From positions 1 through 53,688 of the forward strand of contig JAHDYR010000057.1 of the NCBI GenBank assembly GCA_019828565.1: a DNA stretch of 53,688 bases. Direction: 5' to 3'. The notes under the pieces are model-generated. The model ran no database searches. It saw nothing but the letters and a program-made list of their open reading frames with translations, and had not been told where the DNA came from. The DNA comes from Carpediemonas membranifera BICM (Eukaryota; Protista; Fornicata). Position 1 is the stretch's first letter. Each line of letters begins with the position of its first letter. Below are positions 1-53,688 of the stretch, one piece after another. A program made the translations under genes and the position numbers.

Positions 1-292
1 TGGCGCTACCTCGTGGAAAAGGAATTCAGGCCTTGCCGAGGAAGAGGCGTAGTTATTGCGGCTCATTGTATTCTACATACCAAAAAGTGCGCATCACATG
101 TCTTTCAGTACATGTTACATGACCTACATATGATATTCATGACGAAGTTCACACGAATCATCTTTTTTCCAACATGATTATTTACATTTCGTGTGAATTG
201 CCCGGACCTAAAAAGGTCCATAAGGTCTATTTTTCAAATAACGGGCAATATGCAAATGGATCATTCAATGGAGTTTCATCCCACATTCCCCT

Positions 293-3200
293 CTAATCCT
301 CAGGGAACACCTCCAGCAGCTTCTCCAGCAACTTGGGCGATATGCCTTCCCTGGGAACCGACCTGAACATCAGCCCGAGCTGGCGGCGAGTGCGGCCGTT
401 CCTCACGATGGAGCGATAGAGGTGCACATAGTAGAACACGCCGAGCATCGCCACGAAGACGCCCAGGAAATAGGCCGCGTCCGTCCTTGTGCTGGTCAGT
501 TGGGTGTCGAGTCTGGCGTAGAGGTGGTCCCAGATCAGATGCAGGCCCGCGGTGACGTCGAGGTCGATGATCCTCGTCATGAGGCTCATGAGGGTGGCGT
601 CGGTGCTGCCCGAGTCGATCTCCTCCAAGTGGGTCTTGGCGGCACTCAACACAGCAGATACAGCGTTGATGACACCATGGCCACTGGCGCTGTACATGAC
701 GAAAGGGGCCTCGCACATGTCGTCAAAGAACCTGAAGCAGGCCGAGTTGTACAGCAGGTCGGTGATCTCGTCCTCATAGGCACCCTCGATCCAAGAGTCG
801 CCGCTGCCGAGCAGGCGGTTGAGACCCCTTGCCGGAATAGCGACGAATTCTGGCACGTTTCCCCAGGTATCGCTGACCGCGTCGTCGTTAATCGCGGAGC
901 TGCCAGTAAGATGGGCAACAAAGCTCGAGAGATCGTCGAGGAACGATCCGTACAGTCCTGACGCGTAAGCCGTGGTGACGGGCGATGGTCCGCCGGCCGA
1001 GACGTAGGCCAGGGAGGAAGAGATTGAGGCGAGCCCCCTGATTCTGTTGGCCGTCCGGAACTGGTAGAAGAGCGTCATCGCGGCTGTGGTGACGAGGCTC
1101 GAGCGGTAGACGACGACGGCGAGCATGGCCAGGAACACTGCCCCGAAGATGAGCATCCAGAGGCAGATCATGGGGAGCACCCGCCCGACCATGCGGAGCT
1201 GGATGAACGCACGGCGGAGACGGTGGGCGGCCGCGCCGTCTGCTTCGCGGAGTGAGAATAGCTTGCTGGAGCTGGAGGTGCCGTCGGACTCGGGCAGCAG
1301 GGCGTGGGTCCGGGCGTCCTCCTCGTTCTCCGCCTCATTGGGGAAACCGTCCCCCTCGTCCTGCAGGCTCTGCTGGGACACTGTGCCCGGCGCCCTGGAG
1401 GAGTTCAGGGGGGACTTGACACTCGCCAGTTGGAACGTGAGGGTGGTCGACCGCCGCGTCATGGCTGGGGAAAGGGCCTGATTCGGTGTGTCGAATTCAG
1501 ACTCAGCGCGGGTATTGACTATCTCCGACCGACCCCGCACAGCTCTTTTGAATGAATCAATTTCATTGACCATGGCGTCGAGGGTGGACCCTGGAATGAG
1601 GGTGAGCAGGCGGATGGCGCGCATGGAGAACTTGTTGTGGCCGACAGTTGGTCTGACATAGAGTACGAGCGTCGTGAGGAAGAAGCTGGCCTCGACGAGG
1701 ACAAACACGGCGAAGAACGTCGTCAGCTCGAGCAGTGGAAAGATCTGGGTGAATACGAAGGCGTCCCCCGCGACGGTGTTCAGGCCCTGCATGATTGGGC
1801 TCAGCATCGCCTTCTCGTAGGCCATGATCGTGTCCATATTGCCGCTGATGCAGTCTCCAGTGGCTGTTGCTGATCCTGCGTCGAGTTCTGCGGCGACACA
1901 TGCGGCGATCGACTCGCACGTGTGTACGACACTGGAGTAATACGCCATGAGGGAGACGTCCTCGGTGCCCGTCTCGACCAGGCCCTGGAACACGGGCACG
2001 GTGATGGTGGCGGAGGAGAGCAGGTCGGGGATGTTGATGATCATGTGGGTCGCGGCCTTCATGGCAGCACCGAGCATGTCGTCGTACCACGTCTCGTCGA
2101 GCTCGAGCACGCTGTAGGCATCGATGTCCTTGTACGTCTCGTACGTTGCCCCGCCATACGTGTACATCGCCTGAGGAACGTTGTCCATGGCATGCTCCTG
2201 GAACCGTGGCGCCATCTCAGCAATGGACGCCCGCCACGGCACACCGGCGTAGGATGCGGCGCCGACGATGTACTCCCCGAGATTGATACGGAGGAGGGTG
2301 AAGGTCGCGGCGACGTGCTGGACGCAGGCGCTGGCTTGGACGACACCGATGGTGAGCCAGAGGATGTTGTTGTGCAGGTATGTGAAACCGATAATGGTCA
2401 CGATGCCGGCAGCGATGAAGGCGGCGATGAGGAGGATGACAACCACCGCCCTGGAGTGGTGGATGAAGCCCGCGGACCCGTGGTCGGCCGTGTCAATGCG
2501 GGTCACCCTGACGTTGTTCTTCTCGTTCTCCCCCTCTCCTGGGGCGACCTCGAGCTCGTCAGCGACGCCGTACAGCTCCTCGCAGTACGCGGCGACAGCG
2601 GGGGACGGGTCAATAATGGAGAGGTACTGGGCATAGGACCGGATGATGCGGGGGGTCGGGTGGTTCAGGGCCCGCGTGTACAGGGCGTCGATCTGGGCAC
2701 GCAGGGCCGATATCTTCTCGACAGCGCCCATGTAGAACTTGAAGTTTGCCGTCGAGGGCTGACCGGCGTTGGCGAGGATACGGCGCCATATGTTGGCCAT
2801 CTCGTCGGCGAGGTGGCGCTGTGCTTTCATCAGCGTGTGCTGGTCTCGCTGGGCCTCGAGCCTCGTCAGGACGTTCGCATCGCTGTGCAGGGATGCCGTG
2901 TAGTTCTTGCACAGGAACCGCTCGTACTGGAAGTCGAGGCTGAACGACCGCTTCATGGTGCTGGCCGTCGAGTACAGGGCCGACTGGAGCGAGTGGCCCC
3001 GGTATGCGGCGGTGTAGATGATGTAAGTCAGGGCGAGGTATGCGCTGTGCGGCCAGCGGGAGCGTGTGATCTGGAACAGCCGCATGCCGTACGTGGTCTC
3101 CTCCTCGATGGTCTGGCGCGACTGGGCGATTAGCTCGAGGTCCTCGGGGGAGAGGCGGGTCTTGTCCAGCACGCCAGCCTCACTGATCGTGCCGACAAAC

Positions 3201-4365
3201 TCGAATATCGTCATCGGCACGCGCTTGTTGATCGCAGCGACGTCCTTTTTCGCCTTGGCGATCTTCTTGCGAGATTCCCTCAGCGCGACCTCGACCTGGT
3301 ATGGGAAGAGCAGGAAAGGCCTGGTCTCCGGCATCTGGTCAGGGCTCTCCAGGGTCATCACCTCCGCCCTGTACTTCCTCGTGGCGAGTGTGGTGAGCTT
3401 GACCGAAAGGACGGGGAGGGTCATGACGGCGGGGGTCAGCAGGAGGAGGACCAGGGCGAGCCAGGGCGTCAGGGCAGCAGTGGCAGTGGCGCAGAGGAGC
3501 CAGTTGATAGTTATGAGGATTATATTAGCCGGGGTCTTGTAATAGGGAGTAAAAACAGCGAGGAGGATGACAATAAATAAAGCTGCGCCAGACACGATGA
3601 TCCCACGGGCGAGCGTGTGGATGCCCGGGAAGCTGAACACCAGCACGCCACCCGAGAGAAAGAGTGCCATGATCGACTCGAGCCGGGCGTGCTGCCGGCC
3701 TAGGGGCAGCGTGGTCAGGTGGGAGAACTGGTAGGACAGCCACATCGTGAAGGTGGTGTGAAGCGCATGGATCAACGAGCCTACCGCGAATATGGCAGCG
3801 ATAATGAGGTCTGCAGCGTTGAGGCTGAGTCTCGATGCAATCTGGTAGTCGAGGATGAGCGAGATGGGCAGGTTTAGGACGGTCGACCGGGTCATGTAGG
3901 ACACCGTGAGGGAGCGGATCAGCCACTTGTTGGCAAGGGCGTTGGTGGATGTCATTTGCCTGATGGCGAGAAGGTGGATGGCGAGCATGCCGAATACAAG
4001 AATAAGAGTGATAGCGCACACTATGTTCATGGCAGAGGTGCTGAGCACGTCAGGGAGGGGGCCGAGACGCGTCCACGACAACCCGTACTGCCAGGAGGAG
4101 AGGGCAGGCCACTCGTACATGCTGGCGTCGGCACATATCGAGAATGCGTGGACGGCGATCAGCAAGAAGCTGATTGAGTACATCGTTCGAAGGACTGCAG
4201 ACTTGGGGGTGCTAATATAGGCGAGTTCGAAGACTGTATGAGAGGGGAATCCAAAAAACAACACAAACTTGCCGCTTTGGTGCTGTGGAGAATTGTTCCG
4301 GCCTCAGCAGCATCCGTTGATGCAGAAGTGCCCGTTTGCGAGTTAACGCTGGGCGCCGTTGACAT
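293..4365 (-). CDS. Large multi-pass membrane protein (TmcB/TmcC-like architecture), function unknown; probable intron 4234-4268
   Basis: 1323-aa ORF with ~8 N-terminal hydrophobic helices, a helical cytoplasmic region and further TM pairs. A 35-nt GTTTGT...ACAG intron joins ATG 4365 in frame (…TKAA-IFELAY…). Family label is by architecture only. Confidence 0.7.
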
Positions 4366-5257
4366 TACGGTTTAATAGCTCAAGGTTTGGGCCAGATGGA
4401 CCGACTTGGACTGGGTCGGCGATTTTTCTTTCGAATAGGATCTGTCCCACGGAAGGGCAAATCAGCGAGAGATCGCTATCTATGCCCTCTACAGGTCTGT
4501 GAAGTGGAAATCGACTCCTGTCGAAAAGCGAATCAAAATAGATTGCGAGAGCATCGGCCAAATCTCGCTGAGTATCGCCAAAAATACTGGAGTTGCCTTA
4601 CACTTTTACCGGAAATAAAATAGACTCAGCATTGCGCGTGACAGGCTCCAGACAATGAAGTGGTCGGTCCCGGAGCCAGCGAAGCGGCTTGCGACGGGCT
4701 AGGTGGACAGGCCAAGAGCAGAACGCAGCGGAAATTTCCTGCTATTGCACGTATAGCCATTGATCGGTGACCGAACGCGATCTTGCTCATGCAGCAACCT
4801 CCTGACTGACCCGAATCATTCTGTGGTCGCAGGGTGTGACTCAAACAAGCACACCAAACAGTGGCGTGTGGCGTCTTTCTGAGCTCCAAAAGGTGCAGAT
4901 ACTGATATTGTTAACTAGCGAGGCCGCACACGGCGGGGGGTGCAATGCTGCGGCAACCTCAGGGGACTTTTCCAAGAACAAGTCGAGGAAAGAAGTCCCC
5001 GGTCTGAAAAATTCGGTTGGATCTAAAAACTACCCGGAGGCAGTATTTGTGTGATCAAACACAAAAGAACATGAAACTTCACTTGAATTCGAGCTAGTCG
5101 AAGAAGACTGGTGGTGAAAGAAAAAAGAAACGTCGGAAAAAAACTCCCCCGTTCTAAGCGCGCATACCCCCCGCCTTGGTTGCCGTTGCGTGGACGCGCG
5201 TTTTGCTTGAATAAAATGGGCTGAGAAAAAAAGAGATGATGGAACTCAGTTTAGAAC

Positions 5258-6177
5258 TTAGAAGTGGCCAGCCATGGAGCCAGAGCGCTCAATACCGCAC
5301 TCGTTAACACCACGCTTGATCTTAAAGGTGCCACCGATACCCCAGTTGTTGCCCCAAGAGTTGGCGACAGTCCAGTATTCGACACCGGCCTCGACACCCC
5401 AGCCGATGATCTTGATGGCGTGGCCACCCATCTCAGCGCCGGACTTGTGCTCATAAACACCGGACTTGTAGTAGTAGAAATCACGATAGACGACAAAGGC
5501 AGCCTCGATGGGGCCGTAGTTGAAGATCTCCTCCATGATCTCGCTGGTGGTACGAAGGTGCCTGAAGTTCTTGGCCTTGTAACGAACGGGAGAGGAGCCA
5601 TCCTTGCAGTGGGAGGGGCAGGCGGGAACGTGGCCAGCACCGGACTCGTAGGGAAGGCAGGCGTCAGTGGTGATGCCGTCCCTCTCAATGTAGCGCCAGA
5701 CACGCTCCATGTTGCCGCCGTTGCAGCCGTGGTTGGTGTGGTCGCAAGAGACGAGCCACTGGGGAGAGAACTTGATAGACTTGCCGGTGGCAATGCAGTG
5801 GCGGTCAGAGGCAGACTCGGCGGCACCGAAGGCCCAGCAGGAACCGCACTGGGCCTGGTTACGGATCTCCTTCACGGTGGGGCAGGAAGCGCCCCACTTG
5901 TCGCGGGAGTCGAAGTGCTCGGGAAGGCCGTTGACGGGGGTTTCCTCCACATCGATGAAGTCGCGGTGGCGAGGAGTGGGAATGGTGCGCATAACCATGC
6001 GAGAGAGCTCCCAATCGGACTTGCCGACGAAATGGTCGTGGATACCAACCTTTGTGACACAAAACAGAATATACAAACCTCCCAAGAGGGGTTGGAGCGG
6101 CGGATCATCTCAGCCTCATGCTCCGTGAGTTGGGCGAAAGTGACAGCAATCAGCGCAAGAGCGATAATCAGCTTCAT
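5258..6177 (-). CDS. Cathepsin B-like cysteine protease (papain family C1A) with signal peptide; intron 6050-6078
   Basis: QAQCGSCWAF catalytic Cys motif, GCNGG, GGHAIKIIGWG, ANSWG. A 29-nt GT-AG intron joins MKLIIALALIAVTFA…SWE to VGIHDH. Confidence 0.95.
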
Positions 6178-6676
6178 TCTTCGATTTTTGGTTGTGGTGG
6201 CGGGTTTCGCCCAAGTGGATATGAGAAGATCTTTGCCGATCGGCTGATTGAGTCAGCGTCGTCATGCGTATCAGTCGTTGGGGTGACTCAGTCTGGACTC
6301 CCGCGTGCTTTGAAGCACGGTTTGAGAGTTTGACCTGCCATGACCAGGTTGACCAGGTTGGACTGCGCCCAGCTGGCTTTGGAAAGAGAGCGAGAGGTGG
6401 CTTTTTCCCTGCTATTGTGGCTGGATTGGAGGTTCTGTGCGAGGGTATGGCGTTCACCCCGTCCCGGGTTCAAGGACGGCGGGTCGGGACTAAAAACGAG
6501 AGCATAGGACTGCTTTCTGGAACAAGCACGTTTCCACAGTCCCAAATCCTCTCATATCATGCTGTATCTCGAGAAATATTTTTTCATGCATGTCGTCGAC
6601 CGATGACACAAACGCAGACACGCCGGAAATGCGACATGAGACGTGAGGCAGAATCCCACAACTTAGAATCTAACTA

Positions 6677-7918
6677 ATGTTTCACGTAGACAAGCTCTAT
6701 GCATCCTCATTACTTCATCCAACCGAGAACGTCAAGCATTCCGCCTATGTTCCTGTCGCCGAGAGCGACACCAATAACTCACAACCTCTCACCAACACAC
6801 TCGATAACAGGCTCCTGTTCCAACACCCAGAGAAGGCAAGCAGCGACCCCATCGCTCTGTACAAGTCTGCATTGCCCACTGCCACATGCCACCCCGCCAC
6901 CTCGGCCTTCTCCAACCTCGAGCCAAGGTCACTCGGCCTAAGCTTCAGCCTCCTCGATGACTTCTACGTCAACCTTGTGGCGTGGAACTGGGAACGCCTG
7001 GTGCTCGGAGTCAATCGACGCGTCGTGCTGCTCCACCCCGGCACCGGCAACACACGCCCGCTGTACACCATGGATGCCCAGTGGGTGCACCATCGAATCA
7101 CCTCTCTGACTGTCAGCGCGGACGAGCACTTTGTAATCTTTGGTACAACCCGAGGTGGAGTTGGCTTCGTCGAGTCGCGACTCGGAAAGCTCTGCCTCAG
7201 GCATGTCATTGCCAATGTTGGTCGCATCTGCGTTCTGGCCGCCCACCCCCGCCTCCCACTCGTGGCGGCCGGGACCAAGTGCGGGTCGATATATCTGCTC
7301 AACTACCGCTCGGGCGAGATCGCAGAACTCATTGGCCACAATCAGGAGGTATGCGGTCTCCGCTGGTCGAACAACGGCACCCAGCTGGTGTCTGGCGGTA
7401 ACGATAGCACAGTCTATGTGTGGCGGCCCGACCTCGGCGACCTCTCAGCCACAGTCTGCCCATTCACCTCACTCCCGGGCCACAATGCGGCTGTGAAGAG
7501 TATCTGCTGGAATCCAGAGATGCCGCACATCCTCGCGAGTGGCGCCGGGTCCAACGACGGCTGCATCCGCATCTTCGACACCCTCACCCAGCAGTGTCTC
7601 GCCTGCATATCCACTGGATCTCAGGTGTGCGGCGTCGAGTGGGTGGACTCGACCCACCTTGCCATATCCTGCGGGTTTTCTGCTAACACTGTCAACATTT
7701 GGACCTGGAACGTTCAGACATACGCCCTGGGGCAGGAGAGCCTCATTGCCCAGCACAGGTGCAGGGCGCTCTTCCTCACAGCCAGCAGGGACGGCAAGAG
7801 ACTGGCCTCGGTGGCCCCGGATGGCCGCACATTCGTCTGGTGTCTGTCTGAGCGGAGGACAGCGAAGGACCTCGATGTTTGCGACCTCAGCGGGTTGTTT
7901 AGCAGGCTTGCAATGTGA
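6677..7918 (+). CDS. Cdc20/Fizzy-family WD40 APC/C activator (divergent)
   Basis: LDDFYVNLVAW, GHNQEVCGLRWS, LVSGGND, HNAAVKSICW, LASGAGSND and TGSQVC are Cdc20/Cdh1 WD40 signatures. Confidence 0.9.
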   Translation: MFHVDKLYASSLLHPTENVKHSAYVPVAESDTNNSQPLTNTLDNRLLFQHPEKASSDPIALYKSALPTATCHPATSAFSNLEPRSLGLSFSLLDDFYVNLVAWNWERLVLGVNRRVVLLHPGTGNTRPLYTMDAQWVHHRITSLTVSADEHFVIFGTTRGGVGFVESRLGKLCLRHVIANVGRICVLAAHPRLPLVAAGTKCGSIYLLNYRSGEIAELIGHNQEVCGLRWSNNGTQLVSGGNDSTVYVWRPDLGDLSATVCPFTSLPGHNAAVKSICWNPEMPHILASGAGSNDGCIRIFDTLTQQCLACISTGSQVCGVEWVDSTHLAISCGFSANTVNIWTWNVQTYALGQESLIAQHRCRALFLTASRDGKRLASVAPDGRTFVWCLSERRTAKDLDVCDLSGLFSRLAM

Positions 7919-8129
7919 TTATGATGCGCCCCGATGCATGTTAGAGTAGACAACCAGAGGCGAGGTGCAGTATAGTCTAGCCGGCCTCAGAGTCATAAAT
8001 TACCTCATGCGATATGATCCAGACTAGTGTTGCGGGTTGTGGCTCGCATTTATACACAGGAGATGGCTGGGAGCCACTGCACACCGTCCGTCGGTGATCG
8101 TTCTGGTGAGAGAATTCTCATGGCATGTC

Positions 8130-8372
8130 CTAATCCCGCTTCAGCTCAGTAAAGAACTTAACAGCGAAGGCAAACGCATCATCGGGCTTCTCCAGCAAAA
8201 GGATACGGTAGAAATTGTCAAAAGTCTCCTTGATCTCTGGATGAGCGAGAATGTACTCCTCGTTCTTGATCTTAACCTCAATAATTTGTTCCTGAAGCTT
8301 GAACTGCTCCATCGGCGTCAGCTTATCAGCAATAGAAGCCATAGGAGTCAGCGGTGAAGGGATTTTTGCCAT
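8130..8372 (-). CDS. RIIa/Dpy-30-type docking-domain protein (RIIAD1-like)
   Basis: 80 aa from ATG 8372; KIKNEEYILAHPEIKETFDNFYRILLLEKPDDAFAFAVKFF matches the RIIa D/D pattern as I recall it. Confidence 0.7.
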   Translation of the reverse strand: MAKIPSPLTPMASIADKLTPMEQFKLQEQIIEVKIKNEEYILAHPEIKETFDNFYRILLLEKPDDAFAFAVKFFTELKRD

Positions 8373-8457
8373 AAACTGCACTATGAAAATGAGTCTTGAG
8401 ACTCTGTAGTGGGACAGAAAGAAAAGATAGAGCATATAATGAAACACCTCGAAGTAT

Positions 8458-9099
8458 TTACTCCTCCTTGGGCTCAAGGACAGTCACGAGATCGGGCTGG
8501 ATGGCGTTCTTGTCGAAGCGAGAGGTGGGAAGGCAGATCTTGACCTGGATGCCGAGGACACCCTGGCGCATGTGGAGAGCGGTAGTGCAGGTGTCAACGT
8601 AGTCAATGCCGGGCTGGCCAGTGCGGAGGATGTAGCCATCGCGGTACTTCTGGGACTTCGCACGGGCAGCACGCAACTTGCCGGAGACGACGATCTCAAC
8701 ACCCTTGGCGCCAGCCTCCATGGCGGAGCGCATGACGGAGTAGGCGGCACGGCGGACGGGGAGGCCCATCTCGAGCTTGAAGCGGAGGGACTCGGCCTGA
8801 GCGGAGGCAGAGAGGCCACGCTCCATAACACGGTCGCAGAAAAGCTCAACGGCGCCATCCTTGAAGCCGTAGCGCTTCTGGATGAGGGAGGTGAGCTCAC
8901 GGAGGCGGCGGTTGTTGGTGCCGAGAACCTCACGGGTCTTGGTGGCGCGGATGACGATATCAGTCTTCATGGGGGAACGCTTGACCTCGCAGCCAGAGTA
9001 GCCCTCAGCGGCAAGCTCGCGGCGGAGGAACTCGTTGAGCTCGGCGTAGAAAAGGCCGTCGGCGACAGCCTTGTGCTTCTTGCTGATCATCTGTACCAT
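8458..9099 (-). CDS. RPS3: 40S ribosomal protein S3 (uS3)
   Basis: ISKKHKAVADGLFYAELNEFL, GLSASAQAESLRFKL, GAKGVEIVVSGKLRAARAK; start taken at ATG 9099. Confidence 0.97.
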   Translation of the reverse strand: MVQMISKKHKAVADGLFYAELNEFLRRELAAEGYSGCEVKRSPMKTDIVIRATKTREVLGTNNRRLRELTSLIQKRYGFKDGAVELFCDRVMERGLSASAQAESLRFKLEMGLPVRRAAYSVMRSAMEAGAKGVEIVVSGKLRAARAKSQKYRDGYILRTGQPGIDYVDTCTTALHMRQGVLGIQVKICLPTSRFDKNAIQPDLVTVLEPKEE

Positions 9100-9433
9100 G
9101 ATGAAGCTGTGTAAGCTATATGCGCTATGAGAGCATGTGAATTGAACACAATTCAGGCCCTTGGAGACATACACGAGCGAACGAAGGGAAAAGGCTTCTT
9201 TTTGCATGAAAAAAAGATGAGCCTCTGAACGTTCCACCGGCGCTCAATAAGCGGCAGTACGGAAGTCCCGACACAAGAACGTCACATGCAGCCTCATTCT
9301 TTTTTGGCGAAGCGAACAATGCCAAATATGGGTAACCCATCAGGCTATGGGCAGATGTGGATTTTACACTGAGAAAAGCACTGCATTCTACACTGACAGG
9401 TCCGTTAACGGAGCATGCCAACTCATAAATTCC

Positions 9434-9848
9434 TCAATCCCAGAACCCGGAGTCAAACTCGGTCGCCCGGGTCGTGGTGACCTGCTCCGCAGCCTGCATC
9501 TCCTTCAGAGCGCCAAGACCGATCCTTGCCATGTTGGAAGGCGTCGGTTCCTTGAGCTCACCGATGAGCACGATGTTCTCGGCACGAACCATCAGGAAAC
9601 CGACAGCAACGTCGCAGTAGAAGGTGTTGTGCGTCTTGCGCTCAACACACTGGTCCAAAAACACGCTTCCTGAGTAAAACAGACGACAAATGCATACCGT
9701 ATTGGTCGTACGAGCGAAGAATGCCGACAATCGTGCGGCCGTCAAAAAGAACGAGGAGGACAACACGATCCAGCTGATCAACAAGTGATGCGGTTCCTGG
9801 AGCGTCGTTAACCTCGAGCGTGCGCTGGGTTTCGCGATCACGGTTCAT
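9434..9848 (-). CDS. LSM1: Sm-like protein LSm1; intron 9670-9697
   Basis: PGTASLVDQLDR…DGRTIVGILRSYDQYG / SVFLDQCVER…VRAENIVLIGEL. A 28-nt GTATGC...TCAG intron joins two ORF-track frames. Confidence 0.88.
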
Positions 9849-10008
9849 TTGCCCAAATTGCTTAGCGCACTTTTGTGCATTGACCAATTTTGGTCGTGAG
9901 TTCCAGCATTCTGACCACACACACTGACACCCATTAGGCTCAACCATCACCCTGCCCCAGATTTCACCACGTCATTTTCCTCGTGACAGTTTAACCCCGG
10001 ATCCATCT

Positions 10009-11784
10009 ATGGCCTCCGTGCTCCTTCTAGAGACTATTCGAACAAACAAGAAGGTGTATGGGCACCATGAAAACAACAGACTGCGCGAGAAGCTTGATAC
10101 GTTCCACGCACAGTTCACATTCATCAAGACGTTCATTACAGCCAAACTACGCTTCTATCAGGATATCAAGGCAGATGAAGAGGTTAATCCGTACATGTGG
10201 ATGACAATTCAGTCAATTGTCACTGAAATGGACCGCCAGCTGCGCGAGGCTGAATCGCAGCTTTGCGATGTCTTCGTGGATGTCTCCTCTGAAGACAGCT
10301 GCCCCACCGTAGCAGTCTTCACCTCACTCGTACGAGCGCGGCGCACAGTCTCACTCCTCCATCCCCTTGCCGAGAAGCTCCTTGCCGTCGACGCTGCGGG
10401 GTACCATCCCACGAACCAAAAGGGGCCGGCCCGCCTCTCAGGCCTGCTCAACGAGCTATACTTCAGGAGCATACGGATACTCGACCCGGCCCACGCCGCC
10501 CACGCCCTGTGCCGGGCGGCCATCCACCCGCTGTGTTCCTCCATCGTCGAGGTCATGACCCGACCCAGCCCGGACCCGGCACTGTTATTCGCCATAGAGA
10601 TGGCTACCAAGCAGACCCTGCCCCTTGGACTCAACGGGGCGTGCCAGTCCATCCTCCAGAGTGTGCAGGACACCCGTATGGTGTCGGCCGCGAAGGCACC
10701 GCCCATGCCAGCTGACCCAGTGGTTGACAGGCTGATCGAGGCCATGTACAGCGGGCTGGGTGCCGCGGAGTACCTGGCTGAAATGTACCGCGAGCTGTCA
10801 CAGGACGCCGCTGCAGCCCTGCTCCGTTCTGGCCTGCTCGGTCATTTACAAATCCTATGCGCTGTCGGGTTGGGGGTCGACCCGTCAGTACGCCGTGCCA
10901 TGTACAGGGCCGCGGTCAGTCATCTCGAGGAGAGGGACGGCCGGCTGAGGGTTGCTGTCGTGGGGGGCCGGCCGATCAGCATCACGGGGTTCATGAATAG
11001 CATTCTTATGAAGTCGCCGCTGGGTGTGAGGCATCTCGAGCTGGCTAGGGACGCGAATGCGAGCTCTGTGATTGCTGCTGAGAACGCGCTGTCCTTACAC
11101 TGCACGGTGACGCTTTCAGACGACGTCGGCTTCGAGGTCTCCTACAATATCCCAAAGCCATTTGGATTCGTATGCACCCAGAGCCATATCAAGAAAATCT
11201 GCCAGATCGCACGGAGATTGGATAGATATCGACTCCTGGACGCGACTGTGACTCAACTCGAGGCGGATGCCCGGCAGTTCAAGGGCCTCCCCCTCCTCCC
11301 GCCCGCACTGAACCATCTGCCGAGCCTGCCCAAGCTGCGCCACGACCTGCAGCTTCTGGCGGTTGTGCTCCGTCTGCTGGACCGCGACATCAATACGGCG
11401 ATACAGGAGCGAGCCGCGGAGTTGTTTGCCGGGCTTCATTCGTGTACAATAGCTGGGATCAGCCCTTTGATCACTTCATTTATCGAGGATGTGAACGCGG
11501 CCACCCTTGGGTCAGGTCCGATCGTCTCATTCGTCGACACCCTCCTCGACTCGGCCGAGTTGCTGTGCACCGCGCTGTGGAAATCATTTGATTGGCTGGC
11601 TAAGAACAGGCAGGACGAGCTCCTGCTGACGGATAACCTGCACCATGAGGTCGCCAAGATCAGCAGCGATCGCCGGACCCGGCTCCTGCGGTTCCAGCAG
11701 AACCTGCGTCAGTTCGTCAGCAAGGCGGTGAAGAGCGACCTGTGCCCCGTGATGACAGCTGCACTATCCTGCGCGGAGGGGTGA
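10009..11784 (+). CDS. Helical protein, possibly a divergent gamma-tubulin complex component (Spc97/Spc98/GCP)
   Basis: 591-aa ORF; VSYNIPKPFGFVCTQSHIKKICQIARRL resembles the GRIP2 'Y.v.wPl..i....l..Y..if' segment. Product call is weak. Confidence 0.45.
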   Translation: MASVLLLETIRTNKKVYGHHENNRLREKLDTFHAQFTFIKTFITAKLRFYQDIKADEEVNPYMWMTIQSIVTEMDRQLREAESQLCDVFVDVSSEDSCPTVAVFTSLVRARRTVSLLHPLAEKLLAVDAAGYHPTNQKGPARLSGLLNELYFRSIRILDPAHAAHALCRAAIHPLCSSIVEVMTRPSPDPALLFAIEMATKQTLPLGLNGACQSILQSVQDTRMVSAAKAPPMPADPVVDRLIEAMYSGLGAAEYLAEMYRELSQDAAAALLRSGLLGHLQILCAVGLGVDPSVRRAMYRAAVSHLEERDGRLRVAVVGGRPISITGFMNSILMKSPLGVRHLELARDANASSVIAAENALSLHCTVTLSDDVGFEVSYNIPKPFGFVCTQSHIKKICQIARRLDRYRLLDATVTQLEADARQFKGLPLLPPALNHLPSLPKLRHDLQLLAVVLRLLDRDINTAIQERAAELFAGLHSCTIAGISPLITSFIEDVNAATLGSGPIVSFVDTLLDSAELLCTALWKSFDWLAKNRQDELLLTDNLHHEVAKISSDRRTRLLRFQQNLRQFVSKAVKSDLCPVMTAALSCAEG

Positions 11785-11863
11785 TGGGGCGAGTAATGGC
11801 ACTAATAAATGCACGCTTGGAGTGTTGAGCCGAACACCTTAATCATAGTCCACACATTTATTC

Positions 11864-13636
11864 TTAACGGGCTTCCTTCCACGTGATGTCTGGGAGCGTG
11901 AAGATCGCTCTCGTGACATACATCCCGGTAAGATCGGCCATAACTTTGCCGTCGGTCGAGAGCAGGTAAAGCCCGTTGTCATTCGGGTCTTGGGACTCAT
12001 GCAGGTACTTGTCGTTCTTGTTCGAATGGGTCGTCTGGTAGCGTCTCTTACCTCCACTGAGACGGAAAAGGTGGTTGTGCTTGTAACCCTGCCCCGTGTT
12101 GCGGAAAATAGGGGAGGCCTCCGGGCCAGTGCCGGAAGATTTTTCTAACCAGCAAACCGTCTCTGAGATGTCCTCCCACTTGTCCGGCACAGTTGGTGTG
12201 TCCGTTCTCTCGGCCAGGGGGCTGAGGCAGGCCGACACGTCGTCTCGAATGGGTCGGTTGGGTGTCTGAAGAAGGCTCTGAATGTCTCGTCTCAGTCTTT
12301 CCTCCTCAGCAGTCGGTGCGGCATCAGTTGGCTCAGTCTTGACTCTGGACGGGTCAGCGAGCTCCTCGGCCATGAACGTGGGCATCGACAGGCCAGTGAC
12401 GAAGACCTTGTGGCCCTTCTTGTTCAGGAAGAAAGCGCTGTTATCATCGTCTGTCTGGAGCACACGAAGGACGGTGTCAGAGTCAGTAGTGTAGCTCTTA
12501 TGAGCCCGGCCCTTATCGTCATAAGTCACTGTGTAGAGTTTCTTGTTGTCGGCCTTGAAGTAGATAAACTCGTTTGAGTCGCCACTCAGGGCGGCGATAA
12601 CACAGTCACCCCAGGGCGAAAGGCTGTACTCCTCGAGGCGGTAAATGTTGTCCGACAGCTCGGGTATGGCCGTATAGAAGTCCTTAGTGGCGACGCTCTT
12701 CCAGGTGACCCTGGTGTTTCCCATATAGATGTCAATCAAGCCGTCCTCGTTCTTGATCGCCTTCAGGAAGGGGAAGAACCCGTTCGTATAGCGTTGCTGG
12801 TGGCTGGGGGGGTCAGTGTTCGGGTTCGTATAGTCGAAGTAAATCTCTTTCTTATACATGTCATAAAACAAGGGAAGACCGTTGCAAGTAACAATCGATT
12901 TGTGTCTCCAGTTTGACACGGCCGGTGGCGGCGGGAACTCGTTGGCCAGACGGACGAGCTCACCCATCTTCTCCATGAAGGCGGAATCGCGGGTTGGGGC
13001 GAGCTCGCCCAGCATGATCGTAGTCTTCGAGCTCTGATGCTTATTACAGCGATATTCGTACTTGATGCTGTATAGAACATCACCAATACGCTTGACAGCC
13101 GCGTTCGACTTGGCGACTTTGGTCACAGCACTACTGCACCAGTAATGATACGCCTCGAGAGCGCGGAGGCAGACATGGATGTCGGTGAGGGGCATATCGC
13201 TCTTCAGCGCACGGATTATGGCACCATCCAGGCCCTGGTCGCCGGTGCGGTTCTCGCGCTTGCTCTCGATACGAAGATTGGCATAGTCGTTCATTAGGTC
13301 AGAAAGTTGCTGCTTCAGGTCGTTGGTCGGTTTGGGGAGTCCTATACCAAGGGTTTTGGATCGAAAGATCGTCTCCATAACCTTGAAAGAGAAAATATGA
13401 CCAGCTTCGAGCTGCTTCCCTTGTATTTCAGTCCCATGCAGCTTATGAACGCCATGTGTCCTGAGGTTGTCCCTATTGACCAGTTTCCAAAGCAGTTCGC
13501 CACCCTCATCAGGAATGGGCTCGAGTTTGCAGTAAGGAACGGATGAAACAGTAGGCTCTGCGACTTCACCAGCTCCCTGTTCCCCTTCTTCCTGTTTGAT
13601 TCGATGTTCAGCGTCGGAATCGTTAGTAATGGTCAT
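11864..13636 (-). CDS. Hypothetical protein
   Basis: 590-aa ATG-initiated ORF filling the space between neighbours; no motif recognised. Confidence 0.7.
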   Translation of the reverse strand: MTITNDSDAEHRIKQEEGEQGAGEVAEPTVSSVPYCKLEPIPDEGGELLWKLVNRDNLRTHGVHKLHGTEIQGKQLEAGHIFSFKVMETIFRSKTLGIGLPKPTNDLKQQLSDLMNDYANLRIESKRENRTGDQGLDGAIIRALKSDMPLTDIHVCLRALEAYHYWCSSAVTKVAKSNAAVKRIGDVLYSIKYEYRCNKHQSSKTTIMLGELAPTRDSAFMEKMGELVRLANEFPPPPAVSNWRHKSIVTCNGLPLFYDMYKKEIYFDYTNPNTDPPSHQQRYTNGFFPFLKAIKNEDGLIDIYMGNTRVTWKSVATKDFYTAIPELSDNIYRLEEYSLSPWGDCVIAALSGDSNEFIYFKADNKKLYTVTYDDKGRAHKSYTTDSDTVLRVLQTDDDNSAFFLNKKGHKVFVTGLSMPTFMAEELADPSRVKTEPTDAAPTAEEERLRRDIQSLLQTPNRPIRDDVSACLSPLAERTDTPTVPDKWEDISETVCWLEKSSGTGPEASPIFRNTGQGYKHNHLFRLSGGKRRYQTTHSNKNDKYLHESQDPNDNGLYLLSTDGKVMADLTGMYVTRAIFTLPDITWKEAR

Positions 13637-13769
13637 GCCGTGTATCTTGCGCCAAAAGAAAAAAAAAGAGATTCACTCTGGCAAATCTGAGATTGAATAT
13701 GAATTGACGAATCTCGCCTGTGCCCTGAACCGGGAAATTTATAAACACGGGCAGGGTTAGACTGCGCGC

Positions 13770-15821
13770 CTATGCGAAATTGGAGAGGAGGCTGACCGCG
13801 CCGAGGGGCACGGTGATGACTACCAGCACAACGGCAGCCCACGCACTCTTGTCGGTGAGCTGGCTCTTCCAGGTGCTCCGCTCCGCAGTTTTCGACTGGA
13901 ATGAGGTCCTGAACCTGAGGTAGAAGAGGGCGGGGCACGCGAAGTAGATGAGCACGCCGCCGATGCTGAAGAGGATGTTGAATACGAGCGACACAGATGG
14001 GATGAGTGTCGCGACGATGAGGATGCACAGCAGCAGGACGGCCGCGCTGACAACGTGGGAGGGCCAGCCAAAGGTGTAGGGCCGACGTCTAAAGACAGAC
14101 CAGGCGGCGTTGAGGATGGACTGGCGCGTGGCGAAGTGGACGAGGGGCATGCTGAACGTGATTACAGTGCTCATGGCGGCGAGGGCCATGTCCCTAGCGA
14201 TGTTTGTGCCCGTGTAGCTCATGAGGATGTTGTCCTTGGTGTCCTCGTCACCGAACTCTAGATACCCGCTCACACCCACGATGGTGTAGACAATGAGGCA
14301 GATCGTCAGACCGAGAGAGAGGGACGCCCAGATGCGGCGCCAGTCCTTATCGCTCCCGGACTTGACGACCTTACCCTGCTTCATCAGGGCCCGCTTCTCA
14401 CGACGGGACAGCGACCCGGCCCGACTGCGGCCCAGGGGCGACATGTTGCCGAGAGCAGACCCGTCGACGGCGAAGGGCTCGGTGGGGGTGTGGGTGCCGG
14501 AGCCGTGGGGGGAGGCCTCGCCCTCCTCGACGTGACTGTCCTTGACCTCGGGGTAGTCAGCGTTGGTGCGGCGGACGGTGGTGTGGCCGATAAACTGGAG
14601 GGTGGCGATGGTGGCGCCGGGGGACTCGGATTCAGGTGCGGGGGTCTCTGGGGGCGAGAGGAGGGAGAGCTCCTTCTTCTTGAGCTCCTGGTAGATCGAG
14701 GGCAGGGTAAAGTGCGCGGCGAAGGCTGTGGAGTACAGGGAGATCGCCATGAACGCAGAGAGGTCGAACTTGAACCAGGTGACGCTGTTGGTGAGGATGG
14801 CAGCGCTGCCTTGGCTCAGAGAGTAGAGGCACGAGAGGAAGACAAAGACCGTCGTGAAGAGCACGCACGCCACAGAGATGCCGGAGGTGAATGACAGCAG
14901 CCGGAGGCTCTTGAGACAGCAGAGGGGGAAGATGATGAAGGTCATGACGATGATCCGGATGACGAGGGGCGAGTGGAGGAAGGGGATGAAGGGGAGATAC
15001 GACTTGGCAAGACTCGAGACGTAGTCGCCGATGATGATGGTGTAGGCGATCAGCACACCCGTGGTCAAAAGGGCGATGAGCAGCTCGATGACGGGGCCAG
15101 CCCAGCCACCAAAGCACTTGACAGCCAGGGCGCGGTAGGAATAGACGCGGGGGGACAGACGGTGGCATGCACGGACGAGAACGCGCATGGAGAACATCAT
15201 GACGAGGAAGGAGACGATGATGAGGATGCCTCCAAACACAAGGCCGGCCGACTTGAAGGCGAAGGGCAGCGTCACCGTGCCCGCGCCAAGGATGGTGTTG
15301 GCGATGTTGAAGATGGAGGCAAAGATGCCTGCCTCGCCTGCATCAGAAGGATCAACCACGGGAGCACCGGCGAGGGTTTCGTGGAGCTTGCCAGCAACGA
15401 GCTCGGCATGGTCGGCAAACGTCTGCTTGCCGTCCTGTGCGTCTTCGGGGCTGCTCTCGGGATGATCAGAAGGGGGAGTGATGGCGTCCGGCGTCTTGTC
15501 GGCATCTGTTGCCGTGGCATCCGAATTGGGGCCCTCAGCGATGGCCACGGGGACGATGGATTCGTTCGCCAGCTCCTCAAAGTCTTCAGTAATCTTTTCA
15601 TTATCAACAGGAGCATCATCGGAGCGTTCTCCGAGAATCTCATCGTCAGCGGAGACGACAGCTTCTTGCGAAATCAGCTCCTCATCGGAGTGAACCTCGA
15701 GAATAGAATCATTTGGGTTCACAACACTGGCATTAAGCTCATCCACAACAACAGCGGATGTATCGTTTTCAGCCATGAACTTGATCGGCGTTCGCTCGAT
15801 CTCGGGGGAAATCGAGGTCAT
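13770..15821 (-). CDS. Amino acid transporter (AAAP/SLC38 family)
   Basis: ASIFNIANTILGAGTVTLPFAFK, PLCCLKSLRLLSFTS, AFAAHF, GYLEFG; ~11 TM helices after a long acidic N-terminus. Confidence 0.93.
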   Translation of the reverse strand: MTSISPEIERTPIKFMAENDTSAVVVDELNASVVNPNDSILEVHSDEELISQEAVVSADDEILGERSDDAPVDNEKITEDFEELANESIVPVAIAEGPNSDATATDADKTPDAITPPSDHPESSPEDAQDGKQTFADHAELVAGKLHETLAGAPVVDPSDAGEAGIFASIFNIANTILGAGTVTLPFAFKSAGLVFGGILIIVSFLVMMFSMRVLVRACHRLSPRVYSYRALAVKCFGGWAGPVIELLIALLTTGVLIAYTIIIGDYVSSLAKSYLPFIPFLHSPLVIRIIVMTFIIFPLCCLKSLRLLSFTSGISVACVLFTTVFVFLSCLYSLSQGSAAILTNSVTWFKFDLSAFMAISLYSTAFAAHFTLPSIYQELKKKELSLLSPPETPAPESESPGATIATLQFIGHTTVRRTNADYPEVKDSHVEEGEASPHGSGTHTPTEPFAVDGSALGNMSPLGRSRAGSLSRREKRALMKQGKVVKSGSDKDWRRIWASLSLGLTICLIVYTIVGVSGYLEFGDEDTKDNILMSYTGTNIARDMALAAMSTVITFSMPLVHFATRQSILNAAWSVFRRRPYTFGWPSHVVSAAVLLLCILIVATLIPSVSLVFNILFSIGGVLIYFACPALFYLRFRTSFQSKTAERSTWKSQLTDKSAWAAVVLVVITVPLGAVSLLSNFA

Positions 15822-16401
15822 GGCGGGTCAACGATCGTAGAAATAACAAAAGCGGGGCCAATCGGGCTGTAATTCCTGATCGTAATGCTCCATGAAGGCC
15901 CCAGACCCGGGACCTACCAAGCCAAAAGCATATTCATAAAATGGTGATTGCGGGAAATCGAATAGATTCGATCCTTAGTAACTCGTAATCTGATCCGACA
16001 AATGGGCCAAGGTCGACTATCTGGCTGACTGCCGTGCCCAGTGCTGAAATTCCGGTGATATTTGCCTCAATGCGCGACATACAGTCCGATTATGATTCAA
16101 TCGGCCTGATTGGTCGAAGATCTACAGATTCTTACAAGAGATGTGATCTCAAAATGATACAGTCACATACTCCGATCACCTACGGCCTTCATTCGAGGAT
16201 ATCGGGTCAACCCACCAGACGGCGACCCGACGGCAGCTGTTGACCATTGTTGAACCGGTGTTGTGAGAACAGCGGACTGGAACAAGGGAACAAAGATGCT
16301 GGACGCGGTGTCGAGGTCAGTCTCTGCAGGATGTCACAGCCCCGGCAGGTCAGCTTCGACCGTTGATGCAAGAAAAAATTCTTGTGTTCTCAACGCGCAA
16401 A

Positions 16402-19400
16402 ATGCCGTTTTCTACCCGCTTAGTGGTAGTTCTGCTGTGCATTAGCGCATGCTTCGCCTACCAGATGCTTAGGCCCTTCGAAACGCTCGGCAATAGCGGT
16501 GAAATATCCTCTGTTGCTGTTTCATCTGACAATCTCTTCGTAGGCATGCCCGACGCCAACTCTGTGCTCGTCTACGCATTCTCTGCGAACTACAAGTGGT
16601 ACCATCTCGAAACTCTGACCGGTACCGGCTCTTTCGGCACCTCCGTCGCTTACACTGACGGCGTTCTTCTCGTCGGCAACCCATCTCTCGGGTCCTACGG
16701 TGGTTTCCACGTCTACACCGTGGATTCCAACGTTGTGACATTCGTAGCGGATATTACCGACGGGATGACGAACACCAAGTCCGGTGACACGATCGCTGTG
16801 GCCCTTGTTGACACGACCCTCTACGCACTCATCGGATGCGACGTGATCGACACCGGCACATCCTCAGCCCTTGTCCTGCACACCGCATCGACGACCGACC
16901 TCACCAGCTGGTCATTCGGCGCCACACTGACTGTGGCAGGGTCGTCTCTCCTCGGTAAGGAACTCAGCTTCGGGTCGGGTGGTTCACACGTCGCAGTGGT
17001 ATCGGGTGTCATCGATGGAAAAGAGGCGGCCTTCACTGTGGACGTCACCACGCTTGATGCGGACGCCGGGACCGTGCAGATCTTTGACGTCGTCTCACAA
17101 ACCACCAGTAATCTCGCCGCGGCTGTGATGAATGGCACGAAGATCTTCACAGTGGACTCTACCCAGCCCTACTACGGCGACTACACGTCCGGGGCCCCCA
17201 CCATGGCGACCACGACGTTTGGCGACACCCCCGCCACCCTCGGCATCGCCACCGACGGTCCGTGGGTCGGCTACGCGGTCAGTGCAGTCTCCTCGCCGGC
17301 CAACGTGTACTACGACGTCGCCGTTGTCCTCTCGTACTACGACAGCGATGAGGGCAGCATCACGAGCACGCTGACGACGCCCCTCGCCCCCGATGTCACG
17401 GAGGACGACCTCACCGTCGGTGTGATGGGCCTGTGGATGGCAGACGGCCACGCCGTGCTGCTGGACGGCACATCCACGCGTCTGTTCACATACAAGCTCT
17501 CCCCTTGCCTGCCCGGGTTCGAGATGGACAGTGACCAGTGCGTGCCGTGCCGCGCAGGGTACTACAGCGCCTCTACTGACATGCACCACTGCCTCAGATG
17601 CCCGCCGGGCACGTACCAGCCCAGCACTGGTCAGAACGAGTGCCTCGCAGTCACCGCGGGCTACACCCTCGGGGCCGCCACCACGACGACCGCATGCCCC
17701 GCGGGCTACACCTCCTACGCTACACTCTACCCGACGGACTACTCCACGGCGTCCCAGCAGGCCATCCCCACCACCGAGCTGGTCGGGTCGTACGGCGCCC
17801 AGTCCCCCTCCCTCGTCAAGGCCGGAGACTTCATCGTCCTGGGAAGCTACGTCGACGGCTCCTCTCTCGGCGCGGTGCTGTACTTCAACCCGCAGACGGT
17901 GGCGACGGACTCCTACACGTTGCTGCGGACCAGCACTGACGGCGACGGGTACGGCATGAACATCGCCGCCACAGACGACTACCTCGTCGTCGGGGCGTAT
18001 AAGACAAGTGCGACTGTGGATGACGAGGGTGCAGTTTATGTTTATGAGATTGGGAGCTCATCAATTGATTACTATGCCATCATTAGTAACCACGCGCCCG
18101 CCTTTGAGAGTCACTTCGGCGTCTGTGTGGCGGTGAGCGGCACGACTATTGCTGTCGGCGCACAGTTGGACACATCCATCTACTTCTACGAGCTCGTCGA
18201 CGGCACATTTACTCTCGACAACGGCCTGACCAAGACCGGCGTGACCATCGACGAGTTCTCCTCCATGGTGATGAACGACGACTTCCTGGTCTACAACGAC
18301 GGCTCCTCGCTCTCCTCCAGCACCGTCACCGTCTACTCCGCCTCGTACTCCTCAGCCCTCTCTCATCAATATTCCCGCAGGTTAAGGTCCGCACTTTACG
18401 GCAGCACCCTGGTCATGGGGTCCGCCGCCGCCACCGACCCGGTATCGTCCATTGTTGGGACGGGTGAGGTGCATGTTTATGACTTGTTCGACGCCCCCAC
18501 GACGTCCAAACTCGCCCAGATCCTTCGACTCGAGGGTGCGACTGAGGACACGATGCTCGGGTTCAGCGTGGCCTATGACGGGACCCGCATCATCGCCGGC
18601 ACACCATCTTTGAATGTGGACTACAACTACTACGGCGGCTACACCACGTGGACCCAGGACAACGGCGGCACATGGACCCTAGAAAGTCAGAGGGTGGCCA
18701 CCGGACCGACCCTGTTCATCGGCAACGGCGTCGCGGAGCTCGACTCCTTCATTGTCACGTTTGGATTCGATGATACGGACACGTCCCAGGTGATCCTCGA
18801 CATCACCAGGGTCGGTGTGAACCCGCAGACATGCATCGCCACTGCTGTATCCCAGCGCTGTCAGGCCGGGCAGGAGTGGGACTCCGACGCTGGGGCATGT
18901 GTTGCGTGCGGTCAGGGCACGCTGTCGTCGACATACGGCAGCATGTGCCACGCCCCCGCCCCTGGTTACATCCCCGCCGCCTCCACTGGGGCAACGGCTG
19001 AGGCCCCCTGCCCCACCGGCCAACACCCCGACATTCTTGGGACCGTGTGCGAAGTGACCGGGACGGGGTCCATGTCGTACTGGGACTCGACGTACCGGGC
19101 CTGTAATGGCGCGGGAGAGTACCAGGACGAGGCGGGGCAGACTGTGTGCAAGGTGAACGACCTGGGCTATGAACCCTCGGACACCAGGACCAGCCAGGTC
19201 ATGTGCAGCAGCGGGTACTACCAGAACGAGACGCGTCAGGACTCATGCAAGACCGCTGATAAGGGGTTCCACGTCGACGGCAGCGGCGACCATTCCAGCC
19301 AGACGGCATGCGACGGGACGGGCGAGTACCAGGACGAAACTGCACAGAGCAGCTGTAAGACCGCGGAGAAGGGGTACGCCGCAGCTGCCGACCGGCTATC

Positions 19401-21081
19401 AGTGGTGGAGTGCAACAGCGGCCAGTACCAGGACACCGCGGCCCAGGACTCGTGCAAGGACTGCGGCATGGACGAGTTCTCGGGCGCCACAGGAGCCCAG
19501 ACCAGCTGCGGCAGCTGCCCCAGCGGGTTCGACCAGTTTTTGTCTAAGACGGCTTGTGCGGCCACCCAGCTTGCGGTGTCCGTGGGTCTCAACGAGAGCT
19601 CGACGTCCACTGCCCCCGTCTTCGAGGTCTACCCTGCAGACACGCCGTACACCCTGGCCAAGGGCAGCACGTGGGACTCGACCAGCTGTGTCATTGAAAC
19701 AGTCGACTCAGCCCAAGTCATTCGGTGCTCCCAGGAGACGTCCGCGGCGACCCTGGCCTACAGCCTGACCATTGACGGGACCAAGGCCGACTACTCGTCT
19801 GACGTGACCATGGTGACTCTGGCAGAGTCGGAGTATTTTATCACAGCGCTCACCCTCGCCTCCCCCGGCACGACCGAGATCACTCCTGACTTTGACAACT
19901 CCGACATCACTGGCGGCACGATCACCCTCTCTGTCGATGACTCGGTCCCCGACTGGGTCGGTGTGTCAGCGGCCGGCACGTCTCTGAAGCTGACGCCCAG
20001 CGCCGCCACTGCCAGTGGGACGTACACCGTGACGATCACGGCGAAGAACGGCCTCGACGCGGTCGACACGGCCACGATGACGCTCACCTACCTCGCCGTC
20101 AACACGTCCAGCATTGTGCCGAAGACCTCGGACAAACCGACGGGCGTCATCAACGTCAACGGCACTGAGACCAACGGCGTCGCGGGCGTGTCCTGCGACA
20201 TCCCAACAAGCTACTTCTCCAAGGTCGACTCAAACAGAGCTTTCGTCGTGCCAGTGGCCAACGCCGACGGCACCCTCCCCGCCGGGTCCTACACCATGAC
20301 TGTCACCATGAGCGACGGCTCCACGGCTGAGGTATACCTCACCATTGACTCGGAGTCAGTCGACCCCAACCCAGCCGGCACAGTGACAATCTCAGAATCT
20401 AGCATAGATGTCACGACGCCAACACAGCTCGGGTTCTGCGCCGCCCTCATCGACGCGGGCACGATCGGCGGCATCTCGACCTCTGACATTGCGGTTGACC
20501 CCACTCAGACCACCGCCAGCTGCGTGGGGGCCAGCACCGTGACATCTGCTGCCCTCAGCGGCCTGCCATTCGGTGTTGTGCTCGACCCCGAGGTGTCCTC
20601 CACCGTGACGACGGAAGCCATGCCCAGCCTGGTCATCGTTGAGGTTCCCGACTCGGCCAGTGGAGTCAAGACTCAGTTCGAGTCGGTCGGCACGCGGTAC
20701 ACCATGACGGTCGGCAACTACACTGGCACTGCTTCTGCCAACGAGGGCCGGCTTGTTCTCGGCATTGATGGCCAATCAATTGATGTGAACATCACCGGTA
20801 TTGTCGACGTGACGCTTGCCTACGATGGCGTGGCGGTGTACTCCGACTATTTCACCATCGTAGCCCCTGGCCCGACCGACAACCCCACGGACGACGACGA
20901 CGATGAGTTCAGCAGCACGACCATCATCCTCCTCGCTGCCCTTGGCCTCTTCGCCTTCATCGCGACTGTCGCCATCGTGGCCTTTAGCTTCATTACCGTG
21001 GCTGCGACGTCTCAGACGATCAAACTGCTCCGTGCCCGCGCTCATGAGAAGGCCAAGGCCACGTCATACCCAGCCGTGTAA
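16402..21081 (+). CDS. Type I surface protein with FG-GAP-like beta-propeller repeats and Cys-rich GCC2/GCC3 (ephrin-receptor-like) repeats
   Basis: Signal peptide MPFSTRLVVVLLCISACFA; FGTSVA/FGVCVAVSG/LGFSVA repeats; CxxCxxGxYQ repeats; C-terminal TM helix and short tail. Confidence 0.85.
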   Translation: MPFSTRLVVVLLCISACFAYQMLRPFETLGNSGEISSVAVSSDNLFVGMPDANSVLVYAFSANYKWYHLETLTGTGSFGTSVAYTDGVLLVGNPSLGSYGGFHVYTVDSNVVTFVADITDGMTNTKSGDTIAVALVDTTLYALIGCDVIDTGTSSALVLHTASTTDLTSWSFGATLTVAGSSLLGKELSFGSGGSHVAVVSGVIDGKEAAFTVDVTTLDADAGTVQIFDVVSQTTSNLAAAVMNGTKIFTVDSTQPYYGDYTSGAPTMATTTFGDTPATLGIATDGPWVGYAVSAVSSPANVYYDVAVVLSYYDSDEGSITSTLTTPLAPDVTEDDLTVGVMGLWMADGHAVLLDGTSTRLFTYKLSPCLPGFEMDSDQCVPCRAGYYSASTDMHHCLRCPPGTYQPSTGQNECLAVTAGYTLGAATTTTACPAGYTSYATLYPTDYSTASQQAIPTTELVGSYGAQSPSLVKAGDFIVLGSYVDGSSLGAVLYFNPQTVATDSYTLLRTSTDGDGYGMNIAATDDYLVVGAYKTSATVDDEGAVYVYEIGSSSIDYYAIISNHAPAFESHFGVCVAVSGTTIAVGAQLDTSIYFYELVDGTFTLDNGLTKTGVTIDEFSSMVMNDDFLVYNDGSSLSSSTVTVYSASYSSALSHQYSRRLRSALYGSTLVMGSAAATDPVSSIVGTGEVHVYDLFDAPTTSKLAQILRLEGATEDTMLGFSVAYDGTRIIAGTPSLNVDYNYYGGYTTWTQDNGGTWTLESQRVATGPTLFIGNGVAELDSFIVTFGFDDTDTSQVILDITRVGVNPQTCIATAVSQRCQAGQEWDSDAGACVACGQGTLSSTYGSMCHAPAPGYIPAASTGATAEAPCPTGQHPDILGTVCEVTGTGSMSYWDSTYRACNGAGEYQDEAGQTVCKVNDLGYEPSDTRTSQVMCSSGYYQNETRQDSCKTADKGFHVDGSGDHSSQTACDGTGEYQDETAQSSCKTAEKGYAAAADRLSVVECNSGQYQDTAAQDSCKDCGMDEFSGATGAQTSCGSCPSGFDQFLSKTACAATQLAVSVGLNESSTSTAPVFEVYPADTPYTLAKGSTWDSTSCVIETVDSAQVIRCSQETSAATLAYSLTIDGTKADYSSDVTMVTLAESEYFITALTLASPGTTEITPDFDNSDITGGTITLSVDDSVPDWVGVSAAGTSLKLTPSAATASGTYTVTITAKNGLDAVDTATMTLTYLAVNTSSIVPKTSDKPTGVINVNGTETNGVAGVSCDIPTSYFSKVDSNRAFVVPVANADGTLPAGSYTMTVTMSDGSTAEVYLTIDSESVDPNPAGTVTISESSIDVTTPTQLGFCAALIDAGTIGGISTSDIAVDPTQTTASCVGASTVTSAALSGLPFGVVLDPEVSSTVTTEAMPSLVIVEVPDSASGVKTQFESVGTRYTMTVGNYTGTASANEGRLVLGIDGQSIDVNITGIVDVTLAYDGVAVYSDYFTIVAPGPTDNPTDDDDDEFSSTTIILLAALGLFAFIATVAIVAFSFITVAATSQTIKLLRARAHEKAKATSYPAV

Positions 21082-21145
21082 GAATTGTAATTGTAAAATA
21101 ACAGCGTTTATATCAAGGTGTCAGGCCTCTATGAGTCAGGCTCAT

Positions 21146-21676
21146 CTAAAGTGCCTCGCCGATCAGCCTAGCAGCCTCGTGTGGAGTGTGGTGCTCTGTA
21201 TCGATGGTCACCGCGGCCTTTGCGAGCTTAGGGAAGTCGAAACCGCCCTGCTGTTTGATCGCGGTAAAGGCCGATGCGTCAGTCAACTTGCCGAACTTCT
21301 GGCGGCTCTCGTTGCCGATCCGCTCTCGAATGACGTCGTCCGAGCACTTGAGCTCCACTATTGTGACCACGCCGCCGTTGGAGCTGTAGGTCTCGAGGAG
21401 GTCCTGGATGAGGGATGGCTCCACTGTCGCCTCTGGATTGAATGTGAAAATGAGAGACTTATGTGCCTTTGCTGCTTCTTCTATGCAAACGCGCCACGCC
21501 GTAGCTCTTATGGCGTTGAATCCATCCTCTCCGAAGTTGAACAGAGACATGGCAACATCGACAACAAGGTGGTTGTGGAAGAGTGGAATTCCGGTTTCCT
21601 CGCTGAGAATCTTACCGATGGTGTACTTCCCGGCCGCAGCGGGGCCGTGAATAAAGATCAGGTTCATTGGCTTCAT
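21146..21676 (-). CDS. Small P-loop kinase/AAA_33-like protein, bacterial type
   Basis: LIFIHGPAAAGKYTIGK Walker-A-like motif, LFHNHL motif, 176 aa, intronless. Confidence 0.85.
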   Translation of the reverse strand: MKPMNLIFIHGPAAAGKYTIGKILSEETGIPLFHNHLVVDVAMSLFNFGEDGFNAIRATAWRVCIEEAAKAHKSLIFTFNPEATVEPSLIQDLLETYSSNGGVVTIVELKCSDDVIRERIGNESRQKFGKLTDASAFTAIKQQGGFDFPKLAKAAVTIDTEHHTPHEAARLIGEAL

Positions 21677-21752
21677 TGCGTTGCGCCGGAAACTGCTCGA
21701 GGCAAGGTGGGGATCGCCTAAACACGAACGCCACTATGTTTACACGCGCCCC

Positions 21753-22631
21753 TCACTGCCCCCGGGCCCACGTCTCGGACATGATGCTGAACATATCCCG
21801 CCTGGTGTACGCCGCCTGTCGTCCCAGCTCGGTGAAGGCGTGGTTGAACACGAGGCAGTTGGCGAATATCACAGTGAGGTCCCGCATCATCTCCAGTGTC
21901 GCGCCATCTGCCATGCCGATGCTCTTCTGGACGTCACCATAGCAGGTGGGCCGGAGGACGAAGTTGTCGTAAACGGGATACTGGGCCGTGTCGACCGGGG
22001 CGATGAAGAGGCTGTTGTACTTACCGCCCATCAGTGCGGTCAGTATCGCCTGCTTATCCGCATTAAGCTGCTCACCACTGGCCGCCAGATCGTACTGCTC
22101 GCCCTGCTCCATCAGCGACCGGAACTGGGCAAGAGAGAGGTGGTACGGCCACCGGGCACTGTTATCCGCCCTAAAGTACTCGGGGACGTCCAGGGTGGCC
22201 CAGTACTCGTCCGTCATCGGATCCGCGGTGGAGGCGGGGGCGCGGGGCCGTACGGGCGGCTTGGCCGAGTCTGACTTGATCAGAGGGAGTAGGGCTCGCT
22301 CTATTTCCTCGAGCTCTGTCTGGCGGGCCTCAGCACGCTCGTTCCAGGCGAGTTGAAGCGTGTCTTCGTCGACTCCGTTGGACAGCTTCTCTGGAGAAAG
22401 CTCTAGAAGGTCCGCCACAAGGTTCTTGGCAGTATCCGGCGTAATGTACTCTCTAGTCTCATCGTCGTCGAACAAAGCCCTGAAATTGACCGAAATGAGC
22501 TTCCACATGCGGATTGAGGGAACCACAGCCTTGAAATGGCCCACTAGAGCAAGCAACACTAACGATCTCTGATCATTCATTGTGTATGTGACCGCATCGT
22601 CGCTAGATTCCATGTCCACATCGCTACTCAT
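21753..22631 (-). CDS. Bromodomain-containing protein
   Basis: C-terminal LFIAPVD…YPVY…V.RP…DLTVIFANCLVFN bromodomain pattern with the conserved Asn; start taken at ATG 22631. Confidence 0.8.
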   Translation of the reverse strand: MSSDVDMESSDDAVTYTMNDQRSLVLLALVGHFKAVVPSIRMWKLISVNFRALFDDDETREYITPDTAKNLVADLLELSPEKLSNGVDEDTLQLAWNERAEARQTELEEIERALLPLIKSDSAKPPVRPRAPASTADPMTDEYWATLDVPEYFRADNSARWPYHLSLAQFRSLMEQGEQYDLAASGEQLNADKQAILTALMGGKYNSLFIAPVDTAQYPVYDNFVLRPTCYGDVQKSIGMADGATLEMMRDLTVIFANCLVFNHAFTELGRQAAYTRRDMFSIMSETWARGQ

Positions 22632-22711
22632 TGATGCGAATGGCGTGCCCAACTCGAAACGTTATCCTGACGTAAATCACGTAAATAGCTCTCACCAAAC
22701 ACCGCCAATGT

Positions 22712-24404
22712 TTACTCCGAGTCATCATCGTGCACCCTAGGTCGCTGCACGATCATTTCCCCGCCCATCTTGATCAGAGTGACGAACGACACCACGGCCG
22801 TGGCGACGAGGACGTACGGGACAACCATGGGGATCTCCCCGCCCCCGCCGATGATGCGGTATGCGATCAGCCCGCCAAGGCCGCACAGCAGCCCGAATCC
22901 CATGGCGACCTTCAGCCCGCCATGGTCTGCCACGGCCGAGACGGCGCGGAGGTCGACCCCCATCGTCACGGCGAGATCCATCCTGTCCTGCCGGGCCCCG
23001 TCGAAGAAGTTGCCGAGGATGTACCGCTTGACAGACTTGACGCCGTCGCTCATGGCGCCCTTGCGTGTCCTCAGGCCGTTCCTGGTGAAGTCGTCCTTGA
23101 GGGCACCGGTGCCGGCGTACTGGGTGCTGATGGCGTTGCCGTTGTCCGTCCACATCGCCCGGAACATCTCCTGGAACGACTCCGACTCCAGCTCAGTCGA
23201 TTCAGTCATCATCTTGAGCATGTGCTTGGCGATCATCGTCTGCACGACGTTCGTCCGATCCAGGCAGTCCTTGCAGTTGACCTTGGGACACCCGCGCTGT
23301 GGCGACCCAACCCGCCCGACACCGTCCTCCTTGAGGGTGACGGAGAGCTGCTCGATGAGGCCCGAGATCTTGTGGTACTGCATACCCTTGCACTCGGTGT
23401 GGAAGTCATACTCGATAAATGGGTCACCGGCCTCTGCGGCTGACTCCTTGAACATGCCGGCCAACTCGGCCTCAGGTCCGTGCAGGTCGAGTAGGGAGAC
23501 GCTCGTGACCCGCCCGTACCGCTCTGAAAGCCACCTCATGTGCTTGCCATACACTGCACTTTGAATACCGGAGTCGGGGTGCAGTTTGATGAGGGGGGTG
23601 TACTTGAGGTTGACTGACTGCTTCCAGCGGAGGGGAATGGACCCTCTGAGCTGCAGAAACGACTGCGGTGGGGTTTCGGGGTCGGTGGATGCGACTATCA
23701 TCTCTGTCTCAACAAAGTTGGCGACGCTGCCGTGCTTGTCTGCTCCTCTGCGGTGGTACCTCGTGCCGACCCTAGAGGTGTGGCGACGTGAGATGAGGAA
23801 GACCTGGTGGTTTTCGGAGTACGCGGATCCAACAAAGCCGCGGATCATGCGGACGAAGAAGGCCGCGGCCTCGCCCAGGGGCAGAAAGGACTTGTTCCAC
23901 CGGAACAGGTCGCCCGCATCCTCCTCCGTGTCCGACAGCCTGCGGGTCATGTCATACGTCCTCGAGAAGTACAGGCCCTCGGCCTCGAGCTCGTCACGGA
24001 TGTGCCGCATGAGCGAGAGCTCAAGGTCGTACCCCTTCCGCTCAGCAGTCTTCGGCTGGTCGAGGGGAACGGCCCTGATGGTCGAGGGGGCATGCCACTC
24101 GTGCTGGTCGTGGAGGAAGCCAGACGTGCCGTCCAGGACGTAGAAGAGAATCGGCGTGGTGCGGAATTGCTTCACACCAACGAAGCCCAGGCACTTGGTA
24201 TGAAGAATTCTATCCTCGGGGGCGTTACGTGCATGCGACAGGGCCTCATCGAGGGAGTCTAGGTAAGGTCGGGGGCGTAGACATACCGTACGGGTCATAA
24301 TGGAGGTCACCGTCAAACCAGATGTGGAGGAACTTCTGTTCTGTAGGATGATTGATCACAGCACCCCTAGTGCCCTTCCAAAGCTCTGGTTCGACGGGTG
24401 CCAT
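22712..24404 (-). CDS. SAC1: SAC1 phosphoinositide phosphatase; intron 24259-24286
   Basis: ISRRHTSRVGTRYHRRG, ANFVETE, RGSIPLRW, catalytic NCKDCLDRTNVVQ, QYAGTGALK, two C-terminal TMs. A 28-nt GTATGT...CTAG intron links ATG 24404 in frame. Confidence 0.93.
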
Positions 24405-24575
24405 TTTTCCATGAGCGCAGGTTAAGGCTGTGGAGACAGCTGGACACTACCAGCCATCATATGATACCTAAGAGCGCAGTACTTCCCATCAATAACCCAG
24501 CCTTCTTGTATTTAGGCCGCAGGTTATGTCGCGCAGGTTAAGGTTAAGCCAAAACTTCGCGTCAGAAAACTCACG

Positions 24576-25040
24576 ATGGACGGGCTATCAACGGTAGAAA
24601 AGTTCAAAGAACAGCTTCTTGGAAGGTTGAAAGACAGTGGGGAGCTCGATCAGATAATGGCGAACCTCAGACGCGCCTGTTTCCAAGCTACAAGGCCAGA
24701 TGCTCCCAAACAGCCCCCAAAGACCTCTCCAGAGACATATGTGATGTGCCAGCTAGTCAAGGAGTTCCTTGAATCATGCGGAATGTGGGCTTCTTCTTCA
24801 GTTTTCGAAGCCGAGGCTGGCCTAGACGGCTACCAGCGCCTCTCCCGCGACGCCCTCATCGCAGACATCGGCCTCGACCCGGCGACGACGCCCTCCGACA
24901 TTCCGCTTCTCTACGAGGTCCTCCGTCAAGCCCGTTCGAAGCACACCCGGTCCCAACCCAGCCAGCCCAGCCGGCAGTCAGGAGACAGGGAGCGCCACGA
25001 GAGGCCCGCGACAGACATCAGACTCGGCATCCCGTATTAG
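24576..25040 (+). CDS. LisH/FOP-domain centriolar protein (FOR20/FOPNL/CEP20-like)
   Basis: L.DSGELDQI.ANLR, LisH-like LVKEFLESCGMWASSSVFEAEAG, and PLLY motif. Confidence 0.85.
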   Translation: MDGLSTVEKFKEQLLGRLKDSGELDQIMANLRRACFQATRPDAPKQPPKTSPETYVMCQLVKEFLESCGMWASSSVFEAEAGLDGYQRLSRDALIADIGLDPATTPSDIPLLYEVLRQARSKHTRSQPSQPSRQSGDRERHERPATDIRLGIPY

Positions 25041-25365
25041 CGTTGTGGATTATAAATATTAATTATAAATATTAATTAATGTTGAGCAGTATTGGGGTGC
25101 GAGCCGTGTGGCCAGGAGAATGATGACAGCCGCGGTCCGCTGTTCCGTCAGCAGTTGTGAATCGGCAGTGCTGAATCGGCATCGCCTTACCATCAACAAC
25201 ACGACAGCCTACAGTGGCAGTTTCGACACAGATCCGAGCAAACTGTAGAATAAATCACCGACTCGATCTAGACCACTGGTGCCCCAGGCTGGCTCTGCCG
25301 CGGGGTCAACAGTCCGAGGGCTATCGTGCGAATTTCACCGTCACGACAATCAACCAATAATACTC

Positions 25366-26277
25366 ATGGGCTGCGGAGGAAGCAAAGCAGACATCAAATC
25401 AGACACAAAACTTGGCAGCCAGCTCGGTATCATCATTTCTGGCGCCCCGGCTTCAGGCAAAGGCACGCAGTGCGAAATGATCGTGAAGCAGTACGGCGTC
25501 GTTCATATTTCAACTGGTGACATCCTGAGACAGCACATCAAGGACAACACAGAGCTTGGGAAGCAGGCAAAGAAGTACATTGAGGACGGGCACCTTGTTC
25601 CCGACGAGCTGATCATCAACCTCGTCAAGGCCCGCGTCAGCGAGAAAGACTGCAGGGAACGGGGCTGGCTCCTCGACGGGTTCCCCCGCACGCGTGCTCA
25701 GGCGGACGCGATCATCCAGGCGGGCGTGGTTCCCAACAAGTTTGTGTACCTTTCGGTGCACGACGACGTCCTCATCGAGCGTGTTGTCGGCCGCCGTCTC
25801 GACCCCGAGACCGGACACATTTACCACCTCAAGTTCAACCCCCCGCCGCCTGAGATCGAGGACCGTCTGGTGCACCGGCCCGACGATACGGAGGAGGCGG
25901 CGAGGACAAGGCTGGCGGAGTTCCACAAGAACAACAACGAGATCCTCGCGGCATACGACGATGTCATCCACAAGTTTAACGGCGCCAAGCCCTCTGAGGA
26001 GATCGCCTACGAGATCACGAAGTACCTTGACGACCCGATGTCCGAGCGGTACTGGTACGACTCTGTCATTGGCACCCCGGCCGCCGCCACGCCCACTGGT
26101 GGCTCCTGCCTCGACATCCCCGGTCTTGTCGACAAGGAGGGCGTGACCAATGATAACGATAACGAGGCAAAGGTCGAGGCGGACGTTGAGGTCGAGAAAC
26201 AGGGTGAGTGGAAGGAGGCCGAGAAGGACGAGGACGAGGAGGTCACGATGGAGACGGTGCCCTCGGGGCAGGAGTAA
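25366..26277 (+). CDS. Adenylate kinase with N-terminal dual-acylation motif and acidic tail
   Basis: GAPASGKGTQC, HISTGDILR, GWLLDGFPRT, GRRLDPETG; MGCGGSK start at ATG 25366. Confidence 0.95.
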   Translation: MGCGGSKADIKSDTKLGSQLGIIISGAPASGKGTQCEMIVKQYGVVHISTGDILRQHIKDNTELGKQAKKYIEDGHLVPDELIINLVKARVSEKDCRERGWLLDGFPRTRAQADAIIQAGVVPNKFVYLSVHDDVLIERVVGRRLDPETGHIYHLKFNPPPPEIEDRLVHRPDDTEEAARTRLAEFHKNNNEILAAYDDVIHKFNGAKPSEEIAYEITKYLDDPMSERYWYDSVIGTPAAATPTGGSCLDIPGLVDKEGVTNDNDNEAKVEADVEVEKQGEWKEAEKDEDEEVTMETVPSGQE

Positions 26278-26322
26278 ACGATGGGGTTCGGCTGGTGGTT
26301 GTGTTGAAGCTATATCGGGTAG

Positions 26323-26441
26323 AGCACGACGTCGATTGACTCCGAGCACCAGGCGTTCCCAGTTCCACGCCACAAGGTTGACGTAGAAGTCGTCGAGGAG
26401 GCTGAAGCTTTGGTCGAGTGGCTCGAGGTTCGAGAATGGCC
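26323..26441 (-). pseudogene. Inverted ~120-bp fragment copied from the Cdc20-like gene (6904-7029)
   Basis: Reverse complement reads …AAGCTTCAGCCTCCTCGACGACTTCTACGTCAACCTTGTGGCGTGGAACTGGGAACGCC…, near-identical to 6940-7029. Confidence 0.92.
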
Positions 26442-26498
26442 AGAAATAGCTGGTCCGTTCATAAAAATAGCATGCCACCGAGCCCCATGCCAGTTATT

Positions 26499-27749
26499 TT
26501 AAACAATGTCATCTGCCTCGTCCTCCCGTGGGGTGCCCTCGTCGCTTGAAGACACATCGCCCTCCTTCACCACCAGGTCCACCATCGTGTCCGATTGACC
26601 TAGCACGCCGTAGTCGCCGTCGGCAACGCTGCGACGAACAGTCTCGGCTAAAAGCGCCTTGCGTTCCTCGCTAAAATCGTCTGGGCGAGCGTCATATAGC
26701 GCCTGCAGGTCCTCAAGGGCCTTGCCCCACGAGATCTTGCCGTCACAGTAGTCCTGATATATCAGCTTCTCCAGGACGTTTGTCTCCGTCGTTTGGAGCT
26801 CGATGTCGTGTGTCTCTGCATAGGAGACCATCGCACGCCGCACACCTTCGGCGAACAGACGGGCGTCCGCCTTCTCCGCGTCAGTCGGGTAGTACACGGG
26901 TAGATAGTGCAGGTGCGCGTGGTTGACCACCTGGGTCTGACAGCGCCACAGGGAAAGGCTGATCGTGCAGGTGTCCCACGCGACATTGCACCGCTTGTGC
27001 GGGTAGTGGAGCAGCACAGGCTGGACAGGCATGCCGAGGCGGAAGATGCCGGGGCGGAAGGGCATGAGCCACTTGCCGTTGGTGGTCGAGCCCTCCGGGA
27101 ACAGCGTGGGGCTGGGGGCGTTGTGGTCGAAGCAGCGGTTCCGCAGCTGGTCCTGTGTTGCAGTCCTGGAGTCAGCAGCCTTTCTTTTGACCAGGACGAC
27201 CTGCCAGAGCGCGGCAAACGTGCGGATGATGGGAGCCTTGGCCAGCCCGGCCTTGGCGACGAAGGCGTGGTGGCCCTGCATGGCGAGGATGACGATGTCA
27301 ACGTACGAGGTGTGGTTGGAGATGACGGGGGGCTCCCAACCATCATCAAGCTGGGGTGAGTACTTGCCAAAGATCTTCGTCTTGATGCCGCACCAGCGAA
27401 GAGCAGTGCGACAGCCAATGCGCATCTCACGGCGCATGAGACACATGCGCCAGTCATTCCGGGGCGGCATGGGCTTCCCTGATGCCCACGCGACGTTGAA
27501 GAAGACGATGGCGGCGTAGAGACGATAAAATATCATAATGACCAAAAGACCGCCAAGTCGGACAAAAGGAAGCCACCATCCAAGCAAAATGACCTTCAAA
27601 GTCTCGTAGATAGAAAACCTAGGCCCCAGAGGGCCCTCATAGTGCATCACGGAGCTGAAGAGGAGAGCACGAACGTCGGAAGAGGGTGCACGGAGCGGAG
27701 GCGGGCCTTTGGGTGTTCTATAAGCTCGTAGTAATATATCTCCAACCAT
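26499..27749 (-). CDS. Lysophospholipid acyltransferase (LPCAT/LPEAT family)
   Basis: SNHTSYVD (HxxxxD), LFPEGSTTNG, F.PG.F…PVQPV.L.YP; start taken at ATG 27749. Confidence 0.92.
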   Translation of the reverse strand: MVGDILLRAYRTPKGPPPLRAPSSDVRALLFSSVMHYEGPLGPRFSIYETLKVILLGWWLPFVRLGGLLVIMIFYRLYAAIVFFNVAWASGKPMPPRNDWRMCLMRREMRIGCRTALRWCGIKTKIFGKYSPQLDDGWEPPVISNHTSYVDIVILAMQGHHAFVAKAGLAKAPIIRTFAALWQVVLVKRKAADSRTATQDQLRNRCFDHNAPSPTLFPEGSTTNGKWLMPFRPGIFRLGMPVQPVLLHYPHKRCNVAWDTCTISLSLWRCQTQVVNHAHLHYLPVYYPTDAEKADARLFAEGVRRAMVSYAETHDIELQTTETNVLEKLIYQDYCDGKISWGKALEDLQALYDARPDDFSEERKALLAETVRRSVADGDYGVLGQSDTMVDLVVKEGDVSSSDEGTPREDEADDIV

Positions 27750-28099
27750 GGGCGGAGTATTCTCCCAGCCAGGGAAGACTGATCGGCGAAAACTTTTTCT
27801 CACTTCGGGATCACCTCCCAATTGAGAGCTTCCGTGATCTCGTGCATGAATATTGCCTTGGGTCAGCCAGCACCGTTTCCTCTTTTTTGGCGTTTTGTAA
27901 GTTCTCGATGGTCTCACCGATATCGGAAAAAGAATTCGATTTCGAATGATCAAAGCCGAGACTGACGATGCATGGGGCGCTTTTGGCTACCATTATGTGA
28001 GTTAGCGAGCTCCAGATCTTGTGAATAGGCCAGCTTTGTCCATGTGCCAAATCCGACAAAACCACACCACGTCGTCAAGTCGTTCCCAGCGCTTTTACA

Positions 28100-29332
28100 A
28101 TGGTTGGAGAATGCATATTCCTAGCAGTTGGACAATGTGGAAATCAGCTGTGCTGGGACTTCTTCGATACTATCGCCACAGAGCATGATTTGCTCAAAAA
28201 GCCTCACGGCTACGGCCTCTCGCAGTTCTTCAGCGAATACACTGACATAACCGATAACAAGACACATTACCGCGCCCGTTGTCTGATGATGGACACCGAA
28301 GAGGGCGTACTGAACACGCTCCGCCGCACCCACCGGATCCGGGGCCTCTTCCAGCCCGAGTTCATGGTCTCCGACGTCTCTGGAACCGGCAACAACTGGG
28401 CCCGGGGGTACTATGAGTTTGGGGACAAGTTCAATCATCACATCGAGGACCGGACGAGGAAGATCATGGAGGGGTGCGAGTCCGCCCACGCCTTCGTCAT
28501 GACCCACAGTATGTCGGGCGGGTCTGGCTCTGGTCTCGGGTCCTATCTGCTGGAGATGCTGCATGACCTGTACCCCGCCCAGAAGCGGGTGACGCTAACC
28601 ATGGCGCCCAGTGCAGAGACAGACGACGTCATCACCGCGCCTTACAACTCAATAATGACCGCAAATGCAATCGTACAGCACGCAGACCTGACTCTTGTTG
28701 GTGATAACCAATCTCTTTCCGATCAAATCACCCAGGGTGACTCGAAGGCCAAACTCTCGAACTTCTCCTCCTTGAACTCAGCTGCCATTCGCCCCTTAGT
28801 CAACCTCACAGCCCCGCAGCGGCTCGGCGGGTCGGCCCCGGTCACCCTGCCCGGCTTGATTTACGACATATGCCCCCGCCTGCACATGCCCTTTGTGACC
28901 CACGCCACGATCGGGGCAGCAGACGGGTCATCCATCGCCAAGGTCTTCCGGCCCAAGAAATGGTCTCTCGCATCGTACCACGACGATGAGACGCCCTCTG
29001 TGTTCTCCGGCTCGCTGTTCTCTCGTGGTGACATGCCCTCGGCAGATTCGGTCAGGACCGCAATGGAAAAGATTCGAAGCACCAGATTCACTTCAGATTT
29101 AATGAGATACGGTCTGTCTAGATACGATTCGCCCGGCCTCCACGAGACCACCGCGATCTTTGGATCAGATCTAGTGGCTAACATGCTCGACACGGGCATT
29201 CTATCCAAGTTTGACAAGATGTACAAGGCCAAAGCCAGCGTCCACCTCTACACTCAGGCGGGTATGGAGTCAGCGCAGTTTATGGCAGCTCGGGATATTG
29301 TTGCCACGTGCGGGGCGGCATACAGGGAGTGA
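28100..29332 (+). CDS. Epsilon-tubulin (divergent)
   Basis: VGQCGNQ, RARCLMMDTEEGVL, SDVSGTGNNWARG, HSMSGGSGSGLG and DDVITAPYNS are epsilon-type motifs. Confidence 0.82.
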   Translation: MVGECIFLAVGQCGNQLCWDFFDTIATEHDLLKKPHGYGLSQFFSEYTDITDNKTHYRARCLMMDTEEGVLNTLRRTHRIRGLFQPEFMVSDVSGTGNNWARGYYEFGDKFNHHIEDRTRKIMEGCESAHAFVMTHSMSGGSGSGLGSYLLEMLHDLYPAQKRVTLTMAPSAETDDVITAPYNSIMTANAIVQHADLTLVGDNQSLSDQITQGDSKAKLSNFSSLNSAAIRPLVNLTAPQRLGGSAPVTLPGLIYDICPRLHMPFVTHATIGAADGSSIAKVFRPKKWSLASYHDDETPSVFSGSLFSRGDMPSADSVRTAMEKIRSTRFTSDLMRYGLSRYDSPGLHETTAIFGSDLVANMLDTGILSKFDKMYKAKASVHLYTQAGMESAQFMAARDIVATCGAAYRE

Positions 29333-29390
29333 GTCTGAGAGTAAAGTTTACCGCGCCAGCCCTGGAATAGCACCATTCAGCAGTGCCATC

Positions 29391-30695
29391 TCACTCGACG
29401 CCCGTCTTGCTCCAGGGATAGCCCCGTTGCCGCTTCTCCCGCTCGTATTCGGCCACCACTGCGCCTACAAGACCCGTCTTGAAGTTCTCCCACTCTACGA
29501 CCTTGTTGTAAGTCGCCTGGATGTCAGCGAGGGTTGGATACTTGCGGGCGGCCGCGTTGAACTTCAGGACGGCCTCCTTTGTGATCTGTCGCATGAAGTC
29601 CGACCTGGGCAGGCAGATCAGCTGGGTGCTCTCGAGGCAGACGATTGTGGCCTGTCGGGGGGAGCCGGTGAGCACGGCGAGCTCCCCGAAGTATGACTCG
29701 GGGCCCAGTCGGTAGAGCTCGAAGTGCCGCTCGGGCAGGGTCTTGTTGGCATCCTTCTTGCCAGCTGGCTTGACCTTCTTGAGAACCGCGACGTTACCCG
29801 AGACAATGAAGAACACGTGCGATGCCTTTGGATCGCCCTCCTTGCATATCACGTGGCCCGTGTTGAACTGCTTCGTGGCAGAGACGTCCGTCAGCCTGCG
29901 GAGGGTCTCGTCCGGCAACGAGGACAGCACTGGGTGTTTCCTGAGGAACGTGAACCGTGTGAACTGCTTCCTCTTCTCCACGGTGAGCAAGATCCTCGTG
30001 TAGTCCGCCCGTCTCAGCGTGGCGCACTCCATGTCCTCGACACACAGGATGGACGCCGCCCTCGGCTTGTTCGACAGTAGGGCCAGCTCCCCGAACTGGT
30101 CGCCCTTGGTGAGTGTTGCTCTGACAGCCCCGTTGACGATGACGTTAGCCGATCCTTTCAGGATGATGAAGAAGGTGTCGCCCTCGTCCCCTTGGTGGAA
30201 TACGTACTTACCCTTCTTCAGCGCCTTATAGTTGCACTGCCGTGCGAATGCCGGGGTGATGTCCTTTGCCTGGTGGAAGAAGGCGAGGGACCCTATCATC
30301 TCAGCAACGGCCCGGATGTCTGACGGAGTACGGTCGTCGGGCCGTTTAGTCTGGACTATGTCTCGTAACATGCGGAGAGACGCCTTGTTCCAGATGGAGA
30401 GCCCCTGAGAGGCGGCGATGTCCGTGTACTCGGCACGGATGCTCGACTTTGGCTGGGAGCTGTCCGCGGTTCTCTCGGCATGCTGCTCATACGTGCTGAG
30501 GAACTCAAAAAGTCGCTCATGAGTGTCCATACGAGATGTGGCGGTGGGTACTTCCACCTCGTCGACGCTTTCAGCGTCACTATCGCCTCCGGCCGCGTCG
30601 TCCTCAGTCTTCGCGAGATCGGGGTACAGCTCGTTTAAACTATCGAGCGTCAGCTGTTCAAGGCGCTGCTGAAGTGTCGACGCTCGTTCCGTCAT
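29391..30695 (-). CDS. Protein with two cyclic-nucleotide-binding domains
   Basis: QGDEGDTFFIILKG…FGELALL..KPRAASI, then a second EGD…YFGELAVL..SPRQATI. Confidence 0.9.
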   Translation of the reverse strand: MTERASTLQQRLEQLTLDSLNELYPDLAKTEDDAAGGDSDAESVDEVEVPTATSRMDTHERLFEFLSTYEQHAERTADSSQPKSSIRAEYTDIAASQGLSIWNKASLRMLRDIVQTKRPDDRTPSDIRAVAEMIGSLAFFHQAKDITPAFARQCNYKALKKGKYVFHQGDEGDTFFIILKGSANVIVNGAVRATLTKGDQFGELALLSNKPRAASILCVEDMECATLRRADYTRILLTVEKRKQFTRFTFLRKHPVLSSLPDETLRRLTDVSATKQFNTGHVICKEGDPKASHVFFIVSGNVAVLKKVKPAGKKDANKTLPERHFELYRLGPESYFGELAVLTGSPRQATIVCLESTQLICLPRSDFMRQITKEAVLKFNAAARKYPTLADIQATYNKVVEWENFKTGLVGAVVAEYEREKRQRGYPWSKTGVE

Positions 30696-30969
30696 TTGCT
30701 TTGGTCGTTATATGTGAAATCGGAGGGCAGTCTTGGGTGCCGTGCAGCTGATCGTACATGCTCGCCTGTGAGTGGGTGGAGCCCGGTGTAGTGAGTCTAT
30801 CCATGCTGTTTGTCGAAGATCTTGAGACCCAGGATGAAATCAATGAAGCTTCACAGTGGACATATGGTAGCTGCGCACCTCATTTGCTCAACATTCACGG
30901 CCAATACACCTCCTACAGACCCACCACATTTTCATTCCGCAGTTTTTCGAGCAAAACCAGCGCAAACCC

Positions 30970-31962
30970 ATGTCTGAGCTTTTCCAAATCTCTGAGGACC
31001 AGAACTCCATCGACAAGCTTATTGAGCTTCTTACTGGCGACGACTCTTCCGCTCGCGGCTTCGCTCTCAACATGCTCACTACGATGCGCGATCATCCCGA
31101 TTTCAAGAAGGCTGACCAGATGGATCGCTGTATTTCCGCTGCTTTTGACCTCATTGAGAAGGACGAGGAAGTTCCCACCAACGAGATCACCGATGTCATG
31201 CGCTTCCTCGTTGAGTTTGCCGCCAGACGCGAGCTCGACGGCTACCGTTCCGGCCCCATGCTTGAGCGCTTCTTCCCCATCCTGAAGAGCTTCGCCCCCA
31301 TCCCCGAGGAAGGTGACGAGACCTCCACCGCCCAGCGCTACAACTGGAAGCAGCTCGAGGTGGCCCTCTTCATCGTCCACCTCCTCGGCGCCAAGGCCGT
31401 CTCGACATTCAACACCCTCTGCGGTGGCTCCGAGTCTTTCTCCGGCCAGCCTGGCGAGATGGAGGAGGCCGAGAAGCAGGCTGCGGAGCTCAAGGCCTGG
31501 ATGCAACCTATCGTCGACACGGCCGTCGAGTACATCGAGCAGATCCAGCTCGCTGGCAAGAAGTTCCAGGCGCAGGCCCGTGTGGCTGCCGCGCAGTATG
31601 ACCTCGACAAGATCATTGCCGCCGAGGCCGGTGAGGAGGAGCCCGCTCCTCCCGCCGAGCTCGAGGAGATCAAAAAGAAGAAGGAGGCCATGGACCAGGC
31701 CCGGAGCGCTGTCAGCAACGTCATTGCCCTCGCGAATGCCATTCTCGGCTCTGAGAAGCACAAGGGCCCCCGCGTCTACAGGGACCTCAAGAAGCCCAGC
31801 TGGCGGAAGCCGTTCCCTGCAATGATGCCCAGACAGAAGAAGGAGGAGAAGAAGGGCGATAAGAAGCCCGTGAAGAGGGCCGGCGCCCAGGCCCAGACCC
31901 CCAAGGCTGAAGGCGAGAAGAAGGCGCGGGCCGGGAAGAGAGGCCGCGGCAAGAAGGAGTAA
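30970..31962 (+). CDS. Helical protein with basic C-terminus, possibly API5-like
   Basis: 330-aa ORF with strong codon bias; WKQLEVALFIVHLLGAK and PSWRK weakly recall apoptosis inhibitor 5. Confidence 0.5.
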   Translation: MSELFQISEDQNSIDKLIELLTGDDSSARGFALNMLTTMRDHPDFKKADQMDRCISAAFDLIEKDEEVPTNEITDVMRFLVEFAARRELDGYRSGPMLERFFPILKSFAPIPEEGDETSTAQRYNWKQLEVALFIVHLLGAKAVSTFNTLCGGSESFSGQPGEMEEAEKQAAELKAWMQPIVDTAVEYIEQIQLAGKKFQAQARVAAAQYDLDKIIAAEAGEEEPAPPAELEEIKKKKEAMDQARSAVSNVIALANAILGSEKHKGPRVYRDLKKPSWRKPFPAMMPRQKKEEKKGDKKPVKRAGAQAQTPKAEGEKKARAGKRGRGKKE

Positions 31963-32275
31963 GGTAAACATAGGAGGAATCTCGATTAGGGTGGTGGTAG
32001 CTGCCTGCTGCTACCTCGTGGTGTTTGAGGGAAACGCAGATTAGTGCCGTTCGTTGTGTGCTATTGAAGGGTCGAACAATGTGTTTATACTGCGCAACAC
32101 TGCCCTGTCTCCCTCCTACTCACGTCTTAAGTCGGTAGGGAGATCGTCTTCTCCAGGGCTTCCACAAAGCGTCTTCTTCGTGGACGTCAGCGCAGCTGCA
32201 AACATCACAATCGCACACGTCGTCTCATTGTCTTCTATTCCACATTAAATTCACTTCTTGGACAACCCCAGGTCA

Positions 32276-32470
32276 ATGGGCCGTCTGCTCAGCCTGAGCA
32301 CCGATGGGGTCTGTGTGGCGGTGACGGTTAAGCGAGGCGGCCACTATCGACCACAACATGATGCGAGCATGCCTGTTCGAAAGCGAGCGAGGGGGCGGGA
32401 GAAAGAGCGCCCCCGACTCGGGACCAATAATGCCGATGCTCCGCCCGCGCCGGATCCTGATGCCCACCTC
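32276..32470 (+). pseudogene. Fanzor (TnpB-like) nuclease, N-terminal remnant left of the LTR insertion
   Basis: SLSTDGVCVAV matches the Fanzor1-type 'TDG.sv.v' motif; ends …PDAHL at the CCTC TSD and rejoins 38516 in frame. Confidence 0.8.
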
Positions 32471-32579
32471 TGTGCCTCGCTAATGCGGAGAATGCTTTTA
32501 TATGGAAAGAAGAGAAAACCCTTGTGCCAATAAATGGCTTAAACTGTATAAATGATTAGTGTGGTCTATGACCACCACA
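32471..32579 (-). repeat. 3' LTR of element A (109 bp)
   Basis: Direct repeat of 38400-38511. Confidence 0.95.
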
Positions 32580-33317
32580 CTGCCCCTCCATGCCTGGGTA
32601 ATAGGCATGACACTCAACGAGTTACGGGGGTTAGGTTGGCCTAGGGTCATCCGTGTTATAGTTTGGTGCCACCCAAGCTATGCAACGGTCTACTCCATTG
32701 GCAGTGGAGTGGGCAACGCCCGACCCGCGGTCTTCCGATACGGAATTATGGTATCACCAACGGTGACATGGGAATAAAACCCGACAGCTGTATATGATAA
32801 CGTGGATCCACTGTGTAAGCAATTGCTATGTTACGTGTTAAGATGGTCTTACCAGGGCTTCGCCGCCCTCATGAACCGCATATAGGGTCCGAACTTACCG
32901 ACGTCAATGACAGTCAAACGGACGGCTAGGGTTCGCCCGTATTCATAGAGGCTTATCCCTGCCCCTCCACGGCCTCATATGGCCGTGTTTCGAAAATTAT
33001 TACATGTTACGTAGGCTTCTAACGTAATTCGGGGGTTGATCTTGGCGTCTTCGTCAATAACACGAAGTACTGTACAATTTGCGCTAAAACTTACGTAGAC
33101 GCCGAAAAAGGCATTAATCGGCTCCGAAACGCCTTCGTTGGCGAGTTCTGGGCCTTTCTTTTTTCTTGGCGAGAACGTACTTCAATAACAACATCAGCTG
33201 GCTTCTGATGAAGCTAATAGGCTACAGCACTTGGTAAATAGATGAATTAGCTTGATTTGGCGTTCTATTATTGCTCTAGGTTTCGTCCTTGAGCCGATCG
33301 TTCCAAAAGTGCAGGAT

Positions 33318-34399
33318 ATGTCGTCGTCAACTCAGTTGATGTCGGACAACGCAGCCGTAGAGGCAATTCTGGATACCATTCGCGCGAAAATCGTCGAAAT
33401 TGGTGACGAGGAACTCACCAAGCCTCTTGTTTCCGCCCATTCCGCCGTATGTCGCTCTCTTCGTGCTCAAACACGTACTCAGCGCAAGCGCTTGGCCTCC
33501 GGTAACCTGTAAGTAACAAATATCAATCAACCACTCATCCAGGCACCGTGTACAAGCCGCAGAGCGTGTTACTCGACCCGTGACGGCATCTATGAATCTT
33601 CCCCGCGACATCAGAGCTGAGGTCTCCCGGCGCCTGAATGGCTACAGCAACTCGATTGAAATGCCTCTTCAGCGTATCTTCGACGCCATTGAGCAGGGTC
33701 GCCTCCACGACGCCGCGGTAGTCACCGATGTTAAGAAGTCTCGCCAGATTCTTAACCTCGTGGCTTACTGCCAGTTCGCTCTCGCTGGGGTGGTGACCCA
33801 CCTCAAGATCAAGCTGTGCCCGACGCTCACTGATGGCGATATCGTCTCAGCAGCCCTCCGGAGTGGCGACATCAGCCTGACCGGTAGTGGGCGCTACTCT
33901 GCCGGGCTCGTGGCCGCAGTTCGCGCTGCTGCCGGTGTCACGTCGGATACCACGGCTCGCGGATACCTCAACCGCCTGCTGATCCTCGTCCTCTCGCCCG
34001 ATTACTTCCGAGTGGCACTCTTCGGGATCAGCCGCTGCATCTCAGCTCCCAGCGCCTTCTGGGCGACCCTGGTCGACGAGCTGTGTCGCGAGGGTCACCT
34101 GCCTGCGATCGGTGACGAGGTCCACTGGGAGCCTATTCAGGTCTCGGACCCGGACCGTTACTACACCGTGACGTGTGTTGTCCGTCATGAATTCCTCAAA
34201 ACGACTCGTGGACCTGGGACCTTCGCTCTCATACTCCAGTATGAGGGGTTACTCTGGCCTCAGCATCGTCTGGCTGAACGCCGATCTCTGTCTCGTCCGT
34301 TGTGTGCGCGACTATCTTGCTGAGCACGATCTTGAGCGCCACGCTGACGCGTCTTGGTTGGTCGAGCTGACCGATACCGAGGAGTCGGACGACGAATAA
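33318..34399 (+). CDS. Antisense accessory gene inside element A (~348 aa after splicing 33509-33542 and correcting one extra G at 34245-34248); chromodomain-like C-terminus
   Basis: A GTAAGT…CCAG 34-nt intron joins ORF 33252-33512 to 33580-34323 in frame. The C-terminal part reads YTVTCVVRH…LILQYEG/YSGLSIVWLNADL…VRDYL, then an acidic tail. Confidence 0.7.
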
Positions 34400-34441
34400 A
34401 TCTGATGACTTGACGCTGGAGCGATTAGATGTGGTGAAGAT

Positions 34442-37400
34442 TTATAGACCGTCCAGTTTGGCTTGGTCAGACTTCAAATATATATCTAATGCTTCCAGGT
34501 CCTTGACGGAGTCCCAATCCTGCCATGTCGCCTCCTCGTCCTCGAAACCAGACCAGTGAACGCGGTATTCGCGTTTGGTTCGTGTTCCGTTCCCTCGCGA
34601 TTTGGAAATACGGTCCACTTCCCACTCATCGTTCGCCGTGGCGGCCAAGTCCTTGATCTCTCGCTCGGATAGATTGCCAGGGTTAAATCTGCGTACGCGC
34701 GAGGCGTCGACCTTCAATATCTTGCCTTGGCTTCCCTGGTTGAGGTCCTGAACTTCATAGGCGACCGTCACGCCATCTTGCTTAACCGCACTGACCCGTC
34801 GCATGGGCCCTCGCCATCCTGGCATCAGCTTGTTGGGAGGTCTGGCTGGGTACTTGACCAACACGAACCGGCACAGTAACTCCTGACGTGACGATGCGGC
34901 GTTTGCGAGAGCGTCCTCTCTCATTGCCTGAATTCTAGCCTTCGCTAGCTGGATGGCTTGGCCAGCCGCCGCGCGTCTGTCCTGTATTCTGGCGCTAGTC
35001 GAGTGGGTGCAGATGATGATCTCGTTCGGGATCCTGATGTTGACACCTAGTATGATCTCGGATGGTGAGAGGTGAGTGGGTATCCTGGGCGTCGAATTGA
35101 CGATAAATTGTGCGACAGGTAAGTGCTTGACCCAGTCCGCGTCCCGGAAATGGAACTTTCTGGCCTTCAAGATTTTGAGAACTCCACTGTTGGCCCGTTC
35201 GACGATGCCATTAGATTGCGGGTGATGTGGAGTCGTAACATGGGTGTGGAAACCCATCTCGTCGGCCAGGGACTTCATGAGCTGATTGTTAAACTCGGGC
35301 CCGCCGTCAGTCTGTAAGACCTCGGGGCAGCCATAGCGTAAGACCCAGTTATTAACGAACGCCGTAACTGCGGCTTGCGCAGTCGTACCTGTAACTGGAA
35401 CCAACTCGGTCCACCTACTACACATATCTATGATGACGGAGATGTGCGTGAACCCCTGCGACTTGGGGAACGGACCTAAGGTGTCGATGGCTACTCGCTT
35501 AAACGGTTCATCAACGGCGGTATGCAGACCATCCGGTGTATCGACGTGGGGTCTCTCGAGGACTTGGCACACCGGGCAAGCTGCAATCACCTGGTCGACT
35601 GCGGCTCTCGACACCGACAACCCTTCGGCTCTAAGCTTCTCGGTCGTTAGTCGTCGAGATAGATGGGCGCCGGCGGTGGTGTGTGCTTCTTCAATCTCAT
35701 CGGTCGTAGCTTTGCGAGTGAACATAGTAAACACACGGGACAGACCATCTGCGGCTCCATTGTCCAGGCCGGCGACGTGCTTAATCTCAAAGTCCAAGTC
35801 GGAAATGGCATCGGCCCACCTCCTGACTTTCGGGTTGATGCTACGGTACATGAAGGTAAGGTTTCGGTGGTCAGTGAGTATGGAGAAAGGTCCCCAGGCA
35901 AGGAACTTGCGCCAGCGCTGCAAGGCCGCCACAATGGCGTACGCCTCCTTCTCAATCGTTGACCAACGAGACTGTGTGGCGTTGAAGGCCTTCGACATGT
36001 AACAGACAGGCTTGCCCTCTTGCAATAGGACTGCGCCGTACCCCACTCCCGAGGCGTCGGTCATTATAGAATGCTCCTTCGTGGCGTCGAAAATTGCTAG
36101 GGCGTCAGCGGAGGTAAGGTTCTGCTTGAGCTTATCGAGGGCCTCCTGCTGGGCGGTCAGGCCGAGACTTGTGTGACCGGACATAGCTTTGATTAACGGG
36201 TGTCCGATTTCCGCAAAATGGGGGATGTGATCCCGGAAATAGTTGAGGAATCCTACTAGGCCCTGCATGCCCTTGATGGATGTCGGCATCTGGAGATTTG
36301 CGATGTCGTCTACACGGCTGGGTGCGATGCTCACCTGCCCATCATTGACAACCCAACCTAAGAACTCGACCTCCTGCCTGCCGAATTAGCATTTCTCGCG
36401 ATTGAGCTGGAGCTTGACCTTACGCGCACGGTCCAGGACTCTTTCGAGGTTCGCGAGATATTCGGCCTCGTCGCTGCCGAAGACAATAATATCGTCGATG
36501 TAAATGTAACATGAGCTGCCCACGAGCCCGGCGAAGGCGCGCTCCATGGCCTTCTGGAAGTGAGCTCCTGCGTTGCGCAGCCCGAAAGGCATCCGTCGGT
36601 ATTGATACTGCCCTAGTACGGTGGTAAATGCAGTCAGGGGTCTTGATCGTTCTGTCAAAGGGATCTGGTGGTACCCGGACGACAGGTCTAGAGTCGCGAA
36701 GATCTTCTGTCCTGCGAGCTGTGACAGCACCTCGTCGATACGAGGGATGGGGTAGTCGAACGGCTCAGTAAGCTCGTTAATACGGCGGAAATCGACTACG
36801 AAACGCGACTTGCCTCCCTTCTTAGGCACAGTCATAGCTGGGGAAGCGTATTGTGACTGGCAGGCCTCGATATATTTCTTGGCTAGCAGCGTGTCGATGT
36901 GCTCTCTCACGACGTGTATCTTCGCTGGGGGTACATAGTAAGGTCTGGCGTTCACGACCCGATCGTCCTTCAGAACGAGGTCGTACGGCTCTAGCCTGCT
37001 AGGTTCGTCCCGGTCTTGGAATAGATCGGAGAACCTCTTGATCAGTTCGGCTTGACTCTTGGTCGACTGGTCGGATAGACTAAAAATGGCAGCGTTGTGC
37101 TTGAAAGCTTCGGGGACCTGGACTTCGTCCGAGTCTTCCCCTGACTCTACGTTCACGTCGGGGAGGATTCCCAGCTCGACAAGGTGGGGGTACCCCAGGA
37201 CGACGTCGAACTCAGTATCTAGCACAATCAACTCCGGCTTGAAGGACACTGCCTTAGGTGTAAAGGCTGACGGCATGAGTTTGATGTTCCCTTGCACGGA
37301 ACCTTGGGACTGTATAGTTCCCTTGGCTGTACGCACGCTTCGCTCTTCATCTGATATACGCGTCATACCCTTGGTCAGCTTGGGGGATATAGTGGAGCAG

Positions 37401-38379
37401 TTGGCTCCCCGAATCAATCAAGGCAACGACGTCTCGACCCTCGACCTTAACTTTGCACAGAGGTAGGCTATCTTTGCGTTTGTGTGAAGTCATCGAGAAC
37501 AAGGACAAGTACTGTGGGGATTTACAGAACCTGTCAAGGTGTCCGCTCTTCCCGCACTTCTGACACTTGTTCTTGGGCTTCTTACACTCGTAGACGGCGT
37601 GACCCTTACCACCACAGTTATAGCAAATGAACTGTGAATGATCACGTCTGCCCTTCTTGTCGATAGGCTTAGTCGACGCGTGTTCAGGTCTGGTAGCATG
37701 CGAACGGTCTTCGGTGGGACGTGACTGAGGCTTGCGATCGTTGCGTCGGTGGGAGTTACGGCTCGTGTGGTGGTGCTCGGCGTTGGACGGCTTGTCCTGG
37801 AACGCGTTGGCGATCGCGGTGCTCTCTTGGACTGTTCTGGATAGGGCTAGAACGCGCGGCATGGCATCTTCTAGCGACATGTCCTGGATCACCTCCTTGA
37901 TGCGGTACATCGTCTGGTTGGATCCGAACTTGGAAACAACGAACGTATATGTCGCGTAGTGTCTCGAGGGGGAACTCGGGTTGGACGACTGCCATGGTAA
38001 TACGGAACTTCTTGTTGACTCGAGCAACTTCGATAGGGGAGAAGTCCTTGGCGGTGATTCTAAAGAGACGGAGCTTGTTGACTTCTTGAGTAGGTCTGAG
38101 AGCGCGTCCTAGGCGCTTGATGATCTTGAGGTCCTTCTGGGCTCTGGAGCGAGCGGCACGATGATGTTGATTAAGGAGGAGAGGGATCTCTTCCTCCGCG
38201 TCGTCAAGATCGTCCGCTGGTAGGATTGCTGTCACCATCTCCCGAACCTCGCTGTCGATTAGCTTCTCAATGTCTCGCTTGCCCCCTAAGGCGCGGTAAT
38301 CGTTGAACTTGTCCACAAAGATGAACAGTTCGTTCAGATCTGGCGACTTCAGCAACGGGGGATCGGATTTCTTCAGCAT
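34442..38379 (-). pseudogene. gag-pol of element A (two CCHC knuckles, protease, RT, RNase H, integrase, chromodomain); two frameshifts and one in-frame TAA as assembled
   Basis: CYNCGGKGHAVYEC, CQKCGKSGHLDRFC, ALIDSG, LDLSSGYHQI, YIDD, TDASG, TDHRNL, DGGPEF, SNGIVERAN, PGWRGP, WEVDRI…VHWSGF…TWQ. TAA at 36386-36388. Confidence 0.95.
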
Positions 38380-38399
38380 TTGAGGGGAATTAACGTTAA

Positions 38400-38511
38400 T
38401 GTGCCTCGCTAATGCGGAGAATGCTTTTATAGGGAAAGAAGAAGAGAAAACCCTTGTGCCAATAAATGGCTTAAACTGTATAAATGATTAGTGTGGTCTA
38501 TGACCACCACA
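38400..38511 (-). repeat. 5' LTR of element A (112 bp)
   Basis: Direct repeat of 32471-32579; gag ATG 20 nt downstream on the minus strand. Confidence 0.95.
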
Positions 38512-38515
38512 CCTC

Positions 38516-39334
38516 ATGGGGTTCGACCCGGGCGCAAGGTCCATCGGAGGGTATTACATCAGGCACCCCGATGGCACCACCAGCACCGGCGTCCTTCCAA
38601 AGTGCGGATACACTAAGACGCCAAGTTTCGGCTTTGATATGACGGCCGCGTCGTTCAAGAGCACAAGACTAGTGAGTATCAACAACTCTATTAGGTTTGT
38701 GCTGGACAACGCGAACGACATTTTCGAGGCTGGAATGCGTAAGTCTTTCCGCCGAGTGCGCTTTGCGAACCACATCCTTCGCCAGAAGCACTTCGCCCGC
38801 TGCGGCCAACAGTTGGCTCGGGAGTTCGGTTGGCGTCGCCACCATCCCATCGCCACCCCCATTCGCCTGAAAGTCTTCTACGGGAGCTCGGGATTCACCA
38901 CGCCTGCTGGTATGTTCATTCCTTGCGCGCCATATCGAAAGTTCGCGAGAGAGATTGTTCCCCTTCTCAAGGGGTATAACATTGTCGTCGATCTTAACAT
39001 GGTTAACGAGGATCGCACAACCGTCGTCTGCCCTCACTGCCACGCCCCCTACAAGCGAGTTCGTCCGCGTGATGACCAGCACGTTCACCCACATCGTGTG
39101 ATGCTCTGCGAAAATCCACAGTGCCGTGGTGCTCAGTGGCGCGCAACAGTTCCTGATGCTCTGAATGTTGATCATCGGGACAAGAGTGCTGCAGAGAACA
39201 TCTTGTGGCGTTCTCTTGCCACGGAAGATGAGCTCGGTGGCTCTCCGTTCAGTCGCACCTCGATCCCACGTCTTCAAACATCATTCCAGTATCATCAATT
39301 GGCTAACCGCCAACATTCGTCTACGGACGGATGA
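38516..39334 (+). CDS. Fanzor (TnpB/Cas12-related RNA-guided nuclease), RuvC/zinc-finger portion
   Basis: RuvC-I GFDPG; FRRVRFANHILRQK helix; VFYGSSGF; RuvC-II VNEDRTTVVCPHC; HRVMLCENPQC; RuvC-III HRDKSAAENI; terminal PFSR. Confidence 0.9.
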   Translation: MGFDPGARSIGGYYIRHPDGTTSTGVLPKCGYTKTPSFGFDMTAASFKSTRLVSINNSIRFVLDNANDIFEAGMRKSFRRVRFANHILRQKHFARCGQQLAREFGWRRHHPIATPIRLKVFYGSSGFTTPAGMFIPCAPYRKFAREIVPLLKGYNIVVDLNMVNEDRTTVVCPHCHAPYKRVRPRDDQHVHPHRVMLCENPQCRGAQWRATVPDALNVDHRDKSAAENILWRSLATEDELGGSPFSRTSIPRLQTSFQYHQLANRQHSSTDG

Positions 39335-39397
39335 TGTTGTGCAGTTTGGCACTTTGATCGTTCCCTGTCTGGGAGGTTCGAAAAATGTGTTTATACT
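39301..39397 (+). ncRNA. Candidate Fanzor omegaRNA scaffold
   Basis: Hairpin CAACATTCGTC-TACG-GACGGATGATGTTG (cUACGg tetraloop) overlapping the Fanzor stop codon, at the position expected for an omegaRNA. Boundaries uncertain. Confidence 0.4.
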
Positions 39398-39487
39398 CAA
39401 TTTATACACGCTCACGTAAACATCAGCAAAACCGCGCCCCGCGCGGCATGAGGTGACTTGTTGCCTGGTTAGATGGCCGCCGAAGCA

Positions 39488-40695
39488 GCCCCTGTCGGTT
39501 GAAATCATTTACAGTAAACCGCAGCGGGGTAAAAGTGGTCAAAACTGGACGGAGCAGTTTATAGACCGGTGACACTACCTCCCTTTTTGATGAGAAAACC
39601 CCCAACCTGCAAGGAACGGGGGAAAAAGATGGTTAGTAGAGTTTCAGGTTCTTCCTCGCCTTACGGGCCAACCTCTTCATCTCCTCGAGGTGTTTCACTC
39701 CCGAGAGTGGTTCTTCCGTTATGTTTTCGAATCCTACCCACTTGATGGCGGCTGTCCCTTCTTTCCAGTCTACCGATACTACTCGCTCTACCTCCCATTT
39801 TTTCTGGTCGAAGCTTGCAAGTTGAAGCATCATCGTGTCCGTTACGGCATCCGTGTCGAACATCATGAGTTTTTCAATGTGGGTTGATCTGGTCGATCCG
39901 TCGAGTATCGACTGCAGGACTATTCTGTTATTATCAAGTACATCGTGTACCTTCCATGGGCCCCTGTCGGTTGAAATCATTTACAGTAAACCGCAGCGGG
40001 GTAAAAGTGGTCAAAACTGGACGGAGCAGTTTATAGACCGGTGACACTACCTCCCTTTTTGATGAGAAAACCCCCAACCTGCAAGGAACGGGGGAAAAAG
40101 ATGGTTAGTAGAGTTTCAGGTTCTTCCTCGCCTTACGGGCCAACCTCTTCATCTCCTCGAGGTGTTTCACTCCCGAGAGTGGTTCTTCCGTTATGTTTTC
40201 GAATCCTACCCACTTGATGGCGGCTGTCCCTTCTTTCCAGTCTACCGATACTACTCGCTCTACCTCCCATTTTTTCTGGTCGAAGCTTGCAAGTTGAAGC
40301 ATCATCGTGTCCGTTACGGCATCCGTGTCGAACATCATGAGTTTTTCAATGTGGGTTGATCTGGTCGATCCGTCGAGTATCGACTGCAGGACTATTCTGT
40401 TATTATCAAGTACATCGTGTACCTTCCATGGGCCCCTGTCGGTTGAAATCATTTACAGTAAACCGCAGCGGGGTAAAAGTGGTCAAAACTGGACGGAGCA
40501 GTTTATAGACCGGTGACACTACCTCCCTTTTTGATGAGAAAACCCCCAACCTGCAAGGAACGGGGGAAAAAGATGGTTAGTAGAGTTTCAGGTTCTTCCT
40601 CGCCTTACGGGCCAACCTCTTCATCTCCTCGAGGTGTTTCACTCCCGAGAGTGGTTCTTCCGTTATGTTTTCGAATCCTACCCACTTGATGGCGG
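39488..40695 (-). repeat. 472-bp tandem repeat (~2.6 apparently identical copies) of the 3' end of element C: integrase tail + chromodomain + PPT + 82-bp LTR
   Basis: Units start at 39488, 39960 and 40432. They encode RGPWKV…WEVERVV…IKWVGF. PPT AAAAAGGGAGGTAG precedes a TGTC…GACA LTR at 39493-39574, 39965-40046 and 40437-40518. Confidence 0.92.
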
Positions 40696-43600
40696 TGTGA
40701 CCCTAAACTGCGGGAGTTGGTTGCATAAAACTCATTCGTAACACGGCACAATATCGATATTACCGGTGAAATGAAGCAATTCACGACTAATGATCCAGAA
40801 AGCGCAATCCAGGCGCTCGCGGATTACACCACTGCAATTATCCACGAGAGAAACCCAACTTCTTTCATCCAAACGCTCACAGCGGACACGGTCGCGAAGT
40901 TAAAGCGTGATTGGCGTCCGACAGCGAAATTTCCCACTCTTGAGAGCCTCCAGACCTCCATTATGTCTGACGCCGAAGCCCGAGCTCAGGCCCGTTCGGA
41001 CGAGGCTCCGCAAGCTATATCCCACAATCCCACCGCAGATGCAATCGCCAAGCGTTTCGCTGCTGCCTTTGAGGCGGCCTGCAAGCGAGCGCAGTACGCA
41101 GAGTGTGTGCGGGTCTCTTCAAACTTCAAGGACCCGGCCCTCACCAGCCTGACAAAGGAGTCAATCTCGGCAGAGATACAACGCGCAATCCCGGAGGCCA
41201 CTGAGAAGGCCAGGACATTCATCACCTCGTACATGAAGGACCCCGCGGCCAACAGATGGTCCGACCTCTTCAGCGCCGCAACCCCGACTGTCCCCGTGCC
41301 TGACGGGACCGACATGACACTCCCAGATTTCTCTGACAAGGTCCCGGAGCCCACCATAGATGAGAAGCCCGACCTGGCCGCCTGGCCAAAGCGTGCTGAT
41401 TTCCCCGACGTTTACGCTTACCTCCGCGCCGAGGCAAAGGCGATCATCCCCTACATCGTTTATACGCTCCTACCGACCCTCGACATGGGATCGAGACTGA
41501 AGATGGTGCGCGACAAGGCATCCGGCCTTAGATTCTTCGGCCCAGCCGTCGAGCACCGACTCGCCGTCTTCAAGCTACGTAGGATCCTCAACGCTTACGA
41601 TCCATGCGTCCCAGACATCGAGGCACTAACCTACAACTCGACCGAGCGCTTACTGGGGTCGATCTTCCTCAAGGGCTATAGCAAGGACGCCGAGGCTCTT
41701 TACGAGGACATCATCGAGGACCCAGCCGAGTCAATCGACGATCTTCTTTCTCGCCTCGAGAACCTCGACGTCGATCACGACGAACGCGTTATTGTCCCGT
41801 GGCGGGCGTTCGCGGTAACATCCCAACCCGCCGACCAGAAAGACAGCGGCCGTCGCGCCCCTGGCAAGCAAAAAGCCGACAGTACTGCCCCATACAAGCG
41901 ATCCCTATCTCCAGTTCAAAGACAAGCACAAGTATGCCATCCCACAGCACTTCAACAAGTGGTGCAAGTCTCATGGGTGGATCAGTAACCATACGACAGA
42001 GTCATGCAGGTTCCTCGCACGGCAGAAGGACAACCAGTCCAAGGGCACCTCCGGCTCCTCTCAGCCGCGGAAGAACGACCAGAAGCAGACCAGCGGTACG
42101 CAGTCCGACCGTCGGGCCGGCAACATGTTCCTGAGGGACTCCTCAAAGCTTCGCAACTCGCGCGGCCAGCGCGACGTCCATGAAGTCGACAACAACGCCT
42201 CAGATGACGCCGAGTCCGAGGACGAAGGTGACGTCTATGAGGTGGGGGCTGTTGAGATCGACAACGACCCCATCAACGTCCCGGCCACGATCAACGGTGT
42301 CCAAATCAAGACGAAGTTCGATATCGGAGCCTGCGTCTCAGTCATCTCGGAGCCCGCACTAGCGAAGGTCCCGAATTACCAGCTCATCGACACCTCAGTC
42401 GAGCTCTTCGGCGCCGGCGACGAGGTCATCTCCATCGGTAAGGCCGCAAAGGTCGACATCACTCTCCCGTCTATCGATGGCAAGACCGTGCAGGCCACCG
42501 CATTGCTGATGGTGATCCGCGCCAAACGCCGAAAGGTCCTGATCGGCCGCGACCTCCTCAGAAGGTTGGGCTACCTCATGAACGACAGACTGCTGATCCC
42601 GTCATCCGCCACCATCTCCGACAACGACAATCTGCCTCCACACCCGTATCTCGACTCCTGCACAGATGAGATTGATGTTGATAACGAGTGGAAGAAGGTC
42701 CGAATCCCTTACGATGACAATCCAGACCTCACTAAGTGGCTCGAAGGCTTCCTATACGAACGCCGCGAGCTCTTCGGCGAGCTGCCAGAGGACGGCAGCG
42801 AGTTGCGTCCACACAAGATCACCCTGAAGCCTGGCGACCACAGGCTCCAGAAGGCAAGACCACGCCCCCTTAAGGGTTCCCAAGCGTCCAGCGCCGCCGC
42901 TGAAATCGACAAGATGCTCCAACAATTAGTCATCCGCCCAAGTGACTCGCCGTACTCATCCCCACACGTGATGGCGAAGAAGAAGAACGGTGAGGACAGG
43001 TTCTGCGTCGCGTATAACGTTCTGAATGAAGCCACCGAAGACGATCGCTACCCGACACCAGATATCCGCTCCTTCGTCCATGAGGCAAGCGGCTGCTCAC
43101 TCTTCGGCACGCTCGACCTCCGAAGCGGCTACTGGCAGCAACGTATGGACCCCGACAGCGTCTCACTCACCGCCTTCACTATCCCAGGCGGTCATTACGA
43201 GTTTCTTCGTACCCCCTTCGGGCTCAAGAATGCCCCGGCCAAGTTCCAGAGAGCGATGGACGAGGTGTTGGAAGACTGCAAGAGCTCCAAAGCCTACGTC
43301 GACGATATCTTCACTTACTCGCACACGGAGGAAGAGTTCAAGAGCGCCATCACGGATCTCTTCGATCATCTACTGGCGGCCAACGTCAGACTGAAGGCCG
43401 ACAAGTGTGCCCTCGGCCTCTCCGAGGTTGAGGTGTGCGGCTTCATCGTTAACGAGATGGGCAGATCCGTTGCCCCCGCTCGAGTCCAGGCCATCCGCGA
43501 CCTCTTTCCTCCGACCACCACGTCGGAACTCCGTCGATCCCTCGGCAAGTTCAACTACTTGTCGAATTACATTCCCCATCTCGCCGACGCCGCAGCACCT

Positions 43601-45560
43601 CTCAACCGGCTGCTTAAGGGCTCTCCGGGGAAGTCGTCCCCCGTGGCCTGGGGCGCCGAGCAGGACGCCGCTTTCGCTAAGATGAAAGACCTGGTCACCG
43701 AACACACGGCGCTCGCCCTCCCAGACTTAGACAAGCCCTGGACCTTGGAGACCGATGCCTCCTCAGTAGCGATCGGCGGGGTCCTCTGGCAGGGCGAAGG
43801 AGTTGAGAAGGTTCCCCTCGCTTTTTATTCCAAGACCTTGGACGAGACTCAGCAAAGGTGGTCGACCGTCGAACAGGAGCTTTACGCGATCATCCACTGT
43901 GTAACTCGACCGGAGTTCTCAGCCCTCCTTAAGATTAAGCCGTTCTCTCTCAGAACCGATCACCGGAACCTTATTTGGCTCCTGAGAAAGACGGACGAGG
44001 AGGGCACGAAAAAGCTTACTCGCTGGCGCCTGACAATGACCGAATACCCCTACTCCATCGCCCACATCAAGGGCGTCCACAATGTCGTCGCCGACTCGCT
44101 GTCCCGTCCTAGCAGCGTCCCAGAGGACCGAGACGACCTCAAGGCCGCTATCGAACAGGTCTCCAGTTCTCACCGTCACCTCATCAACCAGGCCCACGCC
44201 GGTGCACAGGGCCACGTCAGCGTCGCTCAGACGATGGAAAATCTCCGCAACGCCGGGCAGTCTTGGCCCGACATGAAATCGGACGTCCGGGGAGACCCTC
44301 AGAAGTTGCGCCGTCTGCCAGAAGGTTAGACCCCCTGCCCGCGAGAAGACGAAGTGGCACTCCACGCAGCGACTCAAGCCCTTCGAGACGGTCCAGCTTG
44401 ACACAATAGGCCCCCTTCCGGAAGAGGCCGGCATGTCCTACATCATCACGATCGTGGATGTCTTCTCCAAGTTCACGATCCTCCGTCCGGTCGCTACTAC
44501 AAAGGCCGAAGAGGCTGCAGCAGCGATGCTGGATGTGTGGTCCACGTTCGGAGTCCCAAAGGAGATTCAAACCGACCAGGGCACTCAATTCCGTAACGCC
44601 CTCATTGCCGAGTGTAACGCCATCATCAGTCTTCAGCACAGGTTCTCAACCCCTTACCATCCGGCCAGCAACGGAGTCGTTGAACGACTCAACGGCACGA
44701 TCATGTCTCGCATGAGAGCGCTCCTCCTAGACGCAGAGGACGGCAACTGGCCCGCCTATTTACCGCTCGCTCAACACGTCATCAACTCTACCCGCCACGC
44801 CACCACCGGTCGCTCCCCTTTCGAACTGCTGTTCGGCAAAGAATCGACGCTACGGGTCGCCCCGATCGCTCTGGCAAACGCCACGAAGAGCTGCACCCCT
44901 GGGAGCGTTGATGAAGGTGAGATTGTCCGCTTCCAGGAGGACGTAGCCGCTCTACAAGCCCTCGCCCGCGTCAAGATTCGCGCGTACGAGGCGCGCAAGG
45001 CCAAGGCCACAGCAGACACTCATGCGTGGGAGAGAGAACAATACGTTCTCCTGCGCTACCCGGGCAAGCCCCCGGCTAAGATCTACACCCCCCTGCGCGG
45101 ACCCTTCCGCATGGAGGGGAAGGGCGAACACCCGAACACCTACCGCGTCCGTGACCTCGTCACAAGATGCGTCAGCACGGTCCACGCCGACAGACTGGTC
45201 CGATTCGAGACCGATTTATCCGACACCGAGCTCGAGCGGATCGCCGCTTTCGAGCAAGGCGAACAGCCCGTCAAGGAGATCGTCGGTCACAAGAAGAAGA
45301 AGAACGGCTCATTGGAGCTCCTCATCCGTTGGGAAGGCCTCACACCCGACGAAGACTCCTATGTACCCTATAACCGGTACTATGACCAGCTAGCGGCTCT
45401 CGATGATTACCTCGTCGCTCATCCAGAGCATGAAGCCGCGTTCGCCGCCGCCAAGAAGAAGTTCCGCAGTTCCGGGCGCCGTTAATGCGTCCGCATGGGG
45501 GGAAGTGTGACCCTAAACTGCGGGAGTTGGTTGCATAAAACTCATTCGTAACACGGCACA
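40696..45560 (+). mobile_element. Element B: full-length Ty3/Gypsy chromovirus with identical 55-bp LTRs; no TSD
   Basis: TGTGACCCTAAACTGCGGGAGTTGGTTGCATAAAACTCATTCGTAACACGGCACA at 40696-40750 and 45506-45560; PPT GGGGGGAAG at 45497-45505; flanks GGCGG / GTTCG differ. Confidence 0.95.
40771..45485 (+). CDS. gag-pol of element B (CHHC knuckle, protease, RT, RNase H, integrase, chromodomain); two 1-nt frameshifts as assembled (~41870-41895, ~44290)
   Basis: WCKSHGWISNHTTESC lies in the pol frame; FDIGA, LDLRSGYWQ, YVDD, ETDAS, TDHRNL, TDQGTQF, SNGVVERLN, RGPF, VKEIVGH…IRWEGL. Confidence 0.93.
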
Positions 45561-46059
45561 GTTCGAAGTTATCTCACATGACCAGGATATCTACACGTTG
45601 AAGAATCCTGCCGATGAGAAGCCGTTGAAGTTTCATATTTCCCGCTTGCTGCCTTATACCTCTCCCGAAGTACCTGTAGACGATGTTACGTTGGTTGCCC
45701 TGGATTCTGACGAATATCCAGTTGAAAAGATCGTTGCACACCGCAAGGGAAAGACGAAGTCTCGTTGGCAGTTTAAGGTCCGTTGGGATGGCTATGGCCT
45801 GGGAAGGCAAATTCGGGTCCGGGGTCAGATACCAAGCAATCTTAAATTTCTTTCTTTCTTTCTTTCGGATGGCTATGGCCCCGACGACGATCAGTGGCTC
45901 GCGTACCACGATGTGAAGGACCTCAAGGCCCTGGATGAGTATTTGGAGGCTCATCAGGAGCTTCGCCTTTAGGTGGGAAGTGTCGTGCAGTTTAAGGTTA
46001 TGGTCTGCGAACCCAACCTGCGAACCCAATAAACACAGCATCAACCAACTGCTTTAACA
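45561..46059 (+). mobile_element. Element D: 3' remnant of another chromovirus (integrase tail, chromodomain, PPT, ~79-bp LTR at 45981-46059)
   Basis: FHISRLLPY, EYPVEKIVAHR…FKVRWDGYG/PDDDQW; stop at 45972; purine-rich tract AGGTGGGAAG followed by TGT…ACA. Confidence 0.8.
45800..45866 (+). mobile_element. 67-bp retroposed insertion (5'-truncated LINE/SINE-like) with (TTTC)5 tail and 14-bp TSD
   Basis: GGATGGCTATGGCC at 45786-45799 and 45867-45880 flanks an insert ending in TTTC x5. Confidence 0.8.
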
Positions 46060-47820
46060 TGGAACATTGCCACAACGGTCGAGTCGTCTGTCTGGTGTTT
46101 GATGAGTGTGTCATGGTAGCGGGAGTCAATCGTGATGGCTGCGACAGTGGGCGAGGTCGAGTGACCGCAGCGGCTCAGCGCGTCTGCGACTGCGTTCTGT
46201 GTTGAGAGGTTTGAGGATTCGTGATGAGTCCGGGACGAACTGGGCGACATAGTTGAATGATCCCAGTGTCCTCTGAAGCTCCTTTGCGGTGGACGGGAGC
46301 GGTATGGCGTTTACCGCCTCTACCTTCTCTGGGGCAAGTTGTTTCCCCTTCTCCGAGACAATATACCCGACGGCCTCGACGTGGGCTGAGCCTATCGTGC
46401 ACTTCGGGCCTTTAAGGCGCAGTGAATAATGTCTACAGATCCTGAAGACGGTTTTGATCAGGGTGAGAAACTGGGCCTCGGTCTTGGCGTAAATCAAGAT
46501 GTCGTCAAGATAGATGTCCACCCCTTTGTGGAGGACCTCGGCGAACGCCTTCTGCATGGCGCGTTGGAATCTCGCCGGGGCGTTCATCAGGCCGAATGGA
46601 CATCTGGTGAACTCGCAGTATGCGTCTGGAGTGACAAAAGCGGTTTTGGGGATATCTTCCTCGTGCATCCGCATCTGGTAGTAGCCTTGTCTGAGGTCTA
46701 GGCCTGCAAAGTATTTGCAGCCTGATGCTCGGTCTACAAACTCGCGCGTGTTAGGCAGGGGGAAGTTATCCCTCACTGTCTTGGAGTTTAACTCCTTGTA
46801 GTCAATGCAAAGACGGATCTTGGTCGATCCTTTGTGGCCCTGCCTGACTACTACGATCGGCGAGCTGTACGGCCCAGTCGAGTCCTGGATTATCCCGTCT
46901 CGCCTGAGTTGTTCTAGCTCTGTCGACACCAGGCCTTGGGTCACTGGGTCGAGTCTGCGAGCGCGGCATTGTACAATTGCCCGCTCGTCTATCAGTTCAA
47001 TCGACATGGGTTCCAGTCGAGACCCTTCCTTGGGTAGTTCTTCCTCGAAGATATCGTCAAATGAGTTGATTATCTCGAGAATCTCGGGTCGGATCTTCGA
47101 CTCCGGGACGTGGACACCACAGTAGTCGTCGGTTATCGCCATGTTTGCGTCCTCCGTGAGATATTCATGGTAGAACGGCAGCCAGTCCTCGTCCTCCTCA
47201 ATTGAGGAGAGCTTGTGCAGGTTAAGGTTGAGTGTGCCATCGCCAATGAGTGCGAGTGACCTCAGCAAGTCACACCCGATGAGAGCCTTGAAGAACTCAC
47301 CGGGGAGTACGTAGTACTTCCATGTAACCTCCAACGGTGTGACACCTAGTGCTGGGAATGCTGCCTTAAATGTGACTGCTTGATCTGTCACGAGGGAGCG
47401 TCCGTCTCCTAGCGTGACCTTGATCTTTTCCTCGAGAGAGGTCTGCACTGTGTCCTTGGGTAGGGTACGTAGTGCCTTCGAACTAATGAAGCTTCGGCTT
47501 GCACCAGTGTCTACAACGAACGAGTAAGTTTTGCCTTTTACAGTAGCGGGGGTCGTCAGTGGACCCTTCCCGCCCTTCTCGTTAGTCGACGCGCTGTCGG
47601 CGTTGTTGTTCTCGCTGTAGCGGGGGTGCTTATCGCATCTGAAGTCCATGTGGGGACCGCCACAGAAACGACAGGGGCGCGACGGCTTCTTGGGTCCGTC
47701 GGCCGGCGGGCGCTTGGCCGCGTCCGGGCGGTACTGGGCCTTCCTGGCCTGGGCCGGGGCCTTGGGTCCGCCGGCCGGGGTTTGCGAGAGGGGTTGATCA
47801 TGGTCATACGCCCTACATAC
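46060..47820 (-). mobile_element. Element E: internal Ty3/Gypsy fragment (gag tail, protease, RT; RNase H mostly deleted)
   Basis: CRFCGGPHMDFRC, VVDTGAS, LDLRQGYYQM, YLDD. The sequence jumps from LKPL to QNAVADALSR and is truncated on both sides. Confidence 0.88.
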
Positions 47821-48072
47821 TGTCAACATCCCTAGATTATCTTTGCTAAACCCTAGATTATCTTCGACCTCAAAACGCTAGATAATCTACAATTTCTTGC
47901 TCAGAAATGAAGTATTCATTAAATTTAAGCTATTTAGAGATAAACGAAGGTCTTCTTTAGAGTCCATATGATGTACGTAGAGCATGGAAAGAAGCTCTGG
48001 CTCTGACTCCTTGCCTGGTTTGAGCATTTCGCCGTGCAGGTTAAGACGAAACGATAAAATGGACAATAACAG

Positions 48073-48176
48073 AAAATCTAACAGGTAGATTCACTACGAT
48101 AGTGATTATGTGAGTAGTTGAAAGGAGGTACATATGCGCATAATCACTTTCAGAGTGAATCTACCTGTTAGATTTT
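48073..48176. repeat. Long hairpin: perfect 23-bp inverted repeat enclosing a second 10-bp stem
   Basis: AAAATCTAACAGGTAGATTCACT (48073-48095) / AGTGAATCTACCTGTTAGATTTT (48154-48176); inner AGTGATTATG (48101-48110) / CATAATCACT (48139-48148). Confidence 0.9.
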
Positions 48177-49754
48177 GAGATATGGTCGATTTCTTGTTTT
48201 TTGACTTGGCTAGAGTCGAATTGAAGAAAAGGAGAGGCTATTACTCAGGGAATATTGCTCGTCAAAGAAAAGCAAGCAAGGCCGCGAGGTATGGCCACCC
48301 GACCTACAAGATGGGCTGGGTGACATCGCGTAAGGACGACTGGTCTTGCGCGGTCAACGCTGACAAAACTTAGCGATTCAGAGAAATAAATGGCGCCACC
48401 GTATTCAGCACAAGGCAGTGAACTCAGCTATATGTTTTTTTCTCAGTATATTTACCCAGCGGCTGATCCCACAGTTTAAGGACGGGTATTAGCCTGCACT
48501 TTGCATGAAAAAATTATGCCTGAACACGACCAATTATCCAAAACACAGCATTTAGCATGCAACAGGAGCTGGAAGCAGCTGCAACATCTATTCTAGGCCA
48601 TTCCACAACCATTACGCAAGAAATTGACGCAATAGAGGCCATTCAGTCCCATTACTTCATAGATTCACGCTTGAACGATATTACGAGCCTTATCAGGCGA
48701 GAAACAAGAAAGCTGAACGCGATTGGTGACTCCTTTCTCGCTGAGACATATGCAGCATACTGACAGCCACGACACGCTGTTCAAGCAGATTTAAGGGAGC
48801 GCCATCACCAAACACGTAAATAGACCTGTATACGACAACCAGAGACGGACGTATGAGTCAGAACGGTGTGCTACCGGAATACGCAGGGTGTTTTGTGCCC
48901 TGTTGATTCCAGGAGCACGCTGCTCTGGGCCACGTGAGATACCGCGAGACTAAATCCGATCTTTACTATCTCTTACATATGCAAATATCATGAGTGTGTC
49001 CCTGCTCGTGAATGGGAACATCCAGCCAGTCTGAGTCAAAGCTACGGTCTGCTTTCGACAAGACAGTGCGCCATAGGCCGTTGACTAAACACCATGTGCA
49101 GCTTTTGGCACTCAGTCGACCTCTGTTTGAAGGTCAAGTGGATGGTCTATGGAAGAAGGTGTTGAGGTAGGGCTCGTGTTTGACGGGCAATGAGGAAGGA
49201 GAGATCTCACTGGATGTGTGCATCTGCGGCAAGTATGAGTAAAGAATGAAAACATGATTGGTAGTTATAGATCGCGAGAATAGGCATTCTCATCTGCATT
49301 GCGGAGAAAAGGAGTTGATGTTGTATTAAGAAAAGGACGAATGCATTATCAGCCATTTGAATGCATGGCTCCAAACTACACGCGTTTTGGCGTTGATATT
49401 GATTATTAAATGCACTGTTGGTAGCCTATTGAGGGATTTCGTCACTGTACTCGAATGCACAAGTGTGCATTTTATGCTCGCAACGAGACTGAAATGGCGA
49501 ACTGACGAATAGAAAGAATACGCTGCAAAAGGGGGCACAATGCGCTCAGAGAGCGATACTGCCGACAGTATCGTCTTTTCCTTCATCTGACATTGTAAAG
49601 AGGAAGAGTTTATGATTGGAGCATAGCTGATGTCCATAAACACCATTCATAAGCCAGTCCTGGCTTGTTTTCCACTGCTACTTCTCTCGTTGCGACGCAC
49701 AGCTAGCTGTCGCGAAATGCACTTTAAGACCAATTTTCACACAGCTACCTGTGC

Positions 49755-49977
49755 ATGGTGTTCGAGCTAGATAGCGACAAGCTGGAGCGACTTACTTCCT
49801 TACCTGGTAATAGTAGACAATATCTGCACGACTTTGAACCTGAAAAGCTGCAGGTCGTGATCAAAGTTGATGAGCATTATGGTATGGAGGTTCCCACCCT
49901 GCTAGCGCTCAAGGACAGTCCGCATGTCCTCCCTGTCGTCGATACAGGTTTTGTCGACCGTGATCCAGCCTATATGC
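49755..49977 (+). pseudogene. Possible protein-kinase N-lobe fragment
   Basis: QVVIKV…MEVPTLLALKDSPHVLPVVD resembles kinase subdomains II-IV; interrupted by an inverted-repeat element. Confidence 0.3.
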
Positions 49978-50308
49978 GGTATTGCAATTTCAGAATTTCG
50001 TACATACAAAATTATCAAATACTTGGATTCGACCTAAACTTGGCTCAGATCCGCAATCCTGAGCTGGAGTGGGTTCATGGGAACATTTTAAAATTTTAAA
50101 GTAGTCATGAACATCCAAATTCTAAGACAATCTCCGGTACTGGAAGTAATTCTGAAATTGCAATACCAACACAAGTTATATTTCTGAAAACCGAATACAC
50201 GGTGATACTGTTATCTATTAGCTCCAGTAGGGACCCAGGCCAGGTTTTGTACACCCTACCCGCTTGCCTCGGAATTCGGACATGCCGAAATTCTGAAATT
50301 CGAATACC
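49978..50308. repeat. MITE-like inverted repeats
   Basis: GGTATTGCAATTTCAGAATT (49978-49997) pairs perfectly with 50148-50167; a 23-nt extension pairs at 21/23 with 50286-50308. No TSD seen. Confidence 0.6.
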
Positions 50309-51120
50309 ACCGCCCATTTTTGACGTATGAGATCAGTATCCCATGCCAAACCTCAGGACGGCATTGTGTACCTTGTCCTGCCCTGTATCCATTAGATAAC
50401 CACCCACTTTCCTTTCACAATGTGCATTTTATGCTCGCAACGAGACCGAAATGAGGATCTTAAGAATAGAAAGAATACTGGCGGCTTTAACGTAGTAGGC
50501 ATGCACATATCACTAAGAAACATCAGTAAGCGAGCGCAGAGCATCATTAAAGCAACAATTATCCCTAAACAACATCAACAACTATAAGTCCACTAGGACC
50601 ATACGATATGAACTATAAATGAACCACAGAGCAGTATAGATGATTTGAGAGTACCAGGCATGGCCAGAATACCGCAATACTCGCCCGTTGATCCACGTGA
50701 CCTCCATCTTGGTCGGTATCCAGAGAACGCCCGTCAGACGCTTGCAACGGAACATTTAGGGGTGCATCCTGAATAGGGCCAGATTTGAGGGACCCTTGGT
50801 CTGATATGTCATGACCGAGTTCTCTAGGGGCCTCCACAGTGCGTCCCGAGGTACGTTAGAGCACCACAGACCTTCCCCCAAAAGCTGACTCCTGGACCCC
50901 TTGGCCGGAGCTCGCCCGAAGCGTGCCTCGGCTTGAACTAACGGCAAGAGAGCATAAAATCAGCCCTTTCGAACCGTGTTTTTATGCTCTGCTGCCGTTA
51001 TAGAATTATTCAAAGGGCCCTCTCTTTGCGCTTTTTTTCTGGTTCGTGGGACGAAGTAGGGACGGACAAAAAGCACATACGGAAGGTATTGGAGGTACTG
51101 AGGCCGCCCTAGGTACATAG

Positions 51121-53072
51121 TTGCCGTGTGGATGGTTTCAGTTTATTAAGGAGGAGCTCCAGGATAAGTTGAAGAAGCAGTTTATGGCACTCGCCGGACC
51201 AAGAAGTTCCAAGAAGCTGAAGCATATCGTGTATAGCCAGGAGAAGCGCAAGGCGCGTAAGGCCATTATTGAGGCCATTGACGCCGAGGGGAGAAGGACA
51301 AGGGCAAGGGCAAGGCCGAGAGCGCTAAGAAAGAACCCGTCGACGATGAGAGTGGCGTGGACAGTGGTGAAGAGAGCGGCGTCGACGATTCTGAGTTGTG
51401 CGACAGTGAGAGTGAGGTGGACTTTGACAACGAGTCCGACGATGAGATTAGAGAACGCGCGATCAAGCGCCGGCGCGAGAGAAAAGATCGCCCAGAAGCT
51501 CAAGGAGTGGGAGGACAATAACGCTCGCAACTACGTCCTGTGGCATAGAGTCCAGAAGGAGGTGCACGGCGAGCTTCGCATTCGCGCCTCTCGAGAGTCA
51601 GCTTCGGTTGCTGGGGACAACCACGTCGACGTCCAGTTCGACAGATACCTTCGCGTATCCAAGCTGCTCGAAATGAAGGACTGGATTCACAAAGACCTCC
51701 CATCTCTTCCGATGGAGGCACGAGTGCTCCATCACAAGGCGCAGAAGAGAGTACTCGAGCTGGAGGAGACCGTCACGAGGCTGCTGCAAGACGTGGGGTA
51801 CGCAGCTGACATCTCCATGGGTGCCAGCCCGACACCCGCGCCGTTTCGCCGCGACCTACCCCAGTCGGGCACACACCAAGCACGAACGAGTACCCCCCGC
51901 CGTACGGGGAAGAGCGACACAATCCACATGAAGCGCAAGGCCCTCATGACAATCCCTCAGAAGATCGCTGATGTCGATAGCAACTCAGAGGAGTCAGACG
52001 AGGAGGAGATGGTGACAGAGGAGAAGAAAGCGCGAGAGCACACGAGGAGGTGGTGACAGAGGGAGAGGAAGGGTGGAGTCACATGAGGGAGGACGTGACC
52101 AAATGCGACGCCTGCATCCAGGCTGAGCCCGAGAAGAGCCAGGCCAGAGGACTCGGAGGAGGAGTCAGAGGAGGAAGAGGAGCCAGTGGAGGAGGGGTGA
52201 GGCAGAGGAGGAGGAGCAGGAGGACGAGATGGCTGAGTCAGAGGTGAATGCAGAGTCAGAGGAGAAGCGTAGAGGCAGATAAGGAGCAAGAGGCAGACAA
52301 CGAGGTGGCATTCGAGGCTGAGTCGGACGTTGAATATGTCCAGGTCGACCACGTCGACCCAGCTTCCGAAGCAGATGAGGAGCAGGGAAGTCAAGTTTAG
52401 AGTTGACGTCGCCAATCAGCTGGAGAAAGAGCAAGCAGTGGGTCAGATACAAAACCCTACCCCACGGCAACTGCATGACACACTGCCTCATGATGATCCG
52501 AGGGCGTCACGGAGCCTCATGCGTTCAAGAGCTGGGAGACGATGACGAATGAAGAGCAGTGTGCAGTGGAGACGAAGGCGGACAACTACCGCGAGCAGAT
52601 ATACAAAGGAAGCGATAGAGATGAACCGGCGGGCCACTCCGGGGGTACAGGCGGCCCGAGGAGGGTCTCCCGGGACGAACTTTTTCCATGAAGTGTGCAG
52701 TGTACACACTGTCACGGAGGAGAGCAACATCAGTAAGCCAATCATGCAGGAGAAGTGGTTGACTCAGTGGGCTGTTGAAGCCTGGTGCTCAATGACTGGA
52801 AAGTCCGTTGCATACCTCCATGTTGTCCGGGATTTTTGACCCAAAGATCGATCCAGTCGTCGGCATGTACGTTTTTAGCAAAGTCTGAGGAGGGCAAGGT
52901 GACACATGTCGCGTTTAAGCCCAACGAAAACGGCCAGAGCGCCCTGGCGTGTTTTGCCCAACAGTGTCGCGAGTGGGAAATCGAGTATGCGGTCGAAGTG
53001 ACAAGGGGACACGCCACTCTGCGCAAGGTTCCTCCCGGGCTGAAGAGGAGGAGATGGTCAGTGAAGAAGTAA
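51121..53072 (+). pseudogene. Frameshifted, acidic/low-complexity coding relic, product unknown
   Basis: Successive overlapping + strand ORFs with GAG-rich coding-like composition that switch frame; no motif recognised. Confidence 0.4.
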
Positions 53073-53688
53073 AGAGTAAAGGATTGATATACCGACCGTA
53101 TCGCTTATGTTTATGTGACCTTGAGGTTGATTCGCGGTTTGTAGGTGGGTATGGTGCTATATTACTCAGCCTGCTGTATATGTCTAGTCTACAGCCTGTA
53201 TGCAGCTGTCTGTGGTGGTAAATATCGTCGGCTGGCCGAGAAAGCATAAACTGCACACTTGTGCATTCGAGTACAGTGACAGAAATCCCCTCAATATGCT
53301 ACCAGCAGTGCACTTAATAACCAATATCAACGCCAGAAACGCGTGTAGTTTGGAGCCGTCCAGTTTTTGCGCTAGTAATGCCTCCAAAACCCTTTTAATC
53401 AACATCATCTTCTGTTATCGACCATGTCAACGAGAATGATCAGAATAAACGACGATTTGGCACTGAATGAACCTTGTAATGAGACTGGTCAGAAGCCTGT
53501 GGACTTCGCTCGCAGCTCTCCGTCGCAACATCAAAGATCGTCATCGAGGACATGAAGATCGGAGGCTCGAGGCTCGAGGCGCTCAAAATCAGCTCGGCTC
53601 AGCTCGGCACTCAAAACTCAAAAGGCGAAAATCGGAAATCAGGCGAGGCTCGAGACTCGACATCAAAATCCGGCAGGCTTTTGCGTAG

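What the first reader, a model, noticed from the sequence alone, without database searches (positions are those of the whole stretch)
32276..39334. Hidden Fanzor RNA-guided nuclease split in frame by a chromovirus insertion
Seen: removing element A and one CCTC TSD gives …GAT GCC CAC CTC|ATG GGG TTC GAC CCG GGC… (DAHL-MGFDPG), a continuous 337-aa ORF from ATG 32276. It has the TDG motif, all three RuvC acidic residues (FDPG, VNED, HRDK) and a CxxC…CxxxxC zinc finger. Established: these motifs typify TnpB/Fanzor OMEGA nucleases, and the TDG, RF..HI.RQK and PFSR motifs look Fanzor1-like. Inference: the N-terminal REC region is missing (in-frame TAA at 32246-32248), so this copy is probably 5'-truncated and inactive, but it implies a Fanzor family in this protist lineage. 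No partner transposase is visible.
Basis: partly seen in the sequence, partly recalled or inferred. Interest (0 to 1): 0.82.

Follow-up and report, generated by a model that had tools for sequence, protein, structure and literature searches.

The report
Broken Fanzor copy, large protist family
This is a real but broken copy of a gene for a predicted RNA-guided DNA-cutting enzyme (Fanzor1), split by a retrotransposon, from a large and barely described mobile-element family of the protist Carpediemonas whose unusual direct-repeat ends and predicted guide-RNA hairpin make it testable.

Summary
Observation confirmed. Removing the 6,041-bp chromovirus (32471-38511) and one CCTC gives a stop-free 337-aa frame, 96% identical to an unsplit paralogue from Carpediemonas membranifera. 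DPG, the shifted glutamate, the C4 finger and RD are intact; Atlas, Foldseek and profile comparisons point to a very divergent Fanzor1.

Correction: the copy is not 5'-truncated. It keeps the element's left end (32057-32258) and lost about 1 kb internally, so ATG 32276 is an internal methionine. Its right end is also clipped by 8 nt. It is dead as a nuclease.

The family is large: 126 annotated proteins fetched, three subfamilies, 4 near-full-length with the triad. The ~2.3-kb element shows no transposase and no inverted repeats; the same 28 nt stand at both ends in direct orientation. The family-type 3' end folds into a G-U-rich hairpin running from the stop codon to the terminus (z -5.6), a likely omegaRNA scaffold.

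One paralogue is already a raw Fanzor HMM hit in a 2023 supplementary table; my searches found no description of the family. How it moves is open; rolling-circle mobilisation in trans is my best guess. No activity was tested.

The parts
32057..32099 (+). Left terminal unit of the Fanzor element, 43 nt, TG...CA; its last 28 nt (32072-32099) are repeated in direct orientation at the family's right end
   Evidence: Contigs stop aligning at 32056-32057 with differing flanks; repeat not found in 100 shuffles
32100..32258 (+). Left subterminal region / 5' leader; predicted hairpins; on the minus strand 32100-32121 is a 19-of-22 purine tract ending AG before TGT
   Evidence: Intact copies continue past 32258 into the true N-terminus (P0046 start); fold z -3.0; purine tract
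32258..32260 (.). Internal deletion junction; about 1 kb (about 295-320 codons: WED-I and REC) missing, size inferred from paralogue proteins
   Evidence: Loose ends on both sides in X1 and X2; 298 aa precede this Met in P0039
32260..32470 (+). Fanzor remnant, piece 1: TDG strand and linker; ATG 32276 is an internal Met
32467..32470 (+). Target-site duplication CCTC (left copy)
32471..38511 (-). Chromovirus-type Ty3/Gypsy LTR retrotransposon (element A); LTRs 38400-38511 (5') and 32471-32579 (3'); gag in two frames, in-frame stop inside RT at 36386-36388
33318..34323 (+). Extra antisense gene inside element A, 323 codons when a 34-nt GT..AG intron (33509-33542) is removed; no Pfam match
   Evidence: Joint in X1 and X2
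38512..38515 (+). Target-site duplication CCTC (right copy)
38516..39334 (+). Fanzor remnant, piece 2: RuvC-I (D at 38525), RuvC-II (E at 39008), C4 zinc finger, RuvC-III (D at 39179), stop
39314..39397 (+). Predicted omegaRNA scaffold: a short stem-loop over the last codons, then a long hairpin from 39335 that closes at the family's terminus; here it lacks the last 8 nt and carries a 9-nt deletion. 39378-39397 is the partial right repeat
39398..40694 (-). Unrelated repeat that replaces the Fanzor terminus: likely the 3' end of another chromovirus, with a 472-bp unit in tandem
   Evidence: 39392-39490 matches P0088 at 97%; repeats; chromodomain-like frame read by eye, no Pfam match

Best explanation
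The locus is a broken copy of a multi-copy, ~2.3-kb mobile element of Carpediemonas membranifera whose single gene is predicted to encode a divergent Fanzor1 RNA-guided DNA nuclease, and intact copies likely use an RNA from the element's 3' end plus flanking sequence to cut element-free alleles, which would be repaired by copying the element back. Shown: (1) the two pieces are one gene split by a later chromovirus insertion; (2) the catalytic motifs are intact; (3) the copy keeps its left end, lost about 1 kb of the N-terminal half and 8 nt of its right end; (4) the family is large and full of internal-deletion copies; (5) the same 28 nt stand at both ends and the flank varies right after the right-hand one. 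Predicted: the 3' ~80-100 nt fold into the omegaRNA scaffold and the next ~15 nt of flank are the guide. Inferred from other Fanzors: DNA cleavage next to a TAM, then homologous repair, favoured in a host reported to lack Ku-dependent end joining. Least certain (about 0.3): movement to new sites is done in trans by a rolling-circle HUH enzyme (Replitron- or Helitron-like) acting on the direct repeats and the hairpin. This copy cannot make a working nuclease.
For: Join and motifs. Fanzor fingerprint DPG plus E six residues before the finger, found in under 1% of TnpB homologues (PMC10711439 passage), is met. Atlas first hits 0.97-0.98 to giant-virus and fungal clusters with TNB/DUF8286 (one source). 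Foldseek ranks 1-6 of 500 are PpFz, SpuFz, GtFz (E 0.02-0.09). Family profile against a viral Fanzor1 alignment: probability 93, E 2.8e-7, 318 columns; that alignment hits the three Fanzor1 structures at 1e-50 to 1e-68 and no Fanzor2. Against a Fanzor2 control set (checked): probability 67, 71 columns; TDG in 6 of 7 Carpediemonas, 9 of 9 Fanzor1, 1 of 38 Fanzor2 rows. Ends and deletions. Hairpin z -5.6 (0 of 300 shuffles), -7.6 with the 9-nt variant, -1.0 for the clipped window copy. SpuFz1 has a 75-nt scaffold and 14-15-nt variable guide (PMC10432273 passages). Direct terminal repeats plus a right-end hairpin typify Replitrons (PMC10288648 passages); CRe-1-3 Fanzor1 Helitrons show the same internal deletions (PMC3627910 section 8); the species has geminivirus-like Reps and Helitron-type endonucleases and lacks Ku (PMC8516963 passages).
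Against: No curated family match: Pfam TNB at best E 0.016, below cut-off, none in NCBIfam; phmmer over 1.84 billion representatives returned 20 hits, all of this family by sequence. Both AlphaFold models are poor (pLDDT 37 and 41), so the Foldseek ranks are weak. The viral Fanzor1 set was picked by the E-RTS-C motif; without that region the profile signal drops to probability 9, E 0.0035, and single-sequence scores fall within the shuffle range. The stretch after DPG is about 16 aa shorter than in viral Fanzor1 (73-74 against 89-92 aa), which could impair activity. Only 4 of 126 fetched proteins have both N-terminus and triad, all subfamily C. The folded right end is a composite built from other copies' evidence, not a sequenced copy. 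The Reps were reported as not expressed; Replitron-1 repeats are 6 bp, not 28; no Carpediemonas entry in that paper's supplements. Ploidy, TAM and TSD were not determined.
Confidence: 0.68

Rival explanations
1. Same nuclease, but the element is a tiny-LTR, non-autonomous retroelement moved by chromovirus enzymes, with Fanzor carried antisense as element A carries its extra gene.
For: Left unit is TG...CA and ends GCACA like the LTRs of elements A and B; on the minus strand it follows a 19-of-22 purine tract ending AG|TGT, as do 4 of 4 chromovirus-like 3' LTR junctions compared in the window; 69 of 107,332 positions have such a tract. LTRs here are only 55-112 bp.
Against: The two ends are not identical (43 against 28 nt) across copies, which LTR reverse transcription should erase; the purine tract is also one arm of a predicted hairpin; a 2026 review states there is no evidence for retrotransposon-encoded Fanzor (PMC13565253 section 20).
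Confidence: 0.2
2. Self-propagation without any transposase: the guide is fixed and is the terminal repeat itself, so Fanzor cuts dispersed solo copies of the 43-nt unit and the break is repaired from an element copy.
For: Some contigs match only 32057/32063-32087/32099 and run off on both sides, as solo units would; many internal deletions fit aborted gap repair; host relies on homologous repair.
Against: The repeat is the 3' arm of the predicted scaffold hairpin, so it is more likely scaffold than guide; the element would cut its own left end; those contigs may simply be right ends of other copies.
Confidence: 0.12
3. Ordinary non-autonomous cut-and-paste element with TGT...ACA ends moved by a DDE transposase elsewhere in the genome, with Fanzor restoring excised copies.
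For: Most Fanzor1 hosts are DDE transposons; both ends read TGT inward.
Against: No inverted repeat between the two termini: the best inverted match is 11 nt and lies at 39335, not at the end.
Confidence: 0.12
4. The family is nuclease-dead or decayed throughout, and the Fanzor frame is a passenger of an element amplified by other means.
For: Most annotated copies are fragments (31 of 126 hold all three catalytic motifs); shortened helix region; very long branch (2.8 changes per column).
Against: D-E-D and the C4 finger are kept in three subfamilies only 39-44% identical, which implies long selection; some frameshifts may be long-read assembly errors (not tested).
Confidence: 0.15

Closest known systems
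Fanzor1 nucleases SpuFz1, GtFz1, PpFz1 (PDB 8gkh, 9cer, 9cf0) and giant-virus Fanzor1
   Same: 600-650 aa; collinear motifs from the N-terminal strand through TDG, DPG, FR[RK], YG, E-x6-C4 finger and RD; predicted scaffold directly 3' of the gene.
   Different: Only 13-17% identical to the viral set; about 16 aa shorter after DPG; no inverted repeats (Spu-1 has them); 28-bp direct repeats instead.
CRe-1, -2, -3 Fanzor1 non-autonomous Helitron2 families of Chlamydomonas (PMC3627910)
   Same: Tens to over a hundred copies, no own transposase, frequent internal deletions.
   Different: No Helitron-like end or TTTT target recognised here (left flank TTCGTTG); direct repeats are not described for CRe elements in the section read.
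Replitrons (PMC10288648)
   Same: Direct repeats at the termini, right-end hairpin, alignment extending beyond a repeat in some families.
   Different: No Rep gene in this element; repeat 28 bp against 6 bp in Replitron-1; no Fanzor cargo described in the passages read.
[quoted passage not shown]
   Same: Same subfamily, 272 aa, 95.2% identical to the window's piece 2.
Chromovirus (Ty3/Gypsy) LTR retrotransposons
   Same: Element A: LTRs, 4-bp TSD, RT-RNase H-integrase-chromodomain order.
   Different: Very short LTRs, a 10-bp palindrome where the primer site should be, and a spliced antisense gene.

Membership tests
Fanzor (TnpB family, eukaryotic) | DPG at RuvC-I | tested here: met
   FDPG, D at 38525; definition
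Fanzor (TnpB family, eukaryotic) | RuvC-II glutamate six residues before the zinc finger | tested here: met
   E-DRTTVV-CPHC
Fanzor (TnpB family, eukaryotic) | D-X(125,275)-[TS][TS]-XX-C4-X(5,50)-RD | tested here: met
   Spacers 163 and 17; definition
Fanzor (TnpB family, eukaryotic) | Eukaryotic genomic context, not contamination | tested here: met
   Neighbours API5, cNMP-binding, tubulin, CDC20-like, ribosomal S3; all named homologues are C. membranifera
Fanzor (TnpB family, eukaryotic) | RuvC/WED/REC fold | tested here: inconclusive
   Models at pLDDT 37 and 41; Fanzor1 structures rank 1-6 but E 0.02-0.09; wide search dominated by helical bundles
Fanzor (TnpB family, eukaryotic) | Structured omegaRNA at the 3' end with a variable 14-15-nt guide | tested here: inconclusive
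   Conserved hairpin ending at the terminus and variable flanks; the RNA itself not observed
Fanzor (TnpB family, eukaryotic) | TAM-dependent, RNA-guided DNA cleavage | not testable with these tools
   Needs bench work
Fanzor1 | Long REC-containing protein, closer to Fanzor1 than to Fanzor2 | tested here: met
   Full-length paralogues 606-642 aa; profile probability 93 against 67; HMM bits 11.5-15.8 against 0.6-5.3; TDG 9 of 9 against 1 of 38. The Fanzor1 set was motif-picked, so partly circular.
Fanzor1 | Nests within the Fanzor1 clade on a tree | tested here: inconclusive
   Quick tree gives three separate groups, Carpediemonas on a 2.8-long branch, no outgroup
Fanzor2 / IS607-type | Serine recombinase partner and closeness to TnpB | tested here: not met
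   No recombinase among the window ORFs scanned; weaker profile match
Replitron / HUH rolling-circle element | Terminal direct repeats and right-end hairpin | tested here: met
   longer than the 6-bp repeat described
Replitron / HUH rolling-circle element | Rep transposase encoded, or an autonomous partner sharing the ends | not testable with these tools
   None in this element; no whole genome held
LTR retroelement (for the Fanzor element) | Two identical LTRs | tested here: not met
   43-nt left unit, only 28 nt shared
LTR retroelement (for the Fanzor element) | Polypurine tract, primer site, TSD | tested here: inconclusive
   Tract present but also a hairpin arm; TSD unreadable because the right end is clipped
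Chromovirus (element A) | LTRs, TSD, RT-RNase H-integrase-chromodomain | tested here: met

The most novel reading that the evidence does not exclude
Carpediemonas carries a class of Fanzor1 element bounded by direct repeats, with no transposase of its own, that is either the first retrotransposon-borne Fanzor (tiny LTR and polypurine tract, moved by chromoviruses) or the first Replitron-type Fanzor element. It has reached over a hundred annotated gene fragments by RNA-guided homing in a eukaryote that lacks end joining and ORC, where its programmed breaks could also feed the recombination-based replication proposed for this organism.
Probability: 0.2. Interest if true: 0.82.

Novelty: new variant of a known kind. 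Interest (0 to 1): 0.5.

Why it matters
The split itself is ordinary nesting of transposons. What it exposes is a very divergent, high-copy Fanzor1 family in a metamonad, a group absent from the main text or supplements of the Fanzor surveys I searched except for raw table rows in one. It comes with named near-full-length members (for example KAG9394109.1, 642 aa), a mapped terminus and a predicted scaffold, so TAM and activity can be tested directly. The direct-repeat ends match no Fanzor host element that I found described, and the host's reported lack of Ku and ORC makes it a good place to ask what Fanzor does for a eukaryotic transposon, which is still open.

Tried and rejected
No whole genome was held, so copy number, TSDs, target motif and partner transposase could not be read from DNA. 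Pfam, NCBIfam and PDB sequence searches gave nothing significant for the family alone. No relatives outside this family in the three word-index searches, the representative search, viral contigs or metagenome contigs; C. frisia and other fornicates did not appear, which is weak evidence. Single-sequence and 26-row AlphaFold models were poor; the VIA wide search returned helical bundles only. The tree's careful search did not finish and the quick tree cannot place the family. No Rfam match at the ends. The window's own right end does not fold better than shuffles. No run is on record as RNA; X1 and X2 skip a GT..AG intron, which suggests RNA, but this is not proof that the Fanzor family is transcribed, and contig depth was not used as copy number or expression. 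Parts without contig cover (34437-37373, 39398-39485) were not used as evidence. X1, X3, X4 are one sample, X2 gives nearly the same figures as X1, and X5 (organism B) laid only 4 contigs and none on the API5 flank, so none counts as independent support or as a second species. Rejected: 5' truncation (left end present); an intron explaining the upstream TAA (intact copies diverge exactly at 32260); terminal inverted repeats; split-direct-repeat DIRS layout (the left 15 nt occur once). One read-through protein (P0108) leaves the right-end sequence before the repeat, so not every copy has it. Earlier scan notes on this genome concern other elements. Ploidy was not found in the passages read.
Full report
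Host and setting. The window holds closely packed, mostly intron-free eukaryotic genes to about 32 kb and a transposon nest beyond. Every named homologue of the nuclease is from Carpediemonas membranifera, up to 97% identical, so I take that as the host. The 272-aa second half is already a called protein in the collection.

The insert runs 32471-38511, with LTRs that differ by one substitution and one 3-nt indel, flanked by CCTC; the empty-site reading from ATG 32276 is 337 aa without a stop and 95.8% identical to P0010 206-539. 40 of 126 fetched paralogues are unbroken at the junction, and a contig in X1 and X2 reads straight across it. The insert has RT, RNase H, integrase, chromodomain and a zinc knuckle; it has a stop inside RT and gag in two frames, which may be decay, recoding or assembly error.

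The protein is a Fanzor, most likely Fanzor1. It meets the two published fingerprints: DPG with the glutamate six residues before the finger (PMC10711439, passages) and the long D...TS..C4...RD motif (PMC3627910, passages), tested. Standard libraries barely see it: Pfam TNB at best E 0.016, nothing in NCBIfam, weak Cas12f rows in the PDB, and only its own family among 1.84 billion representatives. The ESM Atlas gives 0.97-0.98 to giant-virus and fungal clusters. Foldseek on a poor model (pLDDT 41) puts PpFz, SpuFz and GtFz at ranks 1-6, E 0.02-0.09. I fetched 16 viral loci by a recalled motif; an alignment of 8 full-length frames matches the three solved Fanzor1 proteins at 1e-50 to 1e-68 and the Carpediemonas profile at probability 93 over 318 columns, collinear end to end. 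A control set of 38 proteins from 77 loci (12 of them checked as Fanzor2 against 9b0l) scores lower. With the motif region removed the Fanzor1 signal is weak (probability 9; Fanzor2 0.3) and single-sequence scores are no better than shuffles. The quick tree does not place the family. The region after DPG is about 16 aa shorter than in viral Fanzor1.

The family. Of 129 proteins held, 128 matched: 44 subfamily A (including the window's two pieces), 21 B, 63 C; subfamilies are 39-44% identical. This is a floor, since large clusters were listed only in part; several fragments may come from one locus. Against 8,300 predicted proteins (PMC8516963 section 6) it is about 1.5%. 31 of 126 hold all three catalytic motifs and 4 also hold the N-terminus (606-642 aa, all C).

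Contigs align from 32057 to 32258 and then continue into the true N-terminus, while others enter at 32260 from the codons for LTEEQKRRYR (proteins). So the copy kept its left end and lost about 1 kb inside; ATG 32276 corresponds to residue 299 of P0039. Other deletion forms exist: 32180 to 32426, 32446 to 39158, about 32225 to 38848 and 32135 to the linker (P0099). The intact element is about 2.3 kb by inference.

The ends. The motif at 32072-32091 recurs at 39378-39397 and in none of 100 shuffles (score 18 against at most 13 in 200 shuffles). In other copies the right end runs on through the full 28 nt and then diverges: 4 read-through proteins (P0037, P0046, P0110, P0111) and two different contig flanks; P0108 leaves earlier. 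The window's copy stops 8 nt short, where another repeat begins. Read-through peptides show a related motif at both ends in subfamily C (P0062, P0077 left; P0088 right, my reading of translations). No terminal inverted repeat was found.

Likely omegaRNA. With the last 8 nt supplied as in other copies, the stretch from the first base after the stop codon to the terminus folds as one hairpin, z -5.6, or -7.6 with the 9-nt variant seen in contigs; a smaller stem-loop overlaps the last codons; the clipped window copy gives -1.0. Several pairs are G-U, which suits RNA more than a DNA inverted repeat. SpuFz1 has a two-stem 75-nt scaffold followed by a variable guide, and GtFz1's overlaps its last 17 codons (PMC10432273, passages). 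This is a prediction on a composite sequence.

How it most likely works. Intact copies would make a ~635-660-aa nuclease and a 3' RNA whose guide is the local flank, cut element-free alleles and be copied back by homologous repair; the species is reported to lack Ku and DNA-PKcs (PMC8516963, passages). Movement needs a helper in trans. Direct repeats with a right-end hairpin recall Replitrons (PMC10288648, passages and outline), and the deletion pattern recalls the CRe Helitron-Fanzor families; the species has geminivirus-like Reps and Helitron-type genes, though reported unexpressed. I put this at about 0.3. The LTR reading has real support (TG...CA unit, purine tract ending AG|TGT like four chromovirus-like junctions here) but the ends are unequal. 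Order of events at this locus: the chromovirus insertion is recent, judged by its LTRs; whether the deletion came first cannot be told.

What is in print. Full-text searches for Fanzor with Carpediemonas, Fanzor with Metamonada, TnpB with Carpediemonas, and Fanzor with homing and direct repeats found 0 papers; Fanzor with terminal direct repeats found only the Replitron paper. Supplements of PMC10432273 (9 files; one scanned file not searched) and PMC10530073 (2 files) do not name the species. PMC10711439 lists paralogue KAG9392881.1 in its raw hit table and one other, unrelated-looking C. membranifera protein in Table S5. PMC13565253 (passages and section 20) says no retrotransposon is known to encode Fanzor. 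Also seen as passages only: PMC10530073, PMC11423790, two preprints (their supplements are closed). Repbase and subscription papers were not searchable and may hold the family.

Verdict. A real, dead copy of a divergent Fanzor1; detection is not new, but the family's size, ends and predicted RNA appear undescribed. New variant of a known kind; interest 0.5.

Noticed in passing
window 33318-34323 (+): Element A carries an antisense gene of 323 codons with a 34-nt GT..AG intron that contigs in X1 and X2 skip; no Pfam match. A second GT..AG skip (32598-32948) appears at lower depth.
   Followed up: partly
window 38390-38399 and 40751-40760: Both chromoviruses have a 10-bp palindrome (TTAACGTTAA, ATATCGATAT) directly inside the 5' LTR instead of a tRNA primer site; possibly a self- or dimer-priming signal.
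   Followed up: no
window 40696-45560 (+): Second chromovirus with identical 55-bp LTRs, coding region in three overlapping frames, no matching TSD.
   Followed up: partly
window 39488-40731: A 472-bp unit repeated about 2.6 times, first two copies identical, holding a chromodomain-like frame on the minus strand; tandem duplication or assembly artefact.
   Followed up: partly
window 45561-47877: Fragments of two more LTR elements: a chromodomain end with its LTR near 45980, and protease-RT on the minus strand.
   Followed up: no
window 49343-53381: About 4-kb element with ~140-bp imperfect terminal inverted repeats and a broken acidic ORF near 51121-52400; no Pfam match.
   Followed up: partly
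window 6930-7020 and 26330-26420: 91-nt inverted pair, 97% complementary, one arm inside the CDC20-like gene; possibly a captured gene fragment.
   Followed up: no
window 48057-48192: 54-nt arms forming a long imperfect hairpin in an AT-richer stretch.
   Followed up: no
P0006 (KAG9394045.1): A subfamily C Fanzor is named 'cytosine deaminase' and P0054 'chromosome partition protein Smc' in public records; both look like misannotations.
   Followed up: no
L006/L007: Viral Fanzor1 frames with DPN in place of DPG at RuvC-I.
   Followed up: no

Follow-up and report, generated by a model that had tools for sequence, protein, structure and literature searches.

What does a spliced gene running against an LTR retrotransposon encode, and what could its protein do for the element that carries it? 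This question is raised by a locus in a 53,688-nt stretch of DNA (hereafter the window; contig JAHDYR010000057.1, positions 1 to 53,688, assembly GCA_019828565.1) from Carpediemonas membranifera BICM, a free-living protist that belongs to the metamonads. Introns that lie antisense to the genomic RNA persist through reverse transcription, and a preliminary description of the locus had proposed such a gene, with a second chromodomain-like module at its end, inside the retrotransposon that is called element A here.

Element A is a 6.0-kb Ty3/Gypsy LTR retrotransposon in a window of long intron-poor eukaryotic genes and several retroelements, and its features are listed in Table 1. Its minus orientation was assigned from the polypurine tract. 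Pfam recognized RVT_1, RT_RNaseH, rve, and Chromo (2.1e-06) in pol, and the domain order is gag-PR-RT-RH-INT-chromodomain, in which the protease was identified from a DSG motif only. The integrase chromodomain is intact, with a W/W/F cage and a TWQ motif. As sequenced, the gag-pol of this copy is broken at three places, comprising two frame breaks and one in-frame stop in pol (TAA, 36386-36388); contigs from public runs drop one letter at 37932 in gag. The closest matches of pol were 53-54% identical (P0017 and P0027), followed by protist or environmental sequences at 27-37%, and chromodomain-bearing Gypsy lineages are reported outside the chromoviruses in the available text of PMC12477816. 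The 5' LTR is not followed by a primer-binding site of the TGG type; the palindromic TTAACGTTAA stands there instead (38380-38399, minus strand), and gag starts about 20 nt past this LTR.

Table 1. Coordinates of element A and its antisense accessory gene in the window.
Feature	Position (strand)	Basis or remark
TSD CCTC (4 bp)	32467..32470 (+); second copy 38512-38515	sequence; contigs of the empty site
3' LTR, TG..CA	32471..32579 (-)	1 substitution and one 3-nt indel relative to the 5' LTR
Polypurine tract adjoining the 3' LTR	32580..32589 (-)	sequence
Possible leader intron, 351 nt, GTAATA..CATAG	32598..32948 (+)	weak; joint 32597/32949 in X1/X2, side of only 26 letters
Coding exon 1	33318..33508 (+)	ATG 33318, 191 nt; predicted helical; QRKR at 33480-33491
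Spliceosomal intron, 34 nt, GTAAGT..CAG, antisense to the genomic RNA	33509..33542 (+)	skipped in X1/X2 contigs
Coding exon 2	33543..34399 (+)	one extra base in GGGG 34245-34248 breaks the frame in the copy as sequenced
Best-predicted helical part, with helix-turn-helix-like motif at 33916-33978	33832..33978 (+)	P0005 model
Predicted chromodomain, three strands and a helix, cage Y / Y / Y	34138..34336 (+)	fold of a relative's domain; alignment
pol: RT, RNase H, integrase, C-terminal chromodomain (about 34475-34624)	34442..37417 (-)	Pfam
gag: zinc knuckles (zf-CCHC) and start of the protease	37347..38379 (-)	Pfam; frame breaks near 37932 and 37407
5' LTR, TG..CA	38400..38511 (-)	sequence

The empty insertion site was also seen, in contigs whose loose end at 38510 matches the left flank. 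Element A interrupts an ORF on the plus strand (32249-32470 and 38512-39334) whose reading frame continues across the empty site (..PDAHL / MGFDPG..). This ORF has GFDPG, NEDRTT, CPHC, and RDKSAAENI motifs and gave a weak Cas12f1-like TNB match in Pfam (E 0.05); we liken the motifs to the RuvC and the zinc finger found in TnpB/Fanzor nucleases. Since contig depth is in the thousands over 32057-32470 and 38510-38800, the interrupted ORF is a multi-copy, apparently transcribed repeat with deletion derivatives.

The window also contains a second chromodomain Gypsy element, B (40695-45560, plus strand), which has 56-nt terminal repeats and no accessory gene. Directly ahead of it, units of 472 nt are repeated in tandem (about 2.5 copies, 39488-40731). 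A piece of a further integrase chromodomain, interrupted by an internal insertion (45517-45972, plus strand), and a protease-RT remnant (46126-47877, minus strand) were also found. Further on, there are a 54-nt hairpin and an inverted repeat pair of about 90 nt spaced 3.9 kb apart (48057-48192, 49343-49435, and 53288-53381), possibly a DNA transposon.

Between pol and the 3' LTR lies the accessory gene, on the plus strand, antisense to gag-pol and converging on pol. The convergence had been described with stops some 40 bp apart, and the two TAA codons (34397-34399 for the accessory gene, 34442-34444 for pol) are indeed separated by 42 nt. Both genes end in TAA followed by ATCT (34395-34400 and 34440-34445), and AATAAA overlaps the accessory stop. 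A 17-nt imperfect inverted repeat links the ends of the two genes, and several host stops are also TAAA.

Removal of the intron fuses exon 1 in frame to a 268-codon frame (33517-34323). When the interval between pol and the LTR was shuffled 2000 times by a Markov model, a stop-free frame of at least 268 codons on either strand arose 10 times (0.5%), and GC content by codon position was 65/47/69% in exon 2 compared with 35% in the intron. There are 63 short GT..AG candidates like the 34-nt intron in the window, so that the motif by itself is not evidence. The contigs of X1 and X2, however, skip exactly these 34 nucleotides (side 120 letters), giving the 33508/33543 junction, and omit one letter at 34245. 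In X1, a single 913-nt contig shows both the splice and the one-letter gap, with one other difference. A 28-nt GTATGT..CTAG host intron at 24259-24286 is likewise skipped in X1/X2, and depth varies from gene to gene; we therefore took X1 and X2, whose kind is not on record, as RNA, and counted them once, as they are apparently one data set deposited twice. The contigs carry no strand information, and the plus strand of the transcript was inferred from the sense of GT..AG. No run's contigs cover 34410-37503 in pol, and this gap was not used as evidence. A diverged copy in X3 retains an intron-like stretch ending in TTCAG ahead of the same exon start. The size of the intron had been said to match that of the host introns, which fits the sole host intron seen (28 nt, n = 1). 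Another in-frame GT..AG candidate, of 36 nt at 33447-33482, was rejected, as the contig that covers it does not skip it.

In the copy as sequenced, exon 2 is broken at a run of four G, past which a frame shifted by one base reads YSGLS..VWL..VRDYL to the stop codon. With one base removed at 34245, the accessory protein has 298 + 1 + 49 = 348 aa. The other copies, which were examined as database proteins and as contigs aligned to the window, agree with this repair: P0004 (a single residue changed in 245 aa), P0001, and P0005 cross the point in a single frame. Because these proteins and the contigs read through, the extra base is an assembly slip or a copy-specific mutation. Over 47 aa, exon 1 shares 53% identity with the N-terminal part of P0003/P0005, and the second Met (33339, MSDN) agrees with the start of these two proteins, so that the true start may be there. 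These results indicate that the antisense accessory gene is real, spliced, and open in RNA-like contigs and in other copies, and the splice, the in-frame join, and the 348-aa product of the preliminary description all stand.

The preliminary description had also placed the gene's own promoter in 32580-33317. A plus-strand transcript was found, but its promoter is probably not confined to that interval. A 911-nt contig of another copy (48 differences) links the LTR, from 32507, with the leader and exon 1, to 33418. Together with the weak leader joint in Table 1, this contig suggests that antisense transcription begins within the 3' LTR or ahead of it, no later than position 32572 or so if the joint holds. 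Transcription from in or just before the 3' LTR would be independent of gag-pol, and a separate antisense transcript would allow the protein to be made without particles. The intron, being antisense to the genomic RNA, would stay unspliced there and thus survive reverse transcription.

The ORF had been expected to be conserved among copies, and at least 15 named gene records, 30-99% identical and all from Carpediemonas membranifera, belong to the family. The database proteins 98-100% identical to the accessory protein come from this species. A tree of 7 rows gave three well-supported groups, whose identities to the window protein are 77-100% (P0004/P0001/P0005), 32-34% (P0011/P0015), and 30-32% (P0016/P0009), and 38 positions are invariant in four family representatives. 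Since the identical sequence is recorded at several loci (P0007 at three and P0011 at two), the family is consistent with a mobile gene. A basic cluster occurs at the same place in the window protein, P0011, and P0016, that is, in all three subfamilies, and it includes the QRKR that had been likened to a nuclear localization signal. P0006 was counted as a copy; its C-terminal two thirds match an element-B-type gag, and it is probably a mis-joined gene model. P0008 and P0010 were dropped as repeat-driven false matches.

Database searches with exon 2 and with the alignment revealed no homologue outside Carpediemonas membranifera. No significant family was found for the accessory protein in Pfam, PHROGs, NCBIfam, and PDB-sequence searches, and Pfam gave no match of any kind, including the PHD finger and the GPY/F module. 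Of the pattern matches in metagenome and viral contigs, none of 405 and none of 70, respectively, was confirmed as a relative. Among 80 metagenome loci related to pol, 47 had an integrase-type chromodomain (15 of the 47 with at least 1 kb downstream), none had one on the minus strand, and none gave a significant family match; as most of these loci are short, the comparison is a weak one. One unrelated metagenome Gypsy element (L048) carries an antisense ORF of 295 codons immediately 3' of pol (6124-7011, minus strand), which is acidic, helical-looking, and without a Pfam match. The neighboring elements B and C in the window contain no copy of the accessory gene.

This distribution bears on whether the gene is a mere passenger, that is, a captured host gene or a remnant of another element with no role for the retrotransposon, in which case its diverged relatives would be host genes or other elements. 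Its absence from elements B and C and from the 80 pol relatives would fit such an origin. However, identical proteins occur at several loci, motifs are conserved in open frames at 30% identity, and the second copy shares the link from LTR to exon. Nor does 32560-34460 contain repeats that would mark the ends of a nested element, except short, chance-sized pairs, and the lack of a homologue beyond Carpediemonas membranifera speaks against a passenger as well. We regard a passenger as quite unlikely. It is also conceivable that the antisense RNA rather than a protein is the working product and silences the element via double-stranded RNA, a possibility raised for antisense ORFs in the available text of PMC7264820. 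Conservation of the protein in three subfamilies, together with a domain predicted to fold, requires that selection acts on the protein, and the GC bias by codon position likewise argues for a coding function, which makes a working RNA very improbable.

The C-terminal part of the protein had been likened to a chromodomain from its residue pattern, and structure prediction favors this likeness. The C-terminal 69 aa of P0011, which are 40% identical to the window's subfamily, were folded with four relatives including P0004 and gave three strands and a helix (pLDDT 86.3, pTM 0.71). In a structure search of 48,161 chains (VIA), the Oxpecker chromodomain came first (Z 6.8, rmsd 2.0, 53 residues aligned), next to Chp1 with a Z of 6.7 and an rmsd of 1.8; the tool advises caution for Z values under 8. 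By their titles or known content, ranks 1-39 of this search are chromo, chromoshadow, or chromo-containing proteins throughout. The Foldseek list was also filled by chromo and chromoshadow domains, with a best E of 0.03. In profile comparison against 22 integrase chromodomains, the domain scored 25.8 (P 1e-4, probability 57%), and 100 column shuffles reached at most 17.8; against the three chromodomains of the window the probability was 15%.

Other searches gave less. No family member matched Pfam Chromo at E up to 10, and six proteins scored -1.2 to 2.7 bits with an HMM of integrase chromodomains, inside the range of shuffles. In the full-length model of P0005, which is closer to the window protein than P0011, the C-terminal part had a pLDDT of about 50, and PH-like domains (Z 5.0) came ahead of chromodomains (Z 3.3-3.7). 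The ESM Atlas held no usable feature match for P0005 or P0011 258-330, and its structure rows were below a TM of 0.3 by query. A homodimer prediction of the domain, run without controls, scored 0.03. On the whole, the models make it very probable that the C-terminal part has a chromo fold.

The cage positions Y, Y, and Y/F are aromatic in all five aligned domains, and the canonical W45 is Tyr in each of them. The TWE motif is gone, with IVW/IVS/CTG/IVA in its place, and the acidic stretch is also lost. The H that follows the first strand and the helix with YL are similar to those in the integrase domains of element A's clade. For comparison, the group I cage is Y24, W45, and Y48, with TWE on strand 3 of retrotransposon chromodomains (PMC3350952, PMC3605345, available parts). 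Shadow domains keep W45, miss Y24 and Y48, and have extra helices, and most of them are without TWE, as far as the available text of PMC3350952 goes. By its residues, the predicted domain belongs neither with the standard group I chromodomains nor with those of group II, nor is it a typical shadow domain, and methyl-lysine binding may have been lost with the change of W45 to Tyr and without TWE.

The middle of the protein is predicted to be helical. In the P0005 model, residues 111-190 had a pLDDT of 67-86, with helices at 158-168 and 173-188 and a four-residue turn between them. In all three groups the sequence at these helices resembles a helix-turn-helix. The helical part matched the Cdt1 C-terminal domain weakly (Z 4.8, rmsd 4.1, 81 aligned), and full-length fold searches found nothing clear in PDB or BFVD.

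The explanation that we favor, with a probability of roughly 40%, is that the accessory protein is a nuclear trans-acting regulator that binds the chromatin of the element and eases its silencing. In this mechanism, which rests on predicted structure, the basic cluster would bring the protein into the nucleus and the helical middle would bind DNA. The chromodomain, putatively derived from a copied integrase chromodomain, would bind a histone tail or a chromatin protein. The protein lies outside Gag-Pol, and the integrase already comes with an intact chromodomain; for these reasons the protein is more likely to act on integrated copies than within the particle. A more specific and doubtful form of the proposal is that the fusion of a duplicated integrase chromodomain with a helix-turn-helix is a sequence-specific, VANDAL-like factor that counters the silencing of its own family; the host would be a protist whose chromatin machinery is unusual, and the fusion would have been kept in three deeply diverged subfamilies.

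The same fold could also serve the opposite end. The protein might be a self-limiting or neutral regulator in which the chromo fold is a chromoshadow-like protein-binding module, for example one that recruits host repressors or damps gag-pol. The loss of W45 to Tyr and of the acidic and TWE stretches is in line with this, the HP1a chromoshadow domain was the best Foldseek row, and shadow domains came within 1 Z unit of the top of the structure search. Retroviral antisense proteins that regulate their own viruses provide a model (PMC11963269, available text). Positions 24 and 48 are aromatic in the predicted domain, though, which is the opposite of shadow domains as given in the accessible part of PMC3350952, and we judge the self-limiting or neutral role somewhat unlikely.

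An integration-targeting cofactor, bridging the pre-integration complex to chromatin as proposed for chromoviruses and the REM1 reverse ORF, would explain the similarity to integrase-type chromodomains. The MAGGY chromodomain targets H3K9me (PMC3350952, available text), and the present copy of element A is inserted in another repeat and not in a host gene. The integrase already bears a chromodomain of its own, however, and a separately transcribed protein would have no built-in route into the particle. For these reasons we consider a targeting cofactor unlikely, and the regulator that eases silencing remains our preferred reading.

Splicing of an antisense retrotransposon gene is also reported for brtn of Boty. 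Antisense ORFs between pol and the 3' LTR (aORF-3R) are described in maize Grande (gene23), rice RIRE2, Silene Retand (TRP28), and Botrytis Boty (brtn); in the available text of these sources they lack a known function and their proteins resemble nothing (PMC7264820, PMC11963269). More precisely, most aORF-3R products have no clear similarity, and the antisense protein of Grande is found in the nucleus and expressed from a promoter of its own (PMC7264820, available text). The accessory gene resembles them in position, antisense orientation, own transcript, a basic cluster like those of nuclear import, and apparently conservation among copies. It differs from them in that its protein has no match to their Pfam families, its host is a metamonad, and a chromatin-reader fold is predicted. 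PMC12786077, available in part, was also among the sources of this comparison.

As the accessory protein combines a predicted reader fold with transcript evidence and variants at 30-99% identity, the idea of a chromatin regulator is directly testable, although to our knowledge there are no genetics for Carpediemonas membranifera. The results suggest that elements can put an integrase chromodomain to new use as a free-standing protein. They likewise suggest that some 15 genes listed as "hypothetical" in the host are accessory genes of transposons. They are limited to a single species, with precedents for the layout and for a reverse-frame chromodomain. In the literature covered, mostly outside subscription titles, we found no account of this gene, nor of an element in which a spliced antisense gene supplies a second chromodomain besides that of the integrase. 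The layout is less new than the preliminary description implied, as REM1 has a reverse-frame chromodomain ORF (PMC2774666, available text). The available main text of the Carpediemonas genome paper mentions no retrotransposon, LTR, or chromodomain, and its searchable supplements no LTR/Gypsy (PMC8516963).

Both REM1 and element A are Ty3/Gypsy elements with a reverse-frame chromodomain, which in element A is predicted. The PHD finger of REM1 is said to lie in the reverse ORF. According to the available texts, REM1 of Chlamydomonas reinhardtii has a reverse-frame truncated integrase that keeps the GPY/F module as well as the chromodomain (PMC2774666, PMC6673714, PMC9940879), and the PHD finger is tied to its original description (Perez-Alegre 2005; PMC6673714). 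In contrast, the pol of element A keeps a full integrase (rve and Chromo), and the predicted antisense chromodomain comes in addition to it, putatively as a diverged copy that follows an unrelated, helical region. The accessory gene is therefore an aORF-3R by layout and not an ORF of the REM1 type.

The proposed logic would be the same as that of VANDAL anti-silencing proteins and EpiLTRs, in which an element-encoded chromatin factor acts on the element's own copies (bioRxiv 10.64898/2026.05.21.726589, available text); neither homology to these effectors nor an enzyme domain was found in the accessory protein. The predicted domain is like the group I integrase chromodomains (MAGGY, Tcn1-like) in its three strands and helix and in the first and third cage aromatics, and differs from them in the Y at W45, the missing TWE, and the lack of fusion to an integrase (PMC3350952, available text). 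In SM1-Galahad of Selaginella, the chromodomain sits in a separate downstream ORF3 and replaces that of the integrase (PMC3350952, same portion), whereas element A adds one.

What the first reader, a model, noticed from the sequence alone, without database searches (positions are those of the whole stretch)
38380..40770. Two different LTR retrotransposons replace the tRNA primer-binding site with a perfect 12-bp palindrome: candidate tRNA-independent priming system
Seen: immediately after the 5' LTR, element A has ATTAACGTTAAT (38389-38400) and element B has AATATCGATATT (40750-40761). Both are perfect, AT-rich, CG-centred 12-mers. Both include the terminal A of the LTR, and in both the gag ATG lies exactly 20 nt past the LTR. 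The elements have unrelated LTRs and gag proteins and the palindromes differ in sequence, so symmetry and spacing are conserved rather than sequence. Neither has the TGG start of a tRNA-CCA PBS, and I found no complement in the LTRs. Established: Ty3/Gypsy elements normally prime with a host tRNA, and Tf1/sushi-type chromoviruses self-prime by pairing the PBS with the transcript 5' end followed by RNase H cleavage. Inference: a self-complementary PBS would let two genomic RNAs pair and one, once cleaved, prime the other, or it could serve as a dimerisation signal. I do not know whether this has been described.
Basis: partly seen in the sequence, partly recalled or inferred. Interest (0 to 1): 0.9.

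Follow-up and report, generated by a model that had tools for sequence, protein, structure and literature searches.

The report
Palindromic primer site in gypsy retrotransposons
Two unrelated gypsy-type jumping genes of the protist Carpediemonas membranifera, like every relative whose 5' end I could define, carry a perfect self-complementary 10-14-base sequence exactly where such elements normally bind a host tRNA. They therefore probably start DNA copying on a paired second copy of their own RNA, a route that is untested and has one unexplained precedent in fungal copia elements.

Summary
Element A (minus strand, 32471-38511, 112-nt LTR) and element B (plus strand, 40696-45560, 55-nt LTR) are chromodomain Ty3/gypsy elements. 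Their gag proteins and LTRs are unalignable and their RT-RNase H is 36% identical. Each has a perfect 12-nt palindrome that starts on the last A of the 5' LTR.

Chance is about 1e-7 for the pair. The same holds for all 16 families I could score: 10 in this genome and 6 in a second, unnamed assembly. Their palindromes are 10-14 nt, all Watson-Crick, differ between families, and change symmetrically between sister families.

None has a TGG start. Neither palindrome lies in any of the 63 tRNA genes scored. I found no Tf1-like complement in the LTR and no GalEa-like downstream partner.

Best reading: a tRNA-independent primer or dimer site that works by pairing two element RNAs. The priming step itself is inferred, and no RNA data were available. 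The shared 20-nt spacing to the ATG is not general; the range is 9-22 nt.

A similar site was described, unexplained, in fungal GalEa copia elements in 2017. This scan has already reported the same phenomenon on other DNA of this genome at least ten times.

The parts
32471..38511 (-). Element A, a full-length chromovirus (gag with zinc knuckle, RT, RNase H, integrase, chromodomain). This copy has frameshifts in gag and at the gag/protease boundary.
   Evidence: Pfam domains. LTR pair. GAGG duplication at 38512-38515 and 32467-32470. 5 of 11 other copies are open for 1,500 nt or more from the palindrome, whereas this copy is split into three frames.
38400..38511 (-). 5' LTR of A (112 nt, TGTGG...GGCACA), with a TAAA-containing motif 30 nt before its end
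32471..32580 (-). 3' LTR of A (110 nt), preceded by a purine tract
38389..38400 (-). Palindrome of A, ATTAACGTTAAT. Its first base is the last A of the LTR.
   Evidence: It is identical in all 12 full 5' ends fetched. It occurs at 23 genome sites, 20 of them inside A-family matches.
37756..38379 (-). gag start of A; the ATG at 38379-38377 follows 20 nt after the LTR
40696..45560 (+). Element B, a chromovirus (gag; protease-RT-RNase H; integrase-chromodomain, in three frames)
   Evidence: Pfam domains; LTR pair. The two flanks do not form a target duplication.
40696..40750 (+). 5' LTR of B, only 55 nt (TGTGACC...GGCACA), with TAAA at 40726-40729
   Evidence: (12 copies with different flanks start at the same base)
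45506..45560 (+). 3' LTR of B, identical to the 5' LTR and preceded by a purine tract
40750..40761 (+). Palindrome of B, AATATCGATATT. Its first base is the last A of the LTR.
   Evidence: It occurs at 44 genome sites, 15 of them in B-family matches. It is kept exactly in a relative that is only 81% identical (C33).
40771..41988 (+). gag of B; the ATG follows 20 nt after the LTR

Best explanation
The palindrome is the element's minus-strand primer site, and it works without a host tRNA. Because it is self-complementary, the leaders of two copies of the element RNA pair through it, giving a duplex of 10-14 bp. One RNA, once cut, supplies the 3'-OH that reverse transcriptase extends on the other RNA. 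This is a trans version of Tf1-type self-priming.

Shown:
- position at the LTR edge
- perfect Watson-Crick symmetry in every family
- sequences that differ between families and change symmetrically
- no tRNA partner and no partner in the LTR

Inferred:
- that the pairing is RNA with RNA
- that a cut occurs
- that DNA synthesis starts there

My preferred detail, also inferred, is that the cut falls at the centre of the palindrome. The left arm, which includes the last 1-3 bases of the LTR, would be the primer, and the right arm would be the site it binds. Plus-strand synthesis would then rebuild the right arm from the primer's left arm in each cycle. Integrase would trim the 4-5 extra bases left beyond CA.

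This detail would explain two features: why all 100 pairs are Watson-Crick with no G-U, and why the palindrome always reaches into the LTR.
For: - All 16 scored families have a perfect palindrome of 10-14 nt that starts 1-3 nt inside the LTR end. Thirteen of them were found without regard to palindromes, by LTR pairs or by gag homology.
- The families are deeply diverged: 35-40% identity in RT-RNase H, with terminal branches of about 1 substitution per site.
- Sister families differ by paired changes. F6 and F4 differ at positions 3/10 and 6/7. B and C differ at 5/8 and 6/7. F5 is F6 with a central AT insertion.
- The B palindrome is unchanged in a relative that is 81% identical.
- Predicted homodimer duplex energies are -9 to -22 kcal/mol. 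Monomer folds of the leaders are no better than shuffles (z -1.3 and +0.46).
- No family has TGG within 10 nt of the LTR.
- Neither palindrome lies in any of the 63 tRNA genes scored.
- A host primer would itself have to contain each palindrome. That would need more than ten different host RNAs (inference).
- A generic Ty3/gypsy relative analysed with the same script shows a canonical TGGCGACC site 3 nt after its LTR.
- The leaders are too short to hold another site: 9-22 nt lie between the LTR and the ATG in 15 of the 16 families.
Against: - No experiment or read data show a transcript start, an RNA dimer, a cut or a cDNA 5' end. The only runs found were three tiny contig sets that barely cover B.
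- If the whole palindrome were the primer, the last 1-3 LTR bases would have to survive as ribonucleotides after primer removal.
- In the centre-cut version, each arm alone pairs over only 5-7 bp.
- An RNA-cutting activity on an RNA-RNA duplex is known only for Tf1 (my own knowledge, not tested here).
- Five of the 20 fetched loci, and the fourth element in the window (46126-47829), had no definable 5' end and could not be scored.
- Only 63 of 497 tRNA candidates were scored.
Confidence: 0.45

Rival explanations
1. The palindrome is only a dimer-linkage or packaging signal for the genomic RNA, like a retroviral dimer initiation site. Reverse transcription would be primed by something else not yet recognised, such as a tRNA fragment pairing inside gag, or the RNA's 3' end.
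For: Self-complementarity is what dimer sites have. The predicted homodimers are stable. Nothing here shows priming. MMTV has a palindrome inside its PBS that serves dimerisation (my own knowledge; the relevant paper appears in the list but I did not read it).
Against: The site sits exactly at the LTR edge in all 16 families and overlaps the LTR by 1-3 nt. A dimer site has no reason to do that. No other candidate PBS exists: there is no TGG, and 9-22 nt after the LTR the ATG follows in 15 of the 16 families. It is not presented in the loop of a stem-loop as retroviral sites are. The absence of any G-U among 100 pairs is unusual for a helix kept by selection on RNA alone (inference).
Confidence: 0.25
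2. The palindrome acts as DNA. It could be a symmetric binding site for a dimeric protein (integrase or a host factor), a cruciform, or the core promoter or initiator of the element.
For: The palindromes are 74% A+T in a genome of about 57% G+C. Every LTR has a TAAA motif 19-56 nt upstream of its end, against a host background of 0.0013 per nt. If that motif is a TATA box, transcription would start near the palindrome. Strict Watson-Crick symmetry fits a DNA-level signal.
Against: The sequence differs in almost every family within one host, so a single sequence-specific protein is unlikely. Ten host-gene upstream regions in the window show no such palindrome. A promoter element need not be perfectly symmetric or abut the LTR end. 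In half of the A copies the TATAAAAG motif reads TGTAAAAG instead.
Confidence: 0.12
3. Classical Tf1/sushi-type intramolecular self-priming: the 5' end of the transcript, inside the LTR, folds back on the site.
For: The elements are chromoviruses, and that group includes the Tf1/sushi self-primers (PMC6317226). In A, a 7-nt stretch at -13..-7 can pair with the right arm if one G-U is allowed.
Against: Across 16 families, pairing between the last 40 nt of the LTR and the palindrome is no better than for shuffled LTRs (summed energy -68.5 against -76.3 kcal/mol; P = 0.85).
Confidence: 0.03
4. Chance, or an artefact of how LTR ends were called.
For: None beyond the fact that perfect 12-mers occur about 16 times in the window.
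Against: The probability is about 3e-4 per position, yet 16 of 16 families have one at the same position. The LTR ends are fixed by target duplications and by many copies with different flanks.
Confidence: 0.001

Closest known systems
Conserved Hairpin Site of fungal GalEa (Ty1/copia) retrotransposons (Donnart et al. 2017, PMC5445492)
   Same: There is no tRNA PBS. A short sequence right after the 5' LTR is palindromic only when the final A of the LTR is included. It is A/T-rich, 10 nt long, and its mechanism is unknown.
   Different: GalEa belongs to the copia superfamily. Its sequence is nearly the same in 85% of families. It has a second conserved sequence 12-41 nt downstream that pairs with the first to form a hairpin. 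Here the elements are Ty3/gypsy chromoviruses, the palindromes are 10-14 nt and differ between families, and no downstream partner exists (P = 0.72).
Tf1/sushi self-priming chromoviruses
   Same: They are chromodomain Ty3/gypsy elements with no TGG site. The primer is thought to be the element's own RNA.
   Different: In Tf1 the first 11 nt of the transcript, inside the LTR, pair with the PBS within one molecule, and the PBS is not palindromic. No such complement exists here, so pairing has to be between two molecules.
Retroviral dimer initiation sites, including the palindrome within the MMTV PBS, and the Ty1 PAL sequences
   Same: They are short self-complementary sequences in the 5' leader that join two genomic RNAs.
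   Different: They are usually 6-nt loops of hairpins that lie beside a separate tRNA PBS. Here a 10-14-nt unstructured palindrome occupies the PBS position itself, and no tRNA site is present.
Dictyostelid Skipper elements (PMC5006619)
   Same: They are chromoviruses that lost the TGG PBS and have no complement in the LTR. [quoted passage not shown]
   Different: Skipper has a polypyrimidine stretch, not a palindrome.

Membership tests
Ty3/gypsy chromovirus | Domain order protease-RT-RNase H-integrase, with a C-terminal chromodomain | tested here: met
   Pfam RVT_1, RT_RNaseH, rve and Chromo in both elements
Ty3/gypsy chromovirus | TG...CA LTRs, a purine tract before the 3' LTR, and a short target duplication | tested here: met
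   A has GAGG. Other families have duplications of 4-5 bp. This copy of B has no matching duplication.
tRNA-primed LTR retroelement | A site complementary to a tRNA 3' end (TGG...) within a few nt of the 5' LTR | tested here: not met
   No TGG in +1..+10 in 16 families. The palindromes of A and B are absent from the 63 tRNA genes scored. The positive control is.
Tf1/sushi self-priming group | A PBS complementary to the transcript's 5' end inside the LTR | tested here: not met
   Pairing of the LTR's last 40 nt with the palindrome is no better than shuffles (P = 0.85). The transcription start itself is unknown.
Tf1/sushi self-priming group | RNase H-dependent cut that frees the primer | not testable with these tools
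   Needs biochemistry
Tf1/sushi self-priming group | Phylogenetic placement of RT/integrase within the Tf1/sushi clade | not tested
   No reference sequences for Tf1, sushi, Skipper or DGLT-A could be obtained from the tools
GalEa-type Conserved Hairpin Site | A post-LTR sequence that is palindromic when the final A of the LTR is included | tested here: met
GalEa-type Conserved Hairpin Site | A second conserved sequence 12-41 nt downstream that pairs with the first | tested here: not met
   Pairing of the palindrome with the next 70 nt equals shuffles (P = 0.72)
Retroviral-type dimer initiation site | A palindrome exposed in the loop of a stable stem-loop, separate from the PBS | tested here: not met
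   The leader folds are not better than shuffles, and the palindrome forms only a 4-bp hairpin. It occupies the PBS position.

The most novel reading that the evidence does not exclude
A previously undescribed way to start reverse transcription, used by a whole lineage of miniature-LTR chromoviruses. Two genomic RNAs pair through a palindrome that straddles the LTR edge. One is cut at the centre, and its left arm primes on the partner's right arm. The right arm is re-copied from the primer in every cycle, which would explain why the palindrome is always perfect. R plus U5 would be reduced to about 20 nt or less, which would allow LTRs as short as 55 nt.
Probability: 0.3. Interest if true: 0.85.

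Novelty: new variant of a known kind. Interest (0 to 1): 0.65.

Why it matters
Almost all LTR retroelements and retroviruses depend on a host tRNA to start DNA synthesis. The only worked-out exception is Tf1. Here a whole, recently active lineage has dropped the tRNA: A and B each have a dozen or more near-identical copies. It carries a site that can only pair with itself, in elements with the shortest LTRs I know of (my own knowledge).

If priming does occur on a sister RNA, it would be a second independent solution to primer supply. It would also link genome dimerisation directly to initiation. And it would probably explain the unexplained palindrome of fungal GalEa elements.

The question is directly testable in a culturable, free-living protist or in vitro.

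Tried and rejected
- RNA evidence. The look-up of sequencing runs gave only three tiny 2017 contig sets of uncertain type. Laid on B (5,201 letters, within the operators' limit), they cover only 44.9-45.6 kb and show no ends. No transcription start or poly(A) site could be mapped.
- Relatives by Pol. The best non-Carpediemonas hits to B's Pol are generic Ty3/gypsy at 36-39% identity, some from animals. They are not close relatives, and I used one only as a control. Searching with gag did find true relatives.
- More genome DNA. tRNA sequences and the 29 extra sites of B's palindrome could therefore not be read, and I did not try to obtain those letters another way.
- RT phylogeny against Tf1, Skipper and DGLT-A. 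This was not run because the tools gave me no reference sequences.
- Organism of assembly GCA_002919055.1. No paper names it. Its elements have no DNA match in this genome. The only flank match is a tRNA at 92% identity. A presumed host gene turned out to be another retroelement.
- Host-type initiator. Ten host upstream regions show no such palindrome.
- Rfam. No family matches in 38000-41200.
- Unprocessed cDNA ends. I looked for 3' LTRs followed by left-arm bases. None of about 18 A-family 3' or solo LTRs extends beyond one base, and the duplications in other families are precise. One F3 copy (L009) has GTATC after its 3' LTR, but a 4-bp duplication explains four of those five bases.
- Fanzor-carrying shell beside A. 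I saw no clear LTR-plus-palindrome structure and dropped it.
- Complex prediction and the structure tools were not used, because no protein-binding claim is made.
Full report
ANATOMY

The window comes from Carpediemonas membranifera. Pol and gag relatives carry that name in NCBI, and one sits on a contig of 905,863 nt, the length of this genome's contig C67.

The finding covers the 5' ends of two LTR retrotransposons that face away from each other.
- Element A lies on the minus strand at 32471-38511. Its LTRs are 112 and 110 nt, with one mismatch and a 3-nt indel, and it has a GAGG target duplication.
- Element B lies on the plus strand at 40696-45560. Its two LTRs are identical and only 55 nt long.

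Both encode RT, RNase H, integrase and a chromodomain; B also matches an aspartyl protease and A's gag carries a zinc knuckle. They are therefore chromoviruses. Their gag proteins show no similarity. Their LTRs align only over the last six bases, GGCACA. Their RT-RNase H is 36.5% identical.

THE OBSERVATION

On A's strand the LTR ends ...GGCACA and is followed by TTAACGTTAAT. In B it ends ...GGCACA and is followed by ATATCGATATT. With the terminal A of the LTR, each forms a perfect 12-nt palindrome (38389-38400 and 40750-40761). In both elements the gag ATG follows 20 nt after the LTR.

The window has 16 perfect palindromes of 12 nt or more in 53,688 nt. That is about 3e-4 per position, close to the random value of 4^-6. 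Two palindromes at one prescribed position therefore have a probability of about 1e-7.

All 12 full A 5' ends and all 12 B 5' ends that I fetched keep their palindrome unchanged. These are independent insertions with different flanks, 97-100% identical to the window copies.

GENERALITY

The genome has at least 848 candidate RT_RNaseH matches. I fetched 10 kb around 20 high-scoring matches.

Every element whose 5' LTR could be defined by an LTR pair has a perfect palindrome at the LTR end:
- F1: CATTGAATTCAATG
- F2: AGTAATTACT (the same 10-mer also follows a different LTR, in reverse orientation, in L004)
- F3: AGTATCGATACT
- F4: CAATATATATTG
- F5: CAGTAATATTACTG
- F6: CAGTAATTACTG

A palindrome-first scan added three more:
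- Family C: AATACTAGTATT. Its LTR is the one in the window's 472-bp tandem units.
- F7: ACAGTGATCACTGT.
- A further LTR type that carries the F6 sequence.

Searching with B's gag, which evolves fast and so finds only true kin, gave 18 proteins. Several come from an unnamed NCBI assembly, GCA_002919055.1, and from one Logan run. That assembly's elements have no DNA match in this genome, so it is another organism.

All six of its families also have the feature. Their LTRs, where a repeat pair defines them, are 71-86 nt:
- AATATCGATATT (the same as B)
- AGTATTAATACT
- AGTATCGATACT
- AAGTGATCACTT
- ACAGTTATAACTGT
- ACAGATATATCTGT

In total, 16 of 16 scored families have the palindrome. Thirteen of them were found without regard to palindromes.

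As a control, the same script run on a generic Ty3/gypsy relative from elsewhere finds a canonical TGGCGACC site 3 nt after a 730-nt LTR.

Some cases could not be scored. Five of the 20 loci, and the fourth element of the window (46126-47829, minus strand), had no definable 5' end in the DNA I held. I found no counter-example.

HOW IT EVOLVES

The families are old. They are 35-40% identical in RT-RNase H, and terminal branches are about one substitution per site. Yet all 100 base pairs in the 16 palindromes are Watson-Crick, with no G-U and no mismatch.

Related families differ by paired changes:
- F6 and F4, sisters with 97/95 support, differ at positions 3/10 and 6/7.
- B and C, in one clade with 98/98 support, differ at 5/8 and 6/7.
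- F5 equals F6 with AT inserted at the centre.

A relative of B that is only 81% identical keeps the 12-mer exactly. Symmetry is therefore conserved and sequence is not. That is the signature of nucleic-acid pairing rather than of a protein site.

The palindrome always reaches into the LTR. It includes A in nine families, CA in four and ACA in three. One of the nine has an LTR end that is not fixed by a 3' LTR. If the palindrome merely abutted the LTR, each extra base would match with probability 1/4.

WHAT IT IS NOT

- A tRNA site. No family has TGG in the first 10 nt. A partner of a palindrome must contain the same palindrome. A's occurs at 23 genome sites and B's at 44, against zero for the reversed controls. 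None of these sites lies in any of the 63 tRNA genes scored. Only 63 of 497 candidates were scored. More than ten different palindromes in one host cannot share one host primer (inference).
- A Tf1-type site. Pairing between the last 40 nt of each LTR and the palindrome is no better than with shuffled LTRs (summed energy -68.5 against -76.3 kcal/mol; P = 0.85).
- A GalEa-type hairpin site. There is no complementary partner in the next 70 nt (P = 0.72).
- A known RNA family.
- A structured hairpin. The leader folds have z-scores of -1.3 and +0.46.
- A host-type promoter motif. Ten host upstream regions lack it.

The shared 20-nt spacing of A and B is not general. Elsewhere 9-22 nt separate the LTR from the ATG.

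MOST LIKELY MECHANISM (inferred)

The only strong pairing available is palindrome with palindrome between two molecules, at -9 to -22 kcal/mol. The site sits where minus-strand synthesis must begin, and the leader has no room for another site. I therefore read it as a self-complementary primer site. Two element RNAs pair, one is cut, and its 3'-OH is extended on the other.

The overlap with the LTR constrains the details. Suppose the whole palindrome were the primer. The first DNA base would then lie 1-3 nt inside the LTR, and the terminal A, CA or ACA of the right-hand LTR would have to survive as ribonucleotides.

A cut at the centre avoids this. The left arm, which includes the LTR end, primes on the partner's right arm. 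The cDNA then carries 4-5 extra bases beyond CA for integrase to trim. Plus-strand strong-stop synthesis copies the primer's left arm into a new right arm in every cycle, much as a tRNA rewrites a normal PBS. That would keep the palindrome perfect and free of G-U, and it would make changes in the two arms travel together. I could not test any of this.

A supporting observation concerns the LTRs. Every LTR has a TAAA motif whose last occurrence lies 19-56 nt before the LTR end, against a host background of 0.0013 per nt. Whether this motif is a TATA box or a poly(A) signal, it leaves little room for R plus U5. That fits LTRs of 55-127 nt.

RIVALS

A pure dimer-linkage role is the main rival. 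A DNA-level role, as a symmetric protein site, cruciform or initiator, comes next. Both are weakened by the fixed position on the LTR edge and by the sequence differences between families. Neither is excluded.

COMPARISON AND NOVELTY

The closest description is the Conserved Hairpin Site of fungal GalEa copia elements. It is a 9-nt sequence that is palindromic when the final A of the 5' LTR is included. It replaces the tRNA PBS, and its function is unknown (PMC5445492). It differs in three ways: it belongs to another superfamily, its sequence is nearly constant, and it has a downstream partner.

Tf1/sushi elements self-prime within one molecule (PMC6317226). Skipper elements replaced the PBS with a polypyrimidine tract (PMC5006619).

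Full-text searches found no report of a palindromic PBS in Ty3/gypsy and no description of Carpediemonas LTR elements. I therefore class this as a new variant of a known kind.

This scan has already reported the same phenomenon from at least ten other windows of this genome, with the same reading. The present window adds two more families and independent tests.

LIMITS

- No transcript or cDNA ends were available.
- No reference RT tree was built.
- The identity of the second organism is unknown.

Noticed in passing
window 40690-40700 and 45555-45570: This copy of B has no target duplication. Its left flank is the 472-bp tandem unit (...GGCGG) and its right flank is unrelated (GTTCG...). In public contigs the right flank is preceded by a different sequence (table 7). 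This suggests a rearrangement between copies or a nested insertion history.
   Followed up: partly
window 39488-40695: There are 2.56 tandem copies of a 472-bp unit. On the minus strand each unit holds the end of an integrase/chromodomain ORF, a purine tract and the 82-nt LTR of family C. The units are joined at a GGGGC microhomology, and B cuts the last unit.
   Followed up: partly
window 38516-39334 (+), continuing left of A near 32276-32470: An ORF with CxxC...CxxC and a DHRDKSAAENI-like motif, which looks like the C-terminus of a TnpB/Fanzor nuclease. It appears to be split by the insertion of A. Pfam gave no hit, so the resemblance is from memory and from an earlier scan note only.
   Followed up: no
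L010 (G000:C1:900456-910455): Family F3 forms a head-to-tail array of at least three units that share LTRs, with a period of 3,944 nt.
   Followed up: no
all 16 LTRs, e.g. window 38426-38429 (-) and 40726-40729 (+): Every LTR has a TAAA-containing motif 19-56 nt before its end, about 30 nt in most C. membranifera families and about 43 nt in the second organism. In family A it is polymorphic, TATAAAAG or TGTAAAAG, in roughly equal numbers of copies. It could be a TATA box, a poly(A) signal or both.
   Followed up: partly
genome G000, 29 sites listed: B's palindrome occurs at 29 sites outside B-family matches, where chance predicts about 1.4. Other families or non-autonomous elements probably use the same 12-mer, as one family in the second organism does (L049).
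   Followed up: no
window 37347-38379 (-): The window copy of A is broken: gag and the gag/protease region are split over three frames. 5 of 11 other copies are open for 1,500 nt or more from the palindrome.
   Followed up: yes
window 48080-48170 and 49464-49710: A 16-nt inverted repeat pair surrounds TATGCGCATA at 48133. The palindrome ACAGCTAGCTGT at 49699 directly follows ...GCACA, 238 nt after a TGTGCA... repeat that recurs at 50421. These may be degenerate small elements with the same edge palindrome. The region has a low G+C content of 46-51%.
   Followed up: no
L058 5808-5880: In the second organism an element lies about 520 nt from a tRNA gene that is 92% identical to tRNA genes of C. 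membranifera.
   Followed up: no
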